A stretch of 64,000 bases of DNA from an uncultured Acidobacteriota bacterium (GTDB lineage: Bacteria > Acidobacteriota > Thermoanaerobaculia > Multivoradales > JAHEKO01). Of the stretch, positions 1 to 64,000 are shown piece by piece. Position numbers and translations under genes: made by a program. Under the pieces are notes generated by a model, which was given only the letters and a program-made list of their open reading frames with translations, ran no database searches and was not told the origin of the DNA. Location: the NCBI GenBank assembly GCA_963713825.1, contig CAVQNG010000003.1:256001-320000 (forward strand). The letters run 5' to 3'. Position 1 is the stretch's first letter. Every line of letters starts with the position of its first letter.

Positions 1-183
1 GTGTCGCCGAAGTGGAAGATCCCAATATCGGGAATGGGCTCGTTTCTACCGGGCCAAGGCCTACATTCAGACCGGGGACCTCGAGCCCGCACGCGAGGAT
101 CTGTCCGCGGTCATGTCGATGCAGGGCGAGCTGGAAATCCAGGCACAGGAGGTTCTCGAGCAGATCCCCGACTGAGCCGAACC

Positions 184-3100
184 ATGTCGATACGGAGCTG
201 GCGGAAGGCGCTTTTCGGGGCCGGATGCGCGGTAGTTTGCACGGCTGCGCTCGCTTCACCTGACGAGTCGGTGCCCACGTCGACTTCCCGGCAGATCGAA
301 CAGCTCCTCTACACGGGCCACTACGCTGACGCGGAACGGATCGCCCACAAGCTTCTACCTCGGATCGAGGCAACCACAGATCCGGACTCGCTCGAGACCG
401 CCGCCCTTCTCGACCTACTGGTCGAGGCCTTGTGGCGCGGCGGCAAGTCGAGCCCGCCAGAAACCCTGGAGCTCGCGGACCGGGCGCTGGAGATCCGCGA
501 GGCGCAGCTGGGGGACAGCGACGTCCTGGTGGCCGACAGCCTCTTGCGCAAGGCCGACGTCCTGCTCGCCCTGGGTAGGTACGTCATGGCGGGGGAGCTG
601 CTGACCCGGGCGCTGCAGATCTACGAATCCGCCTCGGGATCCAACGACATCGACGCGGCCCGTGTGCACGACCGCCTCGGAAAGCGCTACCTGCATTCGG
701 GGCCGATCCGAGACTCCCTGTGGCACTCCGAGCTGGCGCTCGGCATCGCTGAGAGTGCTTCGCCACCAGATGAGTTGGCGCAGGCTGAGATGCTCACCGG
801 GCTCGCCGAGTTCCATCTGCATTCCTTGTCCGAGGACTACGGGACAATTGTCGAGCCGCTCGCCCGGCGAGCCCTGGAGATCCGTCGCAGAGTGCTCGGT
901 GAAGAGCACCCCCTGACCGCCGAGAGCGCCTACCAGTACGGCTACGTCCTGCACGAGCTGCATCTCCATCAGGAGGCGTTGGACCTGGTGAGTGGGGCCA
1001 TCGATTCGCTGGAGCAATCGGTGGGTCCCGAGCACTCCCTCGTCGCCGACTACCTCCAGGGCTTCCATCACCTCCAGGAGACCATGGGAGATCCGGTGGG
1101 AGCCGAGGAGAGCCTCTGGCGGTCCATTGCCATCTACGAGAGATACCCCGAGATCGGCGAGTCGGCCCTCACCTACAACGCCCTGGGGCACCTGCGGCAT
1201 CTCCAGGGCGATCTGGTCTCGGCCCGGCAGCTCTACGAGAAGGCCCTGGGAATCTCCGAGCGCACGTTCGGGCCCGAGAGTATCGAGACGGCTTCGATTC
1301 TGGGCAATCTCGGTCGGCTCGAGACCGAACTGGGGGAGCTCGAGAGCGCTCGGCGGCACCTCGAAACGAGTCTGCAGATCGCTACCGACCTCTACGGATC
1401 TAGAGGCCAGCACACAGTGATCCACTTCCTCTCGCTGGCCAGGCTCTACGTCGCCACGGGAGACTTCGAAAAAGCCGAAAGTCTGGCTCGAAGAGCCTGC
1501 AAGATGACCGAATGCCTCGCGGATTCTGACCATCCTCAGGCGATAGCCGCAGCACGGGAGCTGGGCATCGCGCTGCGTGCAGGGGGCCGGTACGAGGCAG
1601 CTCGAGAGGTCTTGAGCCAAGGTCTCGTGGCGCGCCAGCGAGCCTTCGAGGTCCGGAATCACGAGGTCGCGGAAAACCTGATCGCGCTGGCCGATCTCAT
1701 GGTCGCCATGGGCCACCGGGGAGAGGCCCTCTCGCTGTACAACGAGGCTGTGTCCATTCTCGAGCAATCCTATGGACACCAGCACCCCCGAGCCGCCGCG
1801 ATCCGGTTGAAGATCGCGGACTGTCGGATGCGCTCGGGGGAGTGGGCAGAGGCCTTCGACCAGGCCCTGCGCGCCGAGGAGGTCGGCAGGGAGCATTCCC
1901 GGCTCATGCTCACCGGGTTGAGTGAGCGGGTCGCTCTGCAATACGCAGCAAACCGTCCATCGGGCCTCGACAGAGTGCTTTCCCTATTGATCGACAGGCC
2001 GGAGTCGGGCACCAGGCAGCAAGGAATCGAGGCTCTGATCCGTTCACGAGCCTTGGTAGTGGACGAGATGGCCGACCGTCGCCAGGCATTCTCGACAAGC
2101 GCGGCCATGGGAACCTCCCGTCTGATGCAAGATCTGACGCGGTCTCGAAAAAGACTGGCTTATCTGACGGTTCAGGGACCAGGCGCCCCAGATGCGCTCG
2201 ACTCCTTTCACCTGGCGCTGGGGAATGCGAGGAGAGAGCGCGACAGGACCGAACGGGCCCTCGCCGAGGCCGACCGACGATTTCGCATTCGCGAGCAGGG
2301 AAAGGGAGTTGGTTTGGATGAAGTCAGGGCTTCGTTGCCGCCGAAGAGCGGCCTGCTCGGCCTAACCCAGTTCCGACACTTTCGAATCCCTGGAAACGGT
2401 CGCGCCGTGGACCTGGCCGCTGAGCCTGTTCCCTCGTATCTGGCCTACGTGGTTCGGGCCGACAGTACCAAGATCGAGCTCGTCGAGTTGGGAGTGGCCA
2501 GCGATATCGACGCGTTGGTCACAGAGCTGCGGGCCGAGCTCGAAAGGGAAGCACAGACCACCCTGGGGAGCTCAGCCGCTAGGGAGCAGGACTACCGCGG
2601 AGTCGCCAAGCGACTTCGCGAGCGCCTCTGGGAGCCGATCGAGTCCTATCTGGCCGGTCTCGAGCGAGTTTTTGTTGTCCCGGATGGAAGCCTCCATCTC
2701 ATCAACCTGGCCGCGCTGCCCGTTGGACAGACTGACTATCTAGCGGAGGTCGGGCCCCGACTTCACTATCTGTCCGCCGAGCGCGACCTTGTAAGAGAAG
2801 TCGCCGAGGCGAAGGGTGAAGGCCTACTGGCGATCGGCAATCCGGACTTCGACGAACTGGCGCATCTGCCCAAGACCCAGGAAGTCGGAATCGGAGCCGC
2901 CGGCTCGTCGCCTGTGTCCGAGACAGACCAGGCCGGCATGTTTCGTGGCCTTCGCTCGACGTGCGGGAGCTTTCAAGCCATGCGCTTCGAACCCTTGCCG
3001 GCCAGTGAGATCGAGGTCAAGGAAGTCGCCGAGATCTGGCAGAGTCTGGAGCCATCACCGCCCGTCACGACACTCCTCCGAGGCGAGGCTATCGAGACGA

Positions 3101-3657
3101 GCTTCAAACGTCTTGCCACGGGTCGCCAGGTGCTGCACTTATCCACTCACGGCTTCTATCTCGGTGACGACTGTCCGGTCCGCGACTTCCCTCATCTTCG
3201 CCGGACTGCTGTCGAGCTCGAGAGCCCCTTGCTGCGGTCGGGCTTGGCATTTGCGGGTGCGAATCACCGGCAAGCTGCGCTCCCGGAGGAGGACGACGGC
3301 ATCTTGACCGCCGAGGAGGTGGCGGCTCTCGATCTGTTCGGTGTCGAGTGGGCCGTCCTCTCGGCTTGCGAGAGCGGACTCGGCGACATACAGACAGGTG
3401 AAGGTGTGTTTGGCCTCCGTCGCGCCTTCGCTGCCGCAGGCGCCCGCACCCTGATCATGAGCCTATGGCCAGTGGACGACGATGTCACCCGTGAATGGAT
3501 GACGCGTCTTTACCAATACCGGTTCTTGGAAGGCTCGACTACGATCGGGGCGGTGCATCGGACCAACCTCCATCTCCTGGCAGCGCGGCGCGAGGCGGGG
3601 GCCAGCACCCATCCCTTCTACTGGGCGGGGTTCGTGGCTGCTGGGGAATGGAGGTAG
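184..3657 (+). CDS. TPR-repeat CHAT-domain (caspase-like, clan CD) protease with predicted signal peptide
   Basis: Many kinesin-light-chain-like TPR repeats (LGxxHPxxA). C-terminal CHAT motifs VPDGSLHLI, LHLSTHG (His), VLSACESGLG (Cys) and HPFYWAGF. ATG 184 chosen because it opens a signal-peptide-like segment; the frame is open from position 1. Confidence 0.9.
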   Translation: MSIRSWRKALFGAGCAVVCTAALASPDESVPTSTSRQIEQLLYTGHYADAERIAHKLLPRIEATTDPDSLETAALLDLLVEALWRGGKSSPPETLELADRALEIREAQLGDSDVLVADSLLRKADVLLALGRYVMAGELLTRALQIYESASGSNDIDAARVHDRLGKRYLHSGPIRDSLWHSELALGIAESASPPDELAQAEMLTGLAEFHLHSLSEDYGTIVEPLARRALEIRRRVLGEEHPLTAESAYQYGYVLHELHLHQEALDLVSGAIDSLEQSVGPEHSLVADYLQGFHHLQETMGDPVGAEESLWRSIAIYERYPEIGESALTYNALGHLRHLQGDLVSARQLYEKALGISERTFGPESIETASILGNLGRLETELGELESARRHLETSLQIATDLYGSRGQHTVIHFLSLARLYVATGDFEKAESLARRACKMTECLADSDHPQAIAAARELGIALRAGGRYEAAREVLSQGLVARQRAFEVRNHEVAENLIALADLMVAMGHRGEALSLYNEAVSILEQSYGHQHPRAAAIRLKIADCRMRSGEWAEAFDQALRAEEVGREHSRLMLTGLSERVALQYAANRPSGLDRVLSLLIDRPESGTRQQGIEALIRSRALVVDEMADRRQAFSTSAAMGTSRLMQDLTRSRKRLAYLTVQGPGAPDALDSFHLALGNARRERDRTERALAEADRRFRIREQGKGVGLDEVRASLPPKSGLLGLTQFRHFRIPGNGRAVDLAAEPVPSYLAYVVRADSTKIELVELGVASDIDALVTELRAELEREAQTTLGSSAAREQDYRGVAKRLRERLWEPIESYLAGLERVFVVPDGSLHLINLAALPVGQTDYLAEVGPRLHYLSAERDLVREVAEAKGEGLLAIGNPDFDELAHLPKTQEVGIGAAGSSPVSETDQAGMFRGLRSTCGSFQAMRFEPLPASEIEVKEVAEIWQSLEPSPPVTTLLRGEAIETSFKRLATGRQVLHLSTHGFYLGDDCPVRDFPHLRRTAVELESPLLRSGLAFAGANHRQAALPEEDDGILTAEEVAALDLFGVEWAVLSACESGLGDIQTGEGVFGLRRAFAAAGARTLIMSLWPVDDDVTREWMTRLYQYRFLEGSTTIGAVHRTNLHLLAARREAGASTHPFYWAGFVAAGEWR

Positions 3658-3687
3658 ACGCGACCTTCGGGCGCCGATCCCACAAGG

Positions 3688-5868
3688 TCAGCCGGAAACT
3701 GACACCGTGATGGAGCTGGAGTGAGTCTTGCCGGAATCCGGCTCGGTTGCGGTGACTTTCAGAATGTAGTCGCCCGGTTCCACACCGCTTGCACTCAGGG
3801 TTGCGGCCCATTGTGCAAGGCCAGGCTGGTCACCAGATCTCTGCTCGCCCACATTCAAGAAGACTCTTCCCGCTGGCTTTCTATCGAGCGTGAAAAGCTC
3901 GCCCTGGATCTGGACCGGGTCCCCGATGAAGTACCCAGAGAGGAGTACAGGTGTGCTCTGGCCGGGTACCAGGACAGGCTTGACGGCGGGCTCGAAGGCT
4001 TGTCCCTGCACCGTGAAGGGGTAATCGTGCTCGGACTCCTCGGCGCGCCGGCCACGGATGTTCAGCCACTGCCCCGCCGGTCCGGAAAACAGCGGCGGCA
4101 GCAGGGCCGGCTCCTGCTCACCGGCGTCCGGCACTCGAAACGGAGCTACCGCCACTCCCGAGGTGCCTGTCACCGCATTACGAACCAGCACCCTGGCGAC
4201 GTACTCGCCAGGCGGAACTTCGAACTGACTCCAGAGCTTCAGCCCCTTCTCCTCGAGGGCAGGACCCGCCTTCTGAAGATCGATGCCGAGGATCTGGCTG
4301 TAGTAGTCCCGCACCTCGCCACTCTTCGCGATGGCATAGGCGTAGATCTCAGCGGTGACCTGCCCGCCCTCGGTCCCCTTCAGCAGGTCTGCCCCATTGA
4401 TCTCGACCAACGAGGGTACATAGGCCGGTAGTGAGGCTGTTTTAAAGGGTGCGGCCAGGGTGGCGACGCCCAGCTCTCCGCCAGGCGCACCATAGAGCTG
4501 GGAGGCTGCCGACAGACTGCGCTCCGTCGTTGAGAGTTTGGCATAAGGCCTGGGCGCGAAATAGCCAGGCCGATGGACCAATCGAGCCCCTTTGGGACCG
4601 CCCTCGAGCTTCACCTTCAGTTTGTGGAACTCGCCATCCAGCTTCAGGTCCTCAGCCTGGAAAGCCAGTACATAGGTGACGCTGGTGCGCTCCAGCATCC
4701 TCTCCATGGCCTCGGACAGGTTGTTGAAGTTCTCGAAAAGCTCACCACCCGTGCCGTCGGCCAACATGAAGAGCCCTTGCTTGGTCTCTCGGCGAGCTCG
4801 TTCATCGACTCCTGATCGAAGGCCACCGATGTCGACAGCTTGGATTACGCAGTTAGCTCGCACGAGCTCTTGTAGCACGTGACGGAACTCGGTCTGAGCG
4901 GATGTGTCGCCGAAGCGCAGATTGCTGTCTACATCCTGATACTCGCCCCTGATGGCAGCGGTGTTCTGGCGCCTGATTGCCTCCTGCTCCTCACGAGTGG
5001 CGCCACCGCCCTGGCCGAGAATGATCGAGCTATCGAATCCCTCGGAGAGAAAGACGAGGTACTTTCGCCCATCGACGTTTCGTAGCAATTCGGCAACCTC
5101 TTTCAAAGACCTGGTCAAAGCCAGGATCGCCCTCTTTTCACTTGCCTGTCGAGTCGAAGTCTGACTCTGGGCAATCAGCGCTTCAAGCGTGGCTCGGGGC
5201 GTCGCTAAATCTGATTGAGGATAACGATCTTGGTTATCCTCGCCGGCCACTGCATTCAATGACGGCAGATCGCTTCCCCATGTTTCGGGCAGAGGTGCAA
5301 GCGTAAAGCCCAACGGGTCCCCTTTTGCCGCGACCAGCTGGGGAAGCCCCAAGGTGCCTATCGCAAGGTCCACTTGGCGACGGTCGGAGGAAAATCCGAG
5401 AATCAGCTGGTAGCCTCTGGAAACTTGGTGGGTCGCCACGCCGACCAGATCGGTCGGACTCAGACCGGTGGAGACGAGCTCTTTGGCTGCCTCGCGGGCC
5501 CGGACGATCGAATCGGGCGCAGAGAGTGACAGGTCGAAGAAGAAGAGGAACCGACGCCGGGCAGCGGCCGGAATCCAAGGCGCCATTGGGTCCGGCTCGA
5601 TACCTGCTCCTGACAGATCATAGGCGTCGAAGCCTGTCAGTTCCCGCCGCTTGCGGCCGTCCACGATCTCGAACTGGTCCGGGGTCAGTCCCCGTACCGG
5701 CTTGCCATCCTTGGTCACCTGCACGGGGACCTCGATGACGACCACCTCGGTCACATCCGACACGTTGGTCTTCTTGGCGGCCATAAGGCCGGAACTCGTG
5801 AGGATGCAGCCTGCCGAAAAGAGGAACCAGCCTCTCAGGTAGGTCGACCGTCTCGATGAATACCGCAT
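3688..5868 (-). CDS. VWFA-related (Acidobacterial-type) secreted protein
   Basis: Signal peptide; VPVQVTKDGKPVRGL, FLFFFDLS, RKYLVFLSEGF, LADGTGG and YVLAF...HRPGYF are typical of this family. Confidence 0.85.
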   Translation of the reverse strand: MRYSSRRSTYLRGWFLFSAGCILTSSGLMAAKKTNVSDVTEVVVIEVPVQVTKDGKPVRGLTPDQFEIVDGRKRRELTGFDAYDLSGAGIEPDPMAPWIPAAARRRFLFFFDLSLSAPDSIVRAREAAKELVSTGLSPTDLVGVATHQVSRGYQLILGFSSDRRQVDLAIGTLGLPQLVAAKGDPLGFTLAPLPETWGSDLPSLNAVAGEDNQDRYPQSDLATPRATLEALIAQSQTSTRQASEKRAILALTRSLKEVAELLRNVDGRKYLVFLSEGFDSSIILGQGGGATREEQEAIRRQNTAAIRGEYQDVDSNLRFGDTSAQTEFRHVLQELVRANCVIQAVDIGGLRSGVDERARRETKQGLFMLADGTGGELFENFNNLSEAMERMLERTSVTYVLAFQAEDLKLDGEFHKLKVKLEGGPKGARLVHRPGYFAPRPYAKLSTTERSLSAASQLYGAPGGELGVATLAAPFKTASLPAYVPSLVEINGADLLKGTEGGQVTAEIYAYAIAKSGEVRDYYSQILGIDLQKAGPALEEKGLKLWSQFEVPPGEYVARVLVRNAVTGTSGVAVAPFRVPDAGEQEPALLPPLFSGPAGQWLNIRGRRAEESEHDYPFTVQGQAFEPAVKPVLVPGQSTPVLLSGYFIGDPVQIQGELFTLDRKPAGRVFLNVGEQRSGDQPGLAQWAATLSASGVEPGDYILKVTATEPDSGKTHSSSITVSVSG

Positions 5869-5982
5869 CCGGATCTCCCGAGGCTAGGAGCGTTGAGGGA
5901 TGGGACATCTCCGCTGAACTTCGGTCCTCCAGAGTCTACCGCTTCAGAGACTCCTACGGTCAGACTTTCTCGGAGTTCCCTT

Positions 5983-6055
5983 CTGGGTGTATTACTTGAC
6001 ATATACACCCAGCAGGAGTACCCTCCCTTCAGGTGTATTGGTTTTCTAATACACC
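5983..6055. promoter_or_regulatory. Two GTGTAT-N10-ATACAC palindromes (YtrA-type operators) flanking a sigma70 promoter
   Basis: CTGGGTGTAT-N10-ATACACCCAG at 5983-6012 and GGTGTATT-N8-AATACACC at 6032-6055. TTGACA 5996-6001, 17-bp spacer, TACCCT 6019-6024. Confidence 0.85.
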
Positions 6056-6070
6056 CTGAGGCGAAACAAG

Positions 6071-6451
6071 ATGATCCTGGTCGTCGATCCACACAGCGGC
6101 ACACCGGCCTACCGGCAGATCATGGAGCAGATTCGCTTTCATGTGGACAGTGGGCTGCTCGGCCCAGGTGACGACATTCCGTCCACGCGCACGCTCTCCG
6201 CGGAGCTGGGGGTCAATCCCATGACAGTCAGCAAAGCATTCAGCCTTCTGGAGGAAGAGGGTTTGCTGGAGCGCAGGCCCGGGCTGCCCCTGGTGGTGAG
6301 CCAGAGAGCCTCCAAGGATCAGCGAGCAAGCAAGCTCGAGCAGCTCGACGCTGCCCTGCGGCCTGTGGCCACGATGGCGCGACAGCTCGGTCTCGAATCG
6401 GAGGAGGCCGTCGAGGCCTTCCGCCGCCTGCTCGAAAGCAACGAGGAGTGA
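6071..6451 (+). CDS. GntR family regulator, YtrA subfamily
   Basis: 126 aa; PAYRQIMEQIR...LGPGDDIPSTRTLSAELGVNPMTVSKAF wHTH with a short C-terminal helix; precedes an ABC ATPase. Confidence 0.93.
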   Translation: MILVVDPHSGTPAYRQIMEQIRFHVDSGLLGPGDDIPSTRTLSAELGVNPMTVSKAFSLLEEEGLLERRPGLPLVVSQRASKDQRASKLEQLDAALRPVATMARQLGLESEEAVEAFRRLLESNEE

Positions 6452-6454
6452 GTC

Positions 6455-7342
6455 ATGGACTACCCCATTCAATCCGAGAATCTGACCAAGCGATTCGACC
6501 AGATAACAGCGCTCGATGATGTAAGCCTGGCGATCCGGCCGCGGTCGATCGTCGGTCTGCTGGGAAGAAACGGCTGCGGCAAGACGACTCTCCTGCACCA
6601 CGCCGTCGGCCTCTACCTGCCAACGGAGGGTGCCATGCAGACCCTCGGCGCCGACAGCGCCCAGCTCGCCCATGAGCAGCTGACGCGCATCGGCTTCGTG
6701 CCGCAGGAGATTCGCCTGTTGGACTGGATGACCGTCGAGCACCATCTGCGCTACGTCTCGAGCTTCTATCCGCAGTGGGACTCCGACCGCCAAGACCGAC
6801 TGCTCGAGGACCTCGATCTCGACCCGAGCGCGAGGGTAGGGGCTCTGTCCACCGGGAACCTGCAGAAGCTGGCCATCCTCCTCGCCGTCTGTCATCACCC
6901 GAAATTGCTGATTCTCGACGAGCCGGTCAGCGACCTCGACCCCATCGTCAGAGCCCGTTTCCTCGAGTTCCTGCTCGAGGTGCTGCGGGAGGACAAGGCC
7001 ACGATCCTGGTCTCGAGTCACATTCTGCGCGATGTCGAGAAGATCGTCGACTGGGTTGTCTGCCTGGACGAGGGGCGCCTTATCGCCGATGCCGCTCTCG
7101 ATGACCTGAAGGAGCAATACGCCGAATGGCGGGTGGTTTCCTCAGGTGGTGACTTACCCCAGAGATTCACCGAGCCGTTCGTCCTGGAGCAACAAGTCAG
7201 CGGGAGGGAAGGTCTCCTCAGGGTCCACGTCGCCAGAGCGGATCTGAGCGCCTTCTGCGTGACCTGGGGTGTGACCATCGAGTCGCGGCCTTTGAATCTT
7301 GAGCAGATGTTCCCCCTCTTCCTCGAGGCGGCAGATCGATGA
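6455..7342 (+). CDS. ABC transporter ATP-binding protein (YtrB-like)
   Basis: Walker A GRNGCGKT, signature LSTG, Walker B LILDEP, SSH switch. Confidence 0.95.
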   Translation: MDYPIQSENLTKRFDQITALDDVSLAIRPRSIVGLLGRNGCGKTTLLHHAVGLYLPTEGAMQTLGADSAQLAHEQLTRIGFVPQEIRLLDWMTVEHHLRYVSSFYPQWDSDRQDRLLEDLDLDPSARVGALSTGNLQKLAILLAVCHHPKLLILDEPVSDLDPIVRARFLEFLLEVLREDKATILVSSHILRDVEKIVDWVVCLDEGRLIADAALDDLKEQYAEWRVVSSGGDLPQRFTEPFVLEQQVSGREGLLRVHVARADLSAFCVTWGVTIESRPLNLEQMFPLFLEAADR

Positions 7343-8802
7343 GCGACCTCAGAGCCTTCTTCACTCTCATCGGGCGCGATGCGTTCTTCTGGCTCGCCGC
7401 TCTCGGGTTGGGATGCGTCTCCATCCTCCTGGTCGCGATTACGCAGCCCCACGCTCCAACGGTCGACTACGTCGATGCCTTCATCCTGGCCAGCTTCGCC
7501 TTCCCCGCCCTGGCCGGTTGGCTGGCCGGGGCCATGATTCAGGAGCTGCAGACCTGCACCTTCACCTGGTCGCTTCCCAAAGTGCAGCCCAAGATCTCCC
7601 GAGGTTTCTTCACGTTCGGAGCGATCGTCACGGTCATCGTCGTGACCTTTGTCTCACTCCAGGGCTCGCCCTACAACCCGCTCGTGCTGGGAGCCGTCGG
7701 TCTGGCGGGCTATAGCTTCGGGGCCAACTACTACGGGCGGGTGACCTGGCACAGGACATGGCTCGCCACCATCTTTTCGCTGGCGGTCTTGTTCACCTCT
7801 CGAGGATTGGGCGGCCTGGCCAGTACGTATCCGGGGTCGACGGCCTTGTTGGCATTGGCGAGTGCCGGCTACTTCAGCTACGGCCTGCTGAGCGTCTCGA
7901 CCTTTCGGAAGGGGCGCTTTCGGTTACCGTCCCCTCTTCCAGGCGCCTTCTTCCTGCAGCGATCCCAGCGCTTCGAGCGACAGAAACAGGCGATGAGGAC
8001 ATCGCCTACCCGAGGGTGGCGATCGGGCTATCTAGGAAATACTCCCTGGAAATGGGTGCGTGCGGGTGTCCACGAAGCTTACGGCCCGCTGACTCTCGGG
8101 GTTGTCGGAAGGGCCATCGCCAGCACCTGGGTGTTGTGGCTGCTCGTCGCGCTTCACGCCTGGGTCGAGAGAGTCGAGGCGGGTGACGAGAGTTTTGGCA
8201 TCGCCCTCGGAAAGACCCTCCACGACGTTCTCCTCCGATCTCCGAATGTACCGCCGTACGGGGAGGAGGGGCCCTACGCGATGGTCGTCTTCGTCATCGC
8301 GGCCCTGGGCGCCATCCTGTGTCTCAAAGCCTCTGCGACTCCAAACAGCGGGGTGCTCTATCCCCTGTCTCGCAAAGCGTTTGCCGGCGTCGCCTTCCGA
8401 GGCGGGCAGGTAGAAGCCGGCTTCTACTTCGTGGCTATTTTCGTCGGCTTCCTTCTGGTGAGCCTGGTGGCCGGTGCACTGGTCGGCTACGAGACCCGCC
8501 TGGACTTCCTCCCCTTCTTTGTACGGCCGCTGATAGCGACTACAGTCCTGCTCCCACTGCTTCAATACGGACGGCTGCGAATGCAGGCCCCGGGTCGCCA
8601 GAAGGAGCAGAACGCCTTTCTGTTGGTCGTGGGCGGCGTCCTCGGGTTCGTCACGATGGTCTCGATCTGGACCTACTTCGCCCCACAGGTCTTCAGGACG
8701 ACGCGAGTCGAAATCGTCGCGTTCCTCGTCTTGCTGTTGACCTCTCGACTCGTCTACTGGGTCGCGGTGAGGCGCCACTTCGCCTCTGCCGACCTCGCCT
8801 GA
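7339..8802 (+). CDS. Polytopic membrane protein, probable ABC permease
   Basis: ATGA overlap with the ATPase; about 12 hydrophobic segments; no specific motif. Confidence 0.7.
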   Translation: MSDLRAFFTLIGRDAFFWLAALGLGCVSILLVAITQPHAPTVDYVDAFILASFAFPALAGWLAGAMIQELQTCTFTWSLPKVQPKISRGFFTFGAIVTVIVVTFVSLQGSPYNPLVLGAVGLAGYSFGANYYGRVTWHRTWLATIFSLAVLFTSRGLGGLASTYPGSTALLALASAGYFSYGLLSVSTFRKGRFRLPSPLPGAFFLQRSQRFERQKQAMRTSPTRGWRSGYLGNTPWKWVRAGVHEAYGPLTLGVVGRAIASTWVLWLLVALHAWVERVEAGDESFGIALGKTLHDVLLRSPNVPPYGEEGPYAMVVFVIAALGAILCLKASATPNSGVLYPLSRKAFAGVAFRGGQVEAGFYFVAIFVGFLLVSLVAGALVGYETRLDFLPFFVRPLIATTVLLPLLQYGRLRMQAPGRQKEQNAFLLVVGGVLGFVTMVSIWTYFAPQVFRTTRVEIVAFLVLLLTSRLVYWVAVRRHFASADLA

Positions 8803-8822
8803 CACGGCTGGTGTACCCTGAA

Positions 8823-9960
8823 ATGGTGACCAACTTCAGATTCCCTCGACTGGCGACGCTGGCCGTGGCGATCCTGGTGATCGGCTGCGGGGCCGACGAG
8901 GACAAACGAAATCCGGTCACCGCCGACCAAAATCACCTGGCACCTTCGGGGGCGATCGAGGTGGTGATCGAACTCGACACACCGCCCGGAAACGTCACGG
9001 TGGCGCCCGATGGGCGCGTCTTTTTCACGTTTCATCCGGCGGCGAAGCCGGCCTTGCATGTCGCCGAGGCTCTACCCGGCGGGAGCTTCGAGGTCTTCCC
9101 GGACATCGAGTGGCAGGAGCCGCGGGAGGACGGCCCCTACTTCGTTTCGCCTCTATCCTTGAGGGCCGACCGAAAAGGAAGGCTCTGGGTGCTCGACCAT
9201 GGAGACTTCGGCAAGGAGACGCCCAGCCTCACCGCCTTCGACATCGCCTCTCGAGTGATGGTCCATCGGGTCGAGTTCCCGAAAGACATCGCCAACTGGG
9301 GCTCGATGCTGAACGACTTCTGGGTCGACGACGAACGGGAGATCGTCTACATCGCCGATACCAGCGCCTACGACTTAGACCCCGCATTGATCGTCTACGA
9401 CATCGCTTCGCAAGGTGCCACCCGTCTTTTGGAGGATGACGTTTCGGTGAAGCCCGAGGACCATCACATGGTGGTCCAGGGCCGCTACATCAAGGTTTTC
9501 GGCATTCCCCTGCGGGTGGCTGTCGATTCGATCGCGCTGTCAGCCGACGGCTCGACGCTCTACTTCGGTCCCATGACCGGATCTCGCATGTACCGGATTG
9601 ATACCGAGTCTCTCCGTGACGCAAGCCTCGACAGAGTCCGAACTCGCGTCTCGAGTCCTGGAACATGGCAGCAAGCCCTCGACCGACGGCATCGCGGCCG
9701 ATTCGAAGGGCAACCTCTACCTCACCGCCATCGAGCACGACGCCGTCTGGGTGATGAGGCCCGATGGCAGCCTACAGGTGCTGGCGCAGGATCCCGAGCT
9801 TCTTTCCTGGCCAGACGGCGTCCACCTCTCTCCTGACGAGCGATGGCTCTACGTCACCGCGAGCGAGCTGCAGCATGTCCTGGGGGCCGATCTGGATGCG
9901 CTGCCGACGCAGCAGCCGTTTCGGATTCTGAGGATCCCGTTGCCAGCGGGCCTGCTGTGA
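8823..9960 (+). CDS. Major royal jelly/yellow (L-dopachrome tautomerase-related) beta-propeller lipoprotein; frameshift near 9630
   Basis: Lipobox LVIGC; RLWVLDHG, YIADTS, DSIALSADG, then in another frame KPSTDGIAAD...LSWPDG. Confidence 0.8.
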
Positions 9961-10013
9961 GATCGACCTGACCGCTCTCGCAGCCAGGCCTATCCCTCAG
10001 GTCAATTTACTCT

Positions 10014-10799
10014 TCAGGTTGGTTTGTTGGCCCGGAAGTTGATTCCGAGCGTGCCGAAGCTCGCCGCCGAGGACTGTTGAGGCGCACCGGCGAAGACCTC
10101 GTCTCGCCATGTGATCTCGAAGTCTTCGAACCCGGCCGCTTCGACCACCGCCTCGAGCTCTGCTTCCAGCAGAGCACCGGCGATTCAGCCCTTCCACAGA
10201 TCGATGTTCTGCTTGGCGCCATCCGGTACGGCCTTCTGCACCATGATGTCGCCGATCTGTAGCCTGCCTCCCGGCTTCAGGGCCCGATTCATCTCCTGGA
10301 AGAGGCCGACCTTGTCTGGGGCGAGATTCACCACTCCGTTCGAGATGATGACGTCGGCCCAACCGTCCTCCACCGGTAGCGACTCGATGAACCCCTGGCG
10401 GAACTCCACGTGGCCCATGCCGGCCGCAGCAGCAGCCAGTCGCGCCTTGCCGATCATCTCGGGCGTCATGTCGATCCCGATGACCTGTCCGGTGTGCCCG
10501 GCCAGCTTGCCGGCAATCAGGCTGTCGATTCCCGCACCCGAGCCAAGGTCTACAACCTTCTCGCCCTCTGCGATTTCACCCAGGCTGAATGGGTTGCCGG
10601 TTCCGGCGAAGGACTCGATCGCCGCTTCGGGGATCCCTTCGAGAAGGGACGGGGAGTACCCGAGAATTCCAGCCAGCTTCCTTCCGGTGTGGAAGTGGAA
10701 CCCCTTGTCAGGGTTCTTCGCGACGCTGGCGTACTCCTTCTGGATCTCGCCGCGCAGCTCATCGACATCGACGTTTGGAACGGGAGGGGCGACCGTCAT
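10014..10799 (-). CDS. ArsM-like SAM-dependent methyltransferase, predicted selenoprotein (UGA at 10185-10187 read as Sec)
   Basis: SAM motif VVDLGSGAGID, GIDMTPEM, LKPGGRL. LWKG-UGA-IAGAL aligns with ArsM WxGCIAGAL. The frame continues 56 codons (IAGALLEAELEAVVEAAGFEDFEI...NKPT) to TGA at 10014-10016. Confidence 0.85.
10147..10184 (-). promoter_or_regulatory. Putative bacterial SECIS element
   Basis: Directly 3' of the UGA: ATCGCC-GGT-GCTCTGCT-GGA-AGCAGAGC-TCGA-GGCGGT. Perfect 8-bp upper stem, G-containing apical loop, internal loop and 6-bp lower stem. Confidence 0.75.
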
Positions 10800-11305
10800 C
10801 CCTCGGCCCTCTCGTACTGGATCTCCATCGCCTTGAACTCCTGCCCCTCGCGGGTGAAGAAGCTCTCCATCGAGTGGTGGTCGTCGTCCTTCAGGGTGAT
10901 CACTGAGCGCTTCGACATCGTTCCGCCCTCGGGATCGACCATCTCACTGGTCATCGTCCAGACTTTGCCCGTCTCGTCCACACTGCCGGTCTCGAGTTGC
11001 ATTATGGTGCTGGCGTTGTCGATCCAATAGCCCTCGAACCGTTTGGCCATCCGGTTGTAGCCCCAGAAACCGTGGCCTCTGAAGCTCGGGAAGGGACCGT
11101 CATTGGGATCCCCGACGTATTTCTGGCGCAGGTAGCGCCCATCGAGAACCATGATGTTGGTCATGGTGCCGGTAGAGACCATGGGGTCTCCGGGGCCCAT
11201 CCAGAGTTGCACCTCGGCACGAAAGGTCCCGAGGAACGGCCTCAGGAGCTTGTGCTCCGGGCCTGGAGACATGGCTTCCGCACCCGCCTGTGCTTCTTCC
11301 GTCAT
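10796..11305 (-). CDS. DUF1579 family protein
   Basis: PGPEHKLLRPFLGTF, LDGRYLRQ, GHGFWGYN...GYWIDNASTI, MEIQYER. GGAGG RBS; stop overlaps the methyltransferase ATG. Confidence 0.85.
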   Translation of the reverse strand: MTEEAQAGAEAMSPGPEHKLLRPFLGTFRAEVQLWMGPGDPMVSTGTMTNIMVLDGRYLRQKYVGDPNDGPFPSFRGHGFWGYNRMAKRFEGYWIDNASTIMQLETGSVDETGKVWTMTSEMVDPEGGTMSKRSVITLKDDDHHSMESFFTREGQEFKAMEIQYERAEG

Positions 11306-11309
11306 GAAC

Positions 11310-12765
11310 TCACCTCCGAAACAGCGTGAATGTTGCGGGCATTCTAGCCGATCGGGCGCGAGACCACTCGAGTGCGACAAGGGCGGCGAAGAGTCCATAC
11401 TCCAGCCAGAGCCACCATGCTCGCTCGATGCCGTCGAGGTAGATCAAGTAGGACAGCAGGCTCAGCCCTGTCAGGCCAATCCAGGACCAGCACCCCACAA
11501 CAGCCGCCAAGGGCAACGCCCAAAGCAGATACCAGGGCATGACAGCAGAGTGCAGGAGCACGACCGCCGCGAGAATGAAGAAAGCGACCCTGAGGATGCT
11601 GTCCTTCGAGGGGCGTGAGAACCACGGCAAGACAACAATCGCCACCAGGCTCAGGAGCTTTGTCGTCCAGTGGGCCCAGGCCGTCGGATCGGAGGTGCCA
11701 GCCACCTTTGCCAGCCAGCGGATAGCGGCCCAGGGGCCGGAGTTGAAGGTCCATTCCCGGGCGTAGGCACCCAGGCCGCCCGACAGTGCCACCAATCCAC
11801 CGAGCATTGGCAGGCTACCGAGCGCAAGCACGGCGAAAAGAACGACACCAGAGGACAGGTCGGGTGTGCCGTAGGAAGAGAACTCCGAGAGCCGCCGACC
11901 CTACCTTCGCCAGGATGCTGAGCGCCAGAGCTCCGAGTGCCGCCGCCTGGCGCTTCTGGACCAGGCAGAGCAGGGCCAGCATCATCAGAAACACCATCAC
12001 CGCGTCGAGGTGGCCCGAGCCGGCGAACTCCTTGATCGCCAGCGGATTCCACGCGTAGAGGAGGACGTACGATCGGTTCCTCCCAACGGCTCCAAGAAGC
12101 GAGAGCACCACCCAGCAGGTACCCAGATCGGCGAGGACGATCAGCAGCTTCCAGACGAAGACACTGGCAGGTGCCAGCCGATTCGAGAGGCCAAAGAGAT
12201 ACTGGGCCAAGGGCGGGTAAACCGTTCTGTAGCCCTGGAAGCTGACGTTGTCGACGACATCCCACCAGACTTCTTCTTCAAGAAGCGCGGCGTGGGGCTC
12301 CGATCCTTCCTCGGCAGAAGTGATGACTTCCTGCGGCGTAGTCTCGTAGGGAGAGACCCCGTTGGCCGTCAGATGCCCGTCCCAGAGATACCGCCAAACA
12401 TCGTTGTCGTAGATGAGAAACGGGGAATAGCCAGTCGCTGTTCCCGAGAGGTCGTTCGCCAAGGCTGCCACCGGCCTATCGTGAGGCAAGCCCGCAAAGA
12501 GTAGAATGAAGCGGAAGACCACCGCGAAGGCCAGAATCGTGGCCACCGAGGCGCGCTTTCGGTCGCTCTTGCTGTGAACCAGCAGAGCAGCCACTGCGTA
12601 AATAGCAAATAGCGCCCCAAAGGCCACGAGGAAGCCGACCACATCTCGCAGTGCGTTGGAGAATTGCAGGCGGAAGGCGACAAGGAGATAGACGAGAGCG
12701 GAGAGGGACCCGAGAAGTGCCACCGGTACCCGTCCTTCGAGTCGTTTCCAAAACCTGGCCATCAT
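11310..12765 (-). CDS. GT-C fold membrane glycosyltransferase (GT87/DUF2029-like); frameshift near 11846
   Basis: DNDVWRYLWDG, TVYPPLAQ, YAWNPL...GSGHLD, then in the shifted frame WTFNSG and VMPWYLLW; multiple TM helices. Confidence 0.8.
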
Positions 12766-12800
12766 CTACCTCGATTGAACGACTTGAAACGGACCCCATT

Positions 12801-13199
12801 ATGCGACGAACAGCGCTCATAGCCACCGTCATTCTGTTTTTGACCGGAATCCCCGGTCTCGAGGCGTCGACGCCGAACCAGGGAGCCTCCGATGCCCCGC
12901 ACGAGTTGCCGACCGGAGCCTCGGCAACCGCGGTCGTCGCCCATCTCAAGTGCACGATTACCGAAGTCCGCCCGGGCCAGGTCCTGAGGATTCTCGACGA
13001 CGAGACCGAGCAAGTTCATCTGCTCGAGTTCACGCCCTCGATTCCTCTGCAGGCCAAGAACAAGAAATCCTTCGATGGTCGCAAGGACCTCGACTTCGAG
13101 GATCTGGCCGCGGGACAGCGAATCAAGATCACCTACAAGATCGCAACGAACGAGATCTTGAAGATCAAGGTCCTCGACCAGGCTCCCGTTCTACGCTGA
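12801..13199 (+). CDS. Small secreted hypothetical protein (OB-fold-like)
   Basis: Signal peptide; C-terminal FEDLAAGQRIKITY pattern. Confidence 0.6.
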   Translation: MRRTALIATVILFLTGIPGLEASTPNQGASDAPHELPTGASATAVVAHLKCTITEVRPGQVLRILDDETEQVHLLEFTPSIPLQAKNKKSFDGRKDLDFEDLAAGQRIKITYKIATNEILKIKVLDQAPVLR

Positions 13200-13233
13200 G
13201 ATTCCCAACCGCCGAAGTCGTAGAATCGTCGCG

Positions 13234-13981
13234 ATGCTGATCCGACGGTGCTGGATCGCTGTTGCTCTGTTGTTGGTCTGCGAACTCGCGGTCGCCGACG
13301 AGATCAGGGTCGCTGTAGCCTCGAACTTCGCAACCACCTCCGAAGCGATTGCCCAGCGATTCGAAGAGATCACGACCACACAAGTAATCCTGGTCTTCGG
13401 CTCGACGGGAAAGCACTACGCCCAGATCCGGAATGGAGCCCCATTCGAGGTCTTCTTTGCCGCCGATGCGCGGCGCCCTGAACTGCTGGAGAGCGCTGGC
13501 CTGACGGTGCGTGAGAGTCGCTTCACCTACGCTATCGGCCGACTCGTTCTGTGGAGCCCCGAAGAAGGACTCTGTCGATACCGAGGGGCGAATCCTCGAT
13601 AGCGGTGACTTCAGACATCTCGCCATTGCGAACCCCGAGCTCGCTCCTTACGGCAGGGCCGCGCAGGAGATGCTGCAGTCCCGTGGGCTCTGGGCGAGCC
13701 TCGAGCGACGCCTGGTGCGCGGTGAGAACATCGGCCAGGCCTTCCAGTTCGTCAAGAGCGGCAACGCAGAGCTGGGATTGGTCGCCTTGTCACAACTGAC
13801 GAGCCCCGAACGAGAATCGGAGGCAGGCTCGCGATGGGTGGTGCCGGAGACTCTCCACTCACCCATCCAGCAGCAAGCGGTCCTTCTTGTAGACACAGCC
13901 GCGGCGCGCTCCTTCCTGGAGTTCATCAAGAGTAGCGAAGCCAGATCCATCATCCGAAGCCACGGCTACCAGACTCCCTGA
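13234..13981 (+). CDS. modA: Molybdate ABC transporter substrate-binding protein; frameshift near 13560
   Basis: [27 protein letters not shown]; second frame [25 protein letters not shown]. Confidence 0.92.
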
Positions 13982-13998
13982 GTAAGATCCCTTCGACC

Positions 13999-14679
13999 AT
14001 GCTCACCGAGACCGATCTCGCGGCGCTCTGGATCACCCTGAAGTTGGCGGGGCTCACCACTCTGATTCTCATTCTCGTGGGCACACCGCTGGCCTGGTGG
14101 CTTTCCCGCACCCGCTTCCGAGGCAAGGTGATCGTGGAAGCTATTGTGGCTCTGCCTTTGGTACTGCCACCCACGGTATTGGGCTTCTACCTTCTGTTGG
14201 CTCTGGGGCCACACGGTCCCGTCGGCAAGATGATGCAGGCAATGGGAGGCCACGCACTCGCCTTCACCTTCGCAGGTCTCGTGGTGGGCTCGGTGCTCTA
14301 CTCCCTGCCCTTCGTGGTCCAACCGCTGCAGGATGCCTTTGCCACCGTTGGCAGGCGCCCCCTGGAAGTGGCAGCCACCCTTCGGGCTTCACCCTTGGAT
14401 CGTTTCCTCACCGTGGCGGTGCCTCTGGCCCGGCCAGGATTCCTGACCGCCGCGGTTCTCGGTTTTGCCCACACGGTGGGCGAATTCGGTGTCGTCCTGA
14501 TGATCGGCGGCAGCATCCCCGGTGAGACCCGGGTCCTGTCTATCGCCATCTACGAGCACGTCGAGGCGCTCGAGTACGGCCGGGCTCATGTGCTGGCGGG
14601 AGGGCTGTTGATCCTCTCATTCTTCCTGCTGCTGGCGGTCTACGCATGGAATCGACGCTTCAGGCTGGTGCCCTCATGA
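13999..14679 (+). CDS. modB: Molybdate ABC transporter permease
   Basis: [42 protein letters not shown]. Confidence 0.96.
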
Positions 14680-15743
14680 GCATCGAAGCGAGATTGCGGA
14701 TCGACCACGGGGCTTTCATCCTCGACGCCGAGTTGTCGGTGCCCGATCGCGGCGTGACGGCGATCTTCGGACCTTCCGGGTGTGGCAAGACCACTCTCCT
14801 GCGTGCGATCGCAGGTCTCGACCGCGGACCCGATGGCTACCTGAAGGTAGGCGAAGCTATCTGGCAGGACGCAGACACCTTCATCCCGCCCCACCGACGC
14901 CCGCTCGGCTACGTCTTCCAAGAAGCGAGCCTTTTTTCTCACCTGTCGGTGAAAGGAAACCTCGAGTACGGCTACAAACGGGTGGCACCCGGCGAGAGGC
15001 GGGTGGCCTTGGACCAGGCTACGGAGCTCCTGGGAGTCGACCCTCTCCTGAATCGCGATACGGATGACCTGTCGGGAGGCGAGCGTCAGCGGGTGGCTAT
15101 CGCCAGGGCCCTGTTGACGAGCCCTGATTTGTTGCTCCTGGACGAACCACTGACCGGTCTGGACGTGGACAGCAAAGCGGAGATCGTGCCGTACCTGGAG
15201 CGACTCCACGAAGAGCTCGAGATTCCGGTCCTCTACGTCAGTCATTCGCCTGACGAGGTCGCGCGTCTGGCCGACCACATAGTGCTCTTGCAGGCCGGCA
15301 GGGTTCTCGCTGCAGGCGAAATCCGGCAGATGCTGACCCGCAGCGATCTGCCACTCTTCCACGGCGACGAGGCCGAGGCGATCCTCGAGGCTACCGTCGT
15401 CGGTCACGACGAGACCTACGAGCTCACTCATCTCGAGTTCCCAGGTGGGCGCTTCAACGTAACCCGCAGTGATCTGGAGGTCGGCCAGCTCGTGCGGCTC
15501 CGCATCCTGGCCCGCGACGTCAGCCTCACCCTGGAGCACCAGACCGACACCAGCATCCTCAACATCATCCCGGTGACCGTGGAGGAGCTCATCCCTGAAG
15601 GCCCAGCACAGGTCATGGTGAGACTCTCGGCTGGCGGCATGCCCATCCTCTCCCGCATTACCCGACGCTCGGCGGACGCGCTCCAACTCGCCCCAGGCAA
15701 GCGGGTCTACGCCCAGATCAAGACCGTCGCACTGCTGGCTTGA
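14676..15743 (+). CDS. modC: Molybdate ABC transporter ATP-binding protein
   Basis: [17 protein letters not shown]-terminal TOBE/Mop domain (TSILNII...VYAQIK). Confidence 0.96.
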
Positions 15744-15819
15744 TTCGATCTGTCGGTCCGATCTCCTCCAATCGCCTCCCGGAAGCGGTGGGTGCCGGGT
15801 GTTTCTAGAGGAGCTTTCA

Positions 15820-15865
15820 TTGACAAAATGAAACGTTTGTTTAATATGACCGTTTGAAACAGCGA
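15820..15865 (+). promoter_or_regulatory. Sigma70 promoter with overlapping probable TetR operator
   Basis: TTGACA 15820-15825, TAATAT 15842-15847; imperfect palindrome TGAAACGTTTGTTTAA between them, in an AT-rich patch. Confidence 0.6.
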
Positions 15866-15878
15866 TTGGGAGCCATCT

Positions 15879-16586
15879 ATGGAAACCCCCACGAGCCACT
15901 GTGATCACCTTCCCGACCGAGAGGAGACCCACGAGAGGATCCTCCAGGCTGCCGAGAATCTCTTCTCCTCCAAGGGATTCGAGGCCACTTCGGTACGTGA
16001 CATCACCACCGAGGCCAGCTGCAACGTCGCCTCGGTGAACTATCACTTCGGCGGCAAGGAGAACCTCTACCTCGAGACCTTCCGGAACCTCTTGAGCGAA
16101 GTCCGAGACCGGCGAATCGAGTCGATGCGCCGCGACATGGCCGCGAGACCCGACATGAGCCTCGAGGACTTCGTCGAGAGCTTCGCCTCGGCCTTCATGG
16201 AGCCGCTTGTGGACCAAAGTCGTGGCCGGTTCTTCCTGGGCTTCTTCGCCCACGAGTTGAACGATCCTCATCTTCCTCCGCGAGTCTTCGTCGAGGAGTT
16301 CATCCGACCGCTCGCCCAGGTCTCGATCGAGGGCTTCGAGCAGTTCGGACCGCCCATGGAGCCGATGGTGCAGCGACTCTGCCTCATGTCGGTGGTCGGT
16401 CAGCTTCTGCACGCCCTCAAGGCCCGTCTTCTTTTCTCGGACGACGTCGAGCCCGTCATGGTGCCAGCCGATTTGCAGGAGCATGTGCGCCACATCATCC
16501 GCTTCTCGGCAGGCGGCATCCGGGCCTGTGCCGCTACCCAGTTGAAGCCCGCCGAGACAGCTCCGACCACAGAGGCAACATCATGA
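15879..16586 (+). CDS. TetR family regulator (CecR/CerR-like, DUF1956 C-terminus)
   Basis: RILQAAENLFSSKGFEATSVRDIT...VNYHFGGKENLY; C-terminal HIIRFSAGGI. Confidence 0.92.
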   Translation: METPTSHCDHLPDREETHERILQAAENLFSSKGFEATSVRDITTEASCNVASVNYHFGGKENLYLETFRNLLSEVRDRRIESMRRDMAARPDMSLEDFVESFASAFMEPLVDQSRGRFFLGFFAHELNDPHLPPRVFVEEFIRPLAQVSIEGFEQFGPPMEPMVQRLCLMSVVGQLLHALKARLLFSDDVEPVMVPADLQEHVRHIIRFSAGGIRACAATQLKPAETAPTTEATS

Positions 16587-18079
16587 TTCGATCCACATGG
16601 CTCGCCGCGGTGGTCGCAGGTGCCACCCTTTTTTGGTTGAGTGGCTGTACCCTGGGGCCGGACCCTGCCCGACCTGTCACGGCAGCCGACGCCGCCGACA
16701 CCTACGTCTATGCCAAGGCCCAGGAATCCATCGATTCTCCCTCCGTCACAGCCTGGTGGAGGACTTTCGGCGACCCGACAACAGTCGAATTGGTCGAGCT
16801 CGCGCTGCAGAACAACACCGATCTGCAAGCCGCTGCGGCGCGGGTTCTCGAAGCCGAGGCTGCTCTTCACCGGGCCCGTGGTGCCCGACTGCCCCAGGTG
16901 GGAGTCGGTGCTTCCGCCACGGACCAGAGGTTTTCGTTCGTCCTCCCCGAGGTCGGCCGCCGAACGATCGATTCAACCACCTATTCCTACAACTTCAACG
17001 TCTCCTGGCAGGCTGACCTGCTGGGTCGACTCAAGCGCACACAGCAGGCCAACTGGGCAAGCCTCATGGCTCAAGAGGAGGCACAGGAGGCCCTGGTCCA
17101 TACGGTCGTTTCCCTGGTCGTCCGCTCGCGAGTCCTCGTGGCGACTGCCGAGCGGGCCCTCGAGATCACTCGGCAGATCACCAAAAGCTGGGAGTCGACG
17201 ACCAACACGGTCGAGCGTCGGTACCGCGCCGGCCTGGCGGGAGCCGTAGAGCTTCACCTCGCTCGCGAGAATCTAGCCGCCGTGCGCGCTTCGGAAGCGG
17301 TCATCGCCGGCCAGCTGGATCAGGCTCGACTGGCACTCGATGTCGTGGTGGGAAGGCGACCTGGCAGTAGCGACCCACTACCCGACACGCTCCCCGAGCT
17401 ACCATCTCTGGAGCCGGTCCCGCTCGGTCTTCCCGCCTCCCTGCTCGATCGTCGTCCAGACTTGCGACAGGCGGAGATGCAACTCGCCGCCGCGACCTAC
17501 GGCGTCGGCGCCGCCATCGCCAACCTCTATCCCGACCTCAGTCTCACCGGGTCGATCGGCGCCTCGGCCGACAAGATCAACGACCTCACCCTCGACGACG
17601 GTTTGGTCTACAACGCAGTGGCCAATCTCGTCGGGCCGATCTTCTCGGGCGGTCAGCGCCGTGCCGACGTGGACGCGGCCAAGGCCCGCGTCGAACAGGC
17701 AACCGCCCTCTACGCAGGTGCCGTGCTCACCGCCTTGCGCGAGGTCGAGGATGCCCTGGTTCTTGGTGAGTCGACGACTCTCAACTGGGAATTCTCGGAT
17801 CTGCGGGTCTCTGAAGCGCGCGCCGCCGATCGGCTCGCAAAACAGCGCTACCAGCGAGGCGTGGAGACCCTGCTTACGGTTCTTGAAACCGAACGCCGAT
17901 TGCGCCTAGCGGAGCAGGCCATCATCACCGCTACTGCGGATGTCTGGAACGCGCGCATCGACTTGTTTCTGGCCCTGGGTGGGGACTGGGGAACCGACTT
18001 GCTCGTGACCGAAGCCGCCGCACCAGAGTCCGACGAGGACCCCACTCAAGAAATATCCGCCAAGACTTCAATCCGCTGA
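16583..18079 (+). CDS. Efflux outer membrane factor lipoprotein (NodT/TolC family)
   Basis: Lipobox LSGC-TLGPD, WWRTFGD, LLDRRPDLRQAE, LFLALGGDW. Confidence 0.95.
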   Translation: MIRSTWLAAVVAGATLFWLSGCTLGPDPARPVTAADAADTYVYAKAQESIDSPSVTAWWRTFGDPTTVELVELALQNNTDLQAAAARVLEAEAALHRARGARLPQVGVGASATDQRFSFVLPEVGRRTIDSTTYSYNFNVSWQADLLGRLKRTQQANWASLMAQEEAQEALVHTVVSLVVRSRVLVATAERALEITRQITKSWESTTNTVERRYRAGLAGAVELHLARENLAAVRASEAVIAGQLDQARLALDVVVGRRPGSSDPLPDTLPELPSLEPVPLGLPASLLDRRPDLRQAEMQLAAATYGVGAAIANLYPDLSLTGSIGASADKINDLTLDDGLVYNAVANLVGPIFSGGQRRADVDAAKARVEQATALYAGAVLTALREVEDALVLGESTTLNWEFSDLRVSEARAADRLAKQRYQRGVETLLTVLETERRLRLAEQAIITATADVWNARIDLFLALGGDWGTDLLVTEAAAPESDEDPTQEISAKTSIR

Positions 18080-18116
18080 GAGTGACTCGAGCTAGCTTTC
18101 TATACGAGGTGCTGTG

Positions 18117-19313
18117 ATGTCAGGAAAGAAATTCAAGTTGGTCCTACCCGTCGTGGTGCTGCTGGCAGGTGCCGCGCTTGCAGCCATGATCGTCGCTTCA
18201 CGCAAGACACCGCCTCGCGTCGAACGCCCTCAGCTCGGGCCGCTCGTGGAAGTCATCGAGGCTGACGTGACCGAGGTTCCAGTTACGGTCACCGGACATG
18301 GCGAGGTTGTTCCCAAGGTCTCCGTCGATGTCGTTCCCCAGGTGGCCGGACAGGTCGTCAAGGTCCACCCTTCACTGGTCGCGGGTGGATTCTTCCGCTC
18401 GGGTGATGTCTTGGTGGTCATCGACCCGCGCGACTACGAGCTCGCCGTCGAGCGGGCCCAGGCCGCGGTAGCCAGGGCTCAGGTGACCCTGGAGCGCGAG
18501 CAGGCGGAAGCAGAGGTGGCTCGCGAGGAGTGGGACGTCCTGAACCCTGGCCAGGAGCCCTCCTCCGGACTCGTGGTAAGAGAGCCGCAGGTGCGGCAAT
18601 CCGAAGCCGAACTCGCGGGAGCGATCGCTGAGCTTTCAGCGGCTGAGCTCAATCTGCAGCGCACTCGGATCAGCCTGCCCTTCGACGGGGTCGTGGTCTC
18701 CGAGAGTGTCGATGTGGGCCAGATCGTCGGTACTGGCAGCCAACTGGCCACGGTCTACGGTAAGGACGTGGTCGAAGTCCGGGTCCCTCTGGACAGTCGC
18801 GAGCTGGCCTGGTTCTCCGTCCCGGCCCCGGGTGAGCAAGGGGCCATGGTGGAGGTCAGTACCTCTTTCGGTGGCGCCCGGCGAATCTGGGAGGGACGAG
18901 TCAAACGGATGGAGGCAGAGGTCGATCAGCAGTCCCGCATGGTGCACGTGGTGGTCGAGATTCCCGACCCCTACGAGATCTCCGATGGGCGGCCCGCCCT
19001 GCTGCCCGGAACTTTCGTCGACGTCAGCATCTTCGGCCGCGCGCTGACCGACGTGGTGGCCATTCCTCGCCACGCGGTTCGTGAGGGCGGCGGACTCTGG
19101 GTGATCGAAGATGGCAAGCTGAGAATCCGGGAGATCGAGGTATTACGATCCGATCGCAAGCAAACCCTCGTATCGTCCGGTCTTTCCCAAGGCGACCTGG
19201 TGATCGTCAGTTCCATCGATGCGATAACCGACGGCATGCTCGTCCGCGTGGCGAACGGTGATTCCGTCGATAGTCCTGGTGAGCCCGATCAGACTCAGGG
19301 AGGTGCAGCGTGA
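18117..19313 (+). CDS. RND efflux periplasmic adaptor (MFP)
   Basis: N-terminal TM, PQVAGQV lipoyl half, RTRISLPFDG, LLPGTFV. Confidence 0.93.
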   Translation: MSGKKFKLVLPVVVLLAGAALAAMIVASRKTPPRVERPQLGPLVEVIEADVTEVPVTVTGHGEVVPKVSVDVVPQVAGQVVKVHPSLVAGGFFRSGDVLVVIDPRDYELAVERAQAAVARAQVTLEREQAEAEVAREEWDVLNPGQEPSSGLVVREPQVRQSEAELAGAIAELSAAELNLQRTRISLPFDGVVVSESVDVGQIVGTGSQLATVYGKDVVEVRVPLDSRELAWFSVPAPGEQGAMVEVSTSFGGARRIWEGRVKRMEAEVDQQSRMVHVVVEIPDPYEISDGRPALLPGTFVDVSIFGRALTDVVAIPRHAVREGGGLWVIEDGKLRIREIEVLRSDRKQTLVSSGLSQGDLVIVSSIDAITDGMLVRVANGDSVDSPGEPDQTQGGAA

Positions 19314-22300
19314 GTGCAGATCGCAAGGGTCCGCTGGCCTGGTTCGCCACCAACCATGTAGCGGCCAACATCCTGATGCTGTTCATCCTGGTGGCTGGAG
19401 GGCTGTCGCTGGCTAGCGTGGTCGTCGAAACTTTTCCCGAGTTCGACGCCGGAATGATCACGGTCCGTGTTCCCTACCGCGGCGCCTCACCGGCAGAGGC
19501 CGAGGAAGGAGTCTGTGTTCGCGTCGAGGAGGCGATCGCTTCGATCGAGGGGATCAAGCGAATCCGCTCGACAGCCCAGGAGAACCTGGGGCTGGTGACA
19601 GTCGAGCTCGAAGAAGACGCCGACAATCGAAAGGTGCTGGACGACGTCAAGGCAGCCGTCGATCGTATCGAGACCTTTCCGCTCGAGACCGAGAAGCCGG
19701 TCGTCGCCGAAGTCGAAACCCGGCGCCGAGTGATCACGATCGTGCTTTCCGGCGAAGCTTCCGAGAAAAGCCTGAAAGCTCTGGCCGAGCGCGTCCGTGA
19801 CGAATTGACCGCATTGGAAGGCATCTCACAGGTGGAGATCACCGGCGTTCGCAACTATGAGATCTCTATCGAGGTATCGGAGGACGCCCTGCGCCGGTAC
19901 GGCCTCAGCTTCCAGCAGGTTTCGAATGCCATCGCGATGTCCTCCCTCGATCTGCCAGGGGGAGCTGTCAAGACGAGTGGTGGCGAAATCCTCCTGCGCA
20001 CGAAAGGCCAGATGTACCGCGGCTCGGAGTTCGAGGACATCGTCGTGGTCACGAGAGCCGATGGTACCCAGGTCCATCTCGCCGATGTCGCCACGGTCGT
20101 CGACGGCTTCGAGGACACCAGCAACGCGACCCGTTTCGATGGCAAGCGAGGAGTCCAGATCCAGGTCTACAGAGTCGGCGGTGAAGGCGCACTGCACATC
20201 GCCGACACAACCAGACAGTATGTCCACGATCTCGAGGCGGTTCTACCAGCTGGAATCACGGCTGACACCTGGGATGACGACTCCGTCATCCTGCGGCAAA
20301 GGATCGGGTTGCTGCTGCGCAACGCTCGCCTTGGCCTGATTCTGGTCTTCCTCTGTTTGACCCTCTTTCTGAACCTGCGACTCGCTTTCTGGACGACGAT
20401 GGGAATCCCCATCTCCTTCCTCGGCGGCTTCTGGCTCGTGCCCCACTTCGATGTGACCATCAACATGATCTCGCTCTTTGCCTTCATCATTGTCCTCGGC
20501 ATCGTGGTCGATGACGCCATCGTGGTCGGCGAGAACATCTACGAGCATCTGCAGCAGGGAATGAAGCCCATCGATGCTGCCATTCGTGGCGTTCGCGAGA
20601 TGGCGATCCCGGTGACGTTCGCGATCCTCACCTCGATAGCGGCCTTCGCACCGCTGCTCTTCGTTGCCGGCAACATGGGCAAGGTCATGCGCCAGATCCC
20701 GATCGTCGTGATCTCGGTTCTGATCATGTCCCTGGTCGAGGCGCTGCTCATCCTTCCAGCTCATCTGTCCGGTGACGGCTGGCGATCGCACCGCTTCATT
20801 CGGCCACTCATCGAGTTCCTGGAGGGCATACAGAACCGGGTGCAAGAGTGGCTTCAGCGGTTCATCGATGGCCCCTACCGAAGGAGCCTCGATTTTGCAG
20901 TCGAATGGCGCTATCTGACAGTGGCAGGAGCCATCGTCTGCTTGCTGCTGGCAGGCGCGCTGGTAGGAGGCGGCTATCTCAAGTTCAGCTTCATGCCCAA
21001 GGTCGACGCCGACAACATGGTGGCCATGCTGACCATGCCCCAGGGAACACCCGCGGAGCAGACAGCGAAGGTGCTGGAACGGGTCGAGAACGCCGCGGTT
21101 CAGGTAGCCCGTCAGAACGACGAAGGGCAGCCCGATGGCGCGCCATCGATCATCCAGCACATGTCGACGACCATCGGTGATCAGCCTAGAGCCGGGGGTG
21201 GCGGGCCCATGGCCCAGAAATCGACTGCCGGTGACTCCTCCCACCTGGGTGAGGTCAACATCGAACTGCTGGGCTCGGAGTCACGGGACATCAGCTCTGC
21301 CGTGCTTCTGGGCCGTTGGCGGGACCTCGTCGGAGAAGTCCCTGGCGTCGTGTCGCTGACGTTTCAGGCCAACCTCTTCTCCGCCGGAGACCCCATCAGT
21401 GTCCAACTCGCCCATCGAGATTTCGACACCCTGCTGGCAGCGGTCGATCGGCTGAAGGGAATCATCGCCGAATACCCGGGTACCAAGGATGTGGCCGATT
21501 CCTTCTTGCCAGGCAAGAAGGAGCTCAAGCTAACCCTAACGCCCGAAGGACGAGCCGCTGGCCTGACGTTGTCGGATCTCGCTCGACAGGTTCGAGCCGG
21601 CTTCTATGGCCAGGAAGTCCAGCGCGTCCAGCGAGGGCGCGACGATGTCCGCGTCATGGTGCGTTACCCCGAGGCCGAGAGGCGCTCGATGGGTGATATC
21701 GAAAGGGTCCGGGTCCGGCTCCCTGACGGCAGCGAAGTGCCCTTCGCGACGGTGGCCAGTATCGAGGAAGGCAGAGGCTACGCGGTGATCAACCGTACTG
21801 ATCGGCGACGCGTCGTCACAGTGTCTTCCGATGTCGACGAGGCCGTGGCCAATGCCAACGAGATCAACGCGGACCTGCGCAGCGATGTCTTGCCCCTGCT
21901 GGCAGCTGAATATCCCGGCCTGACTTTCGATTTCGAGGGCGAGCAGCGTGAGCAGCAAGACGCCATGGGCAGCATGGCTCGCAACTTTCTCGTCGCCCAG
22001 ATCGCGATCTTCGCCATCCTGGCGATCCCCTTCAAGTCCTATACGCAGCCCCTGATCATCATGTCTGCGATTCCCTTCGGCCTGGTTGGTGCGGTTCTGG
22101 GTCACCTGATCATGGGCCTGAACCTGACACTACTGTCCATCATGGGCATGATCGCGCTGACTGGAGTCGTGGTGAACGACTCCCTGATTCTGATCGACCT
22201 GATCAATCGTCTGCGAGCCGAAGGCAATTCGATCAACCAGGCAATTCGCGATGCCGGAATGCGCCGTTTCCGACCAATCATGCTGACCACGGCCACGACG

Positions 22301-22510
22301 TTCCTGGGCCTGTCGCCAATGATCTTCGAGACCAGCATGCAGGCGAAGTTCCTGATCCCGATGGCCGTGAGTCTTGGCTACGGCATCGTCTTCGCCACCG
22401 CCATCACCCTGATCCTGGTGCCCTCCCTCTACCGGATTCTCGAGGACTTCAAGGCCATGCTCGGAGGTGCCACCGAGGAGGTGCCAGCGGAGCAGCCCGC
22501 AGCGATATGA
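19310..22510 (+). CDS. RND efflux permease (AcrB/AcrD/AcrF family)
   Basis: 1066 aa; GIVVDDAIVVGEN, GVVVNDS, RFRPIMLT. Confidence 0.96.
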   Translation: MSADRKGPLAWFATNHVAANILMLFILVAGGLSLASVVVETFPEFDAGMITVRVPYRGASPAEAEEGVCVRVEEAIASIEGIKRIRSTAQENLGLVTVELEEDADNRKVLDDVKAAVDRIETFPLETEKPVVAEVETRRRVITIVLSGEASEKSLKALAERVRDELTALEGISQVEITGVRNYEISIEVSEDALRRYGLSFQQVSNAIAMSSLDLPGGAVKTSGGEILLRTKGQMYRGSEFEDIVVVTRADGTQVHLADVATVVDGFEDTSNATRFDGKRGVQIQVYRVGGEGALHIADTTRQYVHDLEAVLPAGITADTWDDDSVILRQRIGLLLRNARLGLILVFLCLTLFLNLRLAFWTTMGIPISFLGGFWLVPHFDVTINMISLFAFIIVLGIVVDDAIVVGENIYEHLQQGMKPIDAAIRGVREMAIPVTFAILTSIAAFAPLLFVAGNMGKVMRQIPIVVISVLIMSLVEALLILPAHLSGDGWRSHRFIRPLIEFLEGIQNRVQEWLQRFIDGPYRRSLDFAVEWRYLTVAGAIVCLLLAGALVGGGYLKFSFMPKVDADNMVAMLTMPQGTPAEQTAKVLERVENAAVQVARQNDEGQPDGAPSIIQHMSTTIGDQPRAGGGGPMAQKSTAGDSSHLGEVNIELLGSESRDISSAVLLGRWRDLVGEVPGVVSLTFQANLFSAGDPISVQLAHRDFDTLLAAVDRLKGIIAEYPGTKDVADSFLPGKKELKLTLTPEGRAAGLTLSDLARQVRAGFYGQEVQRVQRGRDDVRVMVRYPEAERRSMGDIERVRVRLPDGSEVPFATVASIEEGRGYAVINRTDRRRVVTVSSDVDEAVANANEINADLRSDVLPLLAAEYPGLTFDFEGEQREQQDAMGSMARNFLVAQIAIFAILAIPFKSYTQPLIIMSAIPFGLVGAVLGHLIMGLNLTLLSIMGMIALTGVVVNDSLILIDLINRLRAEGNSINQAIRDAGMRRFRPIMLTTATTFLGLSPMIFETSMQAKFLIPMAVSLGYGIVFATAITLILVPSLYRILEDFKAMLGGATEEVPAEQPAAI

Positions 22511-22590
22511 GTTTGGAAAGAGCTTGACAGCCGGGGCAAGGGTCTATACTCTCTCTGCGCGTTTTGCACGTTTCTTGGAGAACAAGCCCT

Positions 22591-23364
22591 ATGAGAACCC
22601 CGAAATTTACTGCATTCCGACTATTTGCTCTCTCGCTCATCACCTTGCTGGCCGCGCAGGAAATGGCTTCTGCCCAGGAGGTTCCCCGCTTCCAGATCGA
22701 GCTCGAAGCCGGCCCTGTCTGGCAGAGTCGCAACGATGTTCAGATCCCCAATGACGAAACCGGGACACGCTTCTCACTGAAAGATCTGGCTGGCAGCGGT
22801 CCCTGGTTCACAGGTCGGTTCTATGCCACCTGGAATATCAAGCCACGCCACGGCTTGAGACTGCTTCTCGCGCCCCTCTCCTACACCGAGACGGGGACTT
22901 TCGACGAAGCTGTGGACTTTGTCGGCGAGACCTATCAGCCTGGAGAACCGACCGAAGCCACCTACCAGTTCAACTCCTGGCGCCTGTCCTACCGGTACAT
23001 GGTTCGCAACGGCGAGCGCTGGCGTTGGTGGGTGGGATTCACCGCCAAGGCTAGAGACGCCAAAGTGGAGCTGCGGCAAGGCGACACCACAAGCAAGGAC
23101 ACGGATGTCGGATTCGTGCCCCTGCTCCACCTGGCGGCACACTGGAGGCTCGCAGAGCGTTGGAGGTTCCTGTTCGACTTCGACGGCCTGGCCGGTGGAC
23201 CAGGGCGGGCGGTGGATCTCGCCCTCAAGCTGGCCTACGACTTCGACGATTCGTGGAGCGTCACTGCCGGCTACCGAACGGTGGAAGGCGGTGCCGACAC
23301 TGACGAGGTCTACAACTTCGCCTGGTTCAACGCCTTCGTGGTGTCGGGTATCTACCGCTTCTAA
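22591..23364 (+). CDS. Outer membrane beta-barrel hypothetical protein
   Basis: Signal peptide, amphipathic strands, C-terminal YRF. Upstream TTGACA(22524)-N17-TACTCT. Confidence 0.7.
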   Translation: MRTPKFTAFRLFALSLITLLAAQEMASAQEVPRFQIELEAGPVWQSRNDVQIPNDETGTRFSLKDLAGSGPWFTGRFYATWNIKPRHGLRLLLAPLSYTETGTFDEAVDFVGETYQPGEPTEATYQFNSWRLSYRYMVRNGERWRWWVGFTAKARDAKVELRQGDTTSKDTDVGFVPLLHLAAHWRLAERWRFLFDFDGLAGGPGRAVDLALKLAYDFDDSWSVTAGYRTVEGGADTDEVYNFAWFNAFVVSGIYRF

Positions 23365-23378
23365 CAGCTGGGCGGGGC

Positions 23379-24233
23379 TCAGACCTCGCGGGTCATCTCG
23401 TACTGGTCCACCAGAGGTTCGAATCCGACCCGCTCGAGGAAGCTCGCCATCCCAGAGTCCGCACCATCGACGTTCTGCAGCCTGACAGTCTCGATCCCTT
23501 CGGGAAGCGACTCGACCAGGCCCTGTATGAGGGCTCGCCCGACTCCCTGGCGCCGGTAGGAGGGCTCGACCACAATCGTGAGGATCCAGTTGAGCATCGG
23601 GGTATAGGCGACAGCCCCGATACAGGCTTCGCCGTCGAACGCAGCCACGACGACCAGCTCGTCAGGTATCCGGTCGATGGACGCGAAGCTGTTCTCCCAA
23701 GAAGGTCGCCAGTCGGCGTACTCGGCGAGGTTGGAAATGACCCGGCGGTCCGCCAATCGCGTCGGCAGCGGATCCGGGCTGGCCGATGTGGATGGCAAAT
23801 CCTCGATCTTCAGCTCGAAGCACTTCAACTCCCGGCTGACTTCGAATCCCGCCTTCCGATAGGCCCGAATCGCCGGGTCGTTGTCTTTCAGAACCTCCAG
23901 AACGAAGCACTCCACACCCCTGCCTTTCAAACTGGGCAGCGCGTGCTCGAACATGAACCTGGCGAGCCCCTTTCCACGGTAGCCGCTGACGATGCCTGTC
24001 GCCGCGTCGAAGGCGCCCAGCCCACCTTGCCACTCATCGATACCGATCAGGGTGAAGCCGACCATCCGGTCCCCATCGAAGGCGCCGACGGATGCATCCC
24101 AATCCACCGCGTTCTTGACGCAGCGCACTCTGAGACGCTCCTCTGTGAGCGATCTCATGTCCATCGCGTAGTCTGCGAAAGCCTCCTGGAAGGCTCTATG
24201 GATCTGTTGGCGAGAGACGCGATCGATTCTCAT
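23379..24233 (-). CDS. Tandem-domain GNAT acetyltransferase
   Basis: YRGKGLA...NDPAIRAYRKAGF and YRRQGVGRAL...FLERVGF. Confidence 0.9.
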   Translation of the reverse strand: MRIDRVSRQQIHRAFQEAFADYAMDMRSLTEERLRVRCVKNAVDWDASVGAFDGDRMVGFTLIGIDEWQGGLGAFDAATGIVSGYRGKGLARFMFEHALPSLKGRGVECFVLEVLKDNDPAIRAYRKAGFEVSRELKCFELKIEDLPSTSASPDPLPTRLADRRVISNLAEYADWRPSWENSFASIDRIPDELVVVAAFDGEACIGAVAYTPMLNWILTIVVEPSYRRQGVGRALIQGLVESLPEGIETVRLQNVDGADSGMASFLERVGFEPLVDQYEMTREV

Positions 24234-24253
24234 GGCTCGCAGATTCTAGCGAT

Positions 24254-25795
24254 TCATCGAAGGGCCGCCTCAGGCGCCGATCCCGAGTCCGAGCTCGCTC
24301 TCCGGGCGACCGAGATGGCGAGGCGCTGGCTCGGTCGCCAGTGGCTCCAGTGACGGAACTCCTTCTCCATCGGACCATCCCTGACGATCGACCAGTCGAA
24401 GCCTCCGCACAGGCTCTCGATCCAGCTCCGAGCAATCATCATGGTCAGGTGGACGCCGTTGCAGGCGTGAGGACCGAACCCGAACGGCGAGTACTGACTG
24501 CTGTCGAATCGATGGTTCAAGAACCGATCGGGGTCGAAGGTGTCCGCGTCGCTGAAGACCTCAGGGTCGGCGTGGCTCTCTCGGACGCATACTCTCAGCA
24601 GCCACTTGGCCGGCATGGTGAATCCATCGACCTCGAGGTCTTCGATGATCTCTCGATACAGGTACTCGCTCTGCGCCAAGCGCAGCGTCTCCATGACGAT
24701 GCGGTCCGAGAGACTCGAATCGTTGTCCGAGTCGAGCTCGGATCGCAGCCGAGACACCCACTCGGGATGGTCGCCCAGAATCTTGACCAGCCACCGGAGC
24801 AGCGCCACCACATTGTCGGAAGAAATCTTGTGAATGAAGAGGAGGTTGTCGACAGCTGTCGGGTCCGGCATCGCCTCATCGGCTCGAACCAGTTGACCGA
24901 GAGCGGACGATGAAACTGGCCCCTCCGGTGCAGCCCGCAGCGATTCGGCCTCCAGGTTCACCCACCGGCGAAGCTCTTCCAAGGACTCGAGAGCTGCTCT
25001 GCTCAGGGAAGAACCGAGCGGCTGGGCGCTGAAAGCTGGGTAGATCTCCTCGAATCGGTCGAAAGACTGACTTCCTTCCTCCACACCGAAGAGCACACTG
25101 AGAAACGACCGGCTGACCAGTCGCTTCTGGAAAGGCTCCGGCGAGATGGATTGGCCCTGAGCACTGGCCTTGGCCATGTCCTCGAGCTCGTCCAATGCCG
25201 CCAACCTGGTCGTCGGCTCGGACTCGCCAACGATGGCCGGACTCAGCGAAGCCCGAAAAAGGCCGGCGTACTTGCGATGGGTGTCGTCAGCCATGTAGCG
25301 CAGGAAGCCGCCTGGAACCTCGAGGTTGAACGGCTGAACCGACGGCCCGAGGTTCTTCCGATAGTCCCGCAAGATCCGATGGCCGCGCTCGAGTCCGACC
25401 ACGCAGATGACGCCGCGATGAAACTGCGCCATCTTGAAGACCGGCCCATACCGCTTCGCTTGCCAAGAATAGAAATCCCGCTCGATAAGGGCCTCGATCG
25501 ACCTCCATGGAGACAAGCTCCCAGGGGGCAGGCCGCGGTCGCGGCCAAAACCGACACGACTTCGCCAGGCCGACGCTCCTGCGGTCAAGACCGCGATAGC
25601 GGTCACCCAAGGAAGCCAGCTCGGCTGCACTACTGCCAGAATCACCAGCGCTACCAGGCTGACGAGGGCCGCAACCGCCAGCGCCGACCATTGTCGCGGT
25701 GCTACCTGACGAAACGACGGCTTGGCCAGCAACCTCAGGGCCGGCCACAAGCAGGCTAGTAACACGACCAACAGGAACAAGGATGCAGGGCTCAC
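24254..25795 (-). CDS. Cytochrome P450 with multi-helix N-terminal membrane anchor
   Basis: ETLR (ExxR), FDPDRF, heme motif FGFGPHACNG; GTGA overlap with the upstream sulfotransferase stop. Confidence 0.9.
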   Translation of the reverse strand: MSPASLFLLVVLLACLWPALRLLAKPSFRQVAPRQWSALAVAALVSLVALVILAVVQPSWLPWVTAIAVLTAGASAWRSRVGFGRDRGLPPGSLSPWRSIEALIERDFYSWQAKRYGPVFKMAQFHRGVICVVGLERGHRILRDYRKNLGPSVQPFNLEVPGGFLRYMADDTHRKYAGLFRASLSPAIVGESEPTTRLAALDELEDMAKASAQGQSISPEPFQKRLVSRSFLSVLFGVEEGSQSFDRFEEIYPAFSAQPLGSSLSRAALESLEELRRWVNLEAESLRAAPEGPVSSSALGQLVRADEAMPDPTAVDNLLFIHKISSDNVVALLRWLVKILGDHPEWVSRLRSELDSDNDSSLSDRIVMETLRLAQSEYLYREIIEDLEVDGFTMPAKWLLRVCVRESHADPEVFSDADTFDPDRFLNHRFDSSQYSPFGFGPHACNGVHLTMMIARSWIESLCGGFDWSIVRDGPMEKEFRHWSHWRPSQRLAISVARRASSDSGSAPEAALR

Positions 25796-26694
25796 GGCTC
25801 CAGCCACTCCCTCAGGTCTCGGTCGATGAGCGCCTGGCATCGCTCAGTGTCCGCCGCCAACGCCTGGCCGATTCGCGCCCGCAACCCTGGTGCGAGCGGC
25901 GGCTTGTCCAGGTCTTTCAGAAACAACGGTGCCGCCAAGCGTCTCACTCTCTCGGGCAGCATCGGTCGCAATGCCGTTCGCAATCCGACACTGCTCGTCC
26001 AAAGCGCTTTCCGCAGAGCACCACGCACCTCACCGCTTGGATGATGCCTCGACATGCTAATCGTTGCGCTCGGAGCTCGATCGACTCCGAGAAAGGAGAA
26101 GAGGTCGCCCAGAAGATCTCGGGGAGAGTCACATAGCTCCTCGAAGAGATAGACCCGGATCTGCTCCTTGGGAAAGACCTCGAAATAGCGACCCAGGAAG
26201 TGTCCGTACCGCGAGCAACCCAGATAGCTTCCAAACGCCACTTCGTCGGGCAGTCCCTCCGCCAGCTCCTCTTCGAGGACCGCTTCGAAACTCTCCCGAG
26301 TCTCCAAGCCATCCCGCTTCCGTCCCATGTAGTGGGCCCAGGCGCGTTCCGCCGGGGCGCGCAAGATCGCCACCAACTTGGCCTCGGGGCACGAGCCACA
26401 AATGCGCTCCGGAGCGGCCCAGCTCTGCAGGTAAACGGGCGAGACCTCGCCAATCGAAGCTCCTTCCCGTGCGCCAGAGAAGAGGCCCTCGTAGCTCTCG
26501 CGATCGGCAACCCACTGACCCATCATCTGCCTGGCGACGGGCCCTTCCCGCGCCGGAATCGAATCGGCCGACACGAAAAAGTTGGGTGACTTCCTGGGGC
26601 ACATGAAGATCTCTGGATGCTGGCCCAAGTAGTTGTGCAGCGAGGTCGTGCCGGAGCGACTGGCACCAATCACGAGGAAGTCAGGCAGAGGCAT
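25792..26694 (-). CDS. Sulfotransferase family protein
   Basis: LPDFLVIGASRSGTTSL...QHPEI, GEVSPVY, LRAPAERAW. Confidence 0.9.
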   Translation of the reverse strand: MPLPDFLVIGASRSGTTSLHNYLGQHPEIFMCPRKSPNFFVSADSIPAREGPVARQMMGQWVADRESYEGLFSGAREGASIGEVSPVYLQSWAAPERICGSCPEAKLVAILRAPAERAWAHYMGRKRDGLETRESFEAVLEEELAEGLPDEVAFGSYLGCSRYGHFLGRYFEVFPKEQIRVYLFEELCDSPRDLLGDLFSFLGVDRAPSATISMSRHHPSGEVRGALRKALWTSSVGLRTALRPMLPERVRRLAAPLFLKDLDKPPLAPGLRARIGQALAADTERCQALIDRDLREWLEP

Positions 26695-26732
26695 TGGCAA
26701 GGGAGTCTGGAGGATATCTCGTCGAGGTCGAG

Positions 26733-27632
26733 CTATTGGAGCCAGGCCGACAGGTCTCGATCCATCCAGTCTTGGAGCTTCAACACATCGTCGCGGAACA
26801 GCGCGATGAGCTCGGAGCGGATCTCCGGGTCCAACGGTCTGTCGACGCGCTCCATGGGTAACAGATCAAAGATGGCATCTCTCATGCCGACAGGTAGAAA
26901 CGGCCGCAGTCGAGCGCGAAGGAGTCCGCTGCGCGTCCAAAGGTACCGCAACAGCGGCTGGCGTATCGTACCTCCGCTCGGATTGTGACGTCGCTCGACG
27001 AAGGGGCGAAATGCGCTGTCCACACCCAGGAATTCGAACAGGTCCGAGATCAGACCCTCGGAATCGCTCTTCAGATCCTCGAACAGCCGGACACAGAAGC
27101 TCTCGCGGGGAAACCTCTCCAAATAGGACTCGAGAAAGTGGAAGACGAGGCCGCTGGCCACATAGGTTCCCGAGGCATCGTCACGAATCAGACCCTCCTC
27201 TTGCTCCTGCCGGATGATCCCGGTGAAGCTCGTCCTCGTCTCGAGGCCGTCCCGGGTCCGACCCAGAAATCGGGCGTAGGCCCGCTCGACCGGGTTGCGG
27301 ACGATGCCCACCAGTTTCACCTCGGGTATCTGCTCGGCGATCCGCGGTGCGGCCAGCGTGGTCGCCAGATAGACGGGTGAGACCTCTCCAACCGCTCGTT
27401 CGCTCCGGACCCCATCGAAGAGCGCCTGGTACGCCTCGAAGTCCCGCACGAAGTAGTTGCGAGAGACCAGATGCTGGTACGGGTCTTCCGAAGGCGGAGC
27501 GTCGCAGCAGTAGAAGTAGCTGGGGGCCTTGTTTGCAGGGAGAAAGACATCTGGATGCTGCCCAAGGTAGTGATGCAACGAGGTTGTTCCGGAGCGCCCA
27601 GCTCCTATGACCAAGAAATTGGGAAGAGGCAT
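26733..27632 (-). CDS. Sulfotransferase family protein (paralog)
   Basis: LPNFLVIGAGRSGTTSL...QHPDV, GEVSPVY, VRNPVERAY. Confidence 0.9.
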   Translation of the reverse strand: MPLPNFLVIGAGRSGTTSLHHYLGQHPDVFLPANKAPSYFYCCDAPPSEDPYQHLVSRNYFVRDFEAYQALFDGVRSERAVGEVSPVYLATTLAAPRIAEQIPEVKLVGIVRNPVERAYARFLGRTRDGLETRTSFTGIIRQEQEEGLIRDDASGTYVASGLVFHFLESYLERFPRESFCVRLFEDLKSDSEGLISDLFEFLGVDSAFRPFVERRHNPSGGTIRQPLLRYLWTRSGLLRARLRPFLPVGMRDAIFDLLPMERVDRPLDPEIRSELIALFRDDVLKLQDWMDRDLSAWLQ

Positions 27633-27763
27633 CTTGGGTTTTCCGTCGTTGTTCTGAACCAAGCGTTGAAAAATGATACCGGATCGACCAAGACTGATAC
27701 CCTGCGGGTACCCTATTGACTCTCTACTTGGTCATCAGTAGTACAAAACTAGAGGACCCCTAG

Positions 27764-28369
27764 ATGAGGTTGAATCTCAAACTCGTATTCGTCGGCGTCT
27801 CTCTGACCATGTCTGCGGGAAGCGTCACCGCGGAGGTGCCCGACCAGGAGCTACAGATCTCAGGAGCCGTCAGCGCGGCCCCGGAAGATCGCCGTGATGG
27901 GGCTACCGTCATGGGGTACTCCAACGGGAGAGACTTGAAGGTGTTGCGCGAAGGCTCGAACGAGCTCATCTGCCTGGCAGACAAGCCGGGCGACGATCGG
28001 TTTCATGCCACCTGTTATCACGAGTCGCTGGAGGCCTATATGGCCCGTGGTCGTGAGCTGAGGGCGGAAGGCAGGGAGGGACCCGAGACCCTCGAAATCC
28101 GCCATCAGGAGGCGGACGCTGGCAAGCTGGAGATGCCCTCGACTCCAGCCACCATTTACAACCTTGGTGGACCGGCCGAGATCTTCGATCCCGCTACCGG
28201 TGAGGTTTCAGGCGGCAACTGGGTCTGGGCCGTCTACGTTCCCTATGCCACCGAAGAGTCCACAGGCCTCCCCACCTCGCCGCAGGCTCCTGGAGCCCCC
28301 TGGATCATGCGACCCGGAACGGCCTCCTCGCACATCATGGTGGTGCAGCCGCGCGATCCGCAGCCCTGA
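27764..28369 (+). CDS. Secreted hypothetical protein
   Basis: Signal peptide; CLAD...CYH, YVPYATEESTGLP, PWIMRPGT..SHIM; coding-like codon usage. Confidence 0.75.
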   Translation: MRLNLKLVFVGVSLTMSAGSVTAEVPDQELQISGAVSAAPEDRRDGATVMGYSNGRDLKVLREGSNELICLADKPGDDRFHATCYHESLEAYMARGRELRAEGREGPETLEIRHQEADAGKLEMPSTPATIYNLGGPAEIFDPATGEVSGGNWVWAVYVPYATEESTGLPTSPQAPGAPWIMRPGTASSHIMVVQPRDPQP

Positions 28370-28379
28370 CCCCGGACTC

Positions 28380-28443
28380 AAAAAAAGGGTCGGGCGCAGG
28401 CAGCTCATGGGAGTCTCCCGAAGCTGTACCGCGCCCGCCCGAC
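28380..28443 (-). terminator. Intrinsic terminator-like extended hairpin after the spondin gene
   Basis: Nested stems CGGGCGC/GCGCCCG, CAGCT/AGCTG and GGGA/TCCC, followed by a T7 run on the minus strand. Confidence 0.55.
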
Positions 28444-28461
28444 AGTCTGTTGAAGGTGTGT

Positions 28462-29127
28462 CTAGTTCTTGGTCACGTGTCGAACCACGATCTTGGCGAC
28501 GGGGTTGCGCCAGTCGTGATCCTCGGGACTCAAGGAGCCCCGGTCCTGGATTCCGGCATGGACATACACGAACCCTTCAGCGCCATCCTCCACCCGCACC
28601 CCTCCGTTGCCGCAGGGTGGGCCCGGAATGTGGTCGCAGTCCTGGGTGTTGGCTTCGCTTCCGGCATCCCAGGCCATGGCGTAGATTGAACTACTGAAGG
28701 CTGGTACGCGCTTCTCTCCAGCGAAGAAAGCGTCGTTCGTCGTCACCAGCATTCCGAGGGCGGTAATGTATCGGGCTCGCCCCCAGGCCTTGACCCGAAC
28801 CGATGTGGACTCACCGGGCAGCACCACACCCCCTCCGACCGCGACGCCGGCAACCTTGGGCTCGGCGCTCAGCAGGGCGACCAATGGGTCGTTGGCGGCA
28901 TCCTCGGCGAGGCCGGCGAGCTCAGGGATGGCTGGCTCACCTGGTGTAAACAGGTCGAAACTGCTCCGGTGCGAGTAGACGACCGGCGGGGCAAAGATCT
29001 GACCCTTCGTCAGGTTGGTGATGGTGACTTCGTAGGTCTGGGCGCTGGCCACTGCCGGCAGAGCTATCAAGCTCAGAAGTGCGGCAGCTCCGAGTATCCA
29101 GATTTGCGGTGTCTTGCTTCGACGCAT
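28462..29127 (-). CDS. Secreted spondin_N domain protein
   Basis: Signal peptide; YEVTITNLT, LAED, MLVTTNDAF, WDAGSEAN, VHAGI, WRNPVA. Confidence 0.88.
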   Translation of the reverse strand: MRRSKTPQIWILGAAALLSLIALPAVASAQTYEVTITNLTKGQIFAPPVVYSHRSSFDLFTPGEPAIPELAGLAEDAANDPLVALLSAEPKVAGVAVGGGVVLPGESTSVRVKAWGRARYITALGMLVTTNDAFFAGEKRVPAFSSSIYAMAWDAGSEANTQDCDHIPGPPCGNGGVRVEDGAEGFVYVHAGIQDRGSLSPEDHDWRNPVAKIVVRHVTKN

Positions 29128-29194
29128 CGTTCATCCTCCTCTTCCGTGGGTTGACCGTTCTCGCTTCGAACGAGAAGAGGATGACGGCAGGAGG

Positions 29195-29231
29195 TCACAG
29201 GGACCTCTCGGAAGTTTCACATTTTCATCAC
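29195..29231 (-). promoter_or_regulatory. Four-copy 11-bp-spaced direct repeat (OmpR-type box) upstream of spondin
   Basis: Plus-strand TCAC 29195, TCTC 29206, TCAC 29217, TCAC 29228. Confidence 0.65.
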
Positions 29232-30706
29232 AGCGCGCTATCGCGCGCTGGCAGCGTCACGGAGAACGTCGTGCCCTGGCCGAGCTGGCTCGCGACTTCG
29301 ATCGTGCCGCCGTGCAGCTCGACGATTCTCTTGGTTATAGCCAGGCCCAGGCCGGCGTGGTCACTCTCTACATCGCGCTGCTTGCGTCCGAAGAACCGGT
29401 CGAAGACATACGGCAGATCCTCTGGTGCAATCCCACAACCCGTGTCCCTGACCTCGACACTCACCCATAGGGGAGATTCGCGAAGACCCAAAGTCACCTG
29501 GCCTCCGCCCGATGTGAACCTCAATCCATTATCGAGCAGGTTGTCGAGCACGCGGGCCAGCAGGCTGATGTCCCCCTCGACCGTTGCGGGGCCGCCGGGC
29601 ACCTCGACCTGTAGATCGATGCCGCGTTCATCGGCCTGGAGACGGAACTGCTGGACCGCGTCCTGCGCGAGCTCAGCGAGCGCCAAGGTCTCTACTTCCA
29701 TCTCCTGGGTTCCAGACTCCAGGCGTGCCAGCTCGAACAGATCGGCCACCAGCCGGCTGAGACGATCGGTCTGCCGGATCGCACCCTCGAGATAGGTGCG
29801 TCGCTCCTCTGGGCTCAAAGAGGACTGCTTGAGAGCCATGGTCTCCAGAAAGCCTCTCAGCGAGGTGAGTGGAGTTCTCAGGTCGTGCGAGATGTTCGCC
29901 ACCAACTCGCGGCGCAGCTGATCGGTCTTCTCGAGCTCATCGAGCTGAGCCACCAGACGAGCCGCCATGGCATCGAACGTCCGCGAGAGTCGGTCGATCT
30001 CGTCCCTCTCCTTGCCGTCACCTTCGACGAGAGGCCGATGCTCGCGGAATCCACTGTCGCGGAACTCACCCATCGCCCGCTCCAAGTGCCGAGCCCGACG
30101 CGTGATCCAGGCGAAGACCAACAAACCGATCAGGAGGGCTACCAGGAGGCCCATGGCGATCGCGCCAGCCGAGAGGCGCAGAATGTAACTGCCTTGCAGC
30201 ATGGCCACTGCGGAATCCCATTGCTGACCCGCCAGCACCACATACAAGTAGCCATCCGTCTCCGTCGCGGAGCCAATGGGCGCCACGGAGAAGACCTTGC
30301 TGCCCGTTTCGTCTCGGGGATCGTCACCGAGAATCGGCAATCGGGAGTCGGCTTCCAGAAACCGATGAACAGGGCCAAGGTCCACATCGTCTCGAACCAC
30401 GATCCCCTTCGGTGCCGAGTACGCCAGGATTTCTCCCTGGGGATCCAACAGATACACCTCGATACTCGGGTTGATGACCATCAGGACGTGGAAGATGTGC
30501 TCGAGCTCTTCTTCGCGAATCTCGCCGTTCTCCATGGGCAGGGAGTCGGCCACCAGATGCTCGGCCAGGTCGCGGTTGAGCTTCTGGTGGACCTCGTCGA
30601 GGAAGTGACGCACCGAGGCCAAACCCGCCACGAAGAAGAGCCCGCCCACCAGGATGAGAATCACCAGCAGGGCCGCGGCCAACCGACCGTATAGAGTTCT
30701 CATCAT
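29228..30706 (-). CDS. HAMP-domain sensor histidine kinase
   Basis: Two TMs, H-box ANISHDLRTPL, N-box NLLDNGLRF, DTGCGI, GLGLAI. Confidence 0.95.
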   Translation of the reverse strand: MMRTLYGRLAAALLVILILVGGLFFVAGLASVRHFLDEVHQKLNRDLAEHLVADSLPMENGEIREEELEHIFHVLMVINPSIEVYLLDPQGEILAYSAPKGIVVRDDVDLGPVHRFLEADSRLPILGDDPRDETGSKVFSVAPIGSATETDGYLYVVLAGQQWDSAVAMLQGSYILRLSAGAIAMGLLVALLIGLLVFAWITRRARHLERAMGEFRDSGFREHRPLVEGDGKERDEIDRLSRTFDAMAARLVAQLDELEKTDQLRRELVANISHDLRTPLTSLRGFLETMALKQSSLSPEERRTYLEGAIRQTDRLSRLVADLFELARLESGTQEMEVETLALAELAQDAVQQFRLQADERGIDLQVEVPGGPATVEGDISLLARVLDNLLDNGLRFTSGGGQVTLGLRESPLWVSVEVRDTGCGIAPEDLPYVFDRFFGRKQRDVESDHAGLGLAITKRIVELHGGTIEVASQLGQGTTFSVTLPARDSAL

Positions 30707-31424
30707 TCTCGGGGTCCCTCGTCCGGCTCCGAGAAGCGATAGCCGATGCCCCACACCGTGAGGATGTAGCGGGGCTGTGCCGGGTCCAGCTCGATTTTGG
30801 AGCGCAGTCGATTGATGTGCGAGTTGACCGTGTGCTCGTAGCCCTCGTGTCCGTAGCCCCAGACCTGATCCAGAAGCTGGGCTCGGGTAAAGACCCGCCC
30901 TGGGTAGCGCGCAAAGTGGAGCAGAAGGTCGAACTCCTTGGCCGTCAGCTGAACTGCCTCGCCCCGGACCTCGACACTCCGCTTGTCGGGCTCGATTGCA
31001 ATGTCGCGCTAGTCGGAGTCGGCGCTTTTTCGGCCAGGGCTTCCTGTGAACCCATCGCCTCCATTCTGCGAAACAGCGCTTTCACCCTCGCCACGAGCTC
31101 CAAGACACTGAAGGGCTTGGTCAGATAGTCGTCGGCACCGAGCTCGAGTCCCAGAACTCGGTCGAATTCGGACGTCCGGGCGGTCAACATGAGAATCGGT
31201 GTGTAGTCGGAGTGGGAGCGAACCCGTCGGCAGATCTCCAAGCCGTCGATCCCGGGGAGCATCAGATCGAGGATGATGAGGTCGTGCTCACCGTCCTGGG
31301 CTCGCTCGAGACCGGCCTTGCCGTCCGCAACGGTCTCGACTTCGCAGTCGATGTCCTTCAGATGGAGTGCGACCAGGTGAGCGATGTCCTGGTCGTCCTC
31401 GACGATGAGCACACTCTTCCGCAT
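30703..31424 (-). CDS. OmpR-family response regulator; frameshift near 31010
   Basis: Receiver LIVEDD...ILDLMLPG...DDYLTKPF; the wHTH continues in another frame (LTAKEFDLL...HTVNSHINRLRSKIE...ILTVWGIGYRF), stop at 30703. Confidence 0.92.
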
Positions 31425-31450
31425 GGCCGCCGACAATCATAACCAGCAAC

Positions 31451-31468
31451 CTTCACGGAAGTATCACG
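31451..31468 (-). promoter_or_regulatory. TCAC-N7-TCAC direct repeat upstream of the response regulator
   Basis: TCACGGAAGTATCAC nearly matches TCTCGGAAGTTTCAC at 29206-29220. Confidence 0.6.
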
Positions 31469-31688
31469 CCAGACTACTGGACGCTGCACTCCTCGCTCAT
31501 GAGCCGGGACTCCTCGGAGTCGGTCGAGCCACGAAGTACGGTCGGGTTGAGAGTCCGTGAAACTTCATCGCGCTCTCAGAGATCTTGACCTCGGGCGGTC
31601 GATACCTCGGCAGAATTCGGGCCCGAAGCTGGCGCCCTGTAGAATGGCCTCAGGATCTCGGCCAGATCGATTGAAAAGGGACCGACTC

Positions 31689-34577
31689 TTGATCGGCGAA
31701 ACCCTCGCTCACTACAAAGTCACTGAGAAGCTCGGGGCGGGCGGAATGGGAGAGGTGTACCGGGCGCGCGATCTCACGCTCGACCGCGATGTGGCCCTCA
31801 AAGTGCTCCCACAGGGTCTGTCCTCTGATCCCGAGCGCCTCGATCGTTTCGAGCGCGAGGCGAAAGCCGTCGCAGCCCTCAACCATCCGAATATCGTCAC
31901 CCTGTTTTCCGTCGAGAAGGCCGACGGTGTCCCATTTCTCACCATGGAGCTGGTGGAGGGTAAGCCACTGGACGAGGCGATTCCGGATGCTGGCCTGCCT
32001 ATGGAACAGTTCGCGGCGCTGGCTTTACAGCTCCTGGAGGGGGTCGCGGCAGCCCACAGACAAGGCATAGTCCACCGGGATCTCAAGCCTGGCAACATCA
32101 TGCTCACCGAGGACGGCCGCCTCAAGATCCTCGACTTCGGCCTCGCCAAGCTGCGAGGCCTCGACGATGATTCCGTCACCGACTCCGAGCTACCGACGGC
32201 GCTGCTGACAGAAGAAGGCCAGATTCTCGGTACCCCGGCCTACATGGCACCGGAGCAGGCGGAGGGCAAGGCGGTCGACACTCGGGCCGACGTCTTCGCT
32301 ATCGGGGCGGTTCTCTACGAGATGCTGACTGGGTCGCGGCCGTTTGTCGGTGAGTCAAGGGCGTCCGTCCAGGCCGCGATCCTGACCGCAGACCCGAGCC
32401 CGCCTCGCGAGCTTCGCCACGAGATACCCAAGGGTCTGGATGCCGTGGTCCTACGGTGCCTCGAGAAGGACCCTCAAGCTCGTTTCGCTACGACCGAAGA
32501 CCTCCTGTCAGAGCTCCAAGTCGCGACTGGAGCTTTTACTGCCGAGGGAATCCTAGCCTCAAGATCACGATCCAAGATCCACCCCTGGCTATGGGCAATC
32601 CCACTGCTTCTGCTCCTCGGTGCAGCTGTCTGGCTTTGGGTCCGGAACTCACGACTCGAGGAGGCTCGACAGGTGACACTGCCCGAAATCGAGCGGCTAC
32701 TCGACGAGGGTCGGTGGGTCGAAGGCTTCCTGCTGGCGAAGGAAGCCGAGAGCTTGCTCCCTGAAGATCCGGCCCTGCAGGAGTTGATGGCACGGGCAAG
32801 CACAACGATTCGGCTGAGCTCGGAACCTCCGGGTGCGGGAGTCTCCTACAGGGACTATGTGGACGAGTCGACAGCATGGCAAACGCTGGGTCTGACACCG
32901 ATCGACAAGGCAACGGTACCGGCTGCCAACGTCCTGCTCTGGAAAATAGCAAAGGAAGGCTATGAGACGCTCGAAACGGGAACCTCACCCATATGGGGCG
33001 ACCTCGCATTCGAGATTGTACCCTCGGGCGAATCTCCAGCGGGCATGCTTCGGGTGCCGGCTGGACACTACCGGTTCCGCAATGAGGAACCAGTGGAAGT
33101 CCCCGGCTTCTGGATGGATCAGTACGAGGTCACCAACCGTCAGTTCAAGATGTTCGTCGATGCTGGAGGCTACGAAGATCCAGTCTTCTGGCAGCACGAG
33201 TTCGAGGACGAAGACGAGACTCTCACTTGGGAAGAAGCCATGGCTCGGTTCGTCGACTCGACCGGACGACCCGGACCCGCCACCTGGTCACTCGGCACCT
33301 TCCCGGAGGGCCAGGACGACCTCCCCGTCGGTGGCGTGAGCTGGTACGAGGCGGCAGCCTATGCCGAGTTCTCCGGCAAGAGCCTTCCGACCGTCTATCA
33401 CTGGCGTTCTGCAGCACCCTGGACACCCTTTGGCGACATGCTGCTCCAGAGCAACTTCGGAGGCAACGGTCCCGTGGAAGTCGGAAGCCTACGAGGCATC
33501 GGCCGCTACGGTCACATCGACATGGCTGGCAACGTCACCGAATGGTGCTGGAATCGGGCCGAGGACGGTCGCTATCTCCTGGGTGGATCGTGGGAAGAGC
33601 CCAGCTACACCTACTCGCACAACTTCGCCCGCTCACCCCTCGAGCGACAGCCCGATATGGGCTTTCGGTGTGCCAAGTATCCCACTCCGCCGAGCGCCGA
33701 GCTTACGGACCCGGTGGGTGCCGAACGCCACGACTTCAGAATGAACGAACCTGTGTCCGATGAGGTCTTCGCCATCTATCGTGGCCTCTTCGACTACGAG
33801 CCGTTGGATCTGGACGCACGGATCGAGTCGATCGACGACTCCAGCCAATACTGGAGCCAAGAGACTGTCAGCTTCACCGCCGCCTACGGCACAGACCGTG
33901 TCCTGGCCCACATTTTCCTGCCGCATGACGCTTCACCCCCATACCAGACTGTGGTCTACGTGCCTGGCTCTGGAGCCAACGCTGTCACCTCGATCGAGGC
34001 CATGCGATCTGACCCGGCCTTCTTCGTACCCCGCAGCGGTAGAGCTCTCGTATGGCCGGTTTACGAGGGCACCCTGGAGAGAGGTGGCGGCAGTAGCAGG
34101 CCCAGTGGCAGCCGCGGCCAAAGGGATCTCGTCATCCACAAGGTCAACGATCTCCAGCGTACCGTCGACTATCTGGAGACCCGGGACGATATCGTCAGCG
34201 ACCAGTTGGTCTACATGGGCCTGAGCGCAGGAAGCGAGTATGGGGCAATCTACCTGGCAATCGAGCCACGGTTCAAGGCCGCTGCACTGATTGCCGGTGG
34301 CTTCGACGATCTCCATATGTTGGACGAGGCCGCCGAAATAAACCCATGGAACTACGCCCCGCGGGTGAGTACGCCGACTCTGATGGTCAACGGGGAGAGC
34401 GACTATGGACTGCCGGTCGAGACCGCGCAAAAGCCCATGTTCGAATTGCTCAGCGTGCCACCGGAATCCAAGAAGCACGTGCTACTGGAAGGTGGGCACC
34501 TGCCCTATGATCTCAACGCGGTGATGCGGGAGATCCTCGATTGGTACGACCTCTACCAGGGACCGGTTCGGCGATAA
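31689..34577 (+). CDS. Ser/Thr protein kinase - TM - FGE-sulfatase (SUMF1-like) - alpha/beta hydrolase fusion
   Basis: LGAGGMGEVY, HRDLKPGN, DFGLAK; TM WLWAIPLLLLLGAAVWLW; YEVTNRQF, VSWYEAAAYA, DMAGNVTEW, GFRC; GLSAG, NGESD, GGH. TTG start inferred from the paralog MIGTTLAHY. Confidence 0.9.
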   Translation: MIGETLAHYKVTEKLGAGGMGEVYRARDLTLDRDVALKVLPQGLSSDPERLDRFEREAKAVAALNHPNIVTLFSVEKADGVPFLTMELVEGKPLDEAIPDAGLPMEQFAALALQLLEGVAAAHRQGIVHRDLKPGNIMLTEDGRLKILDFGLAKLRGLDDDSVTDSELPTALLTEEGQILGTPAYMAPEQAEGKAVDTRADVFAIGAVLYEMLTGSRPFVGESRASVQAAILTADPSPPRELRHEIPKGLDAVVLRCLEKDPQARFATTEDLLSELQVATGAFTAEGILASRSRSKIHPWLWAIPLLLLLGAAVWLWVRNSRLEEARQVTLPEIERLLDEGRWVEGFLLAKEAESLLPEDPALQELMARASTTIRLSSEPPGAGVSYRDYVDESTAWQTLGLTPIDKATVPAANVLLWKIAKEGYETLETGTSPIWGDLAFEIVPSGESPAGMLRVPAGHYRFRNEEPVEVPGFWMDQYEVTNRQFKMFVDAGGYEDPVFWQHEFEDEDETLTWEEAMARFVDSTGRPGPATWSLGTFPEGQDDLPVGGVSWYEAAAYAEFSGKSLPTVYHWRSAAPWTPFGDMLLQSNFGGNGPVEVGSLRGIGRYGHIDMAGNVTEWCWNRAEDGRYLLGGSWEEPSYTYSHNFARSPLERQPDMGFRCAKYPTPPSAELTDPVGAERHDFRMNEPVSDEVFAIYRGLFDYEPLDLDARIESIDDSSQYWSQETVSFTAAYGTDRVLAHIFLPHDASPPYQTVVYVPGSGANAVTSIEAMRSDPAFFVPRSGRALVWPVYEGTLERGGGSSRPSGSRGQRDLVIHKVNDLQRTVDYLETRDDIVSDQLVYMGLSAGSEYGAIYLAIEPRFKAAALIAGGFDDLHMLDEAAEINPWNYAPRVSTPTLMVNGESDYGLPVETAQKPMFELLSVPPESKKHVLLEGGHLPYDLNAVMREILDWYDLYQGPVRR

Positions 34578-34773
34578 CACCGATTTCAACGGCCTGCGGG
34601 TCGGGCACTACACCCTGAAGCAGGGATCGAGATTCAACACCGGGATCACCGCTGTTCTGTTTGACGATGGAAACCACTTCCACGAGATAGGTGGTCAGGA
34701 TCTGCCACGGCTCAGCCCGAAGAGGTACCGTGAACGGTGAGGGGAGAATCTGCGTTGAGCTCGGTACTGTATT

Positions 34774-34941
34774 TCAGCCTGGCGACACGACGTTCAGGCC
34801 CAGATTGCTGGCGGCCTTCTCGAGTCGACGGTCGTAGACGACGAAGGCATCGAGATGCTCCCGCACTGACATCACCGCAGTCAGGTAGATTGCATCCAGA
34901 GAACTGAAATCGGTTGGTCGGAGCTGAGCCGACCTCCTCAA
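34774..34941 (-). pseudogene. Remnant of a PIN-domain (VapC) toxin C-terminus
   Basis: LRRSAQLRPTDFSSLDAIYLTAVMSVREHLDAFVVYDRRLEKAASNLGLNVVSPG resembles the PIN pattern LRSLDAIHLA...FVTYDRRL..AA..LGL.V.SPG; N-terminal half and start are missing. Confidence 0.7.
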
Positions 34942-35358
34942 TCCTGATCTGGAAGCCAGACCTCGTGAACGTGGAGCCATTCGACGCCGTTGGGCGTGTT
35001 CTCGCTCCGCCGGAAGAGGGCGGTGCTGAGTCGGCCGCGGGACTCGCCTTCGATCTCCTGCCACTCTTCGTAGAGCACCAGGATCTGGTCACCGACCTGA
35101 TGTCGAACCTGCAGATTCTCGATCCAGATTCTGCCCGGTCGACTCATCTCGCGCCCAGATCCCGTGTGCGGCCCGCAATCGCTCCAGAAGCTCGTCTCTC
35201 TCGGTCAGCTCTCCGTTGGGGCTGATGATCACGAAGCCCTCGGCCATCACCGAGCTGAATCGATCGAAGGCCTCTTCTGTTGGTGGCAGCACGGCATTGA
35301 ACCAATCCTGAAAGAACTGGTGCAGCTGCACCACCTCGTTGCTGCAACGTTGCTCCAT
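34938..35358 (-). CDS. DUF4440/NTF2-like protein; frameshift near 35150
   Basis: EVVQLHQFFQDWF...FVIISPNG, then YEEWQ...RLSTALF...WLHVHEVW in another frame. Confidence 0.75.
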
Positions 35359-35501
35359 GATCGAGCCTCCCGTCGCTGGGACAGCTTCCTGTGATTGCGT
35401 AGTCAGGGCCATGGAGGGGACGATCCCACAGGCTACCAAAGACAGACAGGCAATCGGCCAGTAGCAATGTCTTGCTTCTCTCATGGATCGCAGTCTAGTT
35501 C

Positions 35502-35543
35502 AAAAAAACAAGAGAAGGTGCCAGGATTCCCCGGCACCTTCTC
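35502..35543 (-). terminator. Intrinsic terminator after the DUF4136 gene
   Basis: GAGAAGGTGCC...GGCACCTTCTC 11-bp stem with a T-run on the minus strand. Confidence 0.8.
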
Positions 35544-35582
35544 AAAGTACTTCAGCGGATCTAAAGCCCTAGAGCCTGAACG

Positions 35583-36167
35583 CTATCGACCCTCGTTCTT
35601 GAGAATCTTGTCCCACTTGGTGCCCATCTTCTTGAAGACGTTGTCGATCTGCTTGTCGATCTTCTCCGGCTTTTCCTTGAGCGTCACAGTTCCGGTGCCT
35701 CGCCAGATCAGTTGCTTGTCGCCTGCTTCGTAGGCATCGAGGATCAGGGTACCGTCGGTGTAGGTCGTAGCCCGCGTGGTCGTGGTGCCCATGCCGCCGT
35801 AGTAGCCACCGTAGCCGCCGTAGCCGTAGCGCCCGTAGCCACCCCAGCCCGGACCCCAGCCACCGTAACCGTAGTTGTCGGTGGTGAAGACCGTATTGTC
35901 CTCGGTTGTAACGTGGAAAGTGACGTAGATGTCCCCACCGGAGTCGGCCTGCTTCAACCCGCCGGAAGTCAGGCTGGCGATCATCTTGTCCTTGATGCGA
36001 TTGTCGGCCAGATCGTTGCCGGTATTGGAGTCCGGAGTATCGACATAGGTAAACGTCTTGACCTGCTCGAAATCGAAGTCGTGAGCGTAGTCGATCGTGA
36101 TCTTCTGTGCGATCGAGGGTGCTGCGACAATCGCCAATGCGATCATCAGAATCATCATCTTCTTCAT
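35583..36167 (-). CDS. DUF4136 domain secreted protein
   Basis: Signal peptide, DYAHDFDF..VKTF, Gly/Tyr-rich loop, YTDGTLILD...LIWRG. Confidence 0.88.
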   Translation of the reverse strand: MKKMMILMIALAIVAAPSIAQKITIDYAHDFDFEQVKTFTYVDTPDSNTGNDLADNRIKDKMIASLTSGGLKQADSGGDIYVTFHVTTEDNTVFTTDNYGYGGWGPGWGGYGRYGYGGYGGYYGGMGTTTTRATTYTDGTLILDAYEAGDKQLIWRGTGTVTLKEKPEKIDKQIDNVFKKMGTKWDKILKNEGR

Positions 36168-36335
36168 ATACCTTCTCCTTTCGTTGAGGGATGGAACGAC
36201 TTGCCCTTCCACTCTAACCCCCTGTGTCTACGAAATCCAGGTCTTTCGGTTTCGTCCAAGGCTTCGAATCCGGTGCGTAGACAGGCCTGCGCTTGACCTG
36301 CTGCGCTCCAGAGGGGGAAACTGGAGCCGACAGAC

Positions 36336-36410
36336 AGCCTAGGGGTGGCCACTCGGCCTGAGATGAAACCCTCGAACCTGATCCGGGTCATACCGGCGAA
36401 GGGAACGGCG
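36336..36410 (+). ncRNA. TPP riboswitch (THI box)
   Basis: AGGGGTG...CTGAGA...ACCC.CGAACCTGATCCGGGTCATACCGGCGAAGGGAA fits the TPP aptamer core. Confidence 0.93.
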
Positions 36411-36485
36411 ACACCGACCCCACAACAGTGTCGATTGGATCTCGAGCTCGATCCGAGTCGGTCGGACCCCGAGGGGAGACCGGCC

Positions 36486-38639
36486 ATGGGATTGAACAGC
36501 ACCAGACACACGCTATGGCTCGTCCTGGCGGCGATGCTGGTACCCGTGCTCTCGTTCGGTGCGACTGCTCAGGATACGACCGAGACAAACGAAGAGAAGA
36601 ACGAGGAGTCGGAGTCGCCCGCAGCCGTCGAAGAGACGATCACGGTCATCGGAATTCGCGCCGGCGACGAGGTGCCGGTCACCAAGACCAATCTCGATCG
36701 GGAACAGATCGACACCCTCAACTATGGCCAGGATGTGCCCCAGCTTCTGCAGTACACCCCGGCGATGACGTGGTACTCGGATTCCGGGATCGGAACCAAC
36801 TATTCCTACTTCAGCATGCGTGGCATCCAGCAGACCCGCATCAACATGACCTTCGACGGCGCACCTCTCAACGACCCGGCCGAGCACGCGGTCTACTTCA
36901 ACAACTTCCACGACTTCACCAACACGGTCGACAGCATCCAGATCCAGCGCGGCGTCGGTACCTCGTCGGTCGGCTCGCCCTCCTACGGGGGATCAGTGAA
37001 CTTCGCCAGCTCCCAACCGGCTCAGGATCGGAGCGGCGACCTTCGCCTCGCCCTCGGCTCCTACGACACCAAGAGAGCATCGTTCGGCTACGAGTCCGGC
37101 GTCTTCGAGAACGGGTTCTCTGTCGGCGGCCGGTTCTCCTACGCCGACACCGATGGATACCGGGACAACTCCGGGACCAAGCACCAGACGGGCTTTCTCG
37201 ATGCGGGATGGCAAGGCGAGCGATCCTCGCTGAAACTGGTCTCGTTCTTCGGAGAGGTCGAAACACAACTGGCCTGGCTGGCGGTCGAGCCGGAGATCCT
37301 GCAAGTCGACCGGAGGTTCAATCCCCTCGATGAAGAGGAGCGCGACAACTTCCGCCAGAACTTCGCTCAGCTCAAGTACACCCGCGCGCTGCGCAACGAC
37401 ACTCTGCTGACAGCTTCCCTCTACTACAACGGAGCGGATGGCTGGTTCCGCCTGTGGGACGTTCCCGCGGTGAAGGCCAACCTGCTCCAGTTCGGCATCG
37501 ATCAGGCGTTCGTCGGCAGCATGGTCACGGCCAGCAAGAGCTTCGACCGTCTATCAGCCACGCTTGGCGTGCACTTCAACGACTTCCGAGGCGATCACAC
37601 TCTGGATATCCGACGGATACCGCATCTACGAGAACACAGGCTACAAGCAGACGGCCAACGCGTTCGGTAAGCTCGAATACCGCCTCGACGACTGGCTGCT
37701 GTTCGGCGACCTTCAGCTGCGATGGGCTGATTTCTCGTACAAGGGCGACATCGATCTCGGCTCGGTGGCCTGGACATTTCTGGACCCCAAGATCGGAGTG
37801 CGGCGCTTCGTCTCACCTCGGCTGAGCGTCTACGCCTCTCTCGGTCGGGCTCAACGTGAACCTGCACGACTGGATCTGCTGCTCGGCGAGGACAATGCCA
37901 CGGTGCCGCACGATCTGGAGGCCGTCCGCCCCGAGACGGTGCTCGACTTCGAAGCCGGGCTCGACCTCAACACGCCAGAGCTAGCGCTCACAGCCAATAT
38001 CTATGCAATGGAGTTCACCAATGAGATCGCCTTGACCGGCGAGCTTTCCGAAATCGGCCTGCCCATTCGTACCAACGTAGACGAATCGTATCGGCGGGGC
38101 CTCGAGGTCGACCTCAAATGGCAGGCTTCCGAGAGGTGGGCCCTCCTCCACAGCTCCAATCTGAGCCGCAACCGGATTCGCGAGTGGACCCAGTTCTACG
38201 ACGTCTACGACGAGCAGGGTTCCTGGATCGCCAGTGAGCCGATCACCTACAGGGACGTGCCACCCTTGCTGACCCCAGAGGTCATCGCCAACCTGGGCGT
38301 CGAATGGACTCGCTCGGGGGCGAGCGTAGCCCTGATGGGCCGCTATGTGGACGACGCCCAACTCGACAACACCGGTCTCGAAGAATTCCGCCTACCCTCC
38401 TACACCAATCGTCGACCTTCGCGCCTCGGTGAATCTCGGTCGATGGTGGGCCTCCGCCAACCCGCGACTCACCCTCTTCATCAACAATCTCTTCGACAGT
38501 GAAGACCCGTACCCGAGCGGCTACAGCTACCAGTTCATCAACCAGGACAGCAGTGGCCAGCAGACCCTCGACGGCAATCCCGTTCTACTATCCGTTGGCC
38601 ACCCGCAACGCGGTCCTGACGCTGGAGCTGGACCTTTGA
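36486..38639 (+). CDS. TonB-dependent receptor, probably for thiamine; frameshifts near 37610, 38410 and 38580
   Basis: Signal peptide, TonB box EETITV, plug GQDVPQLL..TP, MRGIQQTRIN, IQIQRGVGTS; barrel continues across frames to YYPLATRNAVLTLELDL. Confidence 0.88.
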
Positions 38640-38652
38640 CCTCCAGCCACCC

Positions 38653-39244
38653 ATGATCTCTCTCGAGCTCGTTGCGGTCGTCCTTACCCTGCTCGCCGTT
38701 GTCCTCACGGCGCGACAGGTCATCTGGTGCTGGCCGCTGGCCATGGTCAGCGTCACCCTGTACGCCGTGGTCTTCTTCCAGGCCAAGCTCTATGCGGACA
38801 TGGGGCTGCAGGCCCTCTACTTCGGGCTCGCGATCTACGGTTGGTGGGCCTGGCTTCACGGCGGTGGGGATCATGGGGAGCTCCACGTGACCCTGGCGTC
38901 GACCAAGATGAGGGTGGTTCTGGCTGTAATCGGAGCGGTGGCCGGCGATTCTGCTCGGGCAGACCCTGAGCCGTCTCACCGATGCCTCGCTGCCGTTCAT
39001 GGATTCGGCCCTGACCGCCTTCAGCATCGTCGGGCAGTGGATGCAGACTCGCAAACTGCTCGAAGCCTGGTTGGTCTGGCTCGCGGTCGATGTCTTCTAC
39101 GTCGGCATGTTCCTCTACAAGGGCCTCTACCTGACCGCCGGCCTCTACGCGGTCTTCCTGGTTCTGGCGGTCATGGGGTATCTGAGCTGGCGTCGGTCTA
39201 TGGACGACGGTCGGCTACAGCCGGCCACCCTGGAGAGCCAATGA
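38653..39244 (+). CDS. pnuC: PnuC-family vitamin transporter (PnuT-like by context); frameshift near 38950
   Basis: WCWPL, LYADMGLQ..YF...IYGWWAW; DSALTAFSIVGQWMQTRKLLEAWLVWLAVD. Confidence 0.88.
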
Positions 39245-39757
39245 TCCGCGTGGTCGTAACTGGCTCGGAGTGCACGGGCAAGACCACCCTCGCCATGGAG
39301 CTCGCCGAGCACTACGGCACGGTCTGGGTGCCCGAGTTTGTTCGGCAGTTTGTCGAGGCAAAGGGATCCGCCCCGGAGTACGCAGACGTCGAGGCGATTG
39401 CCCGAGGTCAGATAGCGCTCGAAGACCGAATGACCGCGAAGGCCGCCGAGGTGCTGATCCAGGACACGGATCTGCTCAGCACTGTGGTCTACAGTCAGCA
39501 CTACTACGGGGATTGTCCGAGGTGGATCGAGGAAGAGCTTCGCGCACGAGCTGGAGATCTCTATCTGCTAGCCTGCATCGACGTGCCATGGTCCCGGACG
39601 GCGACCAACGCGATCGCGGCAACCGGCGCGAAGAGATGCACGGTCTCTTCCGTGCCGCCCTCGAGTATCGCGGCTTCGAACTTCGTGGAGCTCCACGGAT
39701 TCTCCTCGCGAACGGTTGAGCATGGCACTATCACAGATCACAGAGGCTGCTCGCTGA
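39241..39757 (+). CDS. NadR-type (AAA_28) kinase domain protein; frameshifts in the 3' third, end approximate
   Basis: VVVTGSECTGKTTLA, VWVPEFVR, IARGQ, DTDLLST, DLYLL..IDVPW(V)PDGDQRD; ATGA overlap with pnuC. Confidence 0.82.
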
Positions 39758-39824
39758 GCAATCCTGATGTTGTAGGATGAAGGTATATCGACGGACTGAA
39801 CCACAATTTCTAGGAGGTTTACTG

Positions 39825-40403
39825 ATGTTTCGACGAAGTCTGACTCTAATGGTTGTACTGACTCTCGCCCTGGTGGGCACCAGCTTCGCGCGTGAGGTTC
39901 AGGACTACTCCTCCACGATCAACAATTTCAAGCAGTCCTCGGACGTTGCACCTTTCTTCGGCTCTGCCTACGGCTATGCCGTATTTCCCACCATCGGCAA
40001 GGGTGGATTGGGTATCGGTGCCTCACATGGCAAGGGCCAGGTCTATGTCGGTGGGAAAGTGACCGGCTTCACCTCCTTGAGCGATGTCTCCATCGGTTTC
40101 CAGGCCGGTGGCCAGGCCTATAGCCAGGTTGTGTTCTTCGAGGACGAGCGCGCCTACAAGGACTTCACCAGTGGCAATTTCGAGTTTGGAGCCGAGGCCA
40201 GCGCCATCGCCGTCCAGGCCAGCGCTGGGGCCTCGGCAACAAGCGAGGGTGCCACCGCCGGTGCCAGCAGCGGTGGATCGGGCGGGAGCCAGGCCAGCAC
40301 CCAGTACTACAAGGGCATGCTGGTCTTCGTCATCGGCAAGGGCGGCCTGATGTACGAAGCGGCCATCAAGGGCCAGAAGTACACCTACAACCCTTTGCCC
40401 TAG
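39825..40403 (+). CDS. Ysc84/SYLF lipid-binding domain secreted protein
   Basis: AYGYAVFPTIGKGGLGIG, GFQAGGQAYSQ, KGGLMYEA..GQKY. Confidence 0.88.
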   Translation: MFRRSLTLMVVLTLALVGTSFAREVQDYSSTINNFKQSSDVAPFFGSAYGYAVFPTIGKGGLGIGASHGKGQVYVGGKVTGFTSLSDVSIGFQAGGQAYSQVVFFEDERAYKDFTSGNFEFGAEASAIAVQASAGASATSEGATAGASSGGSGGSQASTQYYKGMLVFVIGKGGLMYEAAIKGQKYTYNPLP

Positions 40404-40444
40404 TAGCGACCAGCCCAGGACTCACAGAAGCTAGTCGTGCCGGC

Positions 40445-40472
40445 AAGAGACCCGCGTTCGCGCGGGTCTCTT
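40445..40472. terminator. Perfect 12-bp hairpin, probable terminator
   Basis: AAGAGACCCGCG-TTCG-CGCGGGTCTCTT; weak U-tract. Confidence 0.6.
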
Positions 40473-40546
40473 CGCAGGCTGCGAACCGCCGTCCCATGAG
40501 GTAGCGGTAGCCGACTCAGTACTCTTCGATAGACTCCTAGCCTGCT

Positions 40547-42305
40547 ATGAAGAAGCTCTCACTTGCTGTCCTTGTCGTGAGTTGTTTTCAGGTCTTCGCG
40601 GGCGCAGCCGTTTCGCCTGCCCAAACTGGGGCGGCGATTATCGACGATTACATCGAAGAGTGGAAGCAGTTCAACCCCTCGCGAGCCCGCTCGCGCGGCT
40701 TCGTAGATGCGATCAAAGGGTTCGAAGACCTCTCCCCGAGCGCGATCACCGCCTGGGTCGAGTACAACCAAGTGACGTTGAAAAAGCTCGAGGCTCTCTC
40801 GGGTCTGCCGACGGATGACCTCATCGACCAGCAGGCTTCTCCGCACCCAGATCCGAACCGAGCTGGACCGGTGGCAGGTGGACAGGCCCCACGAGCGATC
40901 ACTGAAGCTCTATTCCGACCTGATCTCCAACGGCCTATCATCGATCCTCGATTCGAATCTGCTGTCCGACGACGAGAAGCGGCGGTACCTTCTTCTTCGT
41001 CTGCAACAGATCGAGAAGCTCTCACGCTCTGCAAAGTCGAATGTCCGAAACGGTCGACAATCCGAGACCTCAGAGGCTCTGGCGGAGCTCGAAGAAAGCG
41101 CCCGCTACATTGAGACCGACCTCCCTCGGGCCGCGGGAGACTGGTTCGATGAGGCCTCGGCTCCAGTCTTGCGAGAGTCCTGCACCCAGACCGCCCAGGC
41201 AATATCGGATCTCGTCGACCATGGGCGGAAACTCCTGCCCGACTCGACCCTTCCCGACGAGCCGATCCTTGGGCAGGAAACCTATGCTCGGAAGCTCGCG
41301 ATCTACACCGACAGCGACCTGACACCGGAACAGCTGGGGGAGATCGCCCTCTGGGAAATCGACAACAGCAGGAAGGCGCTGCAGGTGATGGCTGCAGCCT
41401 ATTGGCGGGAGATCGATCCCCAGACCCCTGTACCCACAGATTTCGAGAGCCTCGTCGGAAGAGCTTTCGCCGACCTCGAGACCAACCGCCCACTCACCGA
41501 GCACGAGTATCTGCTCGAGCTGCGGAGGTACGGTCGGGAGGTCGAGGACTTCGTCCGCGACCACGAGATCGCCACCGTCCCCGAGCACCAGACGCTCAGT
41601 ATCGAGCTGGCCCCTGAAAGCTCCGGACCGATGGCGCGTATCGGGTACGTCAGCAGCGCCCCGGCTTTCGACCCCAATCCCTGGACGACCTGGTACCTCG
41701 CCACGATTCCCGACTCTCATCCCGAGCCGGAGCGGATCGATTTCTGGCGCTCGTTCAACTACTCGTTCAAGCGGTTCATCGTCATCCACGAGCTCTTTCC
41801 CGGCCACTACATGCAGCTCAAAATCCTGCGCGAAAACCCACACAGGGTTCGCATCCTCTTCCCCTATCGGCCCTTCATCGAAGGCTGGGCGACCTTCACC
41901 GAGCGCATCGTTCTCGACGCCGGGTACGCCGAGGGAGACTGGCTGACTCGCTTCGCGCAGCTACGAAAGCGCCTGGAGAATGCCAATCGCGCCTACATGA
42001 GCGTGCAAGCCCACTGCAACGGCTGGACCGAGGAACAGGTGACCGAGTTCTCGATCGAAACTTCGCTCCTGGCCCCACAGTTCGCCGCCAGCCTGTGGGG
42101 TCGGCTCATGAGCTCTCCCATGCAGATCATTACCTACATGCTCGTCGGCCTCGAATTGCGTGAGATCTACGAGATGGAACGGGAGCGACTGGGCGACGAT
42201 TTCAATACCCGGACCTTCATGGACACCATCCTGCGCACCGGCCCCGTTCCCAGCGACGAGCTGGCTGCCATCCTGGCGGCGCAGCCCAGGCGCGCTCACA
42301 ACTAG
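40547..42305 (+). CDS. DUF885 family secreted metallopeptidase-like protein; frameshift near 40830
   Basis: IHELFPGHYMQ, FIEGWATFTE, Q..TY..G. Confidence 0.85.
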
Positions 42306-42348
42306 ACAAAGCACTACCGGCAGTTCCATTTCTGGAGGGGAAGGAACC

Positions 42349-44232
42349 ATGAACAAGACCGTCGCCGCCCTGCTGACCTGCGCCACCTTCTGCTGGGCCG
42401 TTCAACCGGCTCTGGCCGATGACGAAGAGATCGAGAAGCTCGAAAAGGAGCTCGAAGAGATCGCCACGATCGAGAAGAAGATGATGGTTCCCATGCGCGA
42501 CGGCATTCGCCTGGCGACGGATGTGTATCTGCCCAAAGATGCCGCAGGACCGTTGCCAACGATCTTCTCTCGCACCCCCTACAACTTCAACAAGTCCGGC
42601 GAGCGAAGCCTGAAGGCCATCACCAAGGCCATGGAGAACGGCTACGCCTACGTCGTCCAGAACGAGCGGGGAAAGTTCTTTTCCGAAGGCGAGTGGGAGA
42701 TCCTCGGTTTCCCGAGAACCGATGGATACGACGCACTCGACTGGATCGCCGAGCAGTCCTGGTCGAACGGCAAGGTGGGAACGATCGGCTGTTCCTCGTC
42801 CGCCGAATGGCAGCTGGCGCTGGCGGCGATGGACCACCCTGCCCATGCGGCCATGGTGCCGATGGCCTCGGGCGCCGGAATCGGGCGGGTCGGTCCTTTT
42901 CACGAGATGGGGAACTGGTACCGGGGCGGCGTCTTCCAGATGCTCTTCGGATCGTGGCTCTATGGCGTGCAGAACACCCAGCGCCCACGTCTACCGGAGG
43001 GCCTCTCCAGAGAGGACGTGGTCCGTCTGTCGCAATACTTCGACCTCGCTCCCAAGATGCCGGATGTGGACTGGACGGAGAACTTCGAGCACCTTCCCCT
43101 GATGAGCATGATGGAAGAGGTGGAAGGTCCCAAGGGAATCTACGCCGAGTTCGTGCAGCGATTTCCGAACGACCCGGTGTGGTTCGAAGGTGGTCTCTAC
43201 CACGACAACGAGCCCTGGGGCGTACCGGCCCTATGGATGAACTCCTGGTACGACATCTCGCAAGGCCCCAACCTGGCTCTCTTCAATCACATCCGGGACA
43301 ACGCAGAGGACCCGGAGGTGCGTGACGGACAGTACGTCGTCATTGCTCCCACCTCTCACTGTCGCTTTCAGACCGAGGACAAGGAGACCATCGTCGGCGA
43401 GCGCAACATGGGTGATGTGCGCTTCGACTACGACGATCTGACCTACCAATGGTTCGACTACTGGCTGAAGGGCAAAGAGAACGGGGTTCTAGAAGGCACT
43501 CCCAGGGTTCAGTTCTACACCATGGGCCTCAATCAGTGGCAGTCCGCCACGGCCTGGCCGCCGACGGAGGCGGAGGTCGTCACCTGGTATCTGGATAGCA
43601 ACGGAGCGGCGAATAGTCTCTTCGGCGACGGCCGACTCGGCACCTCGCCTCCCACGAGCGACCATCCGGATCAGTTCCCGTACGACCCGACGGTGCCGGT
43701 GTCTTCGCTCGGTGGCGGTGTCTGCTGCATGGGGGGGGCCATGGACCCCGGCTCCTTCGATCAACGTCGCAGCCAGGCACGTCACGACATCCTCGTCTAC
43801 ACCAGCGAACCCCTGGAGGAAGCTGTCGAGATCACCGGTACGATCGGCGTGACCCTCTACGTCGGCTCCGACGCCAGGGACACCGACTTCACGGTCAAGC
43901 TTGTCGATGTCTACCCGGACGGCACCGCCTACAACATCGACGACACGATCCAACGGGCTCGCTTCCGCGAGGGCTACGACAAGCAGGTCTTCATGGAGCC
44001 GGGCAACGTCTACGAGCTCGAGATCAGCCCCATGTCGACCAGCGCCCTGATCGACAAGGGACATCGAATCCGCATCGAGGTGTCGAGCAGCAACTTCCCG
44101 CGGTTCGCACGGAACCTCAACACTGGCGGCAATAACTGGGATGAAACGGAAGGAGTCGTGGCGAACAACGTTGTCCACCACTCCGCCGAGTATCCGTCCC
44201 AGATCCGTTTGCCCATCGTTCGTCGGCCGTAG
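42349..44232 (+). CDS. CocE/NonD family hydrolase (peptidase S15)
   Basis: VPMRDGIRLATDVYLP, RTPY, QNERG, WSNGKVG..GCSSSA, DTDFTVKL, SSSNFPRF. Confidence 0.93.
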   Translation: MNKTVAALLTCATFCWAVQPALADDEEIEKLEKELEEIATIEKKMMVPMRDGIRLATDVYLPKDAAGPLPTIFSRTPYNFNKSGERSLKAITKAMENGYAYVVQNERGKFFSEGEWEILGFPRTDGYDALDWIAEQSWSNGKVGTIGCSSSAEWQLALAAMDHPAHAAMVPMASGAGIGRVGPFHEMGNWYRGGVFQMLFGSWLYGVQNTQRPRLPEGLSREDVVRLSQYFDLAPKMPDVDWTENFEHLPLMSMMEEVEGPKGIYAEFVQRFPNDPVWFEGGLYHDNEPWGVPALWMNSWYDISQGPNLALFNHIRDNAEDPEVRDGQYVVIAPTSHCRFQTEDKETIVGERNMGDVRFDYDDLTYQWFDYWLKGKENGVLEGTPRVQFYTMGLNQWQSATAWPPTEAEVVTWYLDSNGAANSLFGDGRLGTSPPTSDHPDQFPYDPTVPVSSLGGGVCCMGGAMDPGSFDQRRSQARHDILVYTSEPLEEAVEITGTIGVTLYVGSDARDTDFTVKLVDVYPDGTAYNIDDTIQRARFREGYDKQVFMEPGNVYELEISPMSTSALIDKGHRIRIEVSSSNFPRFARNLNTGGNNWDETEGVVANNVVHHSAEYPSQIRLPIVRRP

Positions 44233-44458
44233 AGACAGAGACGAACACCTGCAGTTCGCTGCTGGCGGGCCCACCGGAGGCGCCTGCCAGCAGAGGCCGG
44301 CAAAATCGGCTGGCACCTTTGGGAGAGGGCAGAAATCGTCCTCCTGAGGGGACAGTTCTGGCTGTGTGGGCCATCCGACCTGCCCCTTCGCACCGGTTCT
44401 ACGATCCGTTCTCGCTGGCACAGAAGTTGATACCTCCTCATTCCAGGAGGTGAACGAC

Positions 44459-44965
44459 ATGCAACTTCGTACAGCGTTTTGGGCTCTTCTCTTCGTAGCT
44501 GTCCTGCTCACCCTTCTAGCGGCTCCGGCTTCAGCACAAATCTCCGGTTGGTCTTTCGGCGGGGCCTTCAATGTCGGCGGTGCCCATATTCGGATCGGCT
44601 TCGCCGAGATGGGACCCTATGGCCCGAGCTACTACTTCGAAGCCGCCCAGCCATTCGCCTACGGCGGCTACTCGTGCTCCAACCAGTGCTATCGCCGCGG
44701 CAATCACTACTACCACCACCCGACGTGTGGGGCGGTCAACCACCATTTCAGTCGGTACGGCCACGCGCCAAACCACCTGATCGCCGCCTACGGTCCACCC
44801 GTCCCCTACGCTCAGCCGATCCCCTACGGGTACTACTCCCAGCCGAGACGGGGGTACTCCGAGCACCACTACTGCTGCGACAAGCACTACCGCAAGAGTC
44901 GTCGACACCACGTGCCCCCGGGGCAGTACAAGAAACACCACGGGCATCACCGCGATCACCACTGA
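44459..44965 (+). CDS. Secreted His/Tyr/Gly/Cys-rich hypothetical protein
   Basis: AGGAGG RBS, signal peptide APASA-Q, His-rich C-terminus with PPGQYKK. Confidence 0.75.
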   Translation: MQLRTAFWALLFVAVLLTLLAAPASAQISGWSFGGAFNVGGAHIRIGFAEMGPYGPSYYFEAAQPFAYGGYSCSNQCYRRGNHYYHHPTCGAVNHHFSRYGHAPNHLIAAYGPPVPYAQPIPYGYYSQPRRGYSEHHYCCDKHYRKSRRHHVPPGQYKKHHGHHRDHH

Positions 44966-45077
44966 AGTCGATCAGCCCACTCTCTCGGAACTGACCTGCC
45001 TATCGCAGCTCTGACCCATTGGTAAACTCCGGCCGGCCGTTGGGGAAGGTCCCTATGCGGCTGGCCGGAGGTCCTCG

Positions 45078-46134
45078 TTGACGAACACTCGAGTGGGACT
45101 ACGCTTACGACGAGCTGTCCTGACCTGGGTTCTGGCGGCGTCTTGCACAGCGGTCTTGGGTGCTGATGAGACGGACCCACCCAAAGACCTGAAACGCCTG
45201 GAAGTTGGCGGCCTGCTGTTCGGTGACGCCTACTGGGTTGCATCGCATCACGATCCAACCGCAGAGGGGATCGTCAGCGCCTGGATCCGGCGCGGCTACC
45301 TCACATCTCGACTCTGAATTCACCAAGCGGCTCTCGGGCCGGATGCGCTTCGAGCTCAATCAGGATGGCGACTTCGATGTCTTCGAGTTCGAAGTCGACT
45401 TCAAGGATCTGTATCTGCAGACAACCATCGGCGAGCACAAGGTCCTCTTCGGCCTCTCCTCAACTCCGACGTTCAACCTGATCGAGAGCTTCTGGGGCTA
45501 CCGGCATGTAGAGCGGACTCCTATGGATGTACAGGGAATCGCTAGTCGAGACACCGGCATCGCGGCCAATGGACCGATTGCCAAGAAGGGCGCCATCTCC
45601 TACCGCGTGATGTACGGCACGCAGCTCGAGTTCGGCAGCGACAGCAACGACGCCGGCGAGTGGATGGGCGCAGTGAGTTGGGAACCGAACGCGAATTGGG
45701 TGGTCGAGATCTACGGCGACTTCGAGGACCCGTGCAGCAACGGCGATGGCCGCAGAACTCTCCAGGGATTCATGGGCTACCGAACCGAGTCGTCCCGCCT
45801 TGGCCTTCAGTACTCGCATCAGGACCGGGACGATAGCCCAGGGATCAAGCTGGCCTCGGTTTTCGGTGTCGCCGATTTCGCGAAGAACTGGAGCTTCCTG
45901 GGGAGGGTCGATCGCCTGTTCGAGCCCAGCATCAGAGGTGAAGACATCGCCTACCTGCCCTTCGACCCCGATGCCAAGGCAACGTTGCTCATCCTGGGGG
46001 TCGAAGCCCGGCCCTACAAGTTCTTCAGCCTCATTCCGAACATCGAGTACATCCAGTACGACGACCCAGACGGACCCGAACCCAGGCCTGAAGACGACCT
46101 GCTCGTCAGGCTCACCTTCTATCTGAAGTTCTGA
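45078..46134 (+). CDS. Porin-like outer membrane protein; frameshift near 45305, start uncertain
   Basis: RRGYLT / DFKDLYL, WGYRHVERTP, SRDTGI; C-terminal FYLKF. Confidence 0.7.
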
Positions 46135-46160
46135 GACGGCCTACACCAGCTCTGGACGCG

Positions 46161-48260
46161 CTACTGGAAATCGCGAGGAATCGTGTCGCGCCAGGTCTTC
46201 TCTCGGATGAGCTCCCCGTTTTCCAGCAGTCGCCTGGTGTAGGTGTAGTAGAAGTTGTCCAGATCGCTGCGAAACAGGAGCTCGGACTCCCACTTCAGGG
46301 TCCGGTCCTCGAGCTCGACCTCGGTCCAGTGCTCACCCCGCACCGAGGTGTTCCTCGGGGTGATCATTGGAAGTCTCATGAACAATCGTCTCACCGTAGC
46401 GCTCGATGCCCCAGGGATAGCTGCGTCCCGCCTCCATTCGTCGCCTTCACCACTACCGCTCCGGTCTGAGGATTGCGATCGACGGACGAGATCTCGCCAT
46501 AGCCCGAGGTCGTGCCCTCGTCGAGACTCTCGTATCCCGATATCTCCGGATCCGATTCCGGTGGGAGGAACGAGGGGGCGGGGCGCTCCTCATGAGGAAC
46601 GACGGGCAGCAGCACTCTCGAGCCGTTGTCGCCTCCCAGATAGAGGCTTGTCTTCATTGGGTAGGGGGTCGGCCAGAGCATCGGCCACTGGGCATTCGCC
46701 ACCGCCAGGCGAATCCGGTGGCCCTCCGGGAAAGACCCAGGAGGTGAAGTGCATCTCGATCTCGAGAGGGAAGGTCTCTCCCGGCACGAGGGCCTTCGGC
46801 TCGCGGGCCGAGGCGCGATGCGTCCCGTTGAACCCGGCACCAGCGACCTGGGTGACCGTACCATCCGGCGCCACATCCGAGAGTCGTACGAACCAGTTCG
46901 CCCGAGGTGCGTCGGCCGACACGGTCAATAGCGCCGTCGGAAACCCGAGGATCTCTAGATCGCCCTCGAGCGGTTTGCTGTCGTAGACCAGACTGAAGGC
47001 GTCGGTGGGCCTCTGGTCGTGGGCCACATCACCCCACCACATCACCGGACCACCGGCTTCGATGCCGATCGACGGCACGTATCGAAGGTGGTGGGTCGTC
47101 TCAGGCGCTTCTTCCGACCCCAGAGTGTGGTTGGGCTGTGGGTAGAGCGCCCGCTCCTCGATCCTCTCGATCGGCCAGCCCTCCTCCCAGCGCCATTCGC
47201 CAGGCGCCGCCTCGAGGTAGGGACCGGGCGGGTGCCACTGTCTGACGTAGACCGCGAATCGCGGCTCCTCCAGAATGCCTGTATCTCTTCCCTTGAGCCA
47301 GTGGTCGAACCACCTCACGGCTTCGTGCCGCCACTCGATTTGCGGCTTCGGATAGGCATTGTGTGGGAAGGAGTGATGCCAGGCACCGACAATCGCCTTG
47401 ATGGGTGCCTGAACTTGTTCGAGCATGCGCGGCACGCTGTCGCGATAGCCGTCGTACCAACCTCCGATGACGAACGCCGGCACACGAATAGACTCATACC
47501 TGGCCTTGAGTGCAGTGCGGTCCCAGAACGGACCATCGCGCTGCTGGCGCTTGTAGGTCATCATCCACGGCTCGGTGTCGAAGCGGTCGCGAAAGTAGGC
47601 CTCGTCGATCCTGTATTCCGGGGCGCCCGGGCGGGCGTTGTCGAGGTCCTGACTCATCTCCCACGAGTCGACATGCATCACCCCATCCATGAAGTGCACA
47701 TCGTCCTGGTAGAGATCGTCCGTGGCATCCACGGCAATGATGGCCTTCAAGGCCGGTGGATTGCGCATCGCCAGATGAATCGAGTTGAAGCCGCCCCAGG
47801 AGATTCCGAACATGCCGACGTTGCCGTTCGACCATGCCTGCTGCGACAGCCAGTCGATCACCACCTCGCCATCGTCGTTCTCCTGGTCGCTGTACTCGTA
47901 GGGGATCAGTCGACCTTCGCTGTTCCCCGTCCCCCGGATGTCGACCCGAGCCACAGCGTAGCCTCGCCTGACAAAATAGGAGTAGAGCGAGTAGTTTCGA
48001 TTGCGAGATTCGGTCTTGCGGTAGGGCAGGTACTCCAGAAGCACAGGGATGCGCTCGTCGAGCTCACCGCCGGTCGGCATGTAGAGATCCGCCGCCAGGC
48101 GCACCCCGTCCGGCATCGGAATCCAGATCTCTTCCATCGTGATGTCATAGAGAGGAGCGGCCGAACTCTCGACGGCACTAGCCAAGCCGGAAATCAGAAG
48201 CACCGAGACGCAAACCAAAAAACCGCTGGACATCCGCCACAAGACACCGGACCGCCGCAT
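46161..48260 (-). CDS. CocE/NonD family hydrolase; frameshifts near 46720, 46420 and 46350
   Basis: MPDGVRLAADLY, EYLPYRK, DIRGTGNSEG, GISWGG, GGWYDGY; C-terminus across frames to WRDTIPRDFQ. Confidence 0.9.
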
Positions 48261-48372
48261 CTCAATCCCTCCTCAAAACCCGGACTTCATCAGCGTAGCA
48301 TCACGCCATGGTGACACAATACCCATTAGGCTTGGAGCATCTTCGGCCAGCCCAGAAATCGGCAAGGAACCC

Positions 48373-49047
48373 ATGAGAGTCATCCTCTTTGGAGCCACAG
48401 GCATGGTCGGCCAGGGGGTTCTACGAGAATGCCTCGCCGACCCTCAGGTGGAGTCCATTTTGATCGTGGGGCGCAGTTCATCCGGTATAGAGAGTCCCAA
48501 GGTTCGCGAGATGGTCCGCCCGGACCTCTTCGACTACTCGGGCCTCGATAGCGAGCTCACCGGCTTCGACGCCTGCTTCTTCTGTCTCGGAATCTCCGCA
48601 GCGGGCATGAGCGAGGAGGCCTATCACCGGATCAGCGTCGACCTGACCCTGGCCGCGGCCCAGGCGCTTTCCAGGCTCAATCCGGAAATGACCTTCATCT
48701 ACGTTTCCGGCGCTGGAACCGACAGCACAGAGCAGGGTCGCATGATGTGGGCGCGGGTCAAAGGAAAGGCGGAGAACGAGCTCCTGAAGCTCCCGTTCAG
48801 GGCTGCCTTCATGTTCCGCCCGGCCTACATTCAGCCTCTAAACGGAATTGAGTCTAGGACAAGAGCGTATCGAGTGTTGTACGGCCTCGTTGGACCGCTG
48901 TTCCCGATGCTCCAGGCTCTCTTTCCGCGCTACGTGACGACCACGGAGAAGGTCGGGTTGGCGATGCTCCAAGTGGCCAAACAGGGGAACTCGCAACCTA
49001 TACTCGAGAACGGCGACATCAACAGGCTCGCGGCCGAAAGCCGGTGA
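48373..49047 (+). CDS. NAD(P)-binding epimerase/atypical SDR
   Basis: ILFGATGMVG, FFCLG, YVSGAG, WARVKG. Confidence 0.9.
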   Translation: MRVILFGATGMVGQGVLRECLADPQVESILIVGRSSSGIESPKVREMVRPDLFDYSGLDSELTGFDACFFCLGISAAGMSEEAYHRISVDLTLAAAQALSRLNPEMTFIYVSGAGTDSTEQGRMMWARVKGKAENELLKLPFRAAFMFRPAYIQPLNGIESRTRAYRVLYGLVGPLFPMLQALFPRYVTTTEKVGLAMLQVAKQGNSQPILENGDINRLAAESR

Positions 49048-49074
49048 CACTGGTTTCTCCCCGAGCGCAGCCCA

Positions 49075-49944
49075 ATGGAAATCCCACGAAGACTGAAGGC
49101 CGAGCTCTCGATCTTCGGTGCGACCTTTCGCAAGGCAAAGCAGGACGCGGCCAACGATCTGGCGGCTGCGATCGCCTTCTGGGCCTTCTTCTCCATTTTT
49201 CCGCTCTTGATCGGCGTGCTCTCGCTGACCAGTCGCTTCCTCGAATCAGAGTCGCTGCAGACGCGAATCTACGAAACGGTCACCGAAATGCTGCCAGGCA
49301 GCGCAGAGATGGTGATGGAGAACCTCGATGCCGTGGTTCGATATCGGGGAACGATGAGCCTGGTCGCTCTCCTGGGTCTCTTCTGGGCTGCCGGCAAGGT
49401 CTTCGGAGCCATCGCGAGGGCTGTGAATCGGGCTCTTGACGTCCAGAGCGATCAAAAACGGCTGCTGTCCAAGCTGCGCTACTTCGGGATGGCGATCGTG
49501 GTTTCGATTCTGATCATTGTCGCGCTCGGCTTCACGGTGGTGCTCGAAATAGCGCTCGAATCGCCAACGCTGTCCGAGTGGGGCATCGACGTCGGCCTTG
49601 TATCCGGATTCAAGAGTTGGGCCACGAGCCTCGTTCTGATCTTCCTGGTCTTCGCGCTGCTCTACAAGCTGACACCCTACATCGAGGTCGACTGGGCACG
49701 CGTTCTTCCAGGAGCCGTGCTGGCCACAGTCTTGTTCGAACTCGGGAAGAACGGTTTCGTGCTCTATCTGGAGAAGATGGCAGACTTCAAGGCGGTGTAT
49801 GGATCCCTGTCCTCCATCATCGTGCTGCTCCTGTGGCTCTATGTCTCCGCTCTCATCCTGATTCTCGGAGCGGAGTACAACATCGCTCGCTGGCAGGCCC
49901 GGAGTGGCAATTCCAGCCACGAGCAGGGGCGTCAGGCTTCGTAG
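49075..49944 (+). CDS. YihY/virulence factor BrkB family membrane protein
   Basis: AAAIAFWAFFSIFP, LPGA, VYGSL...LLLWLY...GAE. Confidence 0.92.
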   Translation: MEIPRRLKAELSIFGATFRKAKQDAANDLAAAIAFWAFFSIFPLLIGVLSLTSRFLESESLQTRIYETVTEMLPGSAEMVMENLDAVVRYRGTMSLVALLGLFWAAGKVFGAIARAVNRALDVQSDQKRLLSKLRYFGMAIVVSILIIVALGFTVVLEIALESPTLSEWGIDVGLVSGFKSWATSLVLIFLVFALLYKLTPYIEVDWARVLPGAVLATVLFELGKNGFVLYLEKMADFKAVYGSLSSIIVLLLWLYVSALILILGAEYNIARWQARSGNSSHEQGRQAS

Positions 49945-50116
49945 GAGTCGTCACTACCACGCGCATCCGTTAGCCCGAAGTCTCATCGATTGCACTTCGC
50001 AACACGATTCGTCGATATCGTCGTAATCCTCGACGATACCGTCGAATCCCGACTCCCACCTCGGTCGCCAGCTTCTGAATCAACTGTGGACAGGGACCTT
50101 TCCAGCTCCAGTGTCC

Positions 50117-50132
50117 TGGCACGCAATCTGCT
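50117..50132 (+). promoter_or_regulatory. Sigma54 (-24/-12) promoter
   Basis: TGGCACGCAATCTGCT with exact GG-N10-GC spacing. Confidence 0.6.
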
Positions 50133-50165
50133 CAGTACCCCACTGATTGCACCATCGAAACTCTC

Positions 50166-50711
50166 ATGACACCGGAGAAAACCACAATGGGACCCCTACG
50201 ACTTCAAGCCGCCTTGCTCGCCGTTCTGCTGGGCGCCAGCCTGATCGGTTGCAGTAGCGATTCATCTTCGCCGACCGAGCCGTCGCCGCTCGACATTTCG
50301 ACAACAACCGGCTCGAGCACCCTTAGCGCCACTACCGCATCTGCTCTGGACACCGCCATCGATGACGAATACAAAGCCAGAGCCTTCTACGGCGCGGTGA
50401 TCGAGAGATTCGGTCCAGTCCTTCCGTTTGTCCCGATCCGCGACGCCGAGACCCGCCACATAGAGGCTCTTGTCAGGCTTTACAACGTCTATTCCTTGGG
50501 CGCACCTTCCGACCCCTACACCGGTCATCTCGAAGCACCCGACTCAGTACAAAAGGCCTGCCAAATGGCAGTCGACGCCGAAATCGCCAATGCCGCCCTG
50601 TATGACGAGATCCTGGAGGGCGTGACCGAGGAGGATGTGATCACGGTCTTCGAGCGGCTCCGCGACGCGTCTCTCTACAACCATCTGCCCGCTTTCCAGA
50701 GATGCTCCTGA
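50166..50711 (+). CDS. Ferritin-like (DUF2202-like) lipoprotein
   Basis: Lipobox LIGC; DEYKARAFY, AETRHIEAL, AEIAN..LY, ASLYNHLPAF. Confidence 0.8.
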   Translation: MTPEKTTMGPLRLQAALLAVLLGASLIGCSSDSSSPTEPSPLDISTTTGSSTLSATTASALDTAIDDEYKARAFYGAVIERFGPVLPFVPIRDAETRHIEALVRLYNVYSLGAPSDPYTGHLEAPDSVQKACQMAVDAEIANAALYDEILEGVTEEDVITVFERLRDASLYNHLPAFQRCS

Positions 50712-50734
50712 GGCCTGCTCTCCCCTTCAGAGAA

Positions 50735-51511
50735 CTACGCTTGTGATGTCTCTCCCGAGACCCATACCGTTGCGGTGACTCGGGTCTCGAATCCGAGGCT
50801 CTCGTAGAGCCGGTAGCCAGCCGGGGTCGCACCCAGGAAGAACCGGCGAGCGCCCTGCGACCTCGCCTCGGCGATCGCCGTCGACAGCAGGCGTCGGCCA
50901 ATGCCGCCCTTCTGCATCTCGGGATCCGTACCCATGGCCCAGATCCCGGTCGTGTCACCGTGGTAGGTAAGAGTGACGGACCCGACTCCACGATCTTCGA
51001 TGCTGGCAAGGAAGACGTCTACCCCTGGGCCCTCCAAGAGGGAGGCTGGCATGGCCCGCAGAACGGAGTCCTCTGGCATATTGAAAGCAGCGCAGAGCAC
51101 TCGGGCGCTCTCCTGGGCTCCTGCTTTCCTGGACACTCGCTCGACAACGACCGCCTCGTTGCCAGCGGGCTCGATCGGCGAATCCTCGCGGACCATGAAT
51201 GGAAAGTCGACCGCATGCACGAGTCCGAGCCCAGCCGCCACTTCCTTGATCCGATCCCCCGCCTCCGGAAATACGATCGCCAGGAAGGGCAGCTCTCGGG
51301 ACAAGCAGGCTCGGCAGGAGTCCGCGAAGTGGTCCTCGCTCGCCCCACGCCCGACCACGATGCCGTTCAGATCAGCCACCGGCTCGTTGCACAGCGCCAT
51401 GGTGCAACCCGGGTGCGCCACGGCTTCGAACTTCTCGGATTCAGCAAGGAAGGAAACGAATGCCTCGGCTGTCAGTCGCCGCAGGACAGACTCCGTCAGG
51501 GGTTTCAACAT
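50735..51511 (-). CDS. GNAT acetyltransferase
   Basis: MGTDPEMQKGGIG, LGATPAGYRLYESLGF. Confidence 0.85.
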   Translation of the reverse strand: MLKPLTESVLRRLTAEAFVSFLAESEKFEAVAHPGCTMALCNEPVADLNGIVVGRGASEDHFADSCRACLSRELPFLAIVFPEAGDRIKEVAAGLGLVHAVDFPFMVREDSPIEPAGNEAVVVERVSRKAGAQESARVLCAAFNMPEDSVLRAMPASLLEGPGVDVFLASIEDRGVGSVTLTYHGDTTGIWAMGTDPEMQKGGIGRRLLSTAIAEARSQGARRFFLGATPAGYRLYESLGFETRVTATVWVSGETSQA

Positions 51512-51572
51512 GTCGAGCGAGCCTCCATGGTGATGAGATCGGTGGTCCTGCCGCAACGGATTACTCCCGCCC

Positions 51573-53123
51573 TCAGGGTGTTTCCCCAGCGCCCGACGTG
51601 CGCTCGATGAACCGCTCCAACGTCTCTTTCCACTGCCCCAGCAGGGACTGCTCGACATACATCATGTGACCGGCGGCGAAGTCGGCCCGTTCGATGTTGT
51701 CCCGCAGATCGGGCGGCAAATTCAGATTGTCCATCGTCCATACAGCGGCAAAATAGGGAGTCGCCAGATCGTAGATTCCGTTGACCAGCAGCACCTCCAG
51801 GCGTGGATTCCGCGTCAGCGCTGTGGCCAGGTCCGGGGCGACATTCGGAACTCCTCCCAGGCCAAACCCGATGTGCGCGTCTTCTCGATCGAAGTTCCAC
51901 GGTCTCGCCATTCCACTCGGCACGTACTCCCTTTCGCCGTCGTAGCCGAGCTCGGATCGTACGTAGGCATTGAACGCCGAGGTGTAGGCGGAGGCGATGG
52001 CACTGGATTGCGGGTCGTGCGAGGGGCGAAGCTCCAATAGGTCCCCGGTCGGGCCGGTAAACCTCGCGTCGAGGCGCCCTACAACCAGACCCTGGCTTCG
52101 CAGCAGCTCCTTCTCGAACTCCGGTGCCGTCACTCTCAGATTCGACTTATCGAGGTACTCAGGCGACAGCCCTGTGTACTGGTGCATCTGCTCGATGACG
52201 GCCGCCCGGCGGCCCGGATCCACCGCGCTGCCAGCCATCAGCACCGCCGCATAGTCGGACAACACCCAGTCTTCGACCTCCTTCATGAAGGCCCCGAGAT
52301 CCGCTGGCTTGCCCCCGGGCAGCGCGTCCAGGTACTCGGCCGTCACCGCGAACGACGGAACGTTGAGAATGTAGGGCATGATCGCGCCGTCAGGAAACAG
52401 GATGGTGTTGAAGTCGAGCACCGCCGACACCAGTACGATCCCATTGAGGTCGATGTTGGCGCGTTGGAGATGGCGCGCGAGCACCGCGGAACGGGTGGTG
52501 CCGTAGCTTTCGCCGAGGAGGTACCGGGGCGAGTTCCAGCGGCTGTGCTGGCTCAAGAAGCGGCGGATGAATTGCGTCAACGAACGGGCGTCTTCATCCA
52601 GACCCCAGAAGTCCTCGCCTTTCGCCTCACCGGCCGGCCGGCTGAATCCCGTACCCACAGGATCGATCATCACGATGTCGGCCTGGTTGAGAAGCGTGTA
52701 TTGATTGTCTTCCATGGGATAGGGAGGCGGAGCTTGCTGCCCGACGATCGGTGTGACTACCCGGCGCGGCCCCATGATTCCCATATGGAGCCAGAACGAT
52801 GCCGAGCCTGGTCCACCGTTGTAGGCGAAGATCAACGGACGGTTCGCAGACTCGGAGCCATTCGTCCGGAAGTAGGCGGTGTAGAAGAGCTCTGCGGTGG
52901 CCTTCTCCTTGTCGTCGCGCAAGATGATGCTGCCAACCTCGGCGTCATAGGCGACCGTCTCAGCACCCACCGTTATGGAGTGGCTACTGGTCCAGTTCGA
53001 CGGCTCGGGCTCCGGAGTCGGAGCTTGCGTTGGTGCTGGAGCCGCTGCCTTCTCTTCCTGGGTCAAACCAACGGCTGGAATGGTGGCGATCATCAGGACC
53101 GCTAGCAGTGCAGACTTCTTCAT
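51573..53123 (-). CDS. Secreted serine carboxypeptidase (S10)
   Basis: YNGGPGSAS, IDPVGTGFS, GESYG, GHMMY; signal peptide begins at ATG 53123. Confidence 0.93.
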   Translation of the reverse strand: MKKSALLAVLMIATIPAVGLTQEEKAAAPAPTQAPTPEPEPSNWTSSHSITVGAETVAYDAEVGSIILRDDKEKATAELFYTAYFRTNGSESANRPLIFAYNGGPGSASFWLHMGIMGPRRVVTPIVGQQAPPPYPMEDNQYTLLNQADIVMIDPVGTGFSRPAGEAKGEDFWGLDEDARSLTQFIRRFLSQHSRWNSPRYLLGESYGTTRSAVLARHLQRANIDLNGIVLVSAVLDFNTILFPDGAIMPYILNVPSFAVTAEYLDALPGGKPADLGAFMKEVEDWVLSDYAAVLMAGSAVDPGRRAAVIEQMHQYTGLSPEYLDKSNLRVTAPEFEKELLRSQGLVVGRLDARFTGPTGDLLELRPSHDPQSSAIASAYTSAFNAYVRSELGYDGEREYVPSGMARPWNFDREDAHIGFGLGGVPNVAPDLATALTRNPRLEVLLVNGIYDLATPYFAAVWTMDNLNLPPDLRDNIERADFAAGHMMYVEQSLLGQWKETLERFIERTSGAGETP

Positions 53124-53327
53124 CGATTCTCCTCTTTTCGGATCGCTGAACAAGATCTCTCGATATCCAACAGGGGGTTGCGTGGAGGGCTCATAGTACT
53201 GGACCATCGCGGTCATTGGGTACAGAAATGTCGATGAAGACAGCCACCCCCCCGGTTTGGACATCCTGTGGCGATCCCTTACAGTCGGAGTCCGTCTCTC
53301 CATCTTTTGCAGCGAAAGGAAATGAAT

Positions 53328-53858
53328 ATGATGTCCCTCAGTTTCAGGAGCCGTGCAATTCGTCTCGGGACTTTGGTTGTCCCCGTACTCGTGGGCCTGG
53401 GACTCCTCGCCGCAGAAGCCAGGGCTGGAGACTCGGCAGAGGAACAGAAGGTGCTCGAGACCGTTCAGCGGTTCTTCGACGCGATGGCCGACCGTGACGC
53501 CGAGGCCGCACGCGAGGTGACGGTCCCCGAAGGGCGCTTCTTCTCGTTGCGGCAGGAGAATGGCGAGACGATGATGCGATCGTCGACCAACGAAGAGTTC
53601 GCGCAGGGTCTGGAGACCCAGGAGCGGGATCTCCTCGAGCGTTTCTGGGAGCCCGAGGTCCGAATCCATGGCGGCATCGCGACGGTATGGACACCCTACG
53701 ACTTCTTCCTGGACGGAGAGTTTCACCACTGTGGCATCGATGCCTTCGACCTCTTGAACGACGGCACCGGCTGGAAGATCACCGGTGGCGTCTACACCGT
53801 CGAGACGTCCGGATGCCCGGACAGCCCACTGGGGCCTCCTGCGAAAGACATTGAGTAG
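53328..53858 (+). CDS. Secreted NTF2-like protein
   Basis: FFDAM, IATVWTPYDF..DG.FHHCGIDAF, GWKI. Confidence 0.8.
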   Translation: MMSLSFRSRAIRLGTLVVPVLVGLGLLAAEARAGDSAEEQKVLETVQRFFDAMADRDAEAAREVTVPEGRFFSLRQENGETMMRSSTNEEFAQGLETQERDLLERFWEPEVRIHGGIATVWTPYDFFLDGEFHHCGIDAFDLLNDGTGWKITGGVYTVETSGCPDSPLGPPAKDIE

Positions 53859-53945
53859 AATGTTCTGGCTTCCCCTGGAGAAGTCGAAGAACGGGACACG
53901 GCACGGCCTGCAAGGGGCGCGCTTTCGCTCCGATCGACCTGACTG

Positions 53946-56126
53946 ATGATCGGCACCACACTCGCGCACTACTCGATCACCGCCAAGCTCGGTCAGGGCG
54001 GCATGGGCGAGGTCTACCGGGCCGAGGACACGAAGCTCGGCCGCGATGTCGCTCTCAAGGTGTTGCCGCCCGACATGGCCGCCGATCGAGACCGCCTGGA
54101 GAGGTTCCGCCGCGAAGCGACGACCGTCGCCGCCCTCAACCACCCCAACATCGTCACCATCTATTCTGTCGAGCAAGAGATAGTCGAGGACCCAGGACTC
54201 GAGCCCCAGGACCCAAGCCTGGAAGGTCTGGCAACGCCAGGCTCTTCCACCATCCACTTCCTAACCATGGAGCTCGTCGAGGGCAAGACCCTCGATGCTC
54301 TTCTCCCGTCGGGCGGCTTGTCTCTGGAGCGCTTCTTCGACCTGGCAACGCCGATCGCCGACGCACTTGCCAACGCTCATGCTCGCGGCATCGTCCATCG
54401 GGACCTCAAACCGGCCAACGTCATGGTGACCGACGAAGGCGGACGGGTGAAAGTGCTCGACTTCGGCCTCGCCAAGTTGAGTGAGGGCGTGGTAGCGGAC
54501 GGGACCACCGAGCTTCCCACCGAAGCGTTGACACAGGCCGGTCTCGTGGTCGGCACCCCACACTACATGTCCCCCGAGCAGGCCAAGGGCGAGGGTGTCG
54601 ACCCCCGATCGGACATCTTCTCGCTCGGCGTCATGCTCTTCGAGATGGCGACCGGCCAGCGGCCGTTTCAGGGTGCCAGCTCGGTGGAGCTGCTCTCCGC
54701 CGTCCTCAAAGACACGCCCCCGCTGCTGACTGAGATCAAGCCCGAGCTGCCTCGTCATCTCGGACGCATCCTCGGCAGATGTCTCGAAAAGGCCCCAGCC
54801 GACCGGTTCCAGACCGCGCAAGACGTCTTCAACGAGCTCAAGTCTCTGCGCAAGGAGACCAGCTCGGGCACGGCTCCGGCGGTGAGCTCCCACTCAGCGA
54901 TGCGGCGTTCCGAAGTCGAGATCCCGTGGATCGCGGTGCTGCCGCTCAAGTGCAAGTCTGCGGATCCGGAATTGGAGGACTTCGCCGACGGTCTGGCCGA
55001 GGACATCACCACCGCCCTGTCCCGCTTTTCCTATCTCATGGTGATCTCGAGGAACTCGGTTCAGAACCTCGATGCGCAATCGATGGATGTGCGCCAGGTC
55101 GGCCAGGAACTGGGAGCTCGCTACGTCATGGAAGGCGCCGTTCGCAAGGCTGGCCCGAAGATTCGCGCCAGCGTGAAGCTGCTCGACGCCCAGACCGGGA
55201 CCCATCTCTGGGCTGAGAGCTTCGATCGCAACCTGGAGAAAGCCGACATCTTCGAGGTGCAGGACGACATCACAGACCGGGTGGTGGCCACCGTGGCCGA
55301 CCCGCACGGGGTTCTCGCCCGCTCGATGGCCGCTCCAATGGACTCCAGGGCTGCCGAAACGTTGACCCCCTACGAGGCGGTCCTGCGGTTTTTCCTCTAC
55401 CAGCAACGGGTCAGTCCGGAAGATCACCTTCCGACCCGGATCGCTCTCGAACGGGCAGTCGAGCTCGAGCCGGGATACTCCGATGCCTGGGCCGCACTCA
55501 CAATCGTGTTGCTGGACGAGGACCGGCATTCCTTCAATCCCCGCCCGAATGCCCTGGACCGCGCTCTGGCAGCGGCACAACGAGCCGTCGACCTCGATGC
55601 AGCCAACCCGCTGGCCCACTTCGCCCTGGCTCACGCCTACTACTACCGGCAGGACTTGGGAGCTTTCCGTTCCGCCGCCGAGCGCACCATCGCGCTCAAC
55701 CAAAGAGACGGAAACTCCAAGGCGATGCTGGGCATCCTGATGGGTTACGCCGGGGACTGGGAACGGGGTGTCGAGCTGACGACCAGCGCCATGGAGCGCA
55801 ATCCGCACCACCCCGGGTGGTATCGCTTCACGACGTTCTTCGACGCGTACCGCCAGGAGCGGTACGCCGAAGCCCTGGAGATCGCCCAGAAGATCAACAT
55901 GCCCGACTACTTCGCCTCGCACTACGCGCTGGCGATCGCCCATGCGCAACTAGGCAACAAGACCGAAGCCAAGCAAGCGACCGACGCGGTTCGACGTCTC
56001 TGGCCAGGGTTCGAGCAGGAGATCTACGGCGGGCACCTGGAGAAGTGGATGTTCGCTCAGCCCGACCTGATCAGCCACATCGTCGAGGGTCTGGAGAAAG
56101 CAGGTCTGGCTGTGAGGCGACCCTGA
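53946..56126 (+). CDS. Ser/Thr protein kinase with TolB-like and TPR domains
   Basis: LGQGGMGEVY, HRDLKPAN, DFG, GTPHYMSPEQ; IAVLPL..FADGLAEDI, HLWAESFDR; TPRs. Confidence 0.93.
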   Translation: MIGTTLAHYSITAKLGQGGMGEVYRAEDTKLGRDVALKVLPPDMAADRDRLERFRREATTVAALNHPNIVTIYSVEQEIVEDPGLEPQDPSLEGLATPGSSTIHFLTMELVEGKTLDALLPSGGLSLERFFDLATPIADALANAHARGIVHRDLKPANVMVTDEGGRVKVLDFGLAKLSEGVVADGTTELPTEALTQAGLVVGTPHYMSPEQAKGEGVDPRSDIFSLGVMLFEMATGQRPFQGASSVELLSAVLKDTPPLLTEIKPELPRHLGRILGRCLEKAPADRFQTAQDVFNELKSLRKETSSGTAPAVSSHSAMRRSEVEIPWIAVLPLKCKSADPELEDFADGLAEDITTALSRFSYLMVISRNSVQNLDAQSMDVRQVGQELGARYVMEGAVRKAGPKIRASVKLLDAQTGTHLWAESFDRNLEKADIFEVQDDITDRVVATVADPHGVLARSMAAPMDSRAAETLTPYEAVLRFFLYQQRVSPEDHLPTRIALERAVELEPGYSDAWAALTIVLLDEDRHSFNPRPNALDRALAAAQRAVDLDAANPLAHFALAHAYYYRQDLGAFRSAAERTIALNQRDGNSKAMLGILMGYAGDWERGVELTTSAMERNPHHPGWYRFTTFFDAYRQERYAEALEIAQKINMPDYFASHYALAIAHAQLGNKTEAKQATDAVRRLWPGFEQEIYGGHLEKWMFAQPDLISHIVEGLEKAGLAVRRP

Positions 56127-56290
56127 CCGACGAAAGACGCTTCGTCGACCTGTTTCGCCGAGAGTCAGTTCGACAAGATCCTCAGAAAGTCCCTGCACTA
56201 GCATTCTGAGAGCCCCCCAAGCAGGGGTACATAGTCACTCTCGATGGCGGTATCATGCCTCGAGCCTGCGGGCCGGAGGGATGAACCGCG

Positions 56291-57733
56291 ATGCCATCTG
56301 AAACCCCGTCACTGCCGAGCTTCATGGAGAGGAAAGAGGTCGACTCGCTCGTTGGTTCGATCAAGACCCACTCCCTGGTCGCTCGCCCCACCAATGTCGA
56401 TCAGTGCCGTGAAGCGCTGGTCTACTGCCAACAAAACGGATTGAAGATCTGCCCGCGCGGTGCGGGACGGAGCTATGGGGACGAGGCTCTCCTCGATGGT
56501 CAGGTCTTGCTCGACATCAGTGCCATGAATCGGATCCTCGACTTCGACGAGGAGAAGGCTCAGGTCACTGTCGAAGCCGGAGCTCGACTCATCGACATCT
56601 ACGAGCAGGTCCACTATCGCAATCTGACGCTTCCCTCGAGCCCGACGGAATCTCATTCCACCGTCTCCGGAGCCATCTCTGCCAACGTCAATGGCAAGGA
56701 TGCCTGGAAGCAAGGTAGCTTCGCGTATCAGGTGGTTCGACTCTCGATGCTCACGGCTGACGGCGAGACGATCGAGATCGATCGCTCCCATGAGCTTTTC
56801 AATGTCGTCGTCAGCGGCATCGGGCTGACCGGCATCATCCTGGATGCCACTCTCCAGCTCAAGTCGATCCCGTCGCCCTACCTCGAAGTCCATCGATACC
56901 CGGCGGCCAACGTCGATGATCTCCTCGAGACAATGGCCCACGTCGAAGAGTCTTACGACCTTGCCGTGGTCTGGATGGATGCCTATGCCCGTGGAGAGAA
57001 AACGGGACGGTCCGTGATTCACGCCGCAAAGTGGACCGGGGATGATGCCACCGAAGCCGAGCGCAAGGCCTACCTCGACGCCGGCTACGAGCGGCTCGAC
57101 AAGCACCGACGACTCGGTCTCGGCCTTCACGAGGCCTTCGGTCCGCTGCTGTCGCTCATGCTCTACGCCCAGAAGCCCATGCTGCATGTCTTCAACCGGC
57201 TCTACTACGCCATGAGCCGCTTCACGTCCGGCAACGGAGACTCCTCGAAGAAGGAGCTCTTCTTGCAATTCAGCTTCGCGGCCAGCTTCACGGTGCCTCC
57301 AGCCCACCTGGTGTGCGGGGCACGCGGCTACACCGTCCAACTCACCTTTCCCAGAGCGCAGGCACGCGACGCGATCATCGAGCTGATGGGGATCTGCCAG
57401 TCGTCACCTTCCCCGCCGGTCACGACGATTCTGCGAGCCCACAAATCAGACGACGGTCTGCTGTCGTTCTCGGAAGACGGCTACAGCCTCAACTTCGAGT
57501 TCCACCCGAAGAAGCACAATGAAGTCGAAAGCCGCCAGGCGGTCGACCGCATCATCGACGCAACAGCGAAGCGCGGCGGCAAGATTCACCTGGCGAAAGA
57601 CCAGGTCATGAGACCCGCTCAGTTCTGCCGCATCTACCCGCGCTATGGAGAGCTCTTGGAGATCAAGTCCCGACTCGATCCGGAGGGTCTGTTCACGTCC
57701 GACCTGGCACGGCGCGTCGGTCTCACTCCGTGA
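56291..57733 (+). CDS. FAD-binding oxidoreductase, DprE1-like
   Basis: RGAGRSYGD, TVSGAISANVNGK, GIGLTGII, GGKIHLAKD, DP..LFTSDLARR. Confidence 0.85.
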   Translation: MPSETPSLPSFMERKEVDSLVGSIKTHSLVARPTNVDQCREALVYCQQNGLKICPRGAGRSYGDEALLDGQVLLDISAMNRILDFDEEKAQVTVEAGARLIDIYEQVHYRNLTLPSSPTESHSTVSGAISANVNGKDAWKQGSFAYQVVRLSMLTADGETIEIDRSHELFNVVVSGIGLTGIILDATLQLKSIPSPYLEVHRYPAANVDDLLETMAHVEESYDLAVVWMDAYARGEKTGRSVIHAAKWTGDDATEAERKAYLDAGYERLDKHRRLGLGLHEAFGPLLSLMLYAQKPMLHVFNRLYYAMSRFTSGNGDSSKKELFLQFSFAASFTVPPAHLVCGARGYTVQLTFPRAQARDAIIELMGICQSSPSPPVTTILRAHKSDDGLLSFSEDGYSLNFEFHPKKHNEVESRQAVDRIIDATAKRGGKIHLAKDQVMRPAQFCRIYPRYGELLEIKSRLDPEGLFTSDLARRVGLTP

Positions 57734-57819
57734 ACTCGGTAAAGTACAAGTAGGTAAGCCTCTCAGAGCTGGCATATAGCTGCATACAAACGCGAATCCT
57801 TCGCATGGAGGGGAAGCTC

Positions 57820-60411
57820 ATGAAACATCACCTTCGCTCGGTAGTCAGACTTCGTCTGCTCCAGGTGCTGCTGATCGGCGGCATCCTGGTTGCACCCCTT
57901 GCCGCCGCAGCCGAGATCACGACACCCGAGGAGTTCTTTGGATTTCAGATGGGCGCTGACAAGAAGATGGCTCGCTGGGACAAAATCGTCGAGTACTTCG
58001 AGCTCCTCGAGACCCAGAGCGACAGGATCCAGGTGACCGACCTGGGGCCCTCGACCGAAGGCAATCCCTACCTGCTCGTCATCATCTCCTCCGAGGAGAA
58101 CATGGCGAACCTCGAGAGGCTGCGGGAGATCAGTCGCTCGCTGGGCGACCCGAGAGGCATCCCGGAGGAGGAGATCCTGGAGCTCGTGGGAGAAGGCAAG
58201 GCAGTGGTCAGCCAATCGTATGGTCTCCATGCCACAGAGGTGGCAGGCACCCAAACCACTCCGGAATTGGCCTACGAATTCCTCACCCGCGACGACGACG
58301 AGGCTCTGCGGATCCTCGACAACACGATTCTCCTGATGTTCCCGTGCTTCAACCCCGACGGCCAGATCATGGTCACAGACTGGTACTACAAGAACCTGGG
58401 TACAGAGTACGAGGGTGTGAGCCTGCCCTGGCTCTACCACAAGTATGTCGGGCACGATAACAACCGGGATGGTGACTTCCTCAACATGATCGAGGCGGTC
58501 TACAACGCCAAGATCCTGTATCGGGACTGGAAGCCCCAGGCCTACGTCGACCACCACCAGATGGGCAGCTATGGGGCCCGGTTCTATGTGCCGCCCTACA
58601 GCGAGCCCATTCGGCCCTACGCCGATCCACTGATGTGGCGAGAGCTCTCCTGGTACGGCGCCCACATAGCGTACAAGCTGGAGGAGAAAGACCTGCCCGG
58701 CGTGCTCAACGCTGGCCAGTATCCGGGTTGGGGCCACTTCGGCTGGCACTGGATTACCCCGTTCCACAACATCGCCGGCATGCTCACCGAGGCGGCGAGC
58801 GCCAGCCTGGCAACGCCCCTCTATATCCATCCAGAGCAGCTTCGAGGCGGCGCTCGACAGTTTCCGGACTACGAGGCCCAGTCGACGATTCCAAGCCTTT
58901 GGGAAGGGGGCTGGTGGAGAGTGCGGGACATTATCGAGTATCAGAAAGTGGCATCCTGGGCGATTATGGATCTTGCAGCCAGAAACAGGGAGACGGTTCT
59001 CTGGAATGGCTACCTGAAGGCTAAACGACAGACGGAGCGTGGGGCCGAGGGAACACCCAAGGCCTACGTCATTCCCGCCTCCCAGCACGATCCCCTGACC
59101 GCCCGCCGGATGATCAACACGCTGATGCTCTCCGACATCGAGGTGCAGAAAGCGAGCACAGGGTTCTCGATCGATGGCATGCAGTACGGGGCTGGCTCTT
59201 ACGTGATCTCCCTCGCGCAGCCCAAGATGGGGATCATCAGGAACCTCCTCGGCGAGACGCACTACCCCGACAACGAGTGGACCCGGAGCCGAGACGGCGC
59301 GCCGCTCCGCCCCTACGACACCGCGACCCACACCATGGGCGAGCTCATGGGGGTGCGAGTCGATGCGGTAGACGGAGTCGTACCCGCTCTCCCGACGCTG
59401 ACGGGGCCGGAACCCATGCTTGGCAGCGTGCCTGCTGAGACATCGCTACTCGCCCTCGACGGCCGCCTGAACGCGAGCTTCAAGGCGGTCAATCTGCTTC
59501 TCGATCGAGGAGTGGCGGTGCGGCGAGTCGATCAGCCTGTCGAAGGGCTTCGTCAAGGGGACTTCGTGCTGAGTGGTGGCTCCGAAGAAATCCTCGACGA
59601 GGTATCCGAGTCGACCGGAGTGGACTTCACCGCCCTTGCCGCCGCACCGGAAGCGGGGCTACACGACGTGAAGCGGATGCGGGTGGGCATGTACCACCGG
59701 TACAGGGGCGGCAACATGGATGAAGGCTGGACTCGATTCCTTCTCGAACAGTTCGCCTTCCCCTACACATCTTTAAAGCCCGAAGAGATCAACCGGGGCA
59801 ACCTCGGGGCGAGTTACGACGTGATCGTCTTTCCCGACGACACGACGGCCATGATCACGGGAGACGAAGAAGAAGATTCGAACGCCTACTGGCCTACCCC
59901 GAACTACCCGCCTGAATATATGGGGGGAGTCGATGAGGCTGGCGTCGAGGCGCTCAAGACATTCGTCGAGGGCGGCGGCAGGCTCGTGACCCTTGGTGAA
60001 GCGACCGATTTCGCCATCGAGAAATTCGACCTCAAGGTCCGCAACGCCCTGGAGAAGATCGATTCCAAGGACTTCTACTGCCCGGGCTCGACCCTCGAGG
60101 CCAGGTTCGACAACTCCAACCCTTATGGCTACGGCATGCCCTCCGAGGGCCTCGTCCTATTCTGGAACAGCCCTGCTTTCGAAATCACGCCCTCCAGAGA
60201 CAACAACCGCTACGAGATCGTGGCGCGCTACGCCGATCGCGACCTCCTCCAGAGTGGCTGGCTCATCGGAGAGGAGCACCTGACCAAGAAAGCGGCAATG
60301 GTCTCCGCCCAGTTCGGTGAGGGTGAGGTCCTGCTGATCGGCTTTCCGGCCCAGCACCGAGCCCAGACCCACGGCACCTTCAAGCTGCTGTTCAACACGA
60401 TGCTGAGATAG
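57820..60411 (+). CDS. Secreted M14 zinc carboxypeptidase family protein
   Basis: LHATE, NPDG, HDNNRD, DHHQMG; C-terminal glutamine-amidotransferase-like domain MDEGWTR. Confidence 0.9.
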   Translation: MKHHLRSVVRLRLLQVLLIGGILVAPLAAAAEITTPEEFFGFQMGADKKMARWDKIVEYFELLETQSDRIQVTDLGPSTEGNPYLLVIISSEENMANLERLREISRSLGDPRGIPEEEILELVGEGKAVVSQSYGLHATEVAGTQTTPELAYEFLTRDDDEALRILDNTILLMFPCFNPDGQIMVTDWYYKNLGTEYEGVSLPWLYHKYVGHDNNRDGDFLNMIEAVYNAKILYRDWKPQAYVDHHQMGSYGARFYVPPYSEPIRPYADPLMWRELSWYGAHIAYKLEEKDLPGVLNAGQYPGWGHFGWHWITPFHNIAGMLTEAASASLATPLYIHPEQLRGGARQFPDYEAQSTIPSLWEGGWWRVRDIIEYQKVASWAIMDLAARNRETVLWNGYLKAKRQTERGAEGTPKAYVIPASQHDPLTARRMINTLMLSDIEVQKASTGFSIDGMQYGAGSYVISLAQPKMGIIRNLLGETHYPDNEWTRSRDGAPLRPYDTATHTMGELMGVRVDAVDGVVPALPTLTGPEPMLGSVPAETSLLALDGRLNASFKAVNLLLDRGVAVRRVDQPVEGLRQGDFVLSGGSEEILDEVSESTGVDFTALAAAPEAGLHDVKRMRVGMYHRYRGGNMDEGWTRFLLEQFAFPYTSLKPEEINRGNLGASYDVIVFPDDTTAMITGDEEEDSNAYWPTPNYPPEYMGGVDEAGVEALKTFVEGGGRLVTLGEATDFAIEKFDLKVRNALEKIDSKDFYCPGSTLEARFDNSNPYGYGMPSEGLVLFWNSPAFEITPSRDNNRYEIVARYADRDLLQSGWLIGEEHLTKKAAMVSAQFGEGEVLLIGFPAQHRAQTHGTFKLLFNTMLR

Positions 60412-60562
60412 CCGACATCAGAGGTCAAGAAGAGCACATCAGGACCTGCCTGCAGACTCTGGGAACCCATCGTTTCCTAGGATTCGTACCTGCCCGGACG
60501 GATGTTGACAACCTGAAATCGATCTGCCATACACCGCAAGTTGCGGCTATTGAGGAGGCGTC

Positions 60563-61876
60563 GTGGAAATAGGAATTCGCAAAGAAGACAAGAACATCTG
60601 GGAGGCCCGAGTGCCTCTTTCGCCCGAGCAGGTGGCGAGCTTGATCGCCAACGACATCCCGGTCGTGGTCCAGGCCTCGGACATCAGGGCCTTCCCCGAG
60701 GAACAGTACCGGCAGGTGGGCGCGACGATCGTCCCCGAAGTTCCCGACACTCCTGTGATCTTCGCAGTCAAAGAGATTCCCACCGAGCTGCTGCAGCCCA
60801 ATCGGACCTACCTCTACTTCGCCCATGTCATCAAGGGGCAGGCCCACAACATGGCAATGTTGCAGCGCCTGCTCGATCTCGAGAGCACGCTGATCGACTA
60901 CGAGCGGATCGAGGACGACGAGGGGCGCCGTCTGATCTTCTTCGGCCGATACGCCGGTCTGGCCGGCATGATCGACACCTTGTGGGCGCTCGGAAGAAGA
61001 CTCGCAACCGAGGGCTACGACACTCCGTTTGCCGAGATCCTGCAAGCGAAGGACTACCCGAACCTGGACGCCGCCAAGGACGCCATTCGCCAGGCTGGAG
61101 AGGCCCTGGCCGCGGCACCGCTGGCGGCCGAGCTCACCCCCCTGGTCTTCGGCTTCGCAGGGTACGGCCATGTGTCGCAGGGCGCTCAGGAGATCCTGGA
61201 TCTGCTGCCCCACCGTCAGATCGAGCCCGAGGAGCTGTTGGGCCTCGATCAGGACACACCGGGGCTCATCAAGGTGGTCTTTGCCGAGCAGCACATGGCC
61301 AAGCCTGTCGATCCCGCCGGTTCCTTCGAGCTACAGGAGTACTACAAGCATCCCGAGCTCTACCGCGGCGATTTCGCCAAGTATGTGCCCTATCTGACGG
61401 TCCTGGTGAATTGCATCTACTGGACTCCGCAGTATCCGCGACTCATCACCCGCGAGCTGCTGCACGGCCTCTACGGGGCAGACAGGAAGCCGCGGCTGCG
61501 GATGATTGGTGACATCAGTATCGATGTCGAGGGTGCCATCGAATGCTCACTCGACGCCACGGATTCTGGCGACCCCGTCTATGTCTACCTACCGGACGAG
61601 GACCGCATCGAGCTGGGAGTCGAGGGTCATGGACCGGTCGTTATGGCCGTGGACAACCTGCCCTGTGAGCTGCCAGTCGAGTCCTCGCAGGCGTTCGGCA
61701 AGGCCCTGCTACCCTTCGCCGAGGCCGTTGCGCGCGCCGACTACACCGTTCCCTATGAAGACCTGGATCTGCCGCCTGCCATCAAGCGGGCCGTTATCAC
61801 CCACCGTGGCAAGCTGACTCCAGACTACGAGTACCTGCAGGAATATCTCGATCAACACGAGGGAGGAACCTCATGA
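60563..61876 (+). CDS. Lysine-ketoglutarate reductase / saccharopine dehydrogenase (lysine-forming) domain protein
   Basis: IGIRKEDKNIWEARVPL, VKE, FAHVIKGQ..NM, LIDYE, FFGRYAGLAG, VNCIYW..YPRL, DISID, AVDNLPCELP. Upstream TTGACA at 60505. Confidence 0.88.
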   Translation: MEIGIRKEDKNIWEARVPLSPEQVASLIANDIPVVVQASDIRAFPEEQYRQVGATIVPEVPDTPVIFAVKEIPTELLQPNRTYLYFAHVIKGQAHNMAMLQRLLDLESTLIDYERIEDDEGRRLIFFGRYAGLAGMIDTLWALGRRLATEGYDTPFAEILQAKDYPNLDAAKDAIRQAGEALAAAPLAAELTPLVFGFAGYGHVSQGAQEILDLLPHRQIEPEELLGLDQDTPGLIKVVFAEQHMAKPVDPAGSFELQEYYKHPELYRGDFAKYVPYLTVLVNCIYWTPQYPRLITRELLHGLYGADRKPRLRMIGDISIDVEGAIECSLDATDSGDPVYVYLPDEDRIELGVEGHGPVVMAVDNLPCELPVESSQAFGKALLPFAEAVARADYTVPYEDLDLPPAIKRAVITHRGKLTPDYEYLQEYLDQHEGGTS

Positions 61877-63189
61877 AGAATGTAGTGGTTTTCGGAGCGG
61901 GCCTGGTCTCCAGGCCGTTGGTGCGTTATCTGCTCGATCACGGTTTCGGCGTCACAGTGGCTTCCCGGACCGTTTCCAAAGCCGAGGCCCTGGTGGAAGG
62001 TCATCCGAATGGCCGTGCAACCACGGTTCTGGCCGACGACGAGCAGGCTCTCAGGAGCTTCATCGCAGAGTCCGACCTCGCGGTCAGCTTGCTACCTGCG
62101 CCGATGCACCCGGTGGTGGCGCGAGCCTGCCTCGATCTCGGCAAGCACATGGTCACCACATCGTATGTCGGGCCGGAAATGATGGCGTTCAACGACGAGG
62201 CTCGCGACAAGGACCTTTTGCTGCTCAATGAGATCGGCGTCGATCCCGGCATCGACCACATGAGCGCCATGCGCGTCATCCACAACGAGCAGAGTCAGGG
62301 CGGCACGCTGGTGGGATTCTCCTCCTGGTGCGGCGGGCTGCCGGCTCCAGAAGCCAACGACAATCCGTGGGGCTACAAGTTCTCGTGGAGCCCACGGGGC
62401 GTGCTGGTGGCGGCGCGGAACTCCGCGCGGTACATCAGGGATGGTGAGCTGATAGAGATCACTCCCGACGAACTGTTCGCGTACCCCGCGACCGTCGAGA
62501 TACCAGGCGTCGGCACCTACGAGGGCTATCCCAACCGTGACTCGGTCTCCTACCTGGACACCTACGGCTTCAACAAGGGCGAGGTGACCACCATGTTCCG
62601 CGGCACGCTGCGGAACCTCGGTCATTGCAAGCTCTACACCAACATCATTCGACTGGGGCTGATCGACGCCGCGCCCGAGTACGAGGTCGCCGGCCTGACT
62701 TACAAGGGATTGATGGAGCAGATCTTCGGTGCGCCGCTCGAGGAGACGATCCCCGCCAAGCTGGGCATCGACGCCGCTGATTCGCCCGTCGAGCCGCTGC
62801 GCTATATCGGCATGCTTTCGGACGAGCCCATCGACACTGAGAAGGCCTCGATGCTGGATCTGATGGCTGACTGCATGGCGAAGACGCTGGTCTACAAAGA
62901 GGGCGAGCGCGACATGCTGCTGCAGCGCCACGACCTGACCTTCACCTATCCCGAGGACAGGAAAGAAACGGTGACGGCCATCATGGTCGACTACGGAATT
63001 CCTGGTGGTGACTCATCGATGGCCCGCACGGTATCGCTGCCGGCCGCCATCGGAGCCAGGATGATCCTGGAAGGCAAGATCACGATTCGAGGGGTTCAGA
63101 TTCCGATCCTCCCCGATATCTACGTGCCGGTCCTGGATGAGCTGGAGACTCTCGGGATCACCTTCGAGGAGACCCGCGAAGCGGTCTGA
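61873..63189 (+). CDS. Saccharopine dehydrogenase (glutamate-forming) domain protein
   Basis: FGAGLV, VTTSYV, NEIGVDPGIDHM, CGGLPAPE..NP.GYKFSWSPRG, YPNRDS, RGTLR, MARTV. Confidence 0.93.
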   Translation: MKNVVVFGAGLVSRPLVRYLLDHGFGVTVASRTVSKAEALVEGHPNGRATTVLADDEQALRSFIAESDLAVSLLPAPMHPVVARACLDLGKHMVTTSYVGPEMMAFNDEARDKDLLLLNEIGVDPGIDHMSAMRVIHNEQSQGGTLVGFSSWCGGLPAPEANDNPWGYKFSWSPRGVLVAARNSARYIRDGELIEITPDELFAYPATVEIPGVGTYEGYPNRDSVSYLDTYGFNKGEVTTMFRGTLRNLGHCKLYTNIIRLGLIDAAPEYEVAGLTYKGLMEQIFGAPLEETIPAKLGIDAADSPVEPLRYIGMLSDEPIDTEKASMLDLMADCMAKTLVYKEGERDMLLQRHDLTFTYPEDRKETVTAIMVDYGIPGGDSSMARTVSLPAAIGARMILEGKITIRGVQIPILPDIYVPVLDELETLGITFEETREAV

Positions 63190-63223
63190 GCACCGAATCG
63201 CTGAGAACAGAACTGAGCATCTT

Positions 63224-63263
63224 GGGCCGCCACCCGAGTGAAGGGTCGGCGGCCCCTTTCTTT
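63224..63263 (+). terminator. Intrinsic terminator
   Basis: GGGCCGCC-ACCC...GGGT-C-GGCGGCCC followed by CTTTCTTT. Confidence 0.75.
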
Positions 63264-63439
63264 CAGGGATCAATCCTGGTGGAGGCCGACTTGAAGAACC
63301 AGGCAATCCGCGTTACGACCCGCAGCCAGAGACGACCCTTCGCCTGATTCTGCTGCCAACGGAATACCAGCTTCGGAGCAAGATCGCAGTATCTGCTCCC
63401 GTCAGTCAGAGGAGAAGGCGTTCTCGAAACGAATCCGCC

Positions 63440-63468
63440 TTGACATGTGATAGTGATGAAACCATACT
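63440..63468 (+). promoter_or_regulatory. Sigma70 promoter of the TA operon, probably giving a leaderless mRNA
   Basis: TTGACA 63440-63445, 17 bp, CATACT 63463-63468; ATG 6 nt later with no SD. Confidence 0.7.
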
Positions 63469-63474
63469 CTCTAC

Positions 63475-63705
63475 ATGACCACGATGATTCAGATTCGAAA
63501 TGTGCCGGATGCAATTCACCACCAGATCAAGGCGCGGGCCTCAATTGCGGGCATGTCCATGTCCGAGTTCATCTTGCAGGAGCTCCAACGGGTCATCGAG
63601 CGGCCTTCTCGGGATGAGCTACTGGATCGCCTGGCGAAGCTGCCAGGGGTCGAGGTTGAGCCCTCGCCGGAGGAGCTGATTCGAACCGATCGGGATTCTC
63701 GTTGA
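63475..63705 (+). CDS. FitA-like ribbon-helix-helix antitoxin
   Basis: IQIRNVPDAIH..IKARA..AGMSMSEF; C-terminal IRTDRDSR; overlaps the toxin start. Confidence 0.88.
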   Translation: MTTMIQIRNVPDAIHHQIKARASIAGMSMSEFILQELQRVIERPSRDELLDRLAKLPGVEVEPSPEELIRTDRDSR

Positions 63706-64000
63706 TCGTTCTCGACGCATCTGCCCTCCTCGAGCTTCTTCTCGTCACTGCCTCGGGCAGGCGCCTCGCGGAGCGCATCAGGCCGGCTGGGATTTCCTTG
63801 CACGCACCTCACCTCGTCGACGTCGAGGTGGCGCAGGCGGTCCGAAAGTACGTGCTCGCCGGCGCAATATCAGGTGAACGCGGGCGCCTGGCACTACAGC
63901 ATCTCGCTGAACTCGACTTGGAGCGGTATTCCCACACGCCATTTCTGCAACGGATCTGGGCCCTGCGGGAGAACCTCACCGCCTACGATGCGACCTATGT
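63702..64000 (+). CDS. vapC: PIN-domain toxin, truncated by the window end
   Basis: TTG start: (M)IVLDASALLELLL...LHAPHLVDVEVAQAVRK...IWALRENLTAYDATY. Confidence 0.9.
   Translation, partial: MIVLDASALLELLLVTASGRRLAERIRPAGISLHAPHLVDVEVAQAVRKYVLAGAISGERGRLALQHLAELDLERYSHTPFLQRIWALRENLTAYDATY

Follow-up and report, generated by a model that had tools for sequence, protein, structure and literature searches.

Selenoproteins that combine an ArsM-like methyltransferase domain with selenocysteine (Sec) in a UxxG motif are already known and, as a kind, are not new. According to the summaries in these sources, an 'arsenite methyltransferase' with the UxxG Sec motif has figured in selenoproteome surveys from 2007-2008 on, is entered as a family in the GOS selenoprotein table (PMC2398784), and amounts to 41 proteins from 39 organisms where over 5,200 genomes were surveyed (PMC5029168). 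Reviews give it as 'experimentally verified' in their accounts of the family (PMC9312934, PMC13188914). Published Sec-ArsM accessions include WP_011987699.1. The original prediction for this locus, made from the letters alone, had allowed for the family being known already, and on these catalogues the caution was right. The canonical ArsM/AS3MT enzymes with which we compared the locus are CmArsM (4fr0, 4fsd, 6cx6), CrArsM (5evj) and human AS3MT (8xt7). A further relevant case is TtArsM (TTC0109) of Thermus thermophilus HB27, for which the preprint describes As(III) methylation with a single cysteine and two proposed histidine ligands (bioRxiv 10.1101/2021.07.12.452139). Compared by its description only, it is a precedent for a site of one chalcogen and two histidines.

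In the window, that is, the whole stretch of 64,000 nucleotides that was analysed, we propose that positions 10017–10799 of the minus strand (the strand of every feature given below) are the gene for a SAM-dependent selenoprotein of the ArsM/AS3MT fold, 261 residues long, with a probability of roughly 0.88. The open reading frame as called, up to the first TGA, occupies 10185–10799 and ends ...DLWKG. That TGA (10185–10187) specifies the putative Sec205, in the UxxG position and in a column where relatives have Cys or TGA. When TGA is translated as U the frame goes on IAGALLEAELE... through 56 sense codons (10017–10184) which are missing from the ORF calls, and reaches a second TGA at 10014–10016, which we take as the true stop codon since Cys-form relatives finish within a few residues of it. 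The product contains no cysteine at all; the only two 'C' of the stored translation (P0001) are the two TGAs. Translation thus bears out the prediction both of an LWKG-TGA followed by in-frame sense codons beginning IAGAL and of a cysteine-free product of 261 residues. The proper annotation should be a 261-residue selenoprotein instead of the 204-residue stub called in this genome. Immediately upstream lies a DUF1579 gene (10796–11398; Pfam DUF1579 at 3.6e-36), whose stop codon, TGA, shares bases with the ATG of the methyltransferase (ATGA).

The assignment to a SAM-dependent methyltransferase fold with an ArsM substrate domain is supported by Pfam, by alignment to PDB chains, by an AF2 model and by Foldseek. 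Pfam Methyltransf_31 was matched at 9.8e-28 and the ArsM chains of the PDB at E-values of 1.4e-27 to 5.5e-26. The AF2 model has a mean pLDDT of 92.1 and a pTM of 0.91, and its top 12 Foldseek matches were ArsM/AS3MT throughout (TMq 0.65–0.74). The protein therefore shares with canonical ArsM/AS3MT the SAM-binding Rossmann and substrate-binding domains (best E-value 1.4e-27, highest TMq 0.74), although it is smaller, having 261 residues against 320–390 in the solved ArsM chains. The glycine-rich SAM-binding motif VVDLGSGAG (residues 82–90; 10530–10556) aligns with vLDLG.G.G of the ArsM structures, and its D84, G88 and G90 are invariant in an alignment of 60 sequences (A2). Against the NCBIfam arsenite methyltransferase model NF008823 the score is 229.5 bits, below the cut-off of 263.

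Of the three conserved ArsM cysteines (GCGNP, SNCV and GC[IL]xGA) the third alone is kept, as Sec205. Aligned to the solved chains, T67 (FAGTGNP) falls on the Cys of FYGCG/FWGCGNP, G155 (ISNGVVNL) on that of ISNCV(C/I)NL, and U205 on that of GEC(L)(G/A)GAL. The replacements of GCGNP by GTGNP and of SNCV by SNGV, and the location of the UGA at an arsenite methyltransferase cysteine, had been read from the letters alone and hold in this alignment. Like CmArsM and CrArsM, then, the protein keeps the last As-binding column (GEC(L)GGAL), here as Sec; unlike canonical ArsM it has Thr for the GCGNP Cys, Gly for the SNCV Cys, and GFHFHTG in place of the N-terminal CC..CC.

These traits belong to a subfamily. 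Among the query and the 120 matches listed, the first cysteine column is T in 120 of 121 sequences and the second G in all 121; across the subfamily as a whole the two positions are Thr/Val and Gly/Ser, respectively. The hallmark GFHFHTG (residues 33–39; 10683–10703) is kept in at least 119 of the 121. Alignment A2 shows no variation at F34, H35, F36, T38 or G39 and at least 90% conservation of H37. Set against 13 canonical ArsM loci, the motif lies in the position of the CC...CC stretch of canonical bacterial ArsM. The subfamily is large and old. Of 8,000 candidates that were scored, 7,999 matched, and the one-Cys pattern was present in all 120 examined.

The surveyed Sec arsenite methyltransferase (PRK11873/NF008823, as described) has the same fold and family-level identity and the same UxxG Sec position, which is U-I-A-G here. 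The present protein differs in scoring under the NF008823 cut-off and in lacking all the other ArsM cysteines, a comparison that is with the published descriptions of the Sec examples rather than with their sequences. Three multidomain families share the UxxG Sec and match over the methyltransferase domain, namely NF041537 (ArsM/AhpD; 228.3 bits against a cut-off of 510), NF041536 (ArsM/DUF2284; 220.1 against 575) and NF047649 (methyltransferase/UXPK-star; 195.8 against 460). All these scores are far under the cut-offs, and our protein has neither an AhpD or DUF2284 domain nor a UXPK tail. What is less ordinary about this locus is the subfamily itself, with the Thr/Val and Gly/Ser that replace two cysteines, the GFHFHTG motif, the sub-cut-off score and a canonical ArsM alongside. 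The latter, with all its cysteines, is encoded in the same genome (G000:C3:971838-972731) and scores 329.3 bits, against the cut-off of 263.

The gene context was also considered. The Sec gene is not flanked by ars genes; its neighbours in the window are the DUF1579 gene, a membrane glycosyltransferase-like gene and an MRJP-like gene. Missing ars context is suggestive as evidence on function; such context is not a defining feature of ArsM. The DUF1579 neighbour is common only to the nearest relative (L021, one of 80 loci searched) and to a second copy of the gene on contig C23 of the same assembly. From this arrangement DUF1579 is likely to be a co-transcribed partner, in this lineage only. 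When ORFs were clustered over 29 loci, no neighbour turned out to be widely conserved; the most frequent were an MBL-fold gene, nearby in four of the 29, and an MFS gene, in three. A C-terminal TusA domain is given by precomputed annotation in 17 of the 120 relatives listed; one such fusion, when rescanned, scored 25.4 bits, below the Pfam gathering score of 28.6.

The column of U205 is that of a CmArsM cysteine which we take to be its last As(III)-binding one, the roles of the individual cysteines being assumed here; ArsM numbering (C72, C224) is taken from PDB titles. Sec205 would occupy the place of that cysteine beside the SAM methyl group, and might serve there as a soft-atom ligand or as the nucleophile of the active site. 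In our view the cell does not use this subfamily for its ordinary arsenite methylation; we think that these enzymes methylate a soft substrate held on a single Se or S atom, with two histidines assisting. Two kinds of substrate seem to us equally plausible, each at rather less than even odds. One is a chalcogen species (sulfane sulfur or selenium, from TusA-like carriers); the other, by analogy with the proposal for Thermus TtArsM, is a trivalent metalloid in a His2-Sec site. Something else would make up the remainder. This reasoning on the substrate is weak; the TusA match of the one fusion rescanned is sub-threshold and the gene context is conserved only to the nearest relative.

The alternative that survives best is a working arsenite (or methylarsenite or antimonite) methyltransferase, in which Sec205 together with His35 and His37 would hold As(III) in lieu of three thiolates. 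The original prediction had argued that one selenol cannot do classical multi-thiol arsenite binding, so that substrate or mechanism probably differs. To infer from this that a lone selenol excludes arsenite methylation is unsafe, because TtArsM, by its description, is active on As(III) with a single Cys plus two His that are proposed as ligands, and because the His-x-His is conserved in the subfamily, H35 without exception and H37 nearly so. An arsenite enzyme would also agree with the nearest relatives, which by sequence and by structure are ArsM/AS3MT throughout, and with the surveys, whose tables place Sec at the As-binding UxxG position of proteins called 'arsenite methyltransferase'. Against it stand the NF008823 score below the ArsM cut-off, the canonical ArsM already present in the genome and the lack of ars genes around the locus. 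In addition, TtArsM as described is not a selenoprotein and retains another one of the three cysteines, near the SAM motif, and the TusA-like fusions in relatives suggest sulfur chemistry. We hold this alternative to be possible, though somewhat doubtful.

It is also conceivable, if on the whole unlikely, that the entire clade marked by GFHFHTG and a single Sec or Cys is a separate, widespread family of non-arsenite enzymes, classed as 'ArsM' on the strength of similarity. The substrate of its His2-Sec/Cys site would then be a chalcogen (sulfane sulfur, selenide, or persulfide/selenosulfide delivered by TusA-like carriers), or the methyl group would travel by way of a Se-methyl intermediate. 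If so, the clade would be an uncharacterised source of volatile methylated sulfur and selenium in sediments. The sulfide/methanethiol methyltransferases MddH, MddM1 and MddM2 were considered as an identity for the protein and rejected; their published descriptions, in the parts available, place them in the UbiE/UbiG family and name neither arsenite nor selenium. Hits to 'arsM' in metagenomic surveys are often taken as arsenic-methylation potential. Since the subfamily is abundant, lacks two of the three As-binding cysteines and coexists with canonical ArsM, arsM counts may be inflated.

Returning to the selenoprotein reading itself, the first line of evidence is the column occupied by U205. 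Among the 120 protein matches listed, 98 have Cys there and 16 end exactly at this point. This agrees with the genomic picture, in which 27 of 29 related loci have TGA and two have TGC, and it provides the Cys/UGA pairing that had been suggested as a check. The TGA loci span at least five phyla, in MAGs of Acidobacteriota, Chloroflexota, Gemmatimonadota, Actinomycetota and Nitrospinota, and the same TGA is present in the C23 copy. At least 16 database clusters among the 120 matches listed have been deposited as stubs of roughly 204 residues. Since Sec and Cys replace each other at this residue in many lineages, it can be recognised as the catalytic centre, and it gives biochemistry a clean handle.

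The second line is a SECIS-type hairpin within the coding sequence (10157–10175), with an 8-bp stem, GCUCUGCU/AGCAGAGC, and the loop GGA; it begins 9 nt past the UGA, and it supplies codons for part of A-L-L-E-A-E-L. Bacterial SECIS elements are stem-loops lying shortly downstream of the UGA, with a G in the apical loop, and the spacing and loop of this hairpin agree with that description. The 66 nt following the UGA gave a fold z of -1.78, and 11 of 200 shuffles folded equally well or better, so that the folding energy alone is not significant. The evidential weight of the hairpin comes instead from its conservation across genomes. When 28 Sec-form sequences were aligned, pairing held in 93.1% of 216 cells; a control in which the 3' partners were slid gave 29–54%. 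Compensatory changes occur in two of the eight pairs (U-A to C-G in three sequences, G-C to C-G in one). These make up 4 of the 216 cells, and 50 of 500 shuffles reach as many pairs. Support from covariation is thin; moreover, the sequences share ancestry and the stem is also protein-coding. In 13 of 27 distinct sequences the closing pair does not form, and the loop is UGGAN instead of GGA. A permissive Rfam scan of 9900–10900 returned no SECIS family, only two chance snoRNA matches; as a general model for bacterial SECIS elements is missing from Rfam, this result speaks neither for nor against. The GGA-loop hairpin claimed by the original prediction is therefore present, and is retained in relatives.

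Thirdly, the genome was searched for selA, selB, selC and selD, as had been proposed, and all four were found. The scores of selA (460.9 bits), selB (320.3 bits), selD (339.5 bits) and tRNA-Sec (69.2 bits) are over their curated cut-offs, and ARAGORN also called a tRNA-SeC with anticodon TCA. The selD gene itself contains one TGA, as Sec in GGUAAK. Neither selA nor selB is interrupted by a stop codon, so recoding is not genome-wide. Taken together, the Cys/TGA column, the conserved hairpin, the coding-type codons downstream and the presence of selA, selB, tRNA-Sec and selD identify this, on comparative grounds, as a genuine selenoprotein gene in which the UGA at 10185–10187 is read as Sec. In the cell, SelB-GTP carrying Sec-tRNA(Sec) would bind the hairpin and insert Sec at position 205.

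By analogy with methyltransferase/UXPK-star, the gene might be thought to encode a double selenoprotein, with the terminal TGA (10014–10016) also read as Sec and a tail ...KPT-U-RVN. NF047649 does match the methyltransferase part, and T-TGA-R recurs at the terminal TGA in L021 and in the C23 copy. The match stops at residue 229, however, with its score far under the cut-off of 460 bits, which was reached in none of 201 genomes of the phylum. Relatives have TAA or TAG as often as TGA at the equivalent of 10014–10016, with no conservation of the residues past it, and Cys-form proteins finish at this position. Neither a conserved hairpin after the terminal TGA nor a Cys at its column was seen in the relatives. 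A second Sec is very improbable and was rejected on the stop codons of relatives, the ends of the Cys forms and the 0/201 result for NF047649.

Were the first TGA a true stop, the product would be a truncated methyltransferase of 204 residues, or a pseudogene, and the frame downstream a relic. The 16 of 120 listed relatives deposited at about that length might seem to favour this, and the hairpin might conceivably have arisen as a palindrome by chance, but the TGA and the frame beyond it are retained together in 27 of 29 loci from several phyla, in the case at hand with complete Sec machinery in the genome. Moreover, the extension differs from that of relative L022 at 8, 10 and 32 sites in codon positions 1, 2 and 3, respectively, with 23 synonymous and 12 non-synonymous changes among the changed codons of the 56. 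A third-position bias was found in seven of eight comparisons of the extension; the eighth (L033) is out of register from an indel. Residues 201–260 have pLDDT values of 75–98 in the AF2 model and form a helix (212–221) and two strands (225–233 and 251–258), and the alignment with CmArsM reaches residue 241. These comparisons and the model show the 56 codons past the UGA changing in the manner of coding sequence and completing the predicted methyltransferase fold; conservation of the extension was one of the checks named with the original prediction. A downstream frame that is homologous to the ArsM structures and conserved with third-position bias in other genomes is far beyond chance, and a true stop at 10185–10187 is extremely improbable.

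That TGC or TGT was turned into TGA by faulty sequencing or assembly has a negligible probability, for although the neighbouring MRJP-like gene is frameshifted relative to its nearest relative, and some indels must therefore exist in the assembly or the genome, an error here would take a substitution rather than an indel, the same TGA stands on a second contig of the assembly and in 27 other genomes, and no variant at 10185–10187 was among the difference rows listed (40 of about 160) for contigs of four independent metagenome or metatranscriptome runs, each of which covers the stretch in parts (the RNA run, X15, at 10415–10848 only). The runs bear the habitat labels of marine, salt-marsh and sediment metagenomes, which we do not use as evidence.

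The gene at 10017–10799 genuinely encodes a selenoprotein, was mis-called, and adds a new member to an already known family of selenoproteins. An ORF for an ArsM-like methyltransferase, on the minus strand, runs from the ATG at 10799–10797 to a TGA at 10187–10185 (204 codons, ending in ...NIDLWKG), and its frame continues through 56 sense codons to a second TGA at 10016–10014. With TGA translated as U, the extension reads UIAGALLEAELEAVVEAAGFEDFEITWRDEVFAGAPQQSSAASFGTLGINFRANKPT, and the read-through product comprises 261 residues with no cysteine. The original prediction had described this ORF, the in-frame TGA, the 56-codon extension, a Cys-free 261-aa product and a hairpin with a GGA loop, and was right in every detail that could be checked.

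Downstream of the TGA, the frame evolves under coding constraint. Comparison of the 56 codons with the related locus L022 gives 8 first-, 10 second- and 32 third-position differences, 23 of the changed codons being synonymous and 12 non-synonymous. The same third-position bias was found against L021, L023, L024, L025, L035 and a second copy in the same assembly (L111), while the comparison with L033 was uninformative, an indel having shifted the register. In an AlphaFold2 model built from 60 sequences (mean pLDDT 92.1, pTM 0.91) the extension is predicted to form a helix (212–221) and two strands (225–233 and 251–258; block pLDDT 75–98), and a protein ending at residue 204 would miss part of the modelled fold. 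The homologs thus conserve the extension, as had been anticipated.

Of 8,000 candidate proteins scored, 7,999 matched, and the best 120 of these were compared. Cysteine occupies the TGA column in 98 of these 120, and 16 stop exactly there at 204–208 residues, which we attribute to the outcome of gene calling at a Sec codon. The remaining relatives carry W (P0019, P0027, P0032 and P0086), R (P0036) or Y (P0049). The depositors may have used a different genetic code to translate TGA, or these may be genuine substitutions; all six retain the hairpin-encoded ALLEAE, ALLPAE or ALLDAE peptide and have a C-terminal extension of about 25 residues with a Cys. Among the 29 closest DNA loci (L021–L049), taken from species-representative genomes and comprising MAGs of Acidobacteriota, Chloroflexota, Gemmatimonadota, Actinomycetota and Nitrospinota, 27 have TGA at this column and two have TGC, so that the expected Cys/UGA pairs do occur. 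The 11 more distant loci examined (L050–L060) all encode canonical ArsMs that have Cys. In the phylum to which the window belongs, one in-frame TGA was present in 18 matches from 16 genomes, the source genome included, among the matches listed. It was flagged in seven of ten loci fetched from that search, six of which show the W-x-G-U-I-A-G context; the pattern gave no match in the seventh (L110).

Contigs from four runs (three metagenomes, one metatranscriptome) showed no difference at 10185–10187 among the rows listed (40 of about 160), no run contig covering the entire gene. Summed contig depth over the UGA/SECIS region (10136–10197) was 84–127, 76–107 and 40–47 in the three metagenome runs, several-fold more than the approximately 10–30 of most flanking bins, with a similar peak at the SAM-motif region (10446–10507). 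These peaks likely stem from contigs of many related organisms matching conserved stretches at ≥85% likeness.

Nine bases past the first TGA begins a perfect 8-bp stem, GCUCUGCU/AGCAGAGC, enclosing GGA (10157–10175 in plus-strand coordinates, for this minus-strand gene). The UGA-to-loop spacing is 17 nt, and this spacing and the G-containing loop agree with the description of bacterial SECIS elements. The folding energy alone is unremarkable (z = -1.78; 11 of 200 shuffles fold equally well), and Rfam contains no family that matches it. Across 28 Sec-form sequences (27 distinct), standard pairs fill 93.1% of 216 pair cells, falling to 29–54% when the 3' arm is slid by 1–3 columns. Compensatory double changes occur in two of the eight pairs: three related sequences have C-G in place of U-A, and one has C-G in place of G-C. 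In 500 shuffles, neither the percentage of paired cells nor the covariation score ever rose to the observed value, while the number of doubly changed pairs did so in 50. In 13 of 27 sequences the closing U-A pair is open, leaving a 7-bp stem with a UGGAN loop. Since the stem doubles as coding sequence for A-L-L-E-A-E-L, covariation offers modest support for the proposed SECIS, not proof; the hairpin itself is present and its pairing is kept. Sec forms retain ALLEAEL, ALLDAE(L/Y), or ALPCAGW with both arms changed, and Cys forms are more variable at these residues (e.g., GLLKAQ, ALLETE, AVLEPE).

The source assembly (GCA_963713825.1; 5.42 Mb, 38 contigs, 96% complete) encodes the Sec machinery that the original prediction called for, namely selA (460.9 bits), selB (320.3 bits), selD (339.5 bits) and tRNA-Sec (69.2 bits; gathering score 47), the last called by ARAGORN as tRNA-SeC with anticodon TCA. 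SelD (C25:839157–840080, L010) is itself a selenoprotein with one in-frame TGA, in GGUAAK; UxxK is the SelD Sec motif in excerpts from reviews (PMC9312934). Neither selA nor selB contains internal stops, so TGA is not a general sense codon here. The gene combines a recoded UGA and a conserved downstream hairpin with a full Sec system, in which SelB would bind the hairpin and deliver Sec-tRNA.

Pfam assigns only generic class-I methyltransferase domains (Methyltransf_31, 9.8e-28). The best NCBIfam model, for arsenite methyltransferase (NF008823), scores 229.5 bits, under its 263-bit cut-off, followed by three curated selenoprotein methyltransferase families, all far under theirs. The best PDB matches by sequence are solved ArsM structures (E 1.4e-27 to 5.5e-26), and ranks 1–12 of a fold search with the predicted model are all ArsM/AS3MT (TMq 0.65–0.74). 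Relative to the solved structures, T67 replaces the Cys of GCG(N/S)P, G155 that of SNCV, and U205 that of GEC(L)GGAL. The first and last of these three aligned cysteines, numbered C72 and C224 in PDB titles of CmArsM, have roles in As(III) binding. The product has the ArsM fold, and its Sec takes the place of the last substrate-binding cysteine. The lack of the other cysteines extends beyond this gene: among the query and its best 120 matches T stands at the first column in 120 of 121 and G at the second in all 121; in the 29 DNA loci these are T, V or M and G or S, respectively. GFHFHTG (residues 33–39), found in at least 119 of 121 sequences, occupies the place of the CC...CC stretch in 13 canonical bacterial ArsMs. 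The genome also has a canonical ArsM (C3:971838–972731; L112:1339–2232; NF008823, 329.3 bits against 263) with the full set of cysteines, in the CC..CC stretch, GCGAP, SNCVINL and GCVAGA, adjoining a MarR-type regulator gene.

Of the 120 relatives listed, 17 have a precomputed C-terminal TusA domain, and each of these is a Cys form 359–384 residues long; in one rescanned relative the match scored 25.4 bits, under the Pfam gathering score of 28.6. Some Sec forms (L027, about 2860–2960; tails of L026 and L029) have a C-terminal extension of about 22 residues, ..EW..A..AL.C.., followed in L027, near its end, by two adjacent TGA codons (..EEUUCG). By analogy with the NCBIfam 'UXPK-star' type, this might be a further Sec-containing tail.

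The repeated Cys/Sec exchange at a single column suggests that residue 205 is catalytic; Sec205 would lie beside the SAM methyl group and serve as the site's soft ligand or nucleophile. The original prediction reasoned that a single selenol could not provide the classical three-thiolate coordination of arsenite. This is reasonable, with support from the separate canonical ArsM and from the absence of the other cysteines throughout the subfamily, but is not decisive: Thermus TtArsM, with a single Cys and two histidines proposed as ligands, is reported in a preprint to be active in As(III) methylation (bioRxiv 10.1101/2021.07.12.452139), and His-x-His is invariant in the query's subfamily. The chemistry of this subfamily probably differs from that of textbook ArsM. 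For the substrate, a metalloid bound in a His2-Sec site and a chalcogen (S/Se) would be given about equal odds, with the remainder going to something else.

The original prediction allowed that the family may not be new, and excerpts from the literature confirm that Sec 'arsenite methyltransferase' is established. It appears as a row with the figures 8, 4 and 245 in a 2008 GOS selenoprotein table (PMC2398784), in 39 organisms (41 proteins) among >5,200 bacterial genomes (PMC5029168), under 'experimentally verified' in a 2022 review citing a 2007 Science paper (PMC9312934), and with the motif UxxG, beside three fused or double NCBIfam families, in a 2026 review (PMC13188914). U-I-A-G of the query corresponds to this motif. 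The literature search, made on article text, returned no passage distinguishing the one-Cys/Sec GFHFHTG clade from true ArsM, which is not proof of absence. In practice, the gene matters mainly for annotation and for how far metagenomic 'arsM' counts can be trusted.

The gene's neighbors include no ars gene: they are a membrane glycosyltransferase-like gene, an MRJP-like gene and a DUF1579 gene whose stop codon overlaps the methyltransferase start (ATGA). On a 7-kb contig of the same assembly (C23:1–3500, L111), the DUF1579 and methyltransferase genes recur as a second pair; the two methyltransferases share about 93% protein identity, and the copy likewise has the in-frame TGA and the extension. 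Either a true duplication or the binning of a strain variant into this genome may account for the second pair. Gene context across related loci is otherwise not conserved. An MBL-fold (Lactamase_B) gene is nearby in four of 29 loci (L023, L026, L039 and L040), followed by an MFS transporter gene in L023, L039 and L040, and in L023 a second, unrelated class-I methyltransferase lies immediately upstream. The convergent MRJP/SGL-like gene downstream (8319–9960, plus strand) occupies two frames (ORFs 8319..9836 and 9598..9960), matching Pfam MRJP at profile positions 1–170 and 181–276. Both parts share one frame in the nearest relative, L021, which indicates that the window has a frameshift near 9600–9650, from a real pseudogene or else from an indel in the assembly.

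Follow-up and report, generated by a model that had tools for sequence, protein, structure and literature searches.

A TPP riboswitch and genes for a TonB-dependent receptor, a Pnu-family transporter and a stand-alone NadR-like kinase lie together on the forward strand of the 64,000-nucleotide stretch of Acidobacteriota DNA, probably from the class Thermoanaerobaculia, that is analysed here (the window). Comparison of gene sequences and gene content across genomes suggests that this locus is quite probably the thiamine acquisition operon of a thiamine auxotroph, in which the kinase would act as a non-orthologous thiamine kinase that traps the thiamine imported by the Pnu protein. Specifically, low TPP levels would cause the riboswitch to permit translation of the mRNA. 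The receptor would then carry thiamine across the outer membrane, the Pnu-type facilitator would allow its diffusion across the inner membrane, and the P-loop kinase, which appears to derive from the ribosylnicotinamide-kinase domain of NadR with the adenylyltransferase domain missing, would convert thiamine to thiamine monophosphate (TMP) and thereby trap it in the cell. ThiL, which is encoded elsewhere in the genome, would make TPP. Because it would make TMP from thiamine, we propose that the kinase is a non-orthologous replacement for ThiK.

The TPP riboswitch and the gene order

The aptamer (positions 36331 to 36422, forward strand) is a compact representative with a minimal P3 stem. An Rfam scan matches it to RF00059 over its full length (model positions 1-105) with a score of 56.7 bits (cut-off 54.3, E 1.8e-08), and the narrow margin is explained by the minimal P3. 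TPP is the sole Rfam family above gathering score in the window, and this site is the only TPP riboswitch match in the entire 5.4 Mb genome. Orthologous aptamers in relatives score between 55.6 and 72.6 bits. When the aptamer is aligned with 21 aptamers from the equivalent operon position in relatives, 49 columns are invariant, and the sensor-helix blocks CUGAGA and ACCUGAUC..GG...A.ACCGGCG.AGGGA are invariant or almost so in all 22. In one of the 41 genomes searched (G006), the sole match is a 37-nt riboswitch piece.

The expression platform or leader (36423 to 36485, forward strand) carries a purine-rich ribosome-binding site, GAGGGGAG, at 36471-36478, which is 8 nt upstream of the receptor ATG. 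In the minimum-energy fold of the leader, a hairpin pairs the region of the ribosome-binding site and AUG, with a z-score of -0.77 that is not significant. Searches found no terminator-like site between the aptamer and the ATG and no sigma-70-like promoter, and the three terminator-like matches are at chance level (2.1 expected). We infer that the riboswitch probably exerts translational control.

Three forward-strand genes follow the aptamer, and their coordinates are given here as read through the frameshifts considered below. The receptor gene (ATG at 36486, stop at 38637-38639) encodes about 716 amino acids with both Plug (52 bits) and the 22-strand barrel domain TonB_dep_Rec_b-barrel (78.6 bits), on separate frames, as is characteristic of TonB-dependent outer-membrane receptors. 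Against the intact 716-amino-acid orthologue from a relative (G004), it aligns by tblastn as four collinear pieces in frames 1, 2, 3 and 1 with 85-90% identity. The riboswitch is what suggests thiamine as the substrate of this receptor. The Pnu gene (38653 to a stop at 39242-39244) encodes 196 amino acids, and the kinase ATG at 39241 overlaps its stop codon as ATGA. The kinase gene (39241 to 39767) encodes about 174 amino acids. Thus, the Rfam match, the Pfam domains and the gene coordinates bear out the first-pass annotation, which had described a TPP aptamer heading a TonB receptor, a Pnu transporter and a NadR/AAA_28-type kinase. Its operon end at 39757 needs correction: when the indel near 39741 is read through, the kinase ends at 39765-39767.

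The synteny that it had described is also conserved. Among the 65 assessable public loci (those whose sequence extends 3300 nt or more beyond the kinase on its upstream side), 54 have the riboswitch, receptor, Pnu and kinase genes, the aptamer lying some 3 kb ahead of the kinase. An order that recurs so often did not come together by chance. Nine of the 65 have Pnu and kinase genes without the receptor and without a TPP riboswitch, and both tested genomes of this kind possess ThiE.

Families of the transporter and the kinase

Membership of the transporter in the Pnu family is indicated by PF04973 together with the WxxW(x)3D/N motif of TM6. The domain is found in two pieces on two frames (83.6 and 96.8 bits; the intact G004 orthologue scores 185.7 bits), and the motif occurs as WLVWLAVD. 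No further Pnu gene was found in the genome. The protein passes the NCBIfam PnuC equivalog (78.4 bits versus a cut-off of 42.45). A Pnu tree of 30 rows does not split riboswitch-linked from NadR-linked proteins (3 changes, long branches) and so favours neither PnuT nor PnuC. The riboswitch and the gene context lead us to predict that the protein is a thiamine-specific PnuT. Work on PnuT from Shewanella woodyi (Jaehme et al., 2018, PMC5749112) describes the WxxW(x)3D motif of the Pnu family, which the window protein shares, and a facilitator whose facilitated diffusion requires cytoplasmic phosphorylation. According to the same paper, PnuT binds neither TMP nor TPP, and therefore a trapping kinase is needed (PMC5749112). 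The partner kinase there differs from the one in the window.

The kinase matches PF13521 (AAA_28) with 99.5-101.7 bits, and its intact 172-amino-acid G004 orthologue does so with 134.1 bits over positions 1-164, with no other domain. It has the Walker A motif GSECTGKTT, the Walker B motif DTD and the lid that mark the P-loop kinase fold. Walker A, Walker B and the lid arginines are conserved across 34 kinase sequences, with G8, G13, K14, E32, R35, D75, R124 and R130 invariant. Matches in the PDB include the NadR kinase domains 8x7f, 9x6f, 1lw7 and 6gye (E 5e-11 to 2e-05). Similarly, an AlphaFold model of the orthologue (pLDDT 94.2) aligns by Foldseek with NadR kinase domains at TMq values of 0.90 and 0.79, the higher being for 8x7f_A (rmsd 2.0), and the next nearest structures are thymidylate kinases.

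Despite this likeness, the protein is not an NMNAT-fused NadR. With 172-174 amino acids, AAA_28 only and no NMNAT domain, we reject that identity, and the scores fall below the cut-offs of the NCBIfam NadR models TIGR01526 and NF005988 (91.5 versus 341 bits and 59.7 versus 201 bits). Fused forms within the same phylum combine CTP_transf_like with AAA_28. In a tree of 34 rows, a branch with an SH-aLRT value of 99 divides the stand-alone kinases from the kinase domains of fused NadR proteins, and a larger tree of 86 rows repeats the split with a value of 98. The fused forms adjoin PnuC, and a TPP riboswitch is present in none of 11 such loci from the same phylum. The stand-alone core nevertheless stays close to the NadR kinase domains: the catalytic and most conserved columns are common to both, and the sole strongly class-specific column at the thresholds used holds Tyr in stand-alone and Trp in fused forms. 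No NMNAT-fused NadR was found in the window's genome. The second AAA_28 match in that genome (C3:817261-817719) was also rejected as NadR, as it is a different P-loop protein without an NMNAT domain.

The first-pass annotation had warned that a default assignment to nicotinamide riboside (NR) would mislead, and indeed the transporter passes the PnuC model, while the kinase, which has no adenylyltransferase domain, is labelled 'NadR type nicotinamide-nucleotide adenylyltransferase' by JGI.

How does this operon compare with known systems? According to Costliow and Degnan (2017, PMC5613172), TPP-regulated OMthi-pnuT-tnr3 is a single operon in most gut Bacteroidetes. It has in common with the window a TPP riboswitch, a TonB-dependent receptor, a Pnu facilitator and a predicted thiamine-phosphorylating enzyme, and the same logic of uptake plus metabolic trapping. 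However, its last gene encodes a thiamine pyrophosphokinase (TPK) that makes TPP from thiamine in one step, whereas the window operon has an AAA_28 kinase rather than a TPK (PF04263) in the tnr3 slot. PnuC-NadR salvage of NR likewise joins a Pnu facilitator to a kinase of the same fold (1LW7, 8X7F, 6GYE; PMC7221760). In contrast, the window kinase lacks NMNAT and HTH domains and belongs to a separate clade, and kinases of its type are TPP-regulated or adjoin thiBPQ in carriers that are thiamine auxotrophs. With ThiK of E. coli (YcfN, EC 2.7.1.89) it would share the proposed reaction, thiamine + ATP to TMP + ADP, ahead of ThiL. The folds are unrelated, since ThiK belongs to the APH/choline-kinase-like family, and the window kinase falls outside the ThiK equivalog (TIGR02721 / NF007620), such that the analogy is functional only.

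Thiamine genes in carriers and non-carriers

The genome containing the window is 96.4% complete, and incompleteness of the genomes limits every absence given here. Searches of it found no ThiC, ThiE or TPK, no ThiD above cut-off and no TIGR02721 (ThiK) match, and tblastn with E. coli ThiK returned nothing below E 0.9. ThiL is present (225 bits versus a cut-off of 184). The same pattern holds among 22 Acidobacteriota operon carriers, a count that leaves out the window's own genome: ThiC occurs in 0/22, ThiE in 1/22, TPK in 0/22, ThiK above cut-off in 0/22 and ThiL in 22/22. By comparison, ThiE is present in all 13 genomes without the operon from the same family or order (13/13), and ThiC in all but one of them (12/13). 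The carrier that also has ThiE (G003) comes from a genome that is 87% complete and 5% contaminated, and one Methylococcaceae genome also has the full operon plus ThiE. TPK (PF04263) was found in none of the 45 Acidobacteriota genomes searched, and TIGR02721 exceeded its cut-off in 0/46 and 0/30 genomes searched. Because ThiL is kept while TPK is absent in Acidobacteriota, a two-step route through TMP is implied.

Kinases of the same clade occur in a gammaproteobacterial order, where they adjoin a TPP riboswitch and thiBPQ, without Pnu. The order kinase, TPP riboswitch, thiB is found in 12 of 15 kinase loci, and at one locus (L139) thiB, thiP and thiQ each score above their NCBIfam equivalog cut-offs and there is no Pnu gene. 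Since the riboswitch comes after the kinase in this order, it does not place the kinase itself under TPP control there. ThiE and TPK are each absent from all 14 carriers of this order (0/14), and ThiL is present in 14/14. Among 16 non-carriers, 11 have ThiE; two of the five that lack it have TPK, and both of these lack ThiL. As judged from gene neighbourhoods, thiBPQ would provide a second, independent link between the kinase clade and thiamine. APH-family proteins with weak similarity to ThiK (64-74 bits versus a cut-off of 299) occur in 8 of the 14 carriers, and these proteins could be a source of thiamine kinase activity in those eight.

Competing explanations and biological meaning

Eight single-base indels break the three operon genes relative to two relatives of the same genus: insertions near 37609, 38409 and 38582 in the receptor gene and near 38946 in the Pnu gene, and, in the kinase gene, a deletion near 39591 and insertions near 39681, 39699 and 39741. 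The first-pass annotation had allowed that these might be real and the operon dead. A recently decayed pseudogene cluster, unused by this strain, would fit the location of the indels outside long homopolymers, their restriction to this assembly and their density (8 in 3.4 kb of operon versus 5 in 6.9 kb and 0 in 4.2 kb of flank). We nonetheless find it quite unlikely. The orthologues are single-frame and intact in nine relatives, and contigs from three other studies, 95-99% identical to the window, have the intact frame. Specifically, the extra receptor bases near 38405/38410 and 38575/38576 are missing from metagenome contigs, the inserted Pnu base is missing in contigs of runs X1 and X2, and contigs disagree with the window kinase at 39594, 39677, 39699 and 39741/39743; parts of the stretch uncovered in runs X2, X3 and X7 were not counted as evidence. 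Moreover, in the relatives' frame the genes contain no in-frame stop and have a pN/pS of about 0.14 for all three, and the five flanking indels, likewise single-base, disrupt three further genes of the window whose G004 counterparts are intact. Decay would also leave the strain with no visible source of TPP, given that ThiC, ThiE and TPK are not found and the sole TPP riboswitch and Pnu gene are here. Most likely the eight frameshifts are errors of sequencing, assembly or consensus, and the operon is probably alive.

NR and thiamine are both cationic N-heterocycles with a primary hydroxyl, and the kinase might accept both, or might prefer NR and have a thiamine side activity in auxotrophs. The columns shared with NadR kinase domains, the score of the Pnu protein above the PnuC cut-off and the clade members without a riboswitch in ThiE-positive genomes agree with such breadth. 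We consider it unlikely. The stand-alone kinases form a clade apart from fused NadR and are found with thiBPQ at loci that have no Pnu gene, their carriers keep ThiL although every other way of making TMP or TPP from thiamine is missing, and the window's genome holds no fused NadR. The first-pass annotation had also left room for a kinase of a thiamine precursor and for NAD salvage cross-regulated by TPP. TPP riboswitches do control thiamine-precursor transporters and kinases in other bacteria, and NR phosphorylation is, to our knowledge, the sole characterised activity of the NadR-type family. Even so, action on an imported precursor (HET or HMP) is disfavoured: ThiE, the coupling enzyme, is missing in carriers and, with ThiD below cut-off in the window's genome, phosphorylated precursors could not be joined. 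An NR kinase under TPP control is at odds with the separate clade of the fused NadR proteins, with the lack of TPP riboswitches at PnuC-NadR loci and with the link of the stand-alone clade to thiBPQ. Retention of ThiL in every carrier of both groups points instead to TMP as the product, and we regard either version as very improbable. Least credible is the idea that the protein is no metabolic kinase and instead gates or regulates the transporter as an ATPase. NadR was proposed in the early literature as a regulator of PnuC, and the gene always sits beside a transporter; but its partners are two unrelated transporter types, Pnu and ThiBPQ, the protein has the full fold of a small-molecule kinase with a lid and thymidylate kinases among its nearest neighbours, and carriers are missing a kinase step. 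The comparative evidence (gene pattern, tree and thiBPQ link) thus favours the suggestion that a NadR-fold kinase was recruited to trap thiamine.

No paper in the full-text literature searched ties NadR-like or AAA_28 kinases to thiamine or TPP riboswitches; SEED/RegPrecise and supplements may do so, and an earlier mention may exist in Rodionov et al. (2002) or Jaehme and Slotboom (2015). The stand-alone kinase has matches at E <= 1e-20 in 3844 or more clusters at 90% identity, and on comparative grounds these kinases probably represent a large, unrecognised thiamine kinase family derived from the NR-kinase domain of NadR. The usual view is that thiamine is salvaged through ThiK or TPK, yet whole lineages in this comparison lack both while keeping ThiL and a TPP-controlled uptake operon. 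If our proposal is true, the kinase would supply the salvage step that is missing in thiamine auxotrophs among the Acidobacteriota, the Gemmatimonadota and a marine order of Gammaproteobacteria, and its family would partner with either Pnu or ThiBPQ, exclude TPK in auxotrophs and require ThiL. Adding a third thiamine kinase family, unrelated to the other two, would fill a gap in the pathway of bacteria that are abundant in soils, sediments and the sea. Many environmental genomes would then carry wrong 'NadR' and 'PnuC' labels, and a systematic error would be put right, by which the kinase is called a NadR adenylyltransferase and the transporter a PnuC NR transporter. Models of B1 auxotrophy that check only ThiK or TPK would misjudge these lineages, and it would be possible to predict more accurately how the members of microbial communities depend on vitamin B1 and exchange it. 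The operon would also exemplify how an enzyme domain can shift between cationic vitamins together with its Pnu partner.

Organization and conservation of the riboswitch-led operon

Within the 64 kb window, the TPP riboswitch is the sole Rfam family to exceed its gathering score. It gives a full-length match at positions 36331-36422 of the forward strand (56.7 bits versus a cut-off of 54.3), in agreement with the first-pass annotation, which had placed a TPP aptamer ahead of three genes. A search of the entire genome (5.42 Mb in 38 contigs, 96.4% complete) with the TPP model returned only this copy. The operon aptamers (for example window 36331-36422 and positions 8675-8766 of locus L057) are compact, and their P3 stem is almost missing. 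With Rfam they score 55.6-72.6 bits, barely over the cut-off, and one orthologous aptamer falls under it; scored with a model made from aptamers of this operon, that copy reaches 88.8 bits. Scans at the Rfam threshold will therefore overlook some of these RNAs. The predicted fold of the leader hints that TPP binding might hide the ribosome-binding site. In four metagenome runs, the summed contig depth over the aptamer region (36300-36416) is 3 to 50 times that over the genes, and many loose contig ends lie within the aptamer at 36368-36408. The conserved core of the aptamer also attracts contigs from other organisms, so this depth is uninformative for the window's organism.

All three downstream genes lie on the forward strand. 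The first codes for a TonB-dependent receptor with Plug and barrel domains (ATG at 36486 to a stop codon at 38637-38639), whose orthologue has 716 amino acids. The second (38653 to a stop codon at 39242-39244) codes for a Pnu-family transporter (PF04973). Its orthologue matches PF04973 end to end with 185.7 bits, and the window's protein carries the WxxW(x)3D family motif, which is reported to bind substrate in both PnuC and PnuT (PMC5749112). The third gene, for an AAA_28 P-loop kinase, begins with an ATG at 39241 that overlaps the Pnu stop codon as ATGA. The kinase gene is present as the first-pass annotation reported, and its end, at 39765-39767, lies ten bases further downstream once the last indel is read through. 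The next gene, starting at 39777, codes for a Ysc84-domain protein, and its place after the kinase is not conserved; in the closest relative a different, sulfatase-like ORF follows (judged by eye). Upstream of the riboswitch, a divergent gene on the reverse strand (35583-36212) codes for a DUF4136 protein, and the nearest relative has a 194-aa ORF at the equivalent place (L002 5048-5632).

Relatives of the kinase are encoded at 80 loci in public genome contigs, 78 of which have a Pnu gene immediately upstream. At the 65 assessable loci (at least 3300 nt upstream), aptamers were sought with a covariance model built from 22 Rfam-confirmed operon aptamers. The arrangement of aptamer, receptor, Pnu gene, and kinase is found at 54 of these 65 loci. 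Nine others have the Pnu and kinase genes only, one has the receptor and Pnu genes but no aptamer, and one has an aptamer downstream of the kinase. A cultured bacterium, Salidesulfovibrio brasiliensis JCM 12178, has the Pnu and kinase genes and lacks the riboswitch. At one of the 54 (L148), the riboswitch-receptor unit lies on the opposite strand and is convergent with the Pnu-kinase pair. Rfam's own model passes at 14 of the 16 phylum-sample operon loci and at all 7 family-level loci; of the two remaining phylum-sample loci, one is matched by the operon-built model alone and the other is on a contig too short to assess. Variants include L074 (2769-5465, genome G191), where the kinase directly follows the riboswitch and receptor with no Pnu gene between, while a congener has the usual gene order (L066). 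Some genomes hold two receptor-Pnu-kinase copies (L098 and L105 on one chromosome; L100 and L101 in one genome), and the second copy at L105 has no detectable TPP aptamer.

Frameshifts in the assembled operon

None of the three operon genes occupies a single frame in the window's assembly. A three-way alignment of the window with two genomes from its genus reveals eight single-base indels that neither of the other two shares: insertions near 37609, 38409, 38582, 38946, 39681, 39699, and 39741, and a deletion near 39591. The possibility that these frameshifts are real, raised in the first-pass annotation, amounts to a very recent inactivation of the operon in the window's strain. With 8 in 3.4 kb, indels are denser in the operon than in the flank, and identity to the same-genus relative G004 is just 84% over the operon (36300-39800), compared with 95-97% for the syntenic flank (8882-20000) on the same G004 contig. 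In view of both observations, we keep inactivation as a very unlikely reading.

Four lines of evidence point to consensus errors, not decay, as the most likely source of the eight indels. In nine relatives, each operon gene that their contigs cover is matched by tblastn over its full length in a single frame, and only the window's genes are matched by pieces in different frames. In contigs from three other studies (90-99% identical), the extra base is absent or the missing base is present; the places listed where these contigs differ include 38405/38410, 38575/38576, 38946, 39594, 39677, 39699, and 39741/39743, and at 37609 each spanning contig has one gap. If the frame of the relatives is followed, none of the three genes in the window contains a stop codon. 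Their pN/pS on the branch to these two relatives is approximately 0.14 in each case, from comparisons of 460, 159, and 90 codons, using only codons at which both relatives agree. Finally, 6.9 kb of flank, 95% identical to the nearest relative, carries five more single-base indels (9637, 11845, 13372, 13384, and 13567) that split three genes intact in that relative (332, 484, and 248 aa); another 4.2 kb of flank has zero indels. The defect is not confined to the operon: the assembly has scattered frameshift errors, and gene calls across this genome need care. The operon may lie in an island that has diverged or recombined, which is perhaps tied to its higher indel density.

A stand-alone kinase distinct from fused NadR

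The kinase orthologue (172 aa) consists of AAA_28 alone (134.1 bits) and aligns to four NadR proteins of solved structure over their ribosylnicotinamide-kinase domains (E 5e-11 to 2e-05). Its AlphaFold model (pLDDT 94.2, pTM 0.90, from a 34-sequence alignment) matches NadR 8x7f_A with a TMq of 0.90 and an rmsd of 2.0 Å, followed by 1lw7 and then by thymidylate kinases. Across 34 family members the Walker A (GSECTGKTT) and Walker B (DTD) motifs and the arginines of the lid are retained. Given this fold match and motif conservation, the protein is a small-molecule kinase, complete and of the type seen in the kinase domain of NadR. It is not NadR itself: the adenylyltransferase domain is absent, and scores are far under the NCBIfam NadR cut-offs. 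JGI, where a name is given within the top 120 of 3844 clusters, labels the kinase 'NadR type nicotinamide-nucleotide adenylyltransferase', and the operon transporter passes the NCBIfam PnuC equivalog. The default reading of the operon is therefore nicotinamide riboside (NR) salvage, just as the first-pass annotation had anticipated.

In a sample of 201 Acidobacteriota genomes, 28 have a kinase match at E ≤ 1e-10. In ten of these, and at a second locus in an eleventh, the kinase is the C-terminal domain of a fused NMNAT-AAA_28 protein. A Pnu gene lies near 9 of these 11 loci (tblastn, E ≤ 1e-4), and none of the 11 has a TPP riboswitch by Rfam or by the operon-built covariance model. In kinase-domain trees, a branch with SH-aLRT support of 99 (34 rows) and 98 (86 rows) divides the stand-alone from the fused forms; these are quick searches with midpoint rooting only and no bootstraps, leaving out identical duplicates and rows shorter than 130-140 residues. 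At one fused locus (L078, genome G122), a c-di-AMP riboswitch (5993-6137, forward strand, 75.5 bits) lies approximately 20 nt from the start of the NadR gene (4977..5972) on the opposite strand.

Thiamine gene content and the substrate of the kinase

Every gene absence reported here depends on genome completeness. In the window's genome (96.4% complete), searches found no ThiC, ThiE, TPK, or ThiK, no ThiD over its cut-off, and no second Pnu gene; ThiL is present. The only known substrate of ThiL is TMP. Without ThiE, TMP can come solely from the phosphorylation of thiamine, and thus a kinase step is missing in this genome.

We profiled 45 chosen Acidobacteriota genomes, grouped by gene context before counting, with ThiK taken as a match over the TIGR02721 cut-off; because these genomes are kin, we attach no statistic to the counts. 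The 22 operon carriers other than the window's genome all have ThiL, one has ThiE, and none has ThiC, TPK, or ThiK. The expectation that operon genomes lack both thiK and thiamine pyrophosphokinase thus holds in all 22 and in the window's genome. The sole ThiE-positive carrier, G003, is 87% complete and 5% contaminated. Among 13 genomes of the same family or order without the operon, 12 have ThiC and all have ThiE and ThiL; the ten genomes with fused NadR include eight with ThiC, eight with ThiE, and nine with ThiL. TPK and ThiK are found in neither group. Two Acidobacteriota genomes, G049 and G084 (L072 and L073), lack ThiC and ThiE and keep ThiL, and they have only a fused PnuC-NadR pair and no TPP-linked operon.

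The stand-alone kinase also occurs in a gammaproteobacterial order. At L139, from a public MAG titled Arenicellales, a TPP riboswitch (63.2 bits) begins 45 nt after the kinase and is followed by thiB, thiP, and thiQ, each of which passes its NCBIfam equivalog cut-off. Within this order, 14 of 81 genomes have the kinase, and 12 of 15 loci, in 11 genomes, have the kinase, riboswitch, and thiB within 1.5 kb. The order kinase-riboswitch-thiB-thiP-thiQ is conserved (L164-L178; L139 4423-8516), with the riboswitch between the kinase and transporter genes; genome G236 carries this arrangement twice, on separate contigs. This thiBPQ neighbourhood is a link to thiamine that is independent of Pnu. All 14 carriers have ThiL and none has ThiE or TPK, and among 16 non-carriers, taken in handle order, 11 have ThiE, 12 ThiL, and two TPK. 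The two genomes with TPK belong to the five non-carriers that have no ThiE, and ThiL is absent from both. The ThiK cut-off is reached in none of these 30 genomes; weak similarity to the APH family is seen in 8 of 14 carriers (64-74 bits) and 11 of 16 non-carriers (45-77 bits). ThiE-less genomes therefore have either TPK without ThiL or the stand-alone kinase with ThiL, the split expected if the kinase makes TMP.

From these comparisons, the substrate of the stand-alone kinase is most likely thiamine rather than NR. The receptor and Pnu protein would carry thiamine into the cell, the kinase would move the gamma-phosphate of ATP to its hydroxyethyl group, and ThiL would finish TPP. Pnu proteins are described as facilitators, and PnuT binds neither TMP nor TPP, such that phosphorylation traps the vitamin (PMC5749112). 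The kind of system is already known: a riboswitch, receptor, Pnu facilitator, and trapping kinase. Bacteroidetes have TPP-regulated receptor-pnuT-kinase operons in which TPK fills the kinase slot (PMC5613172), whereas the window's operon has an AAA_28 kinase there. A full-text literature search, with Rodionov et al. (2002), Jaehme and Slotboom (2015), supplements, and curated subsystem databases outside its scope, found no AAA_28 or NadR-like kinase family in a thiamine role.

The most serious rival is a dual-specificity kinase acting on both NR and thiamine. Several observations count against a dedicated thiamine kinase. Nine Pnu-plus-kinase loci lack the riboswitch and receptor, and the two such genomes checked both have ThiE, as does one Methylococcaceae genome with the full operon. 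In the gammaproteobacterial order the kinase lies upstream of the riboswitch. Only one alignment column, Tyr in the stand-alone and Trp in the fused kinases, is strongly class-specific, and the Pnu tree, a proposed means of telling PnuC from PnuT, does not separate two classes. On the other side stand the gene profiles of both lineages and the thiBPQ neighbourhood. Phosphorylation of thiamine by the stand-alone kinase, which is directly testable, would close a gap in the thiamine pathway of several abundant lineages.
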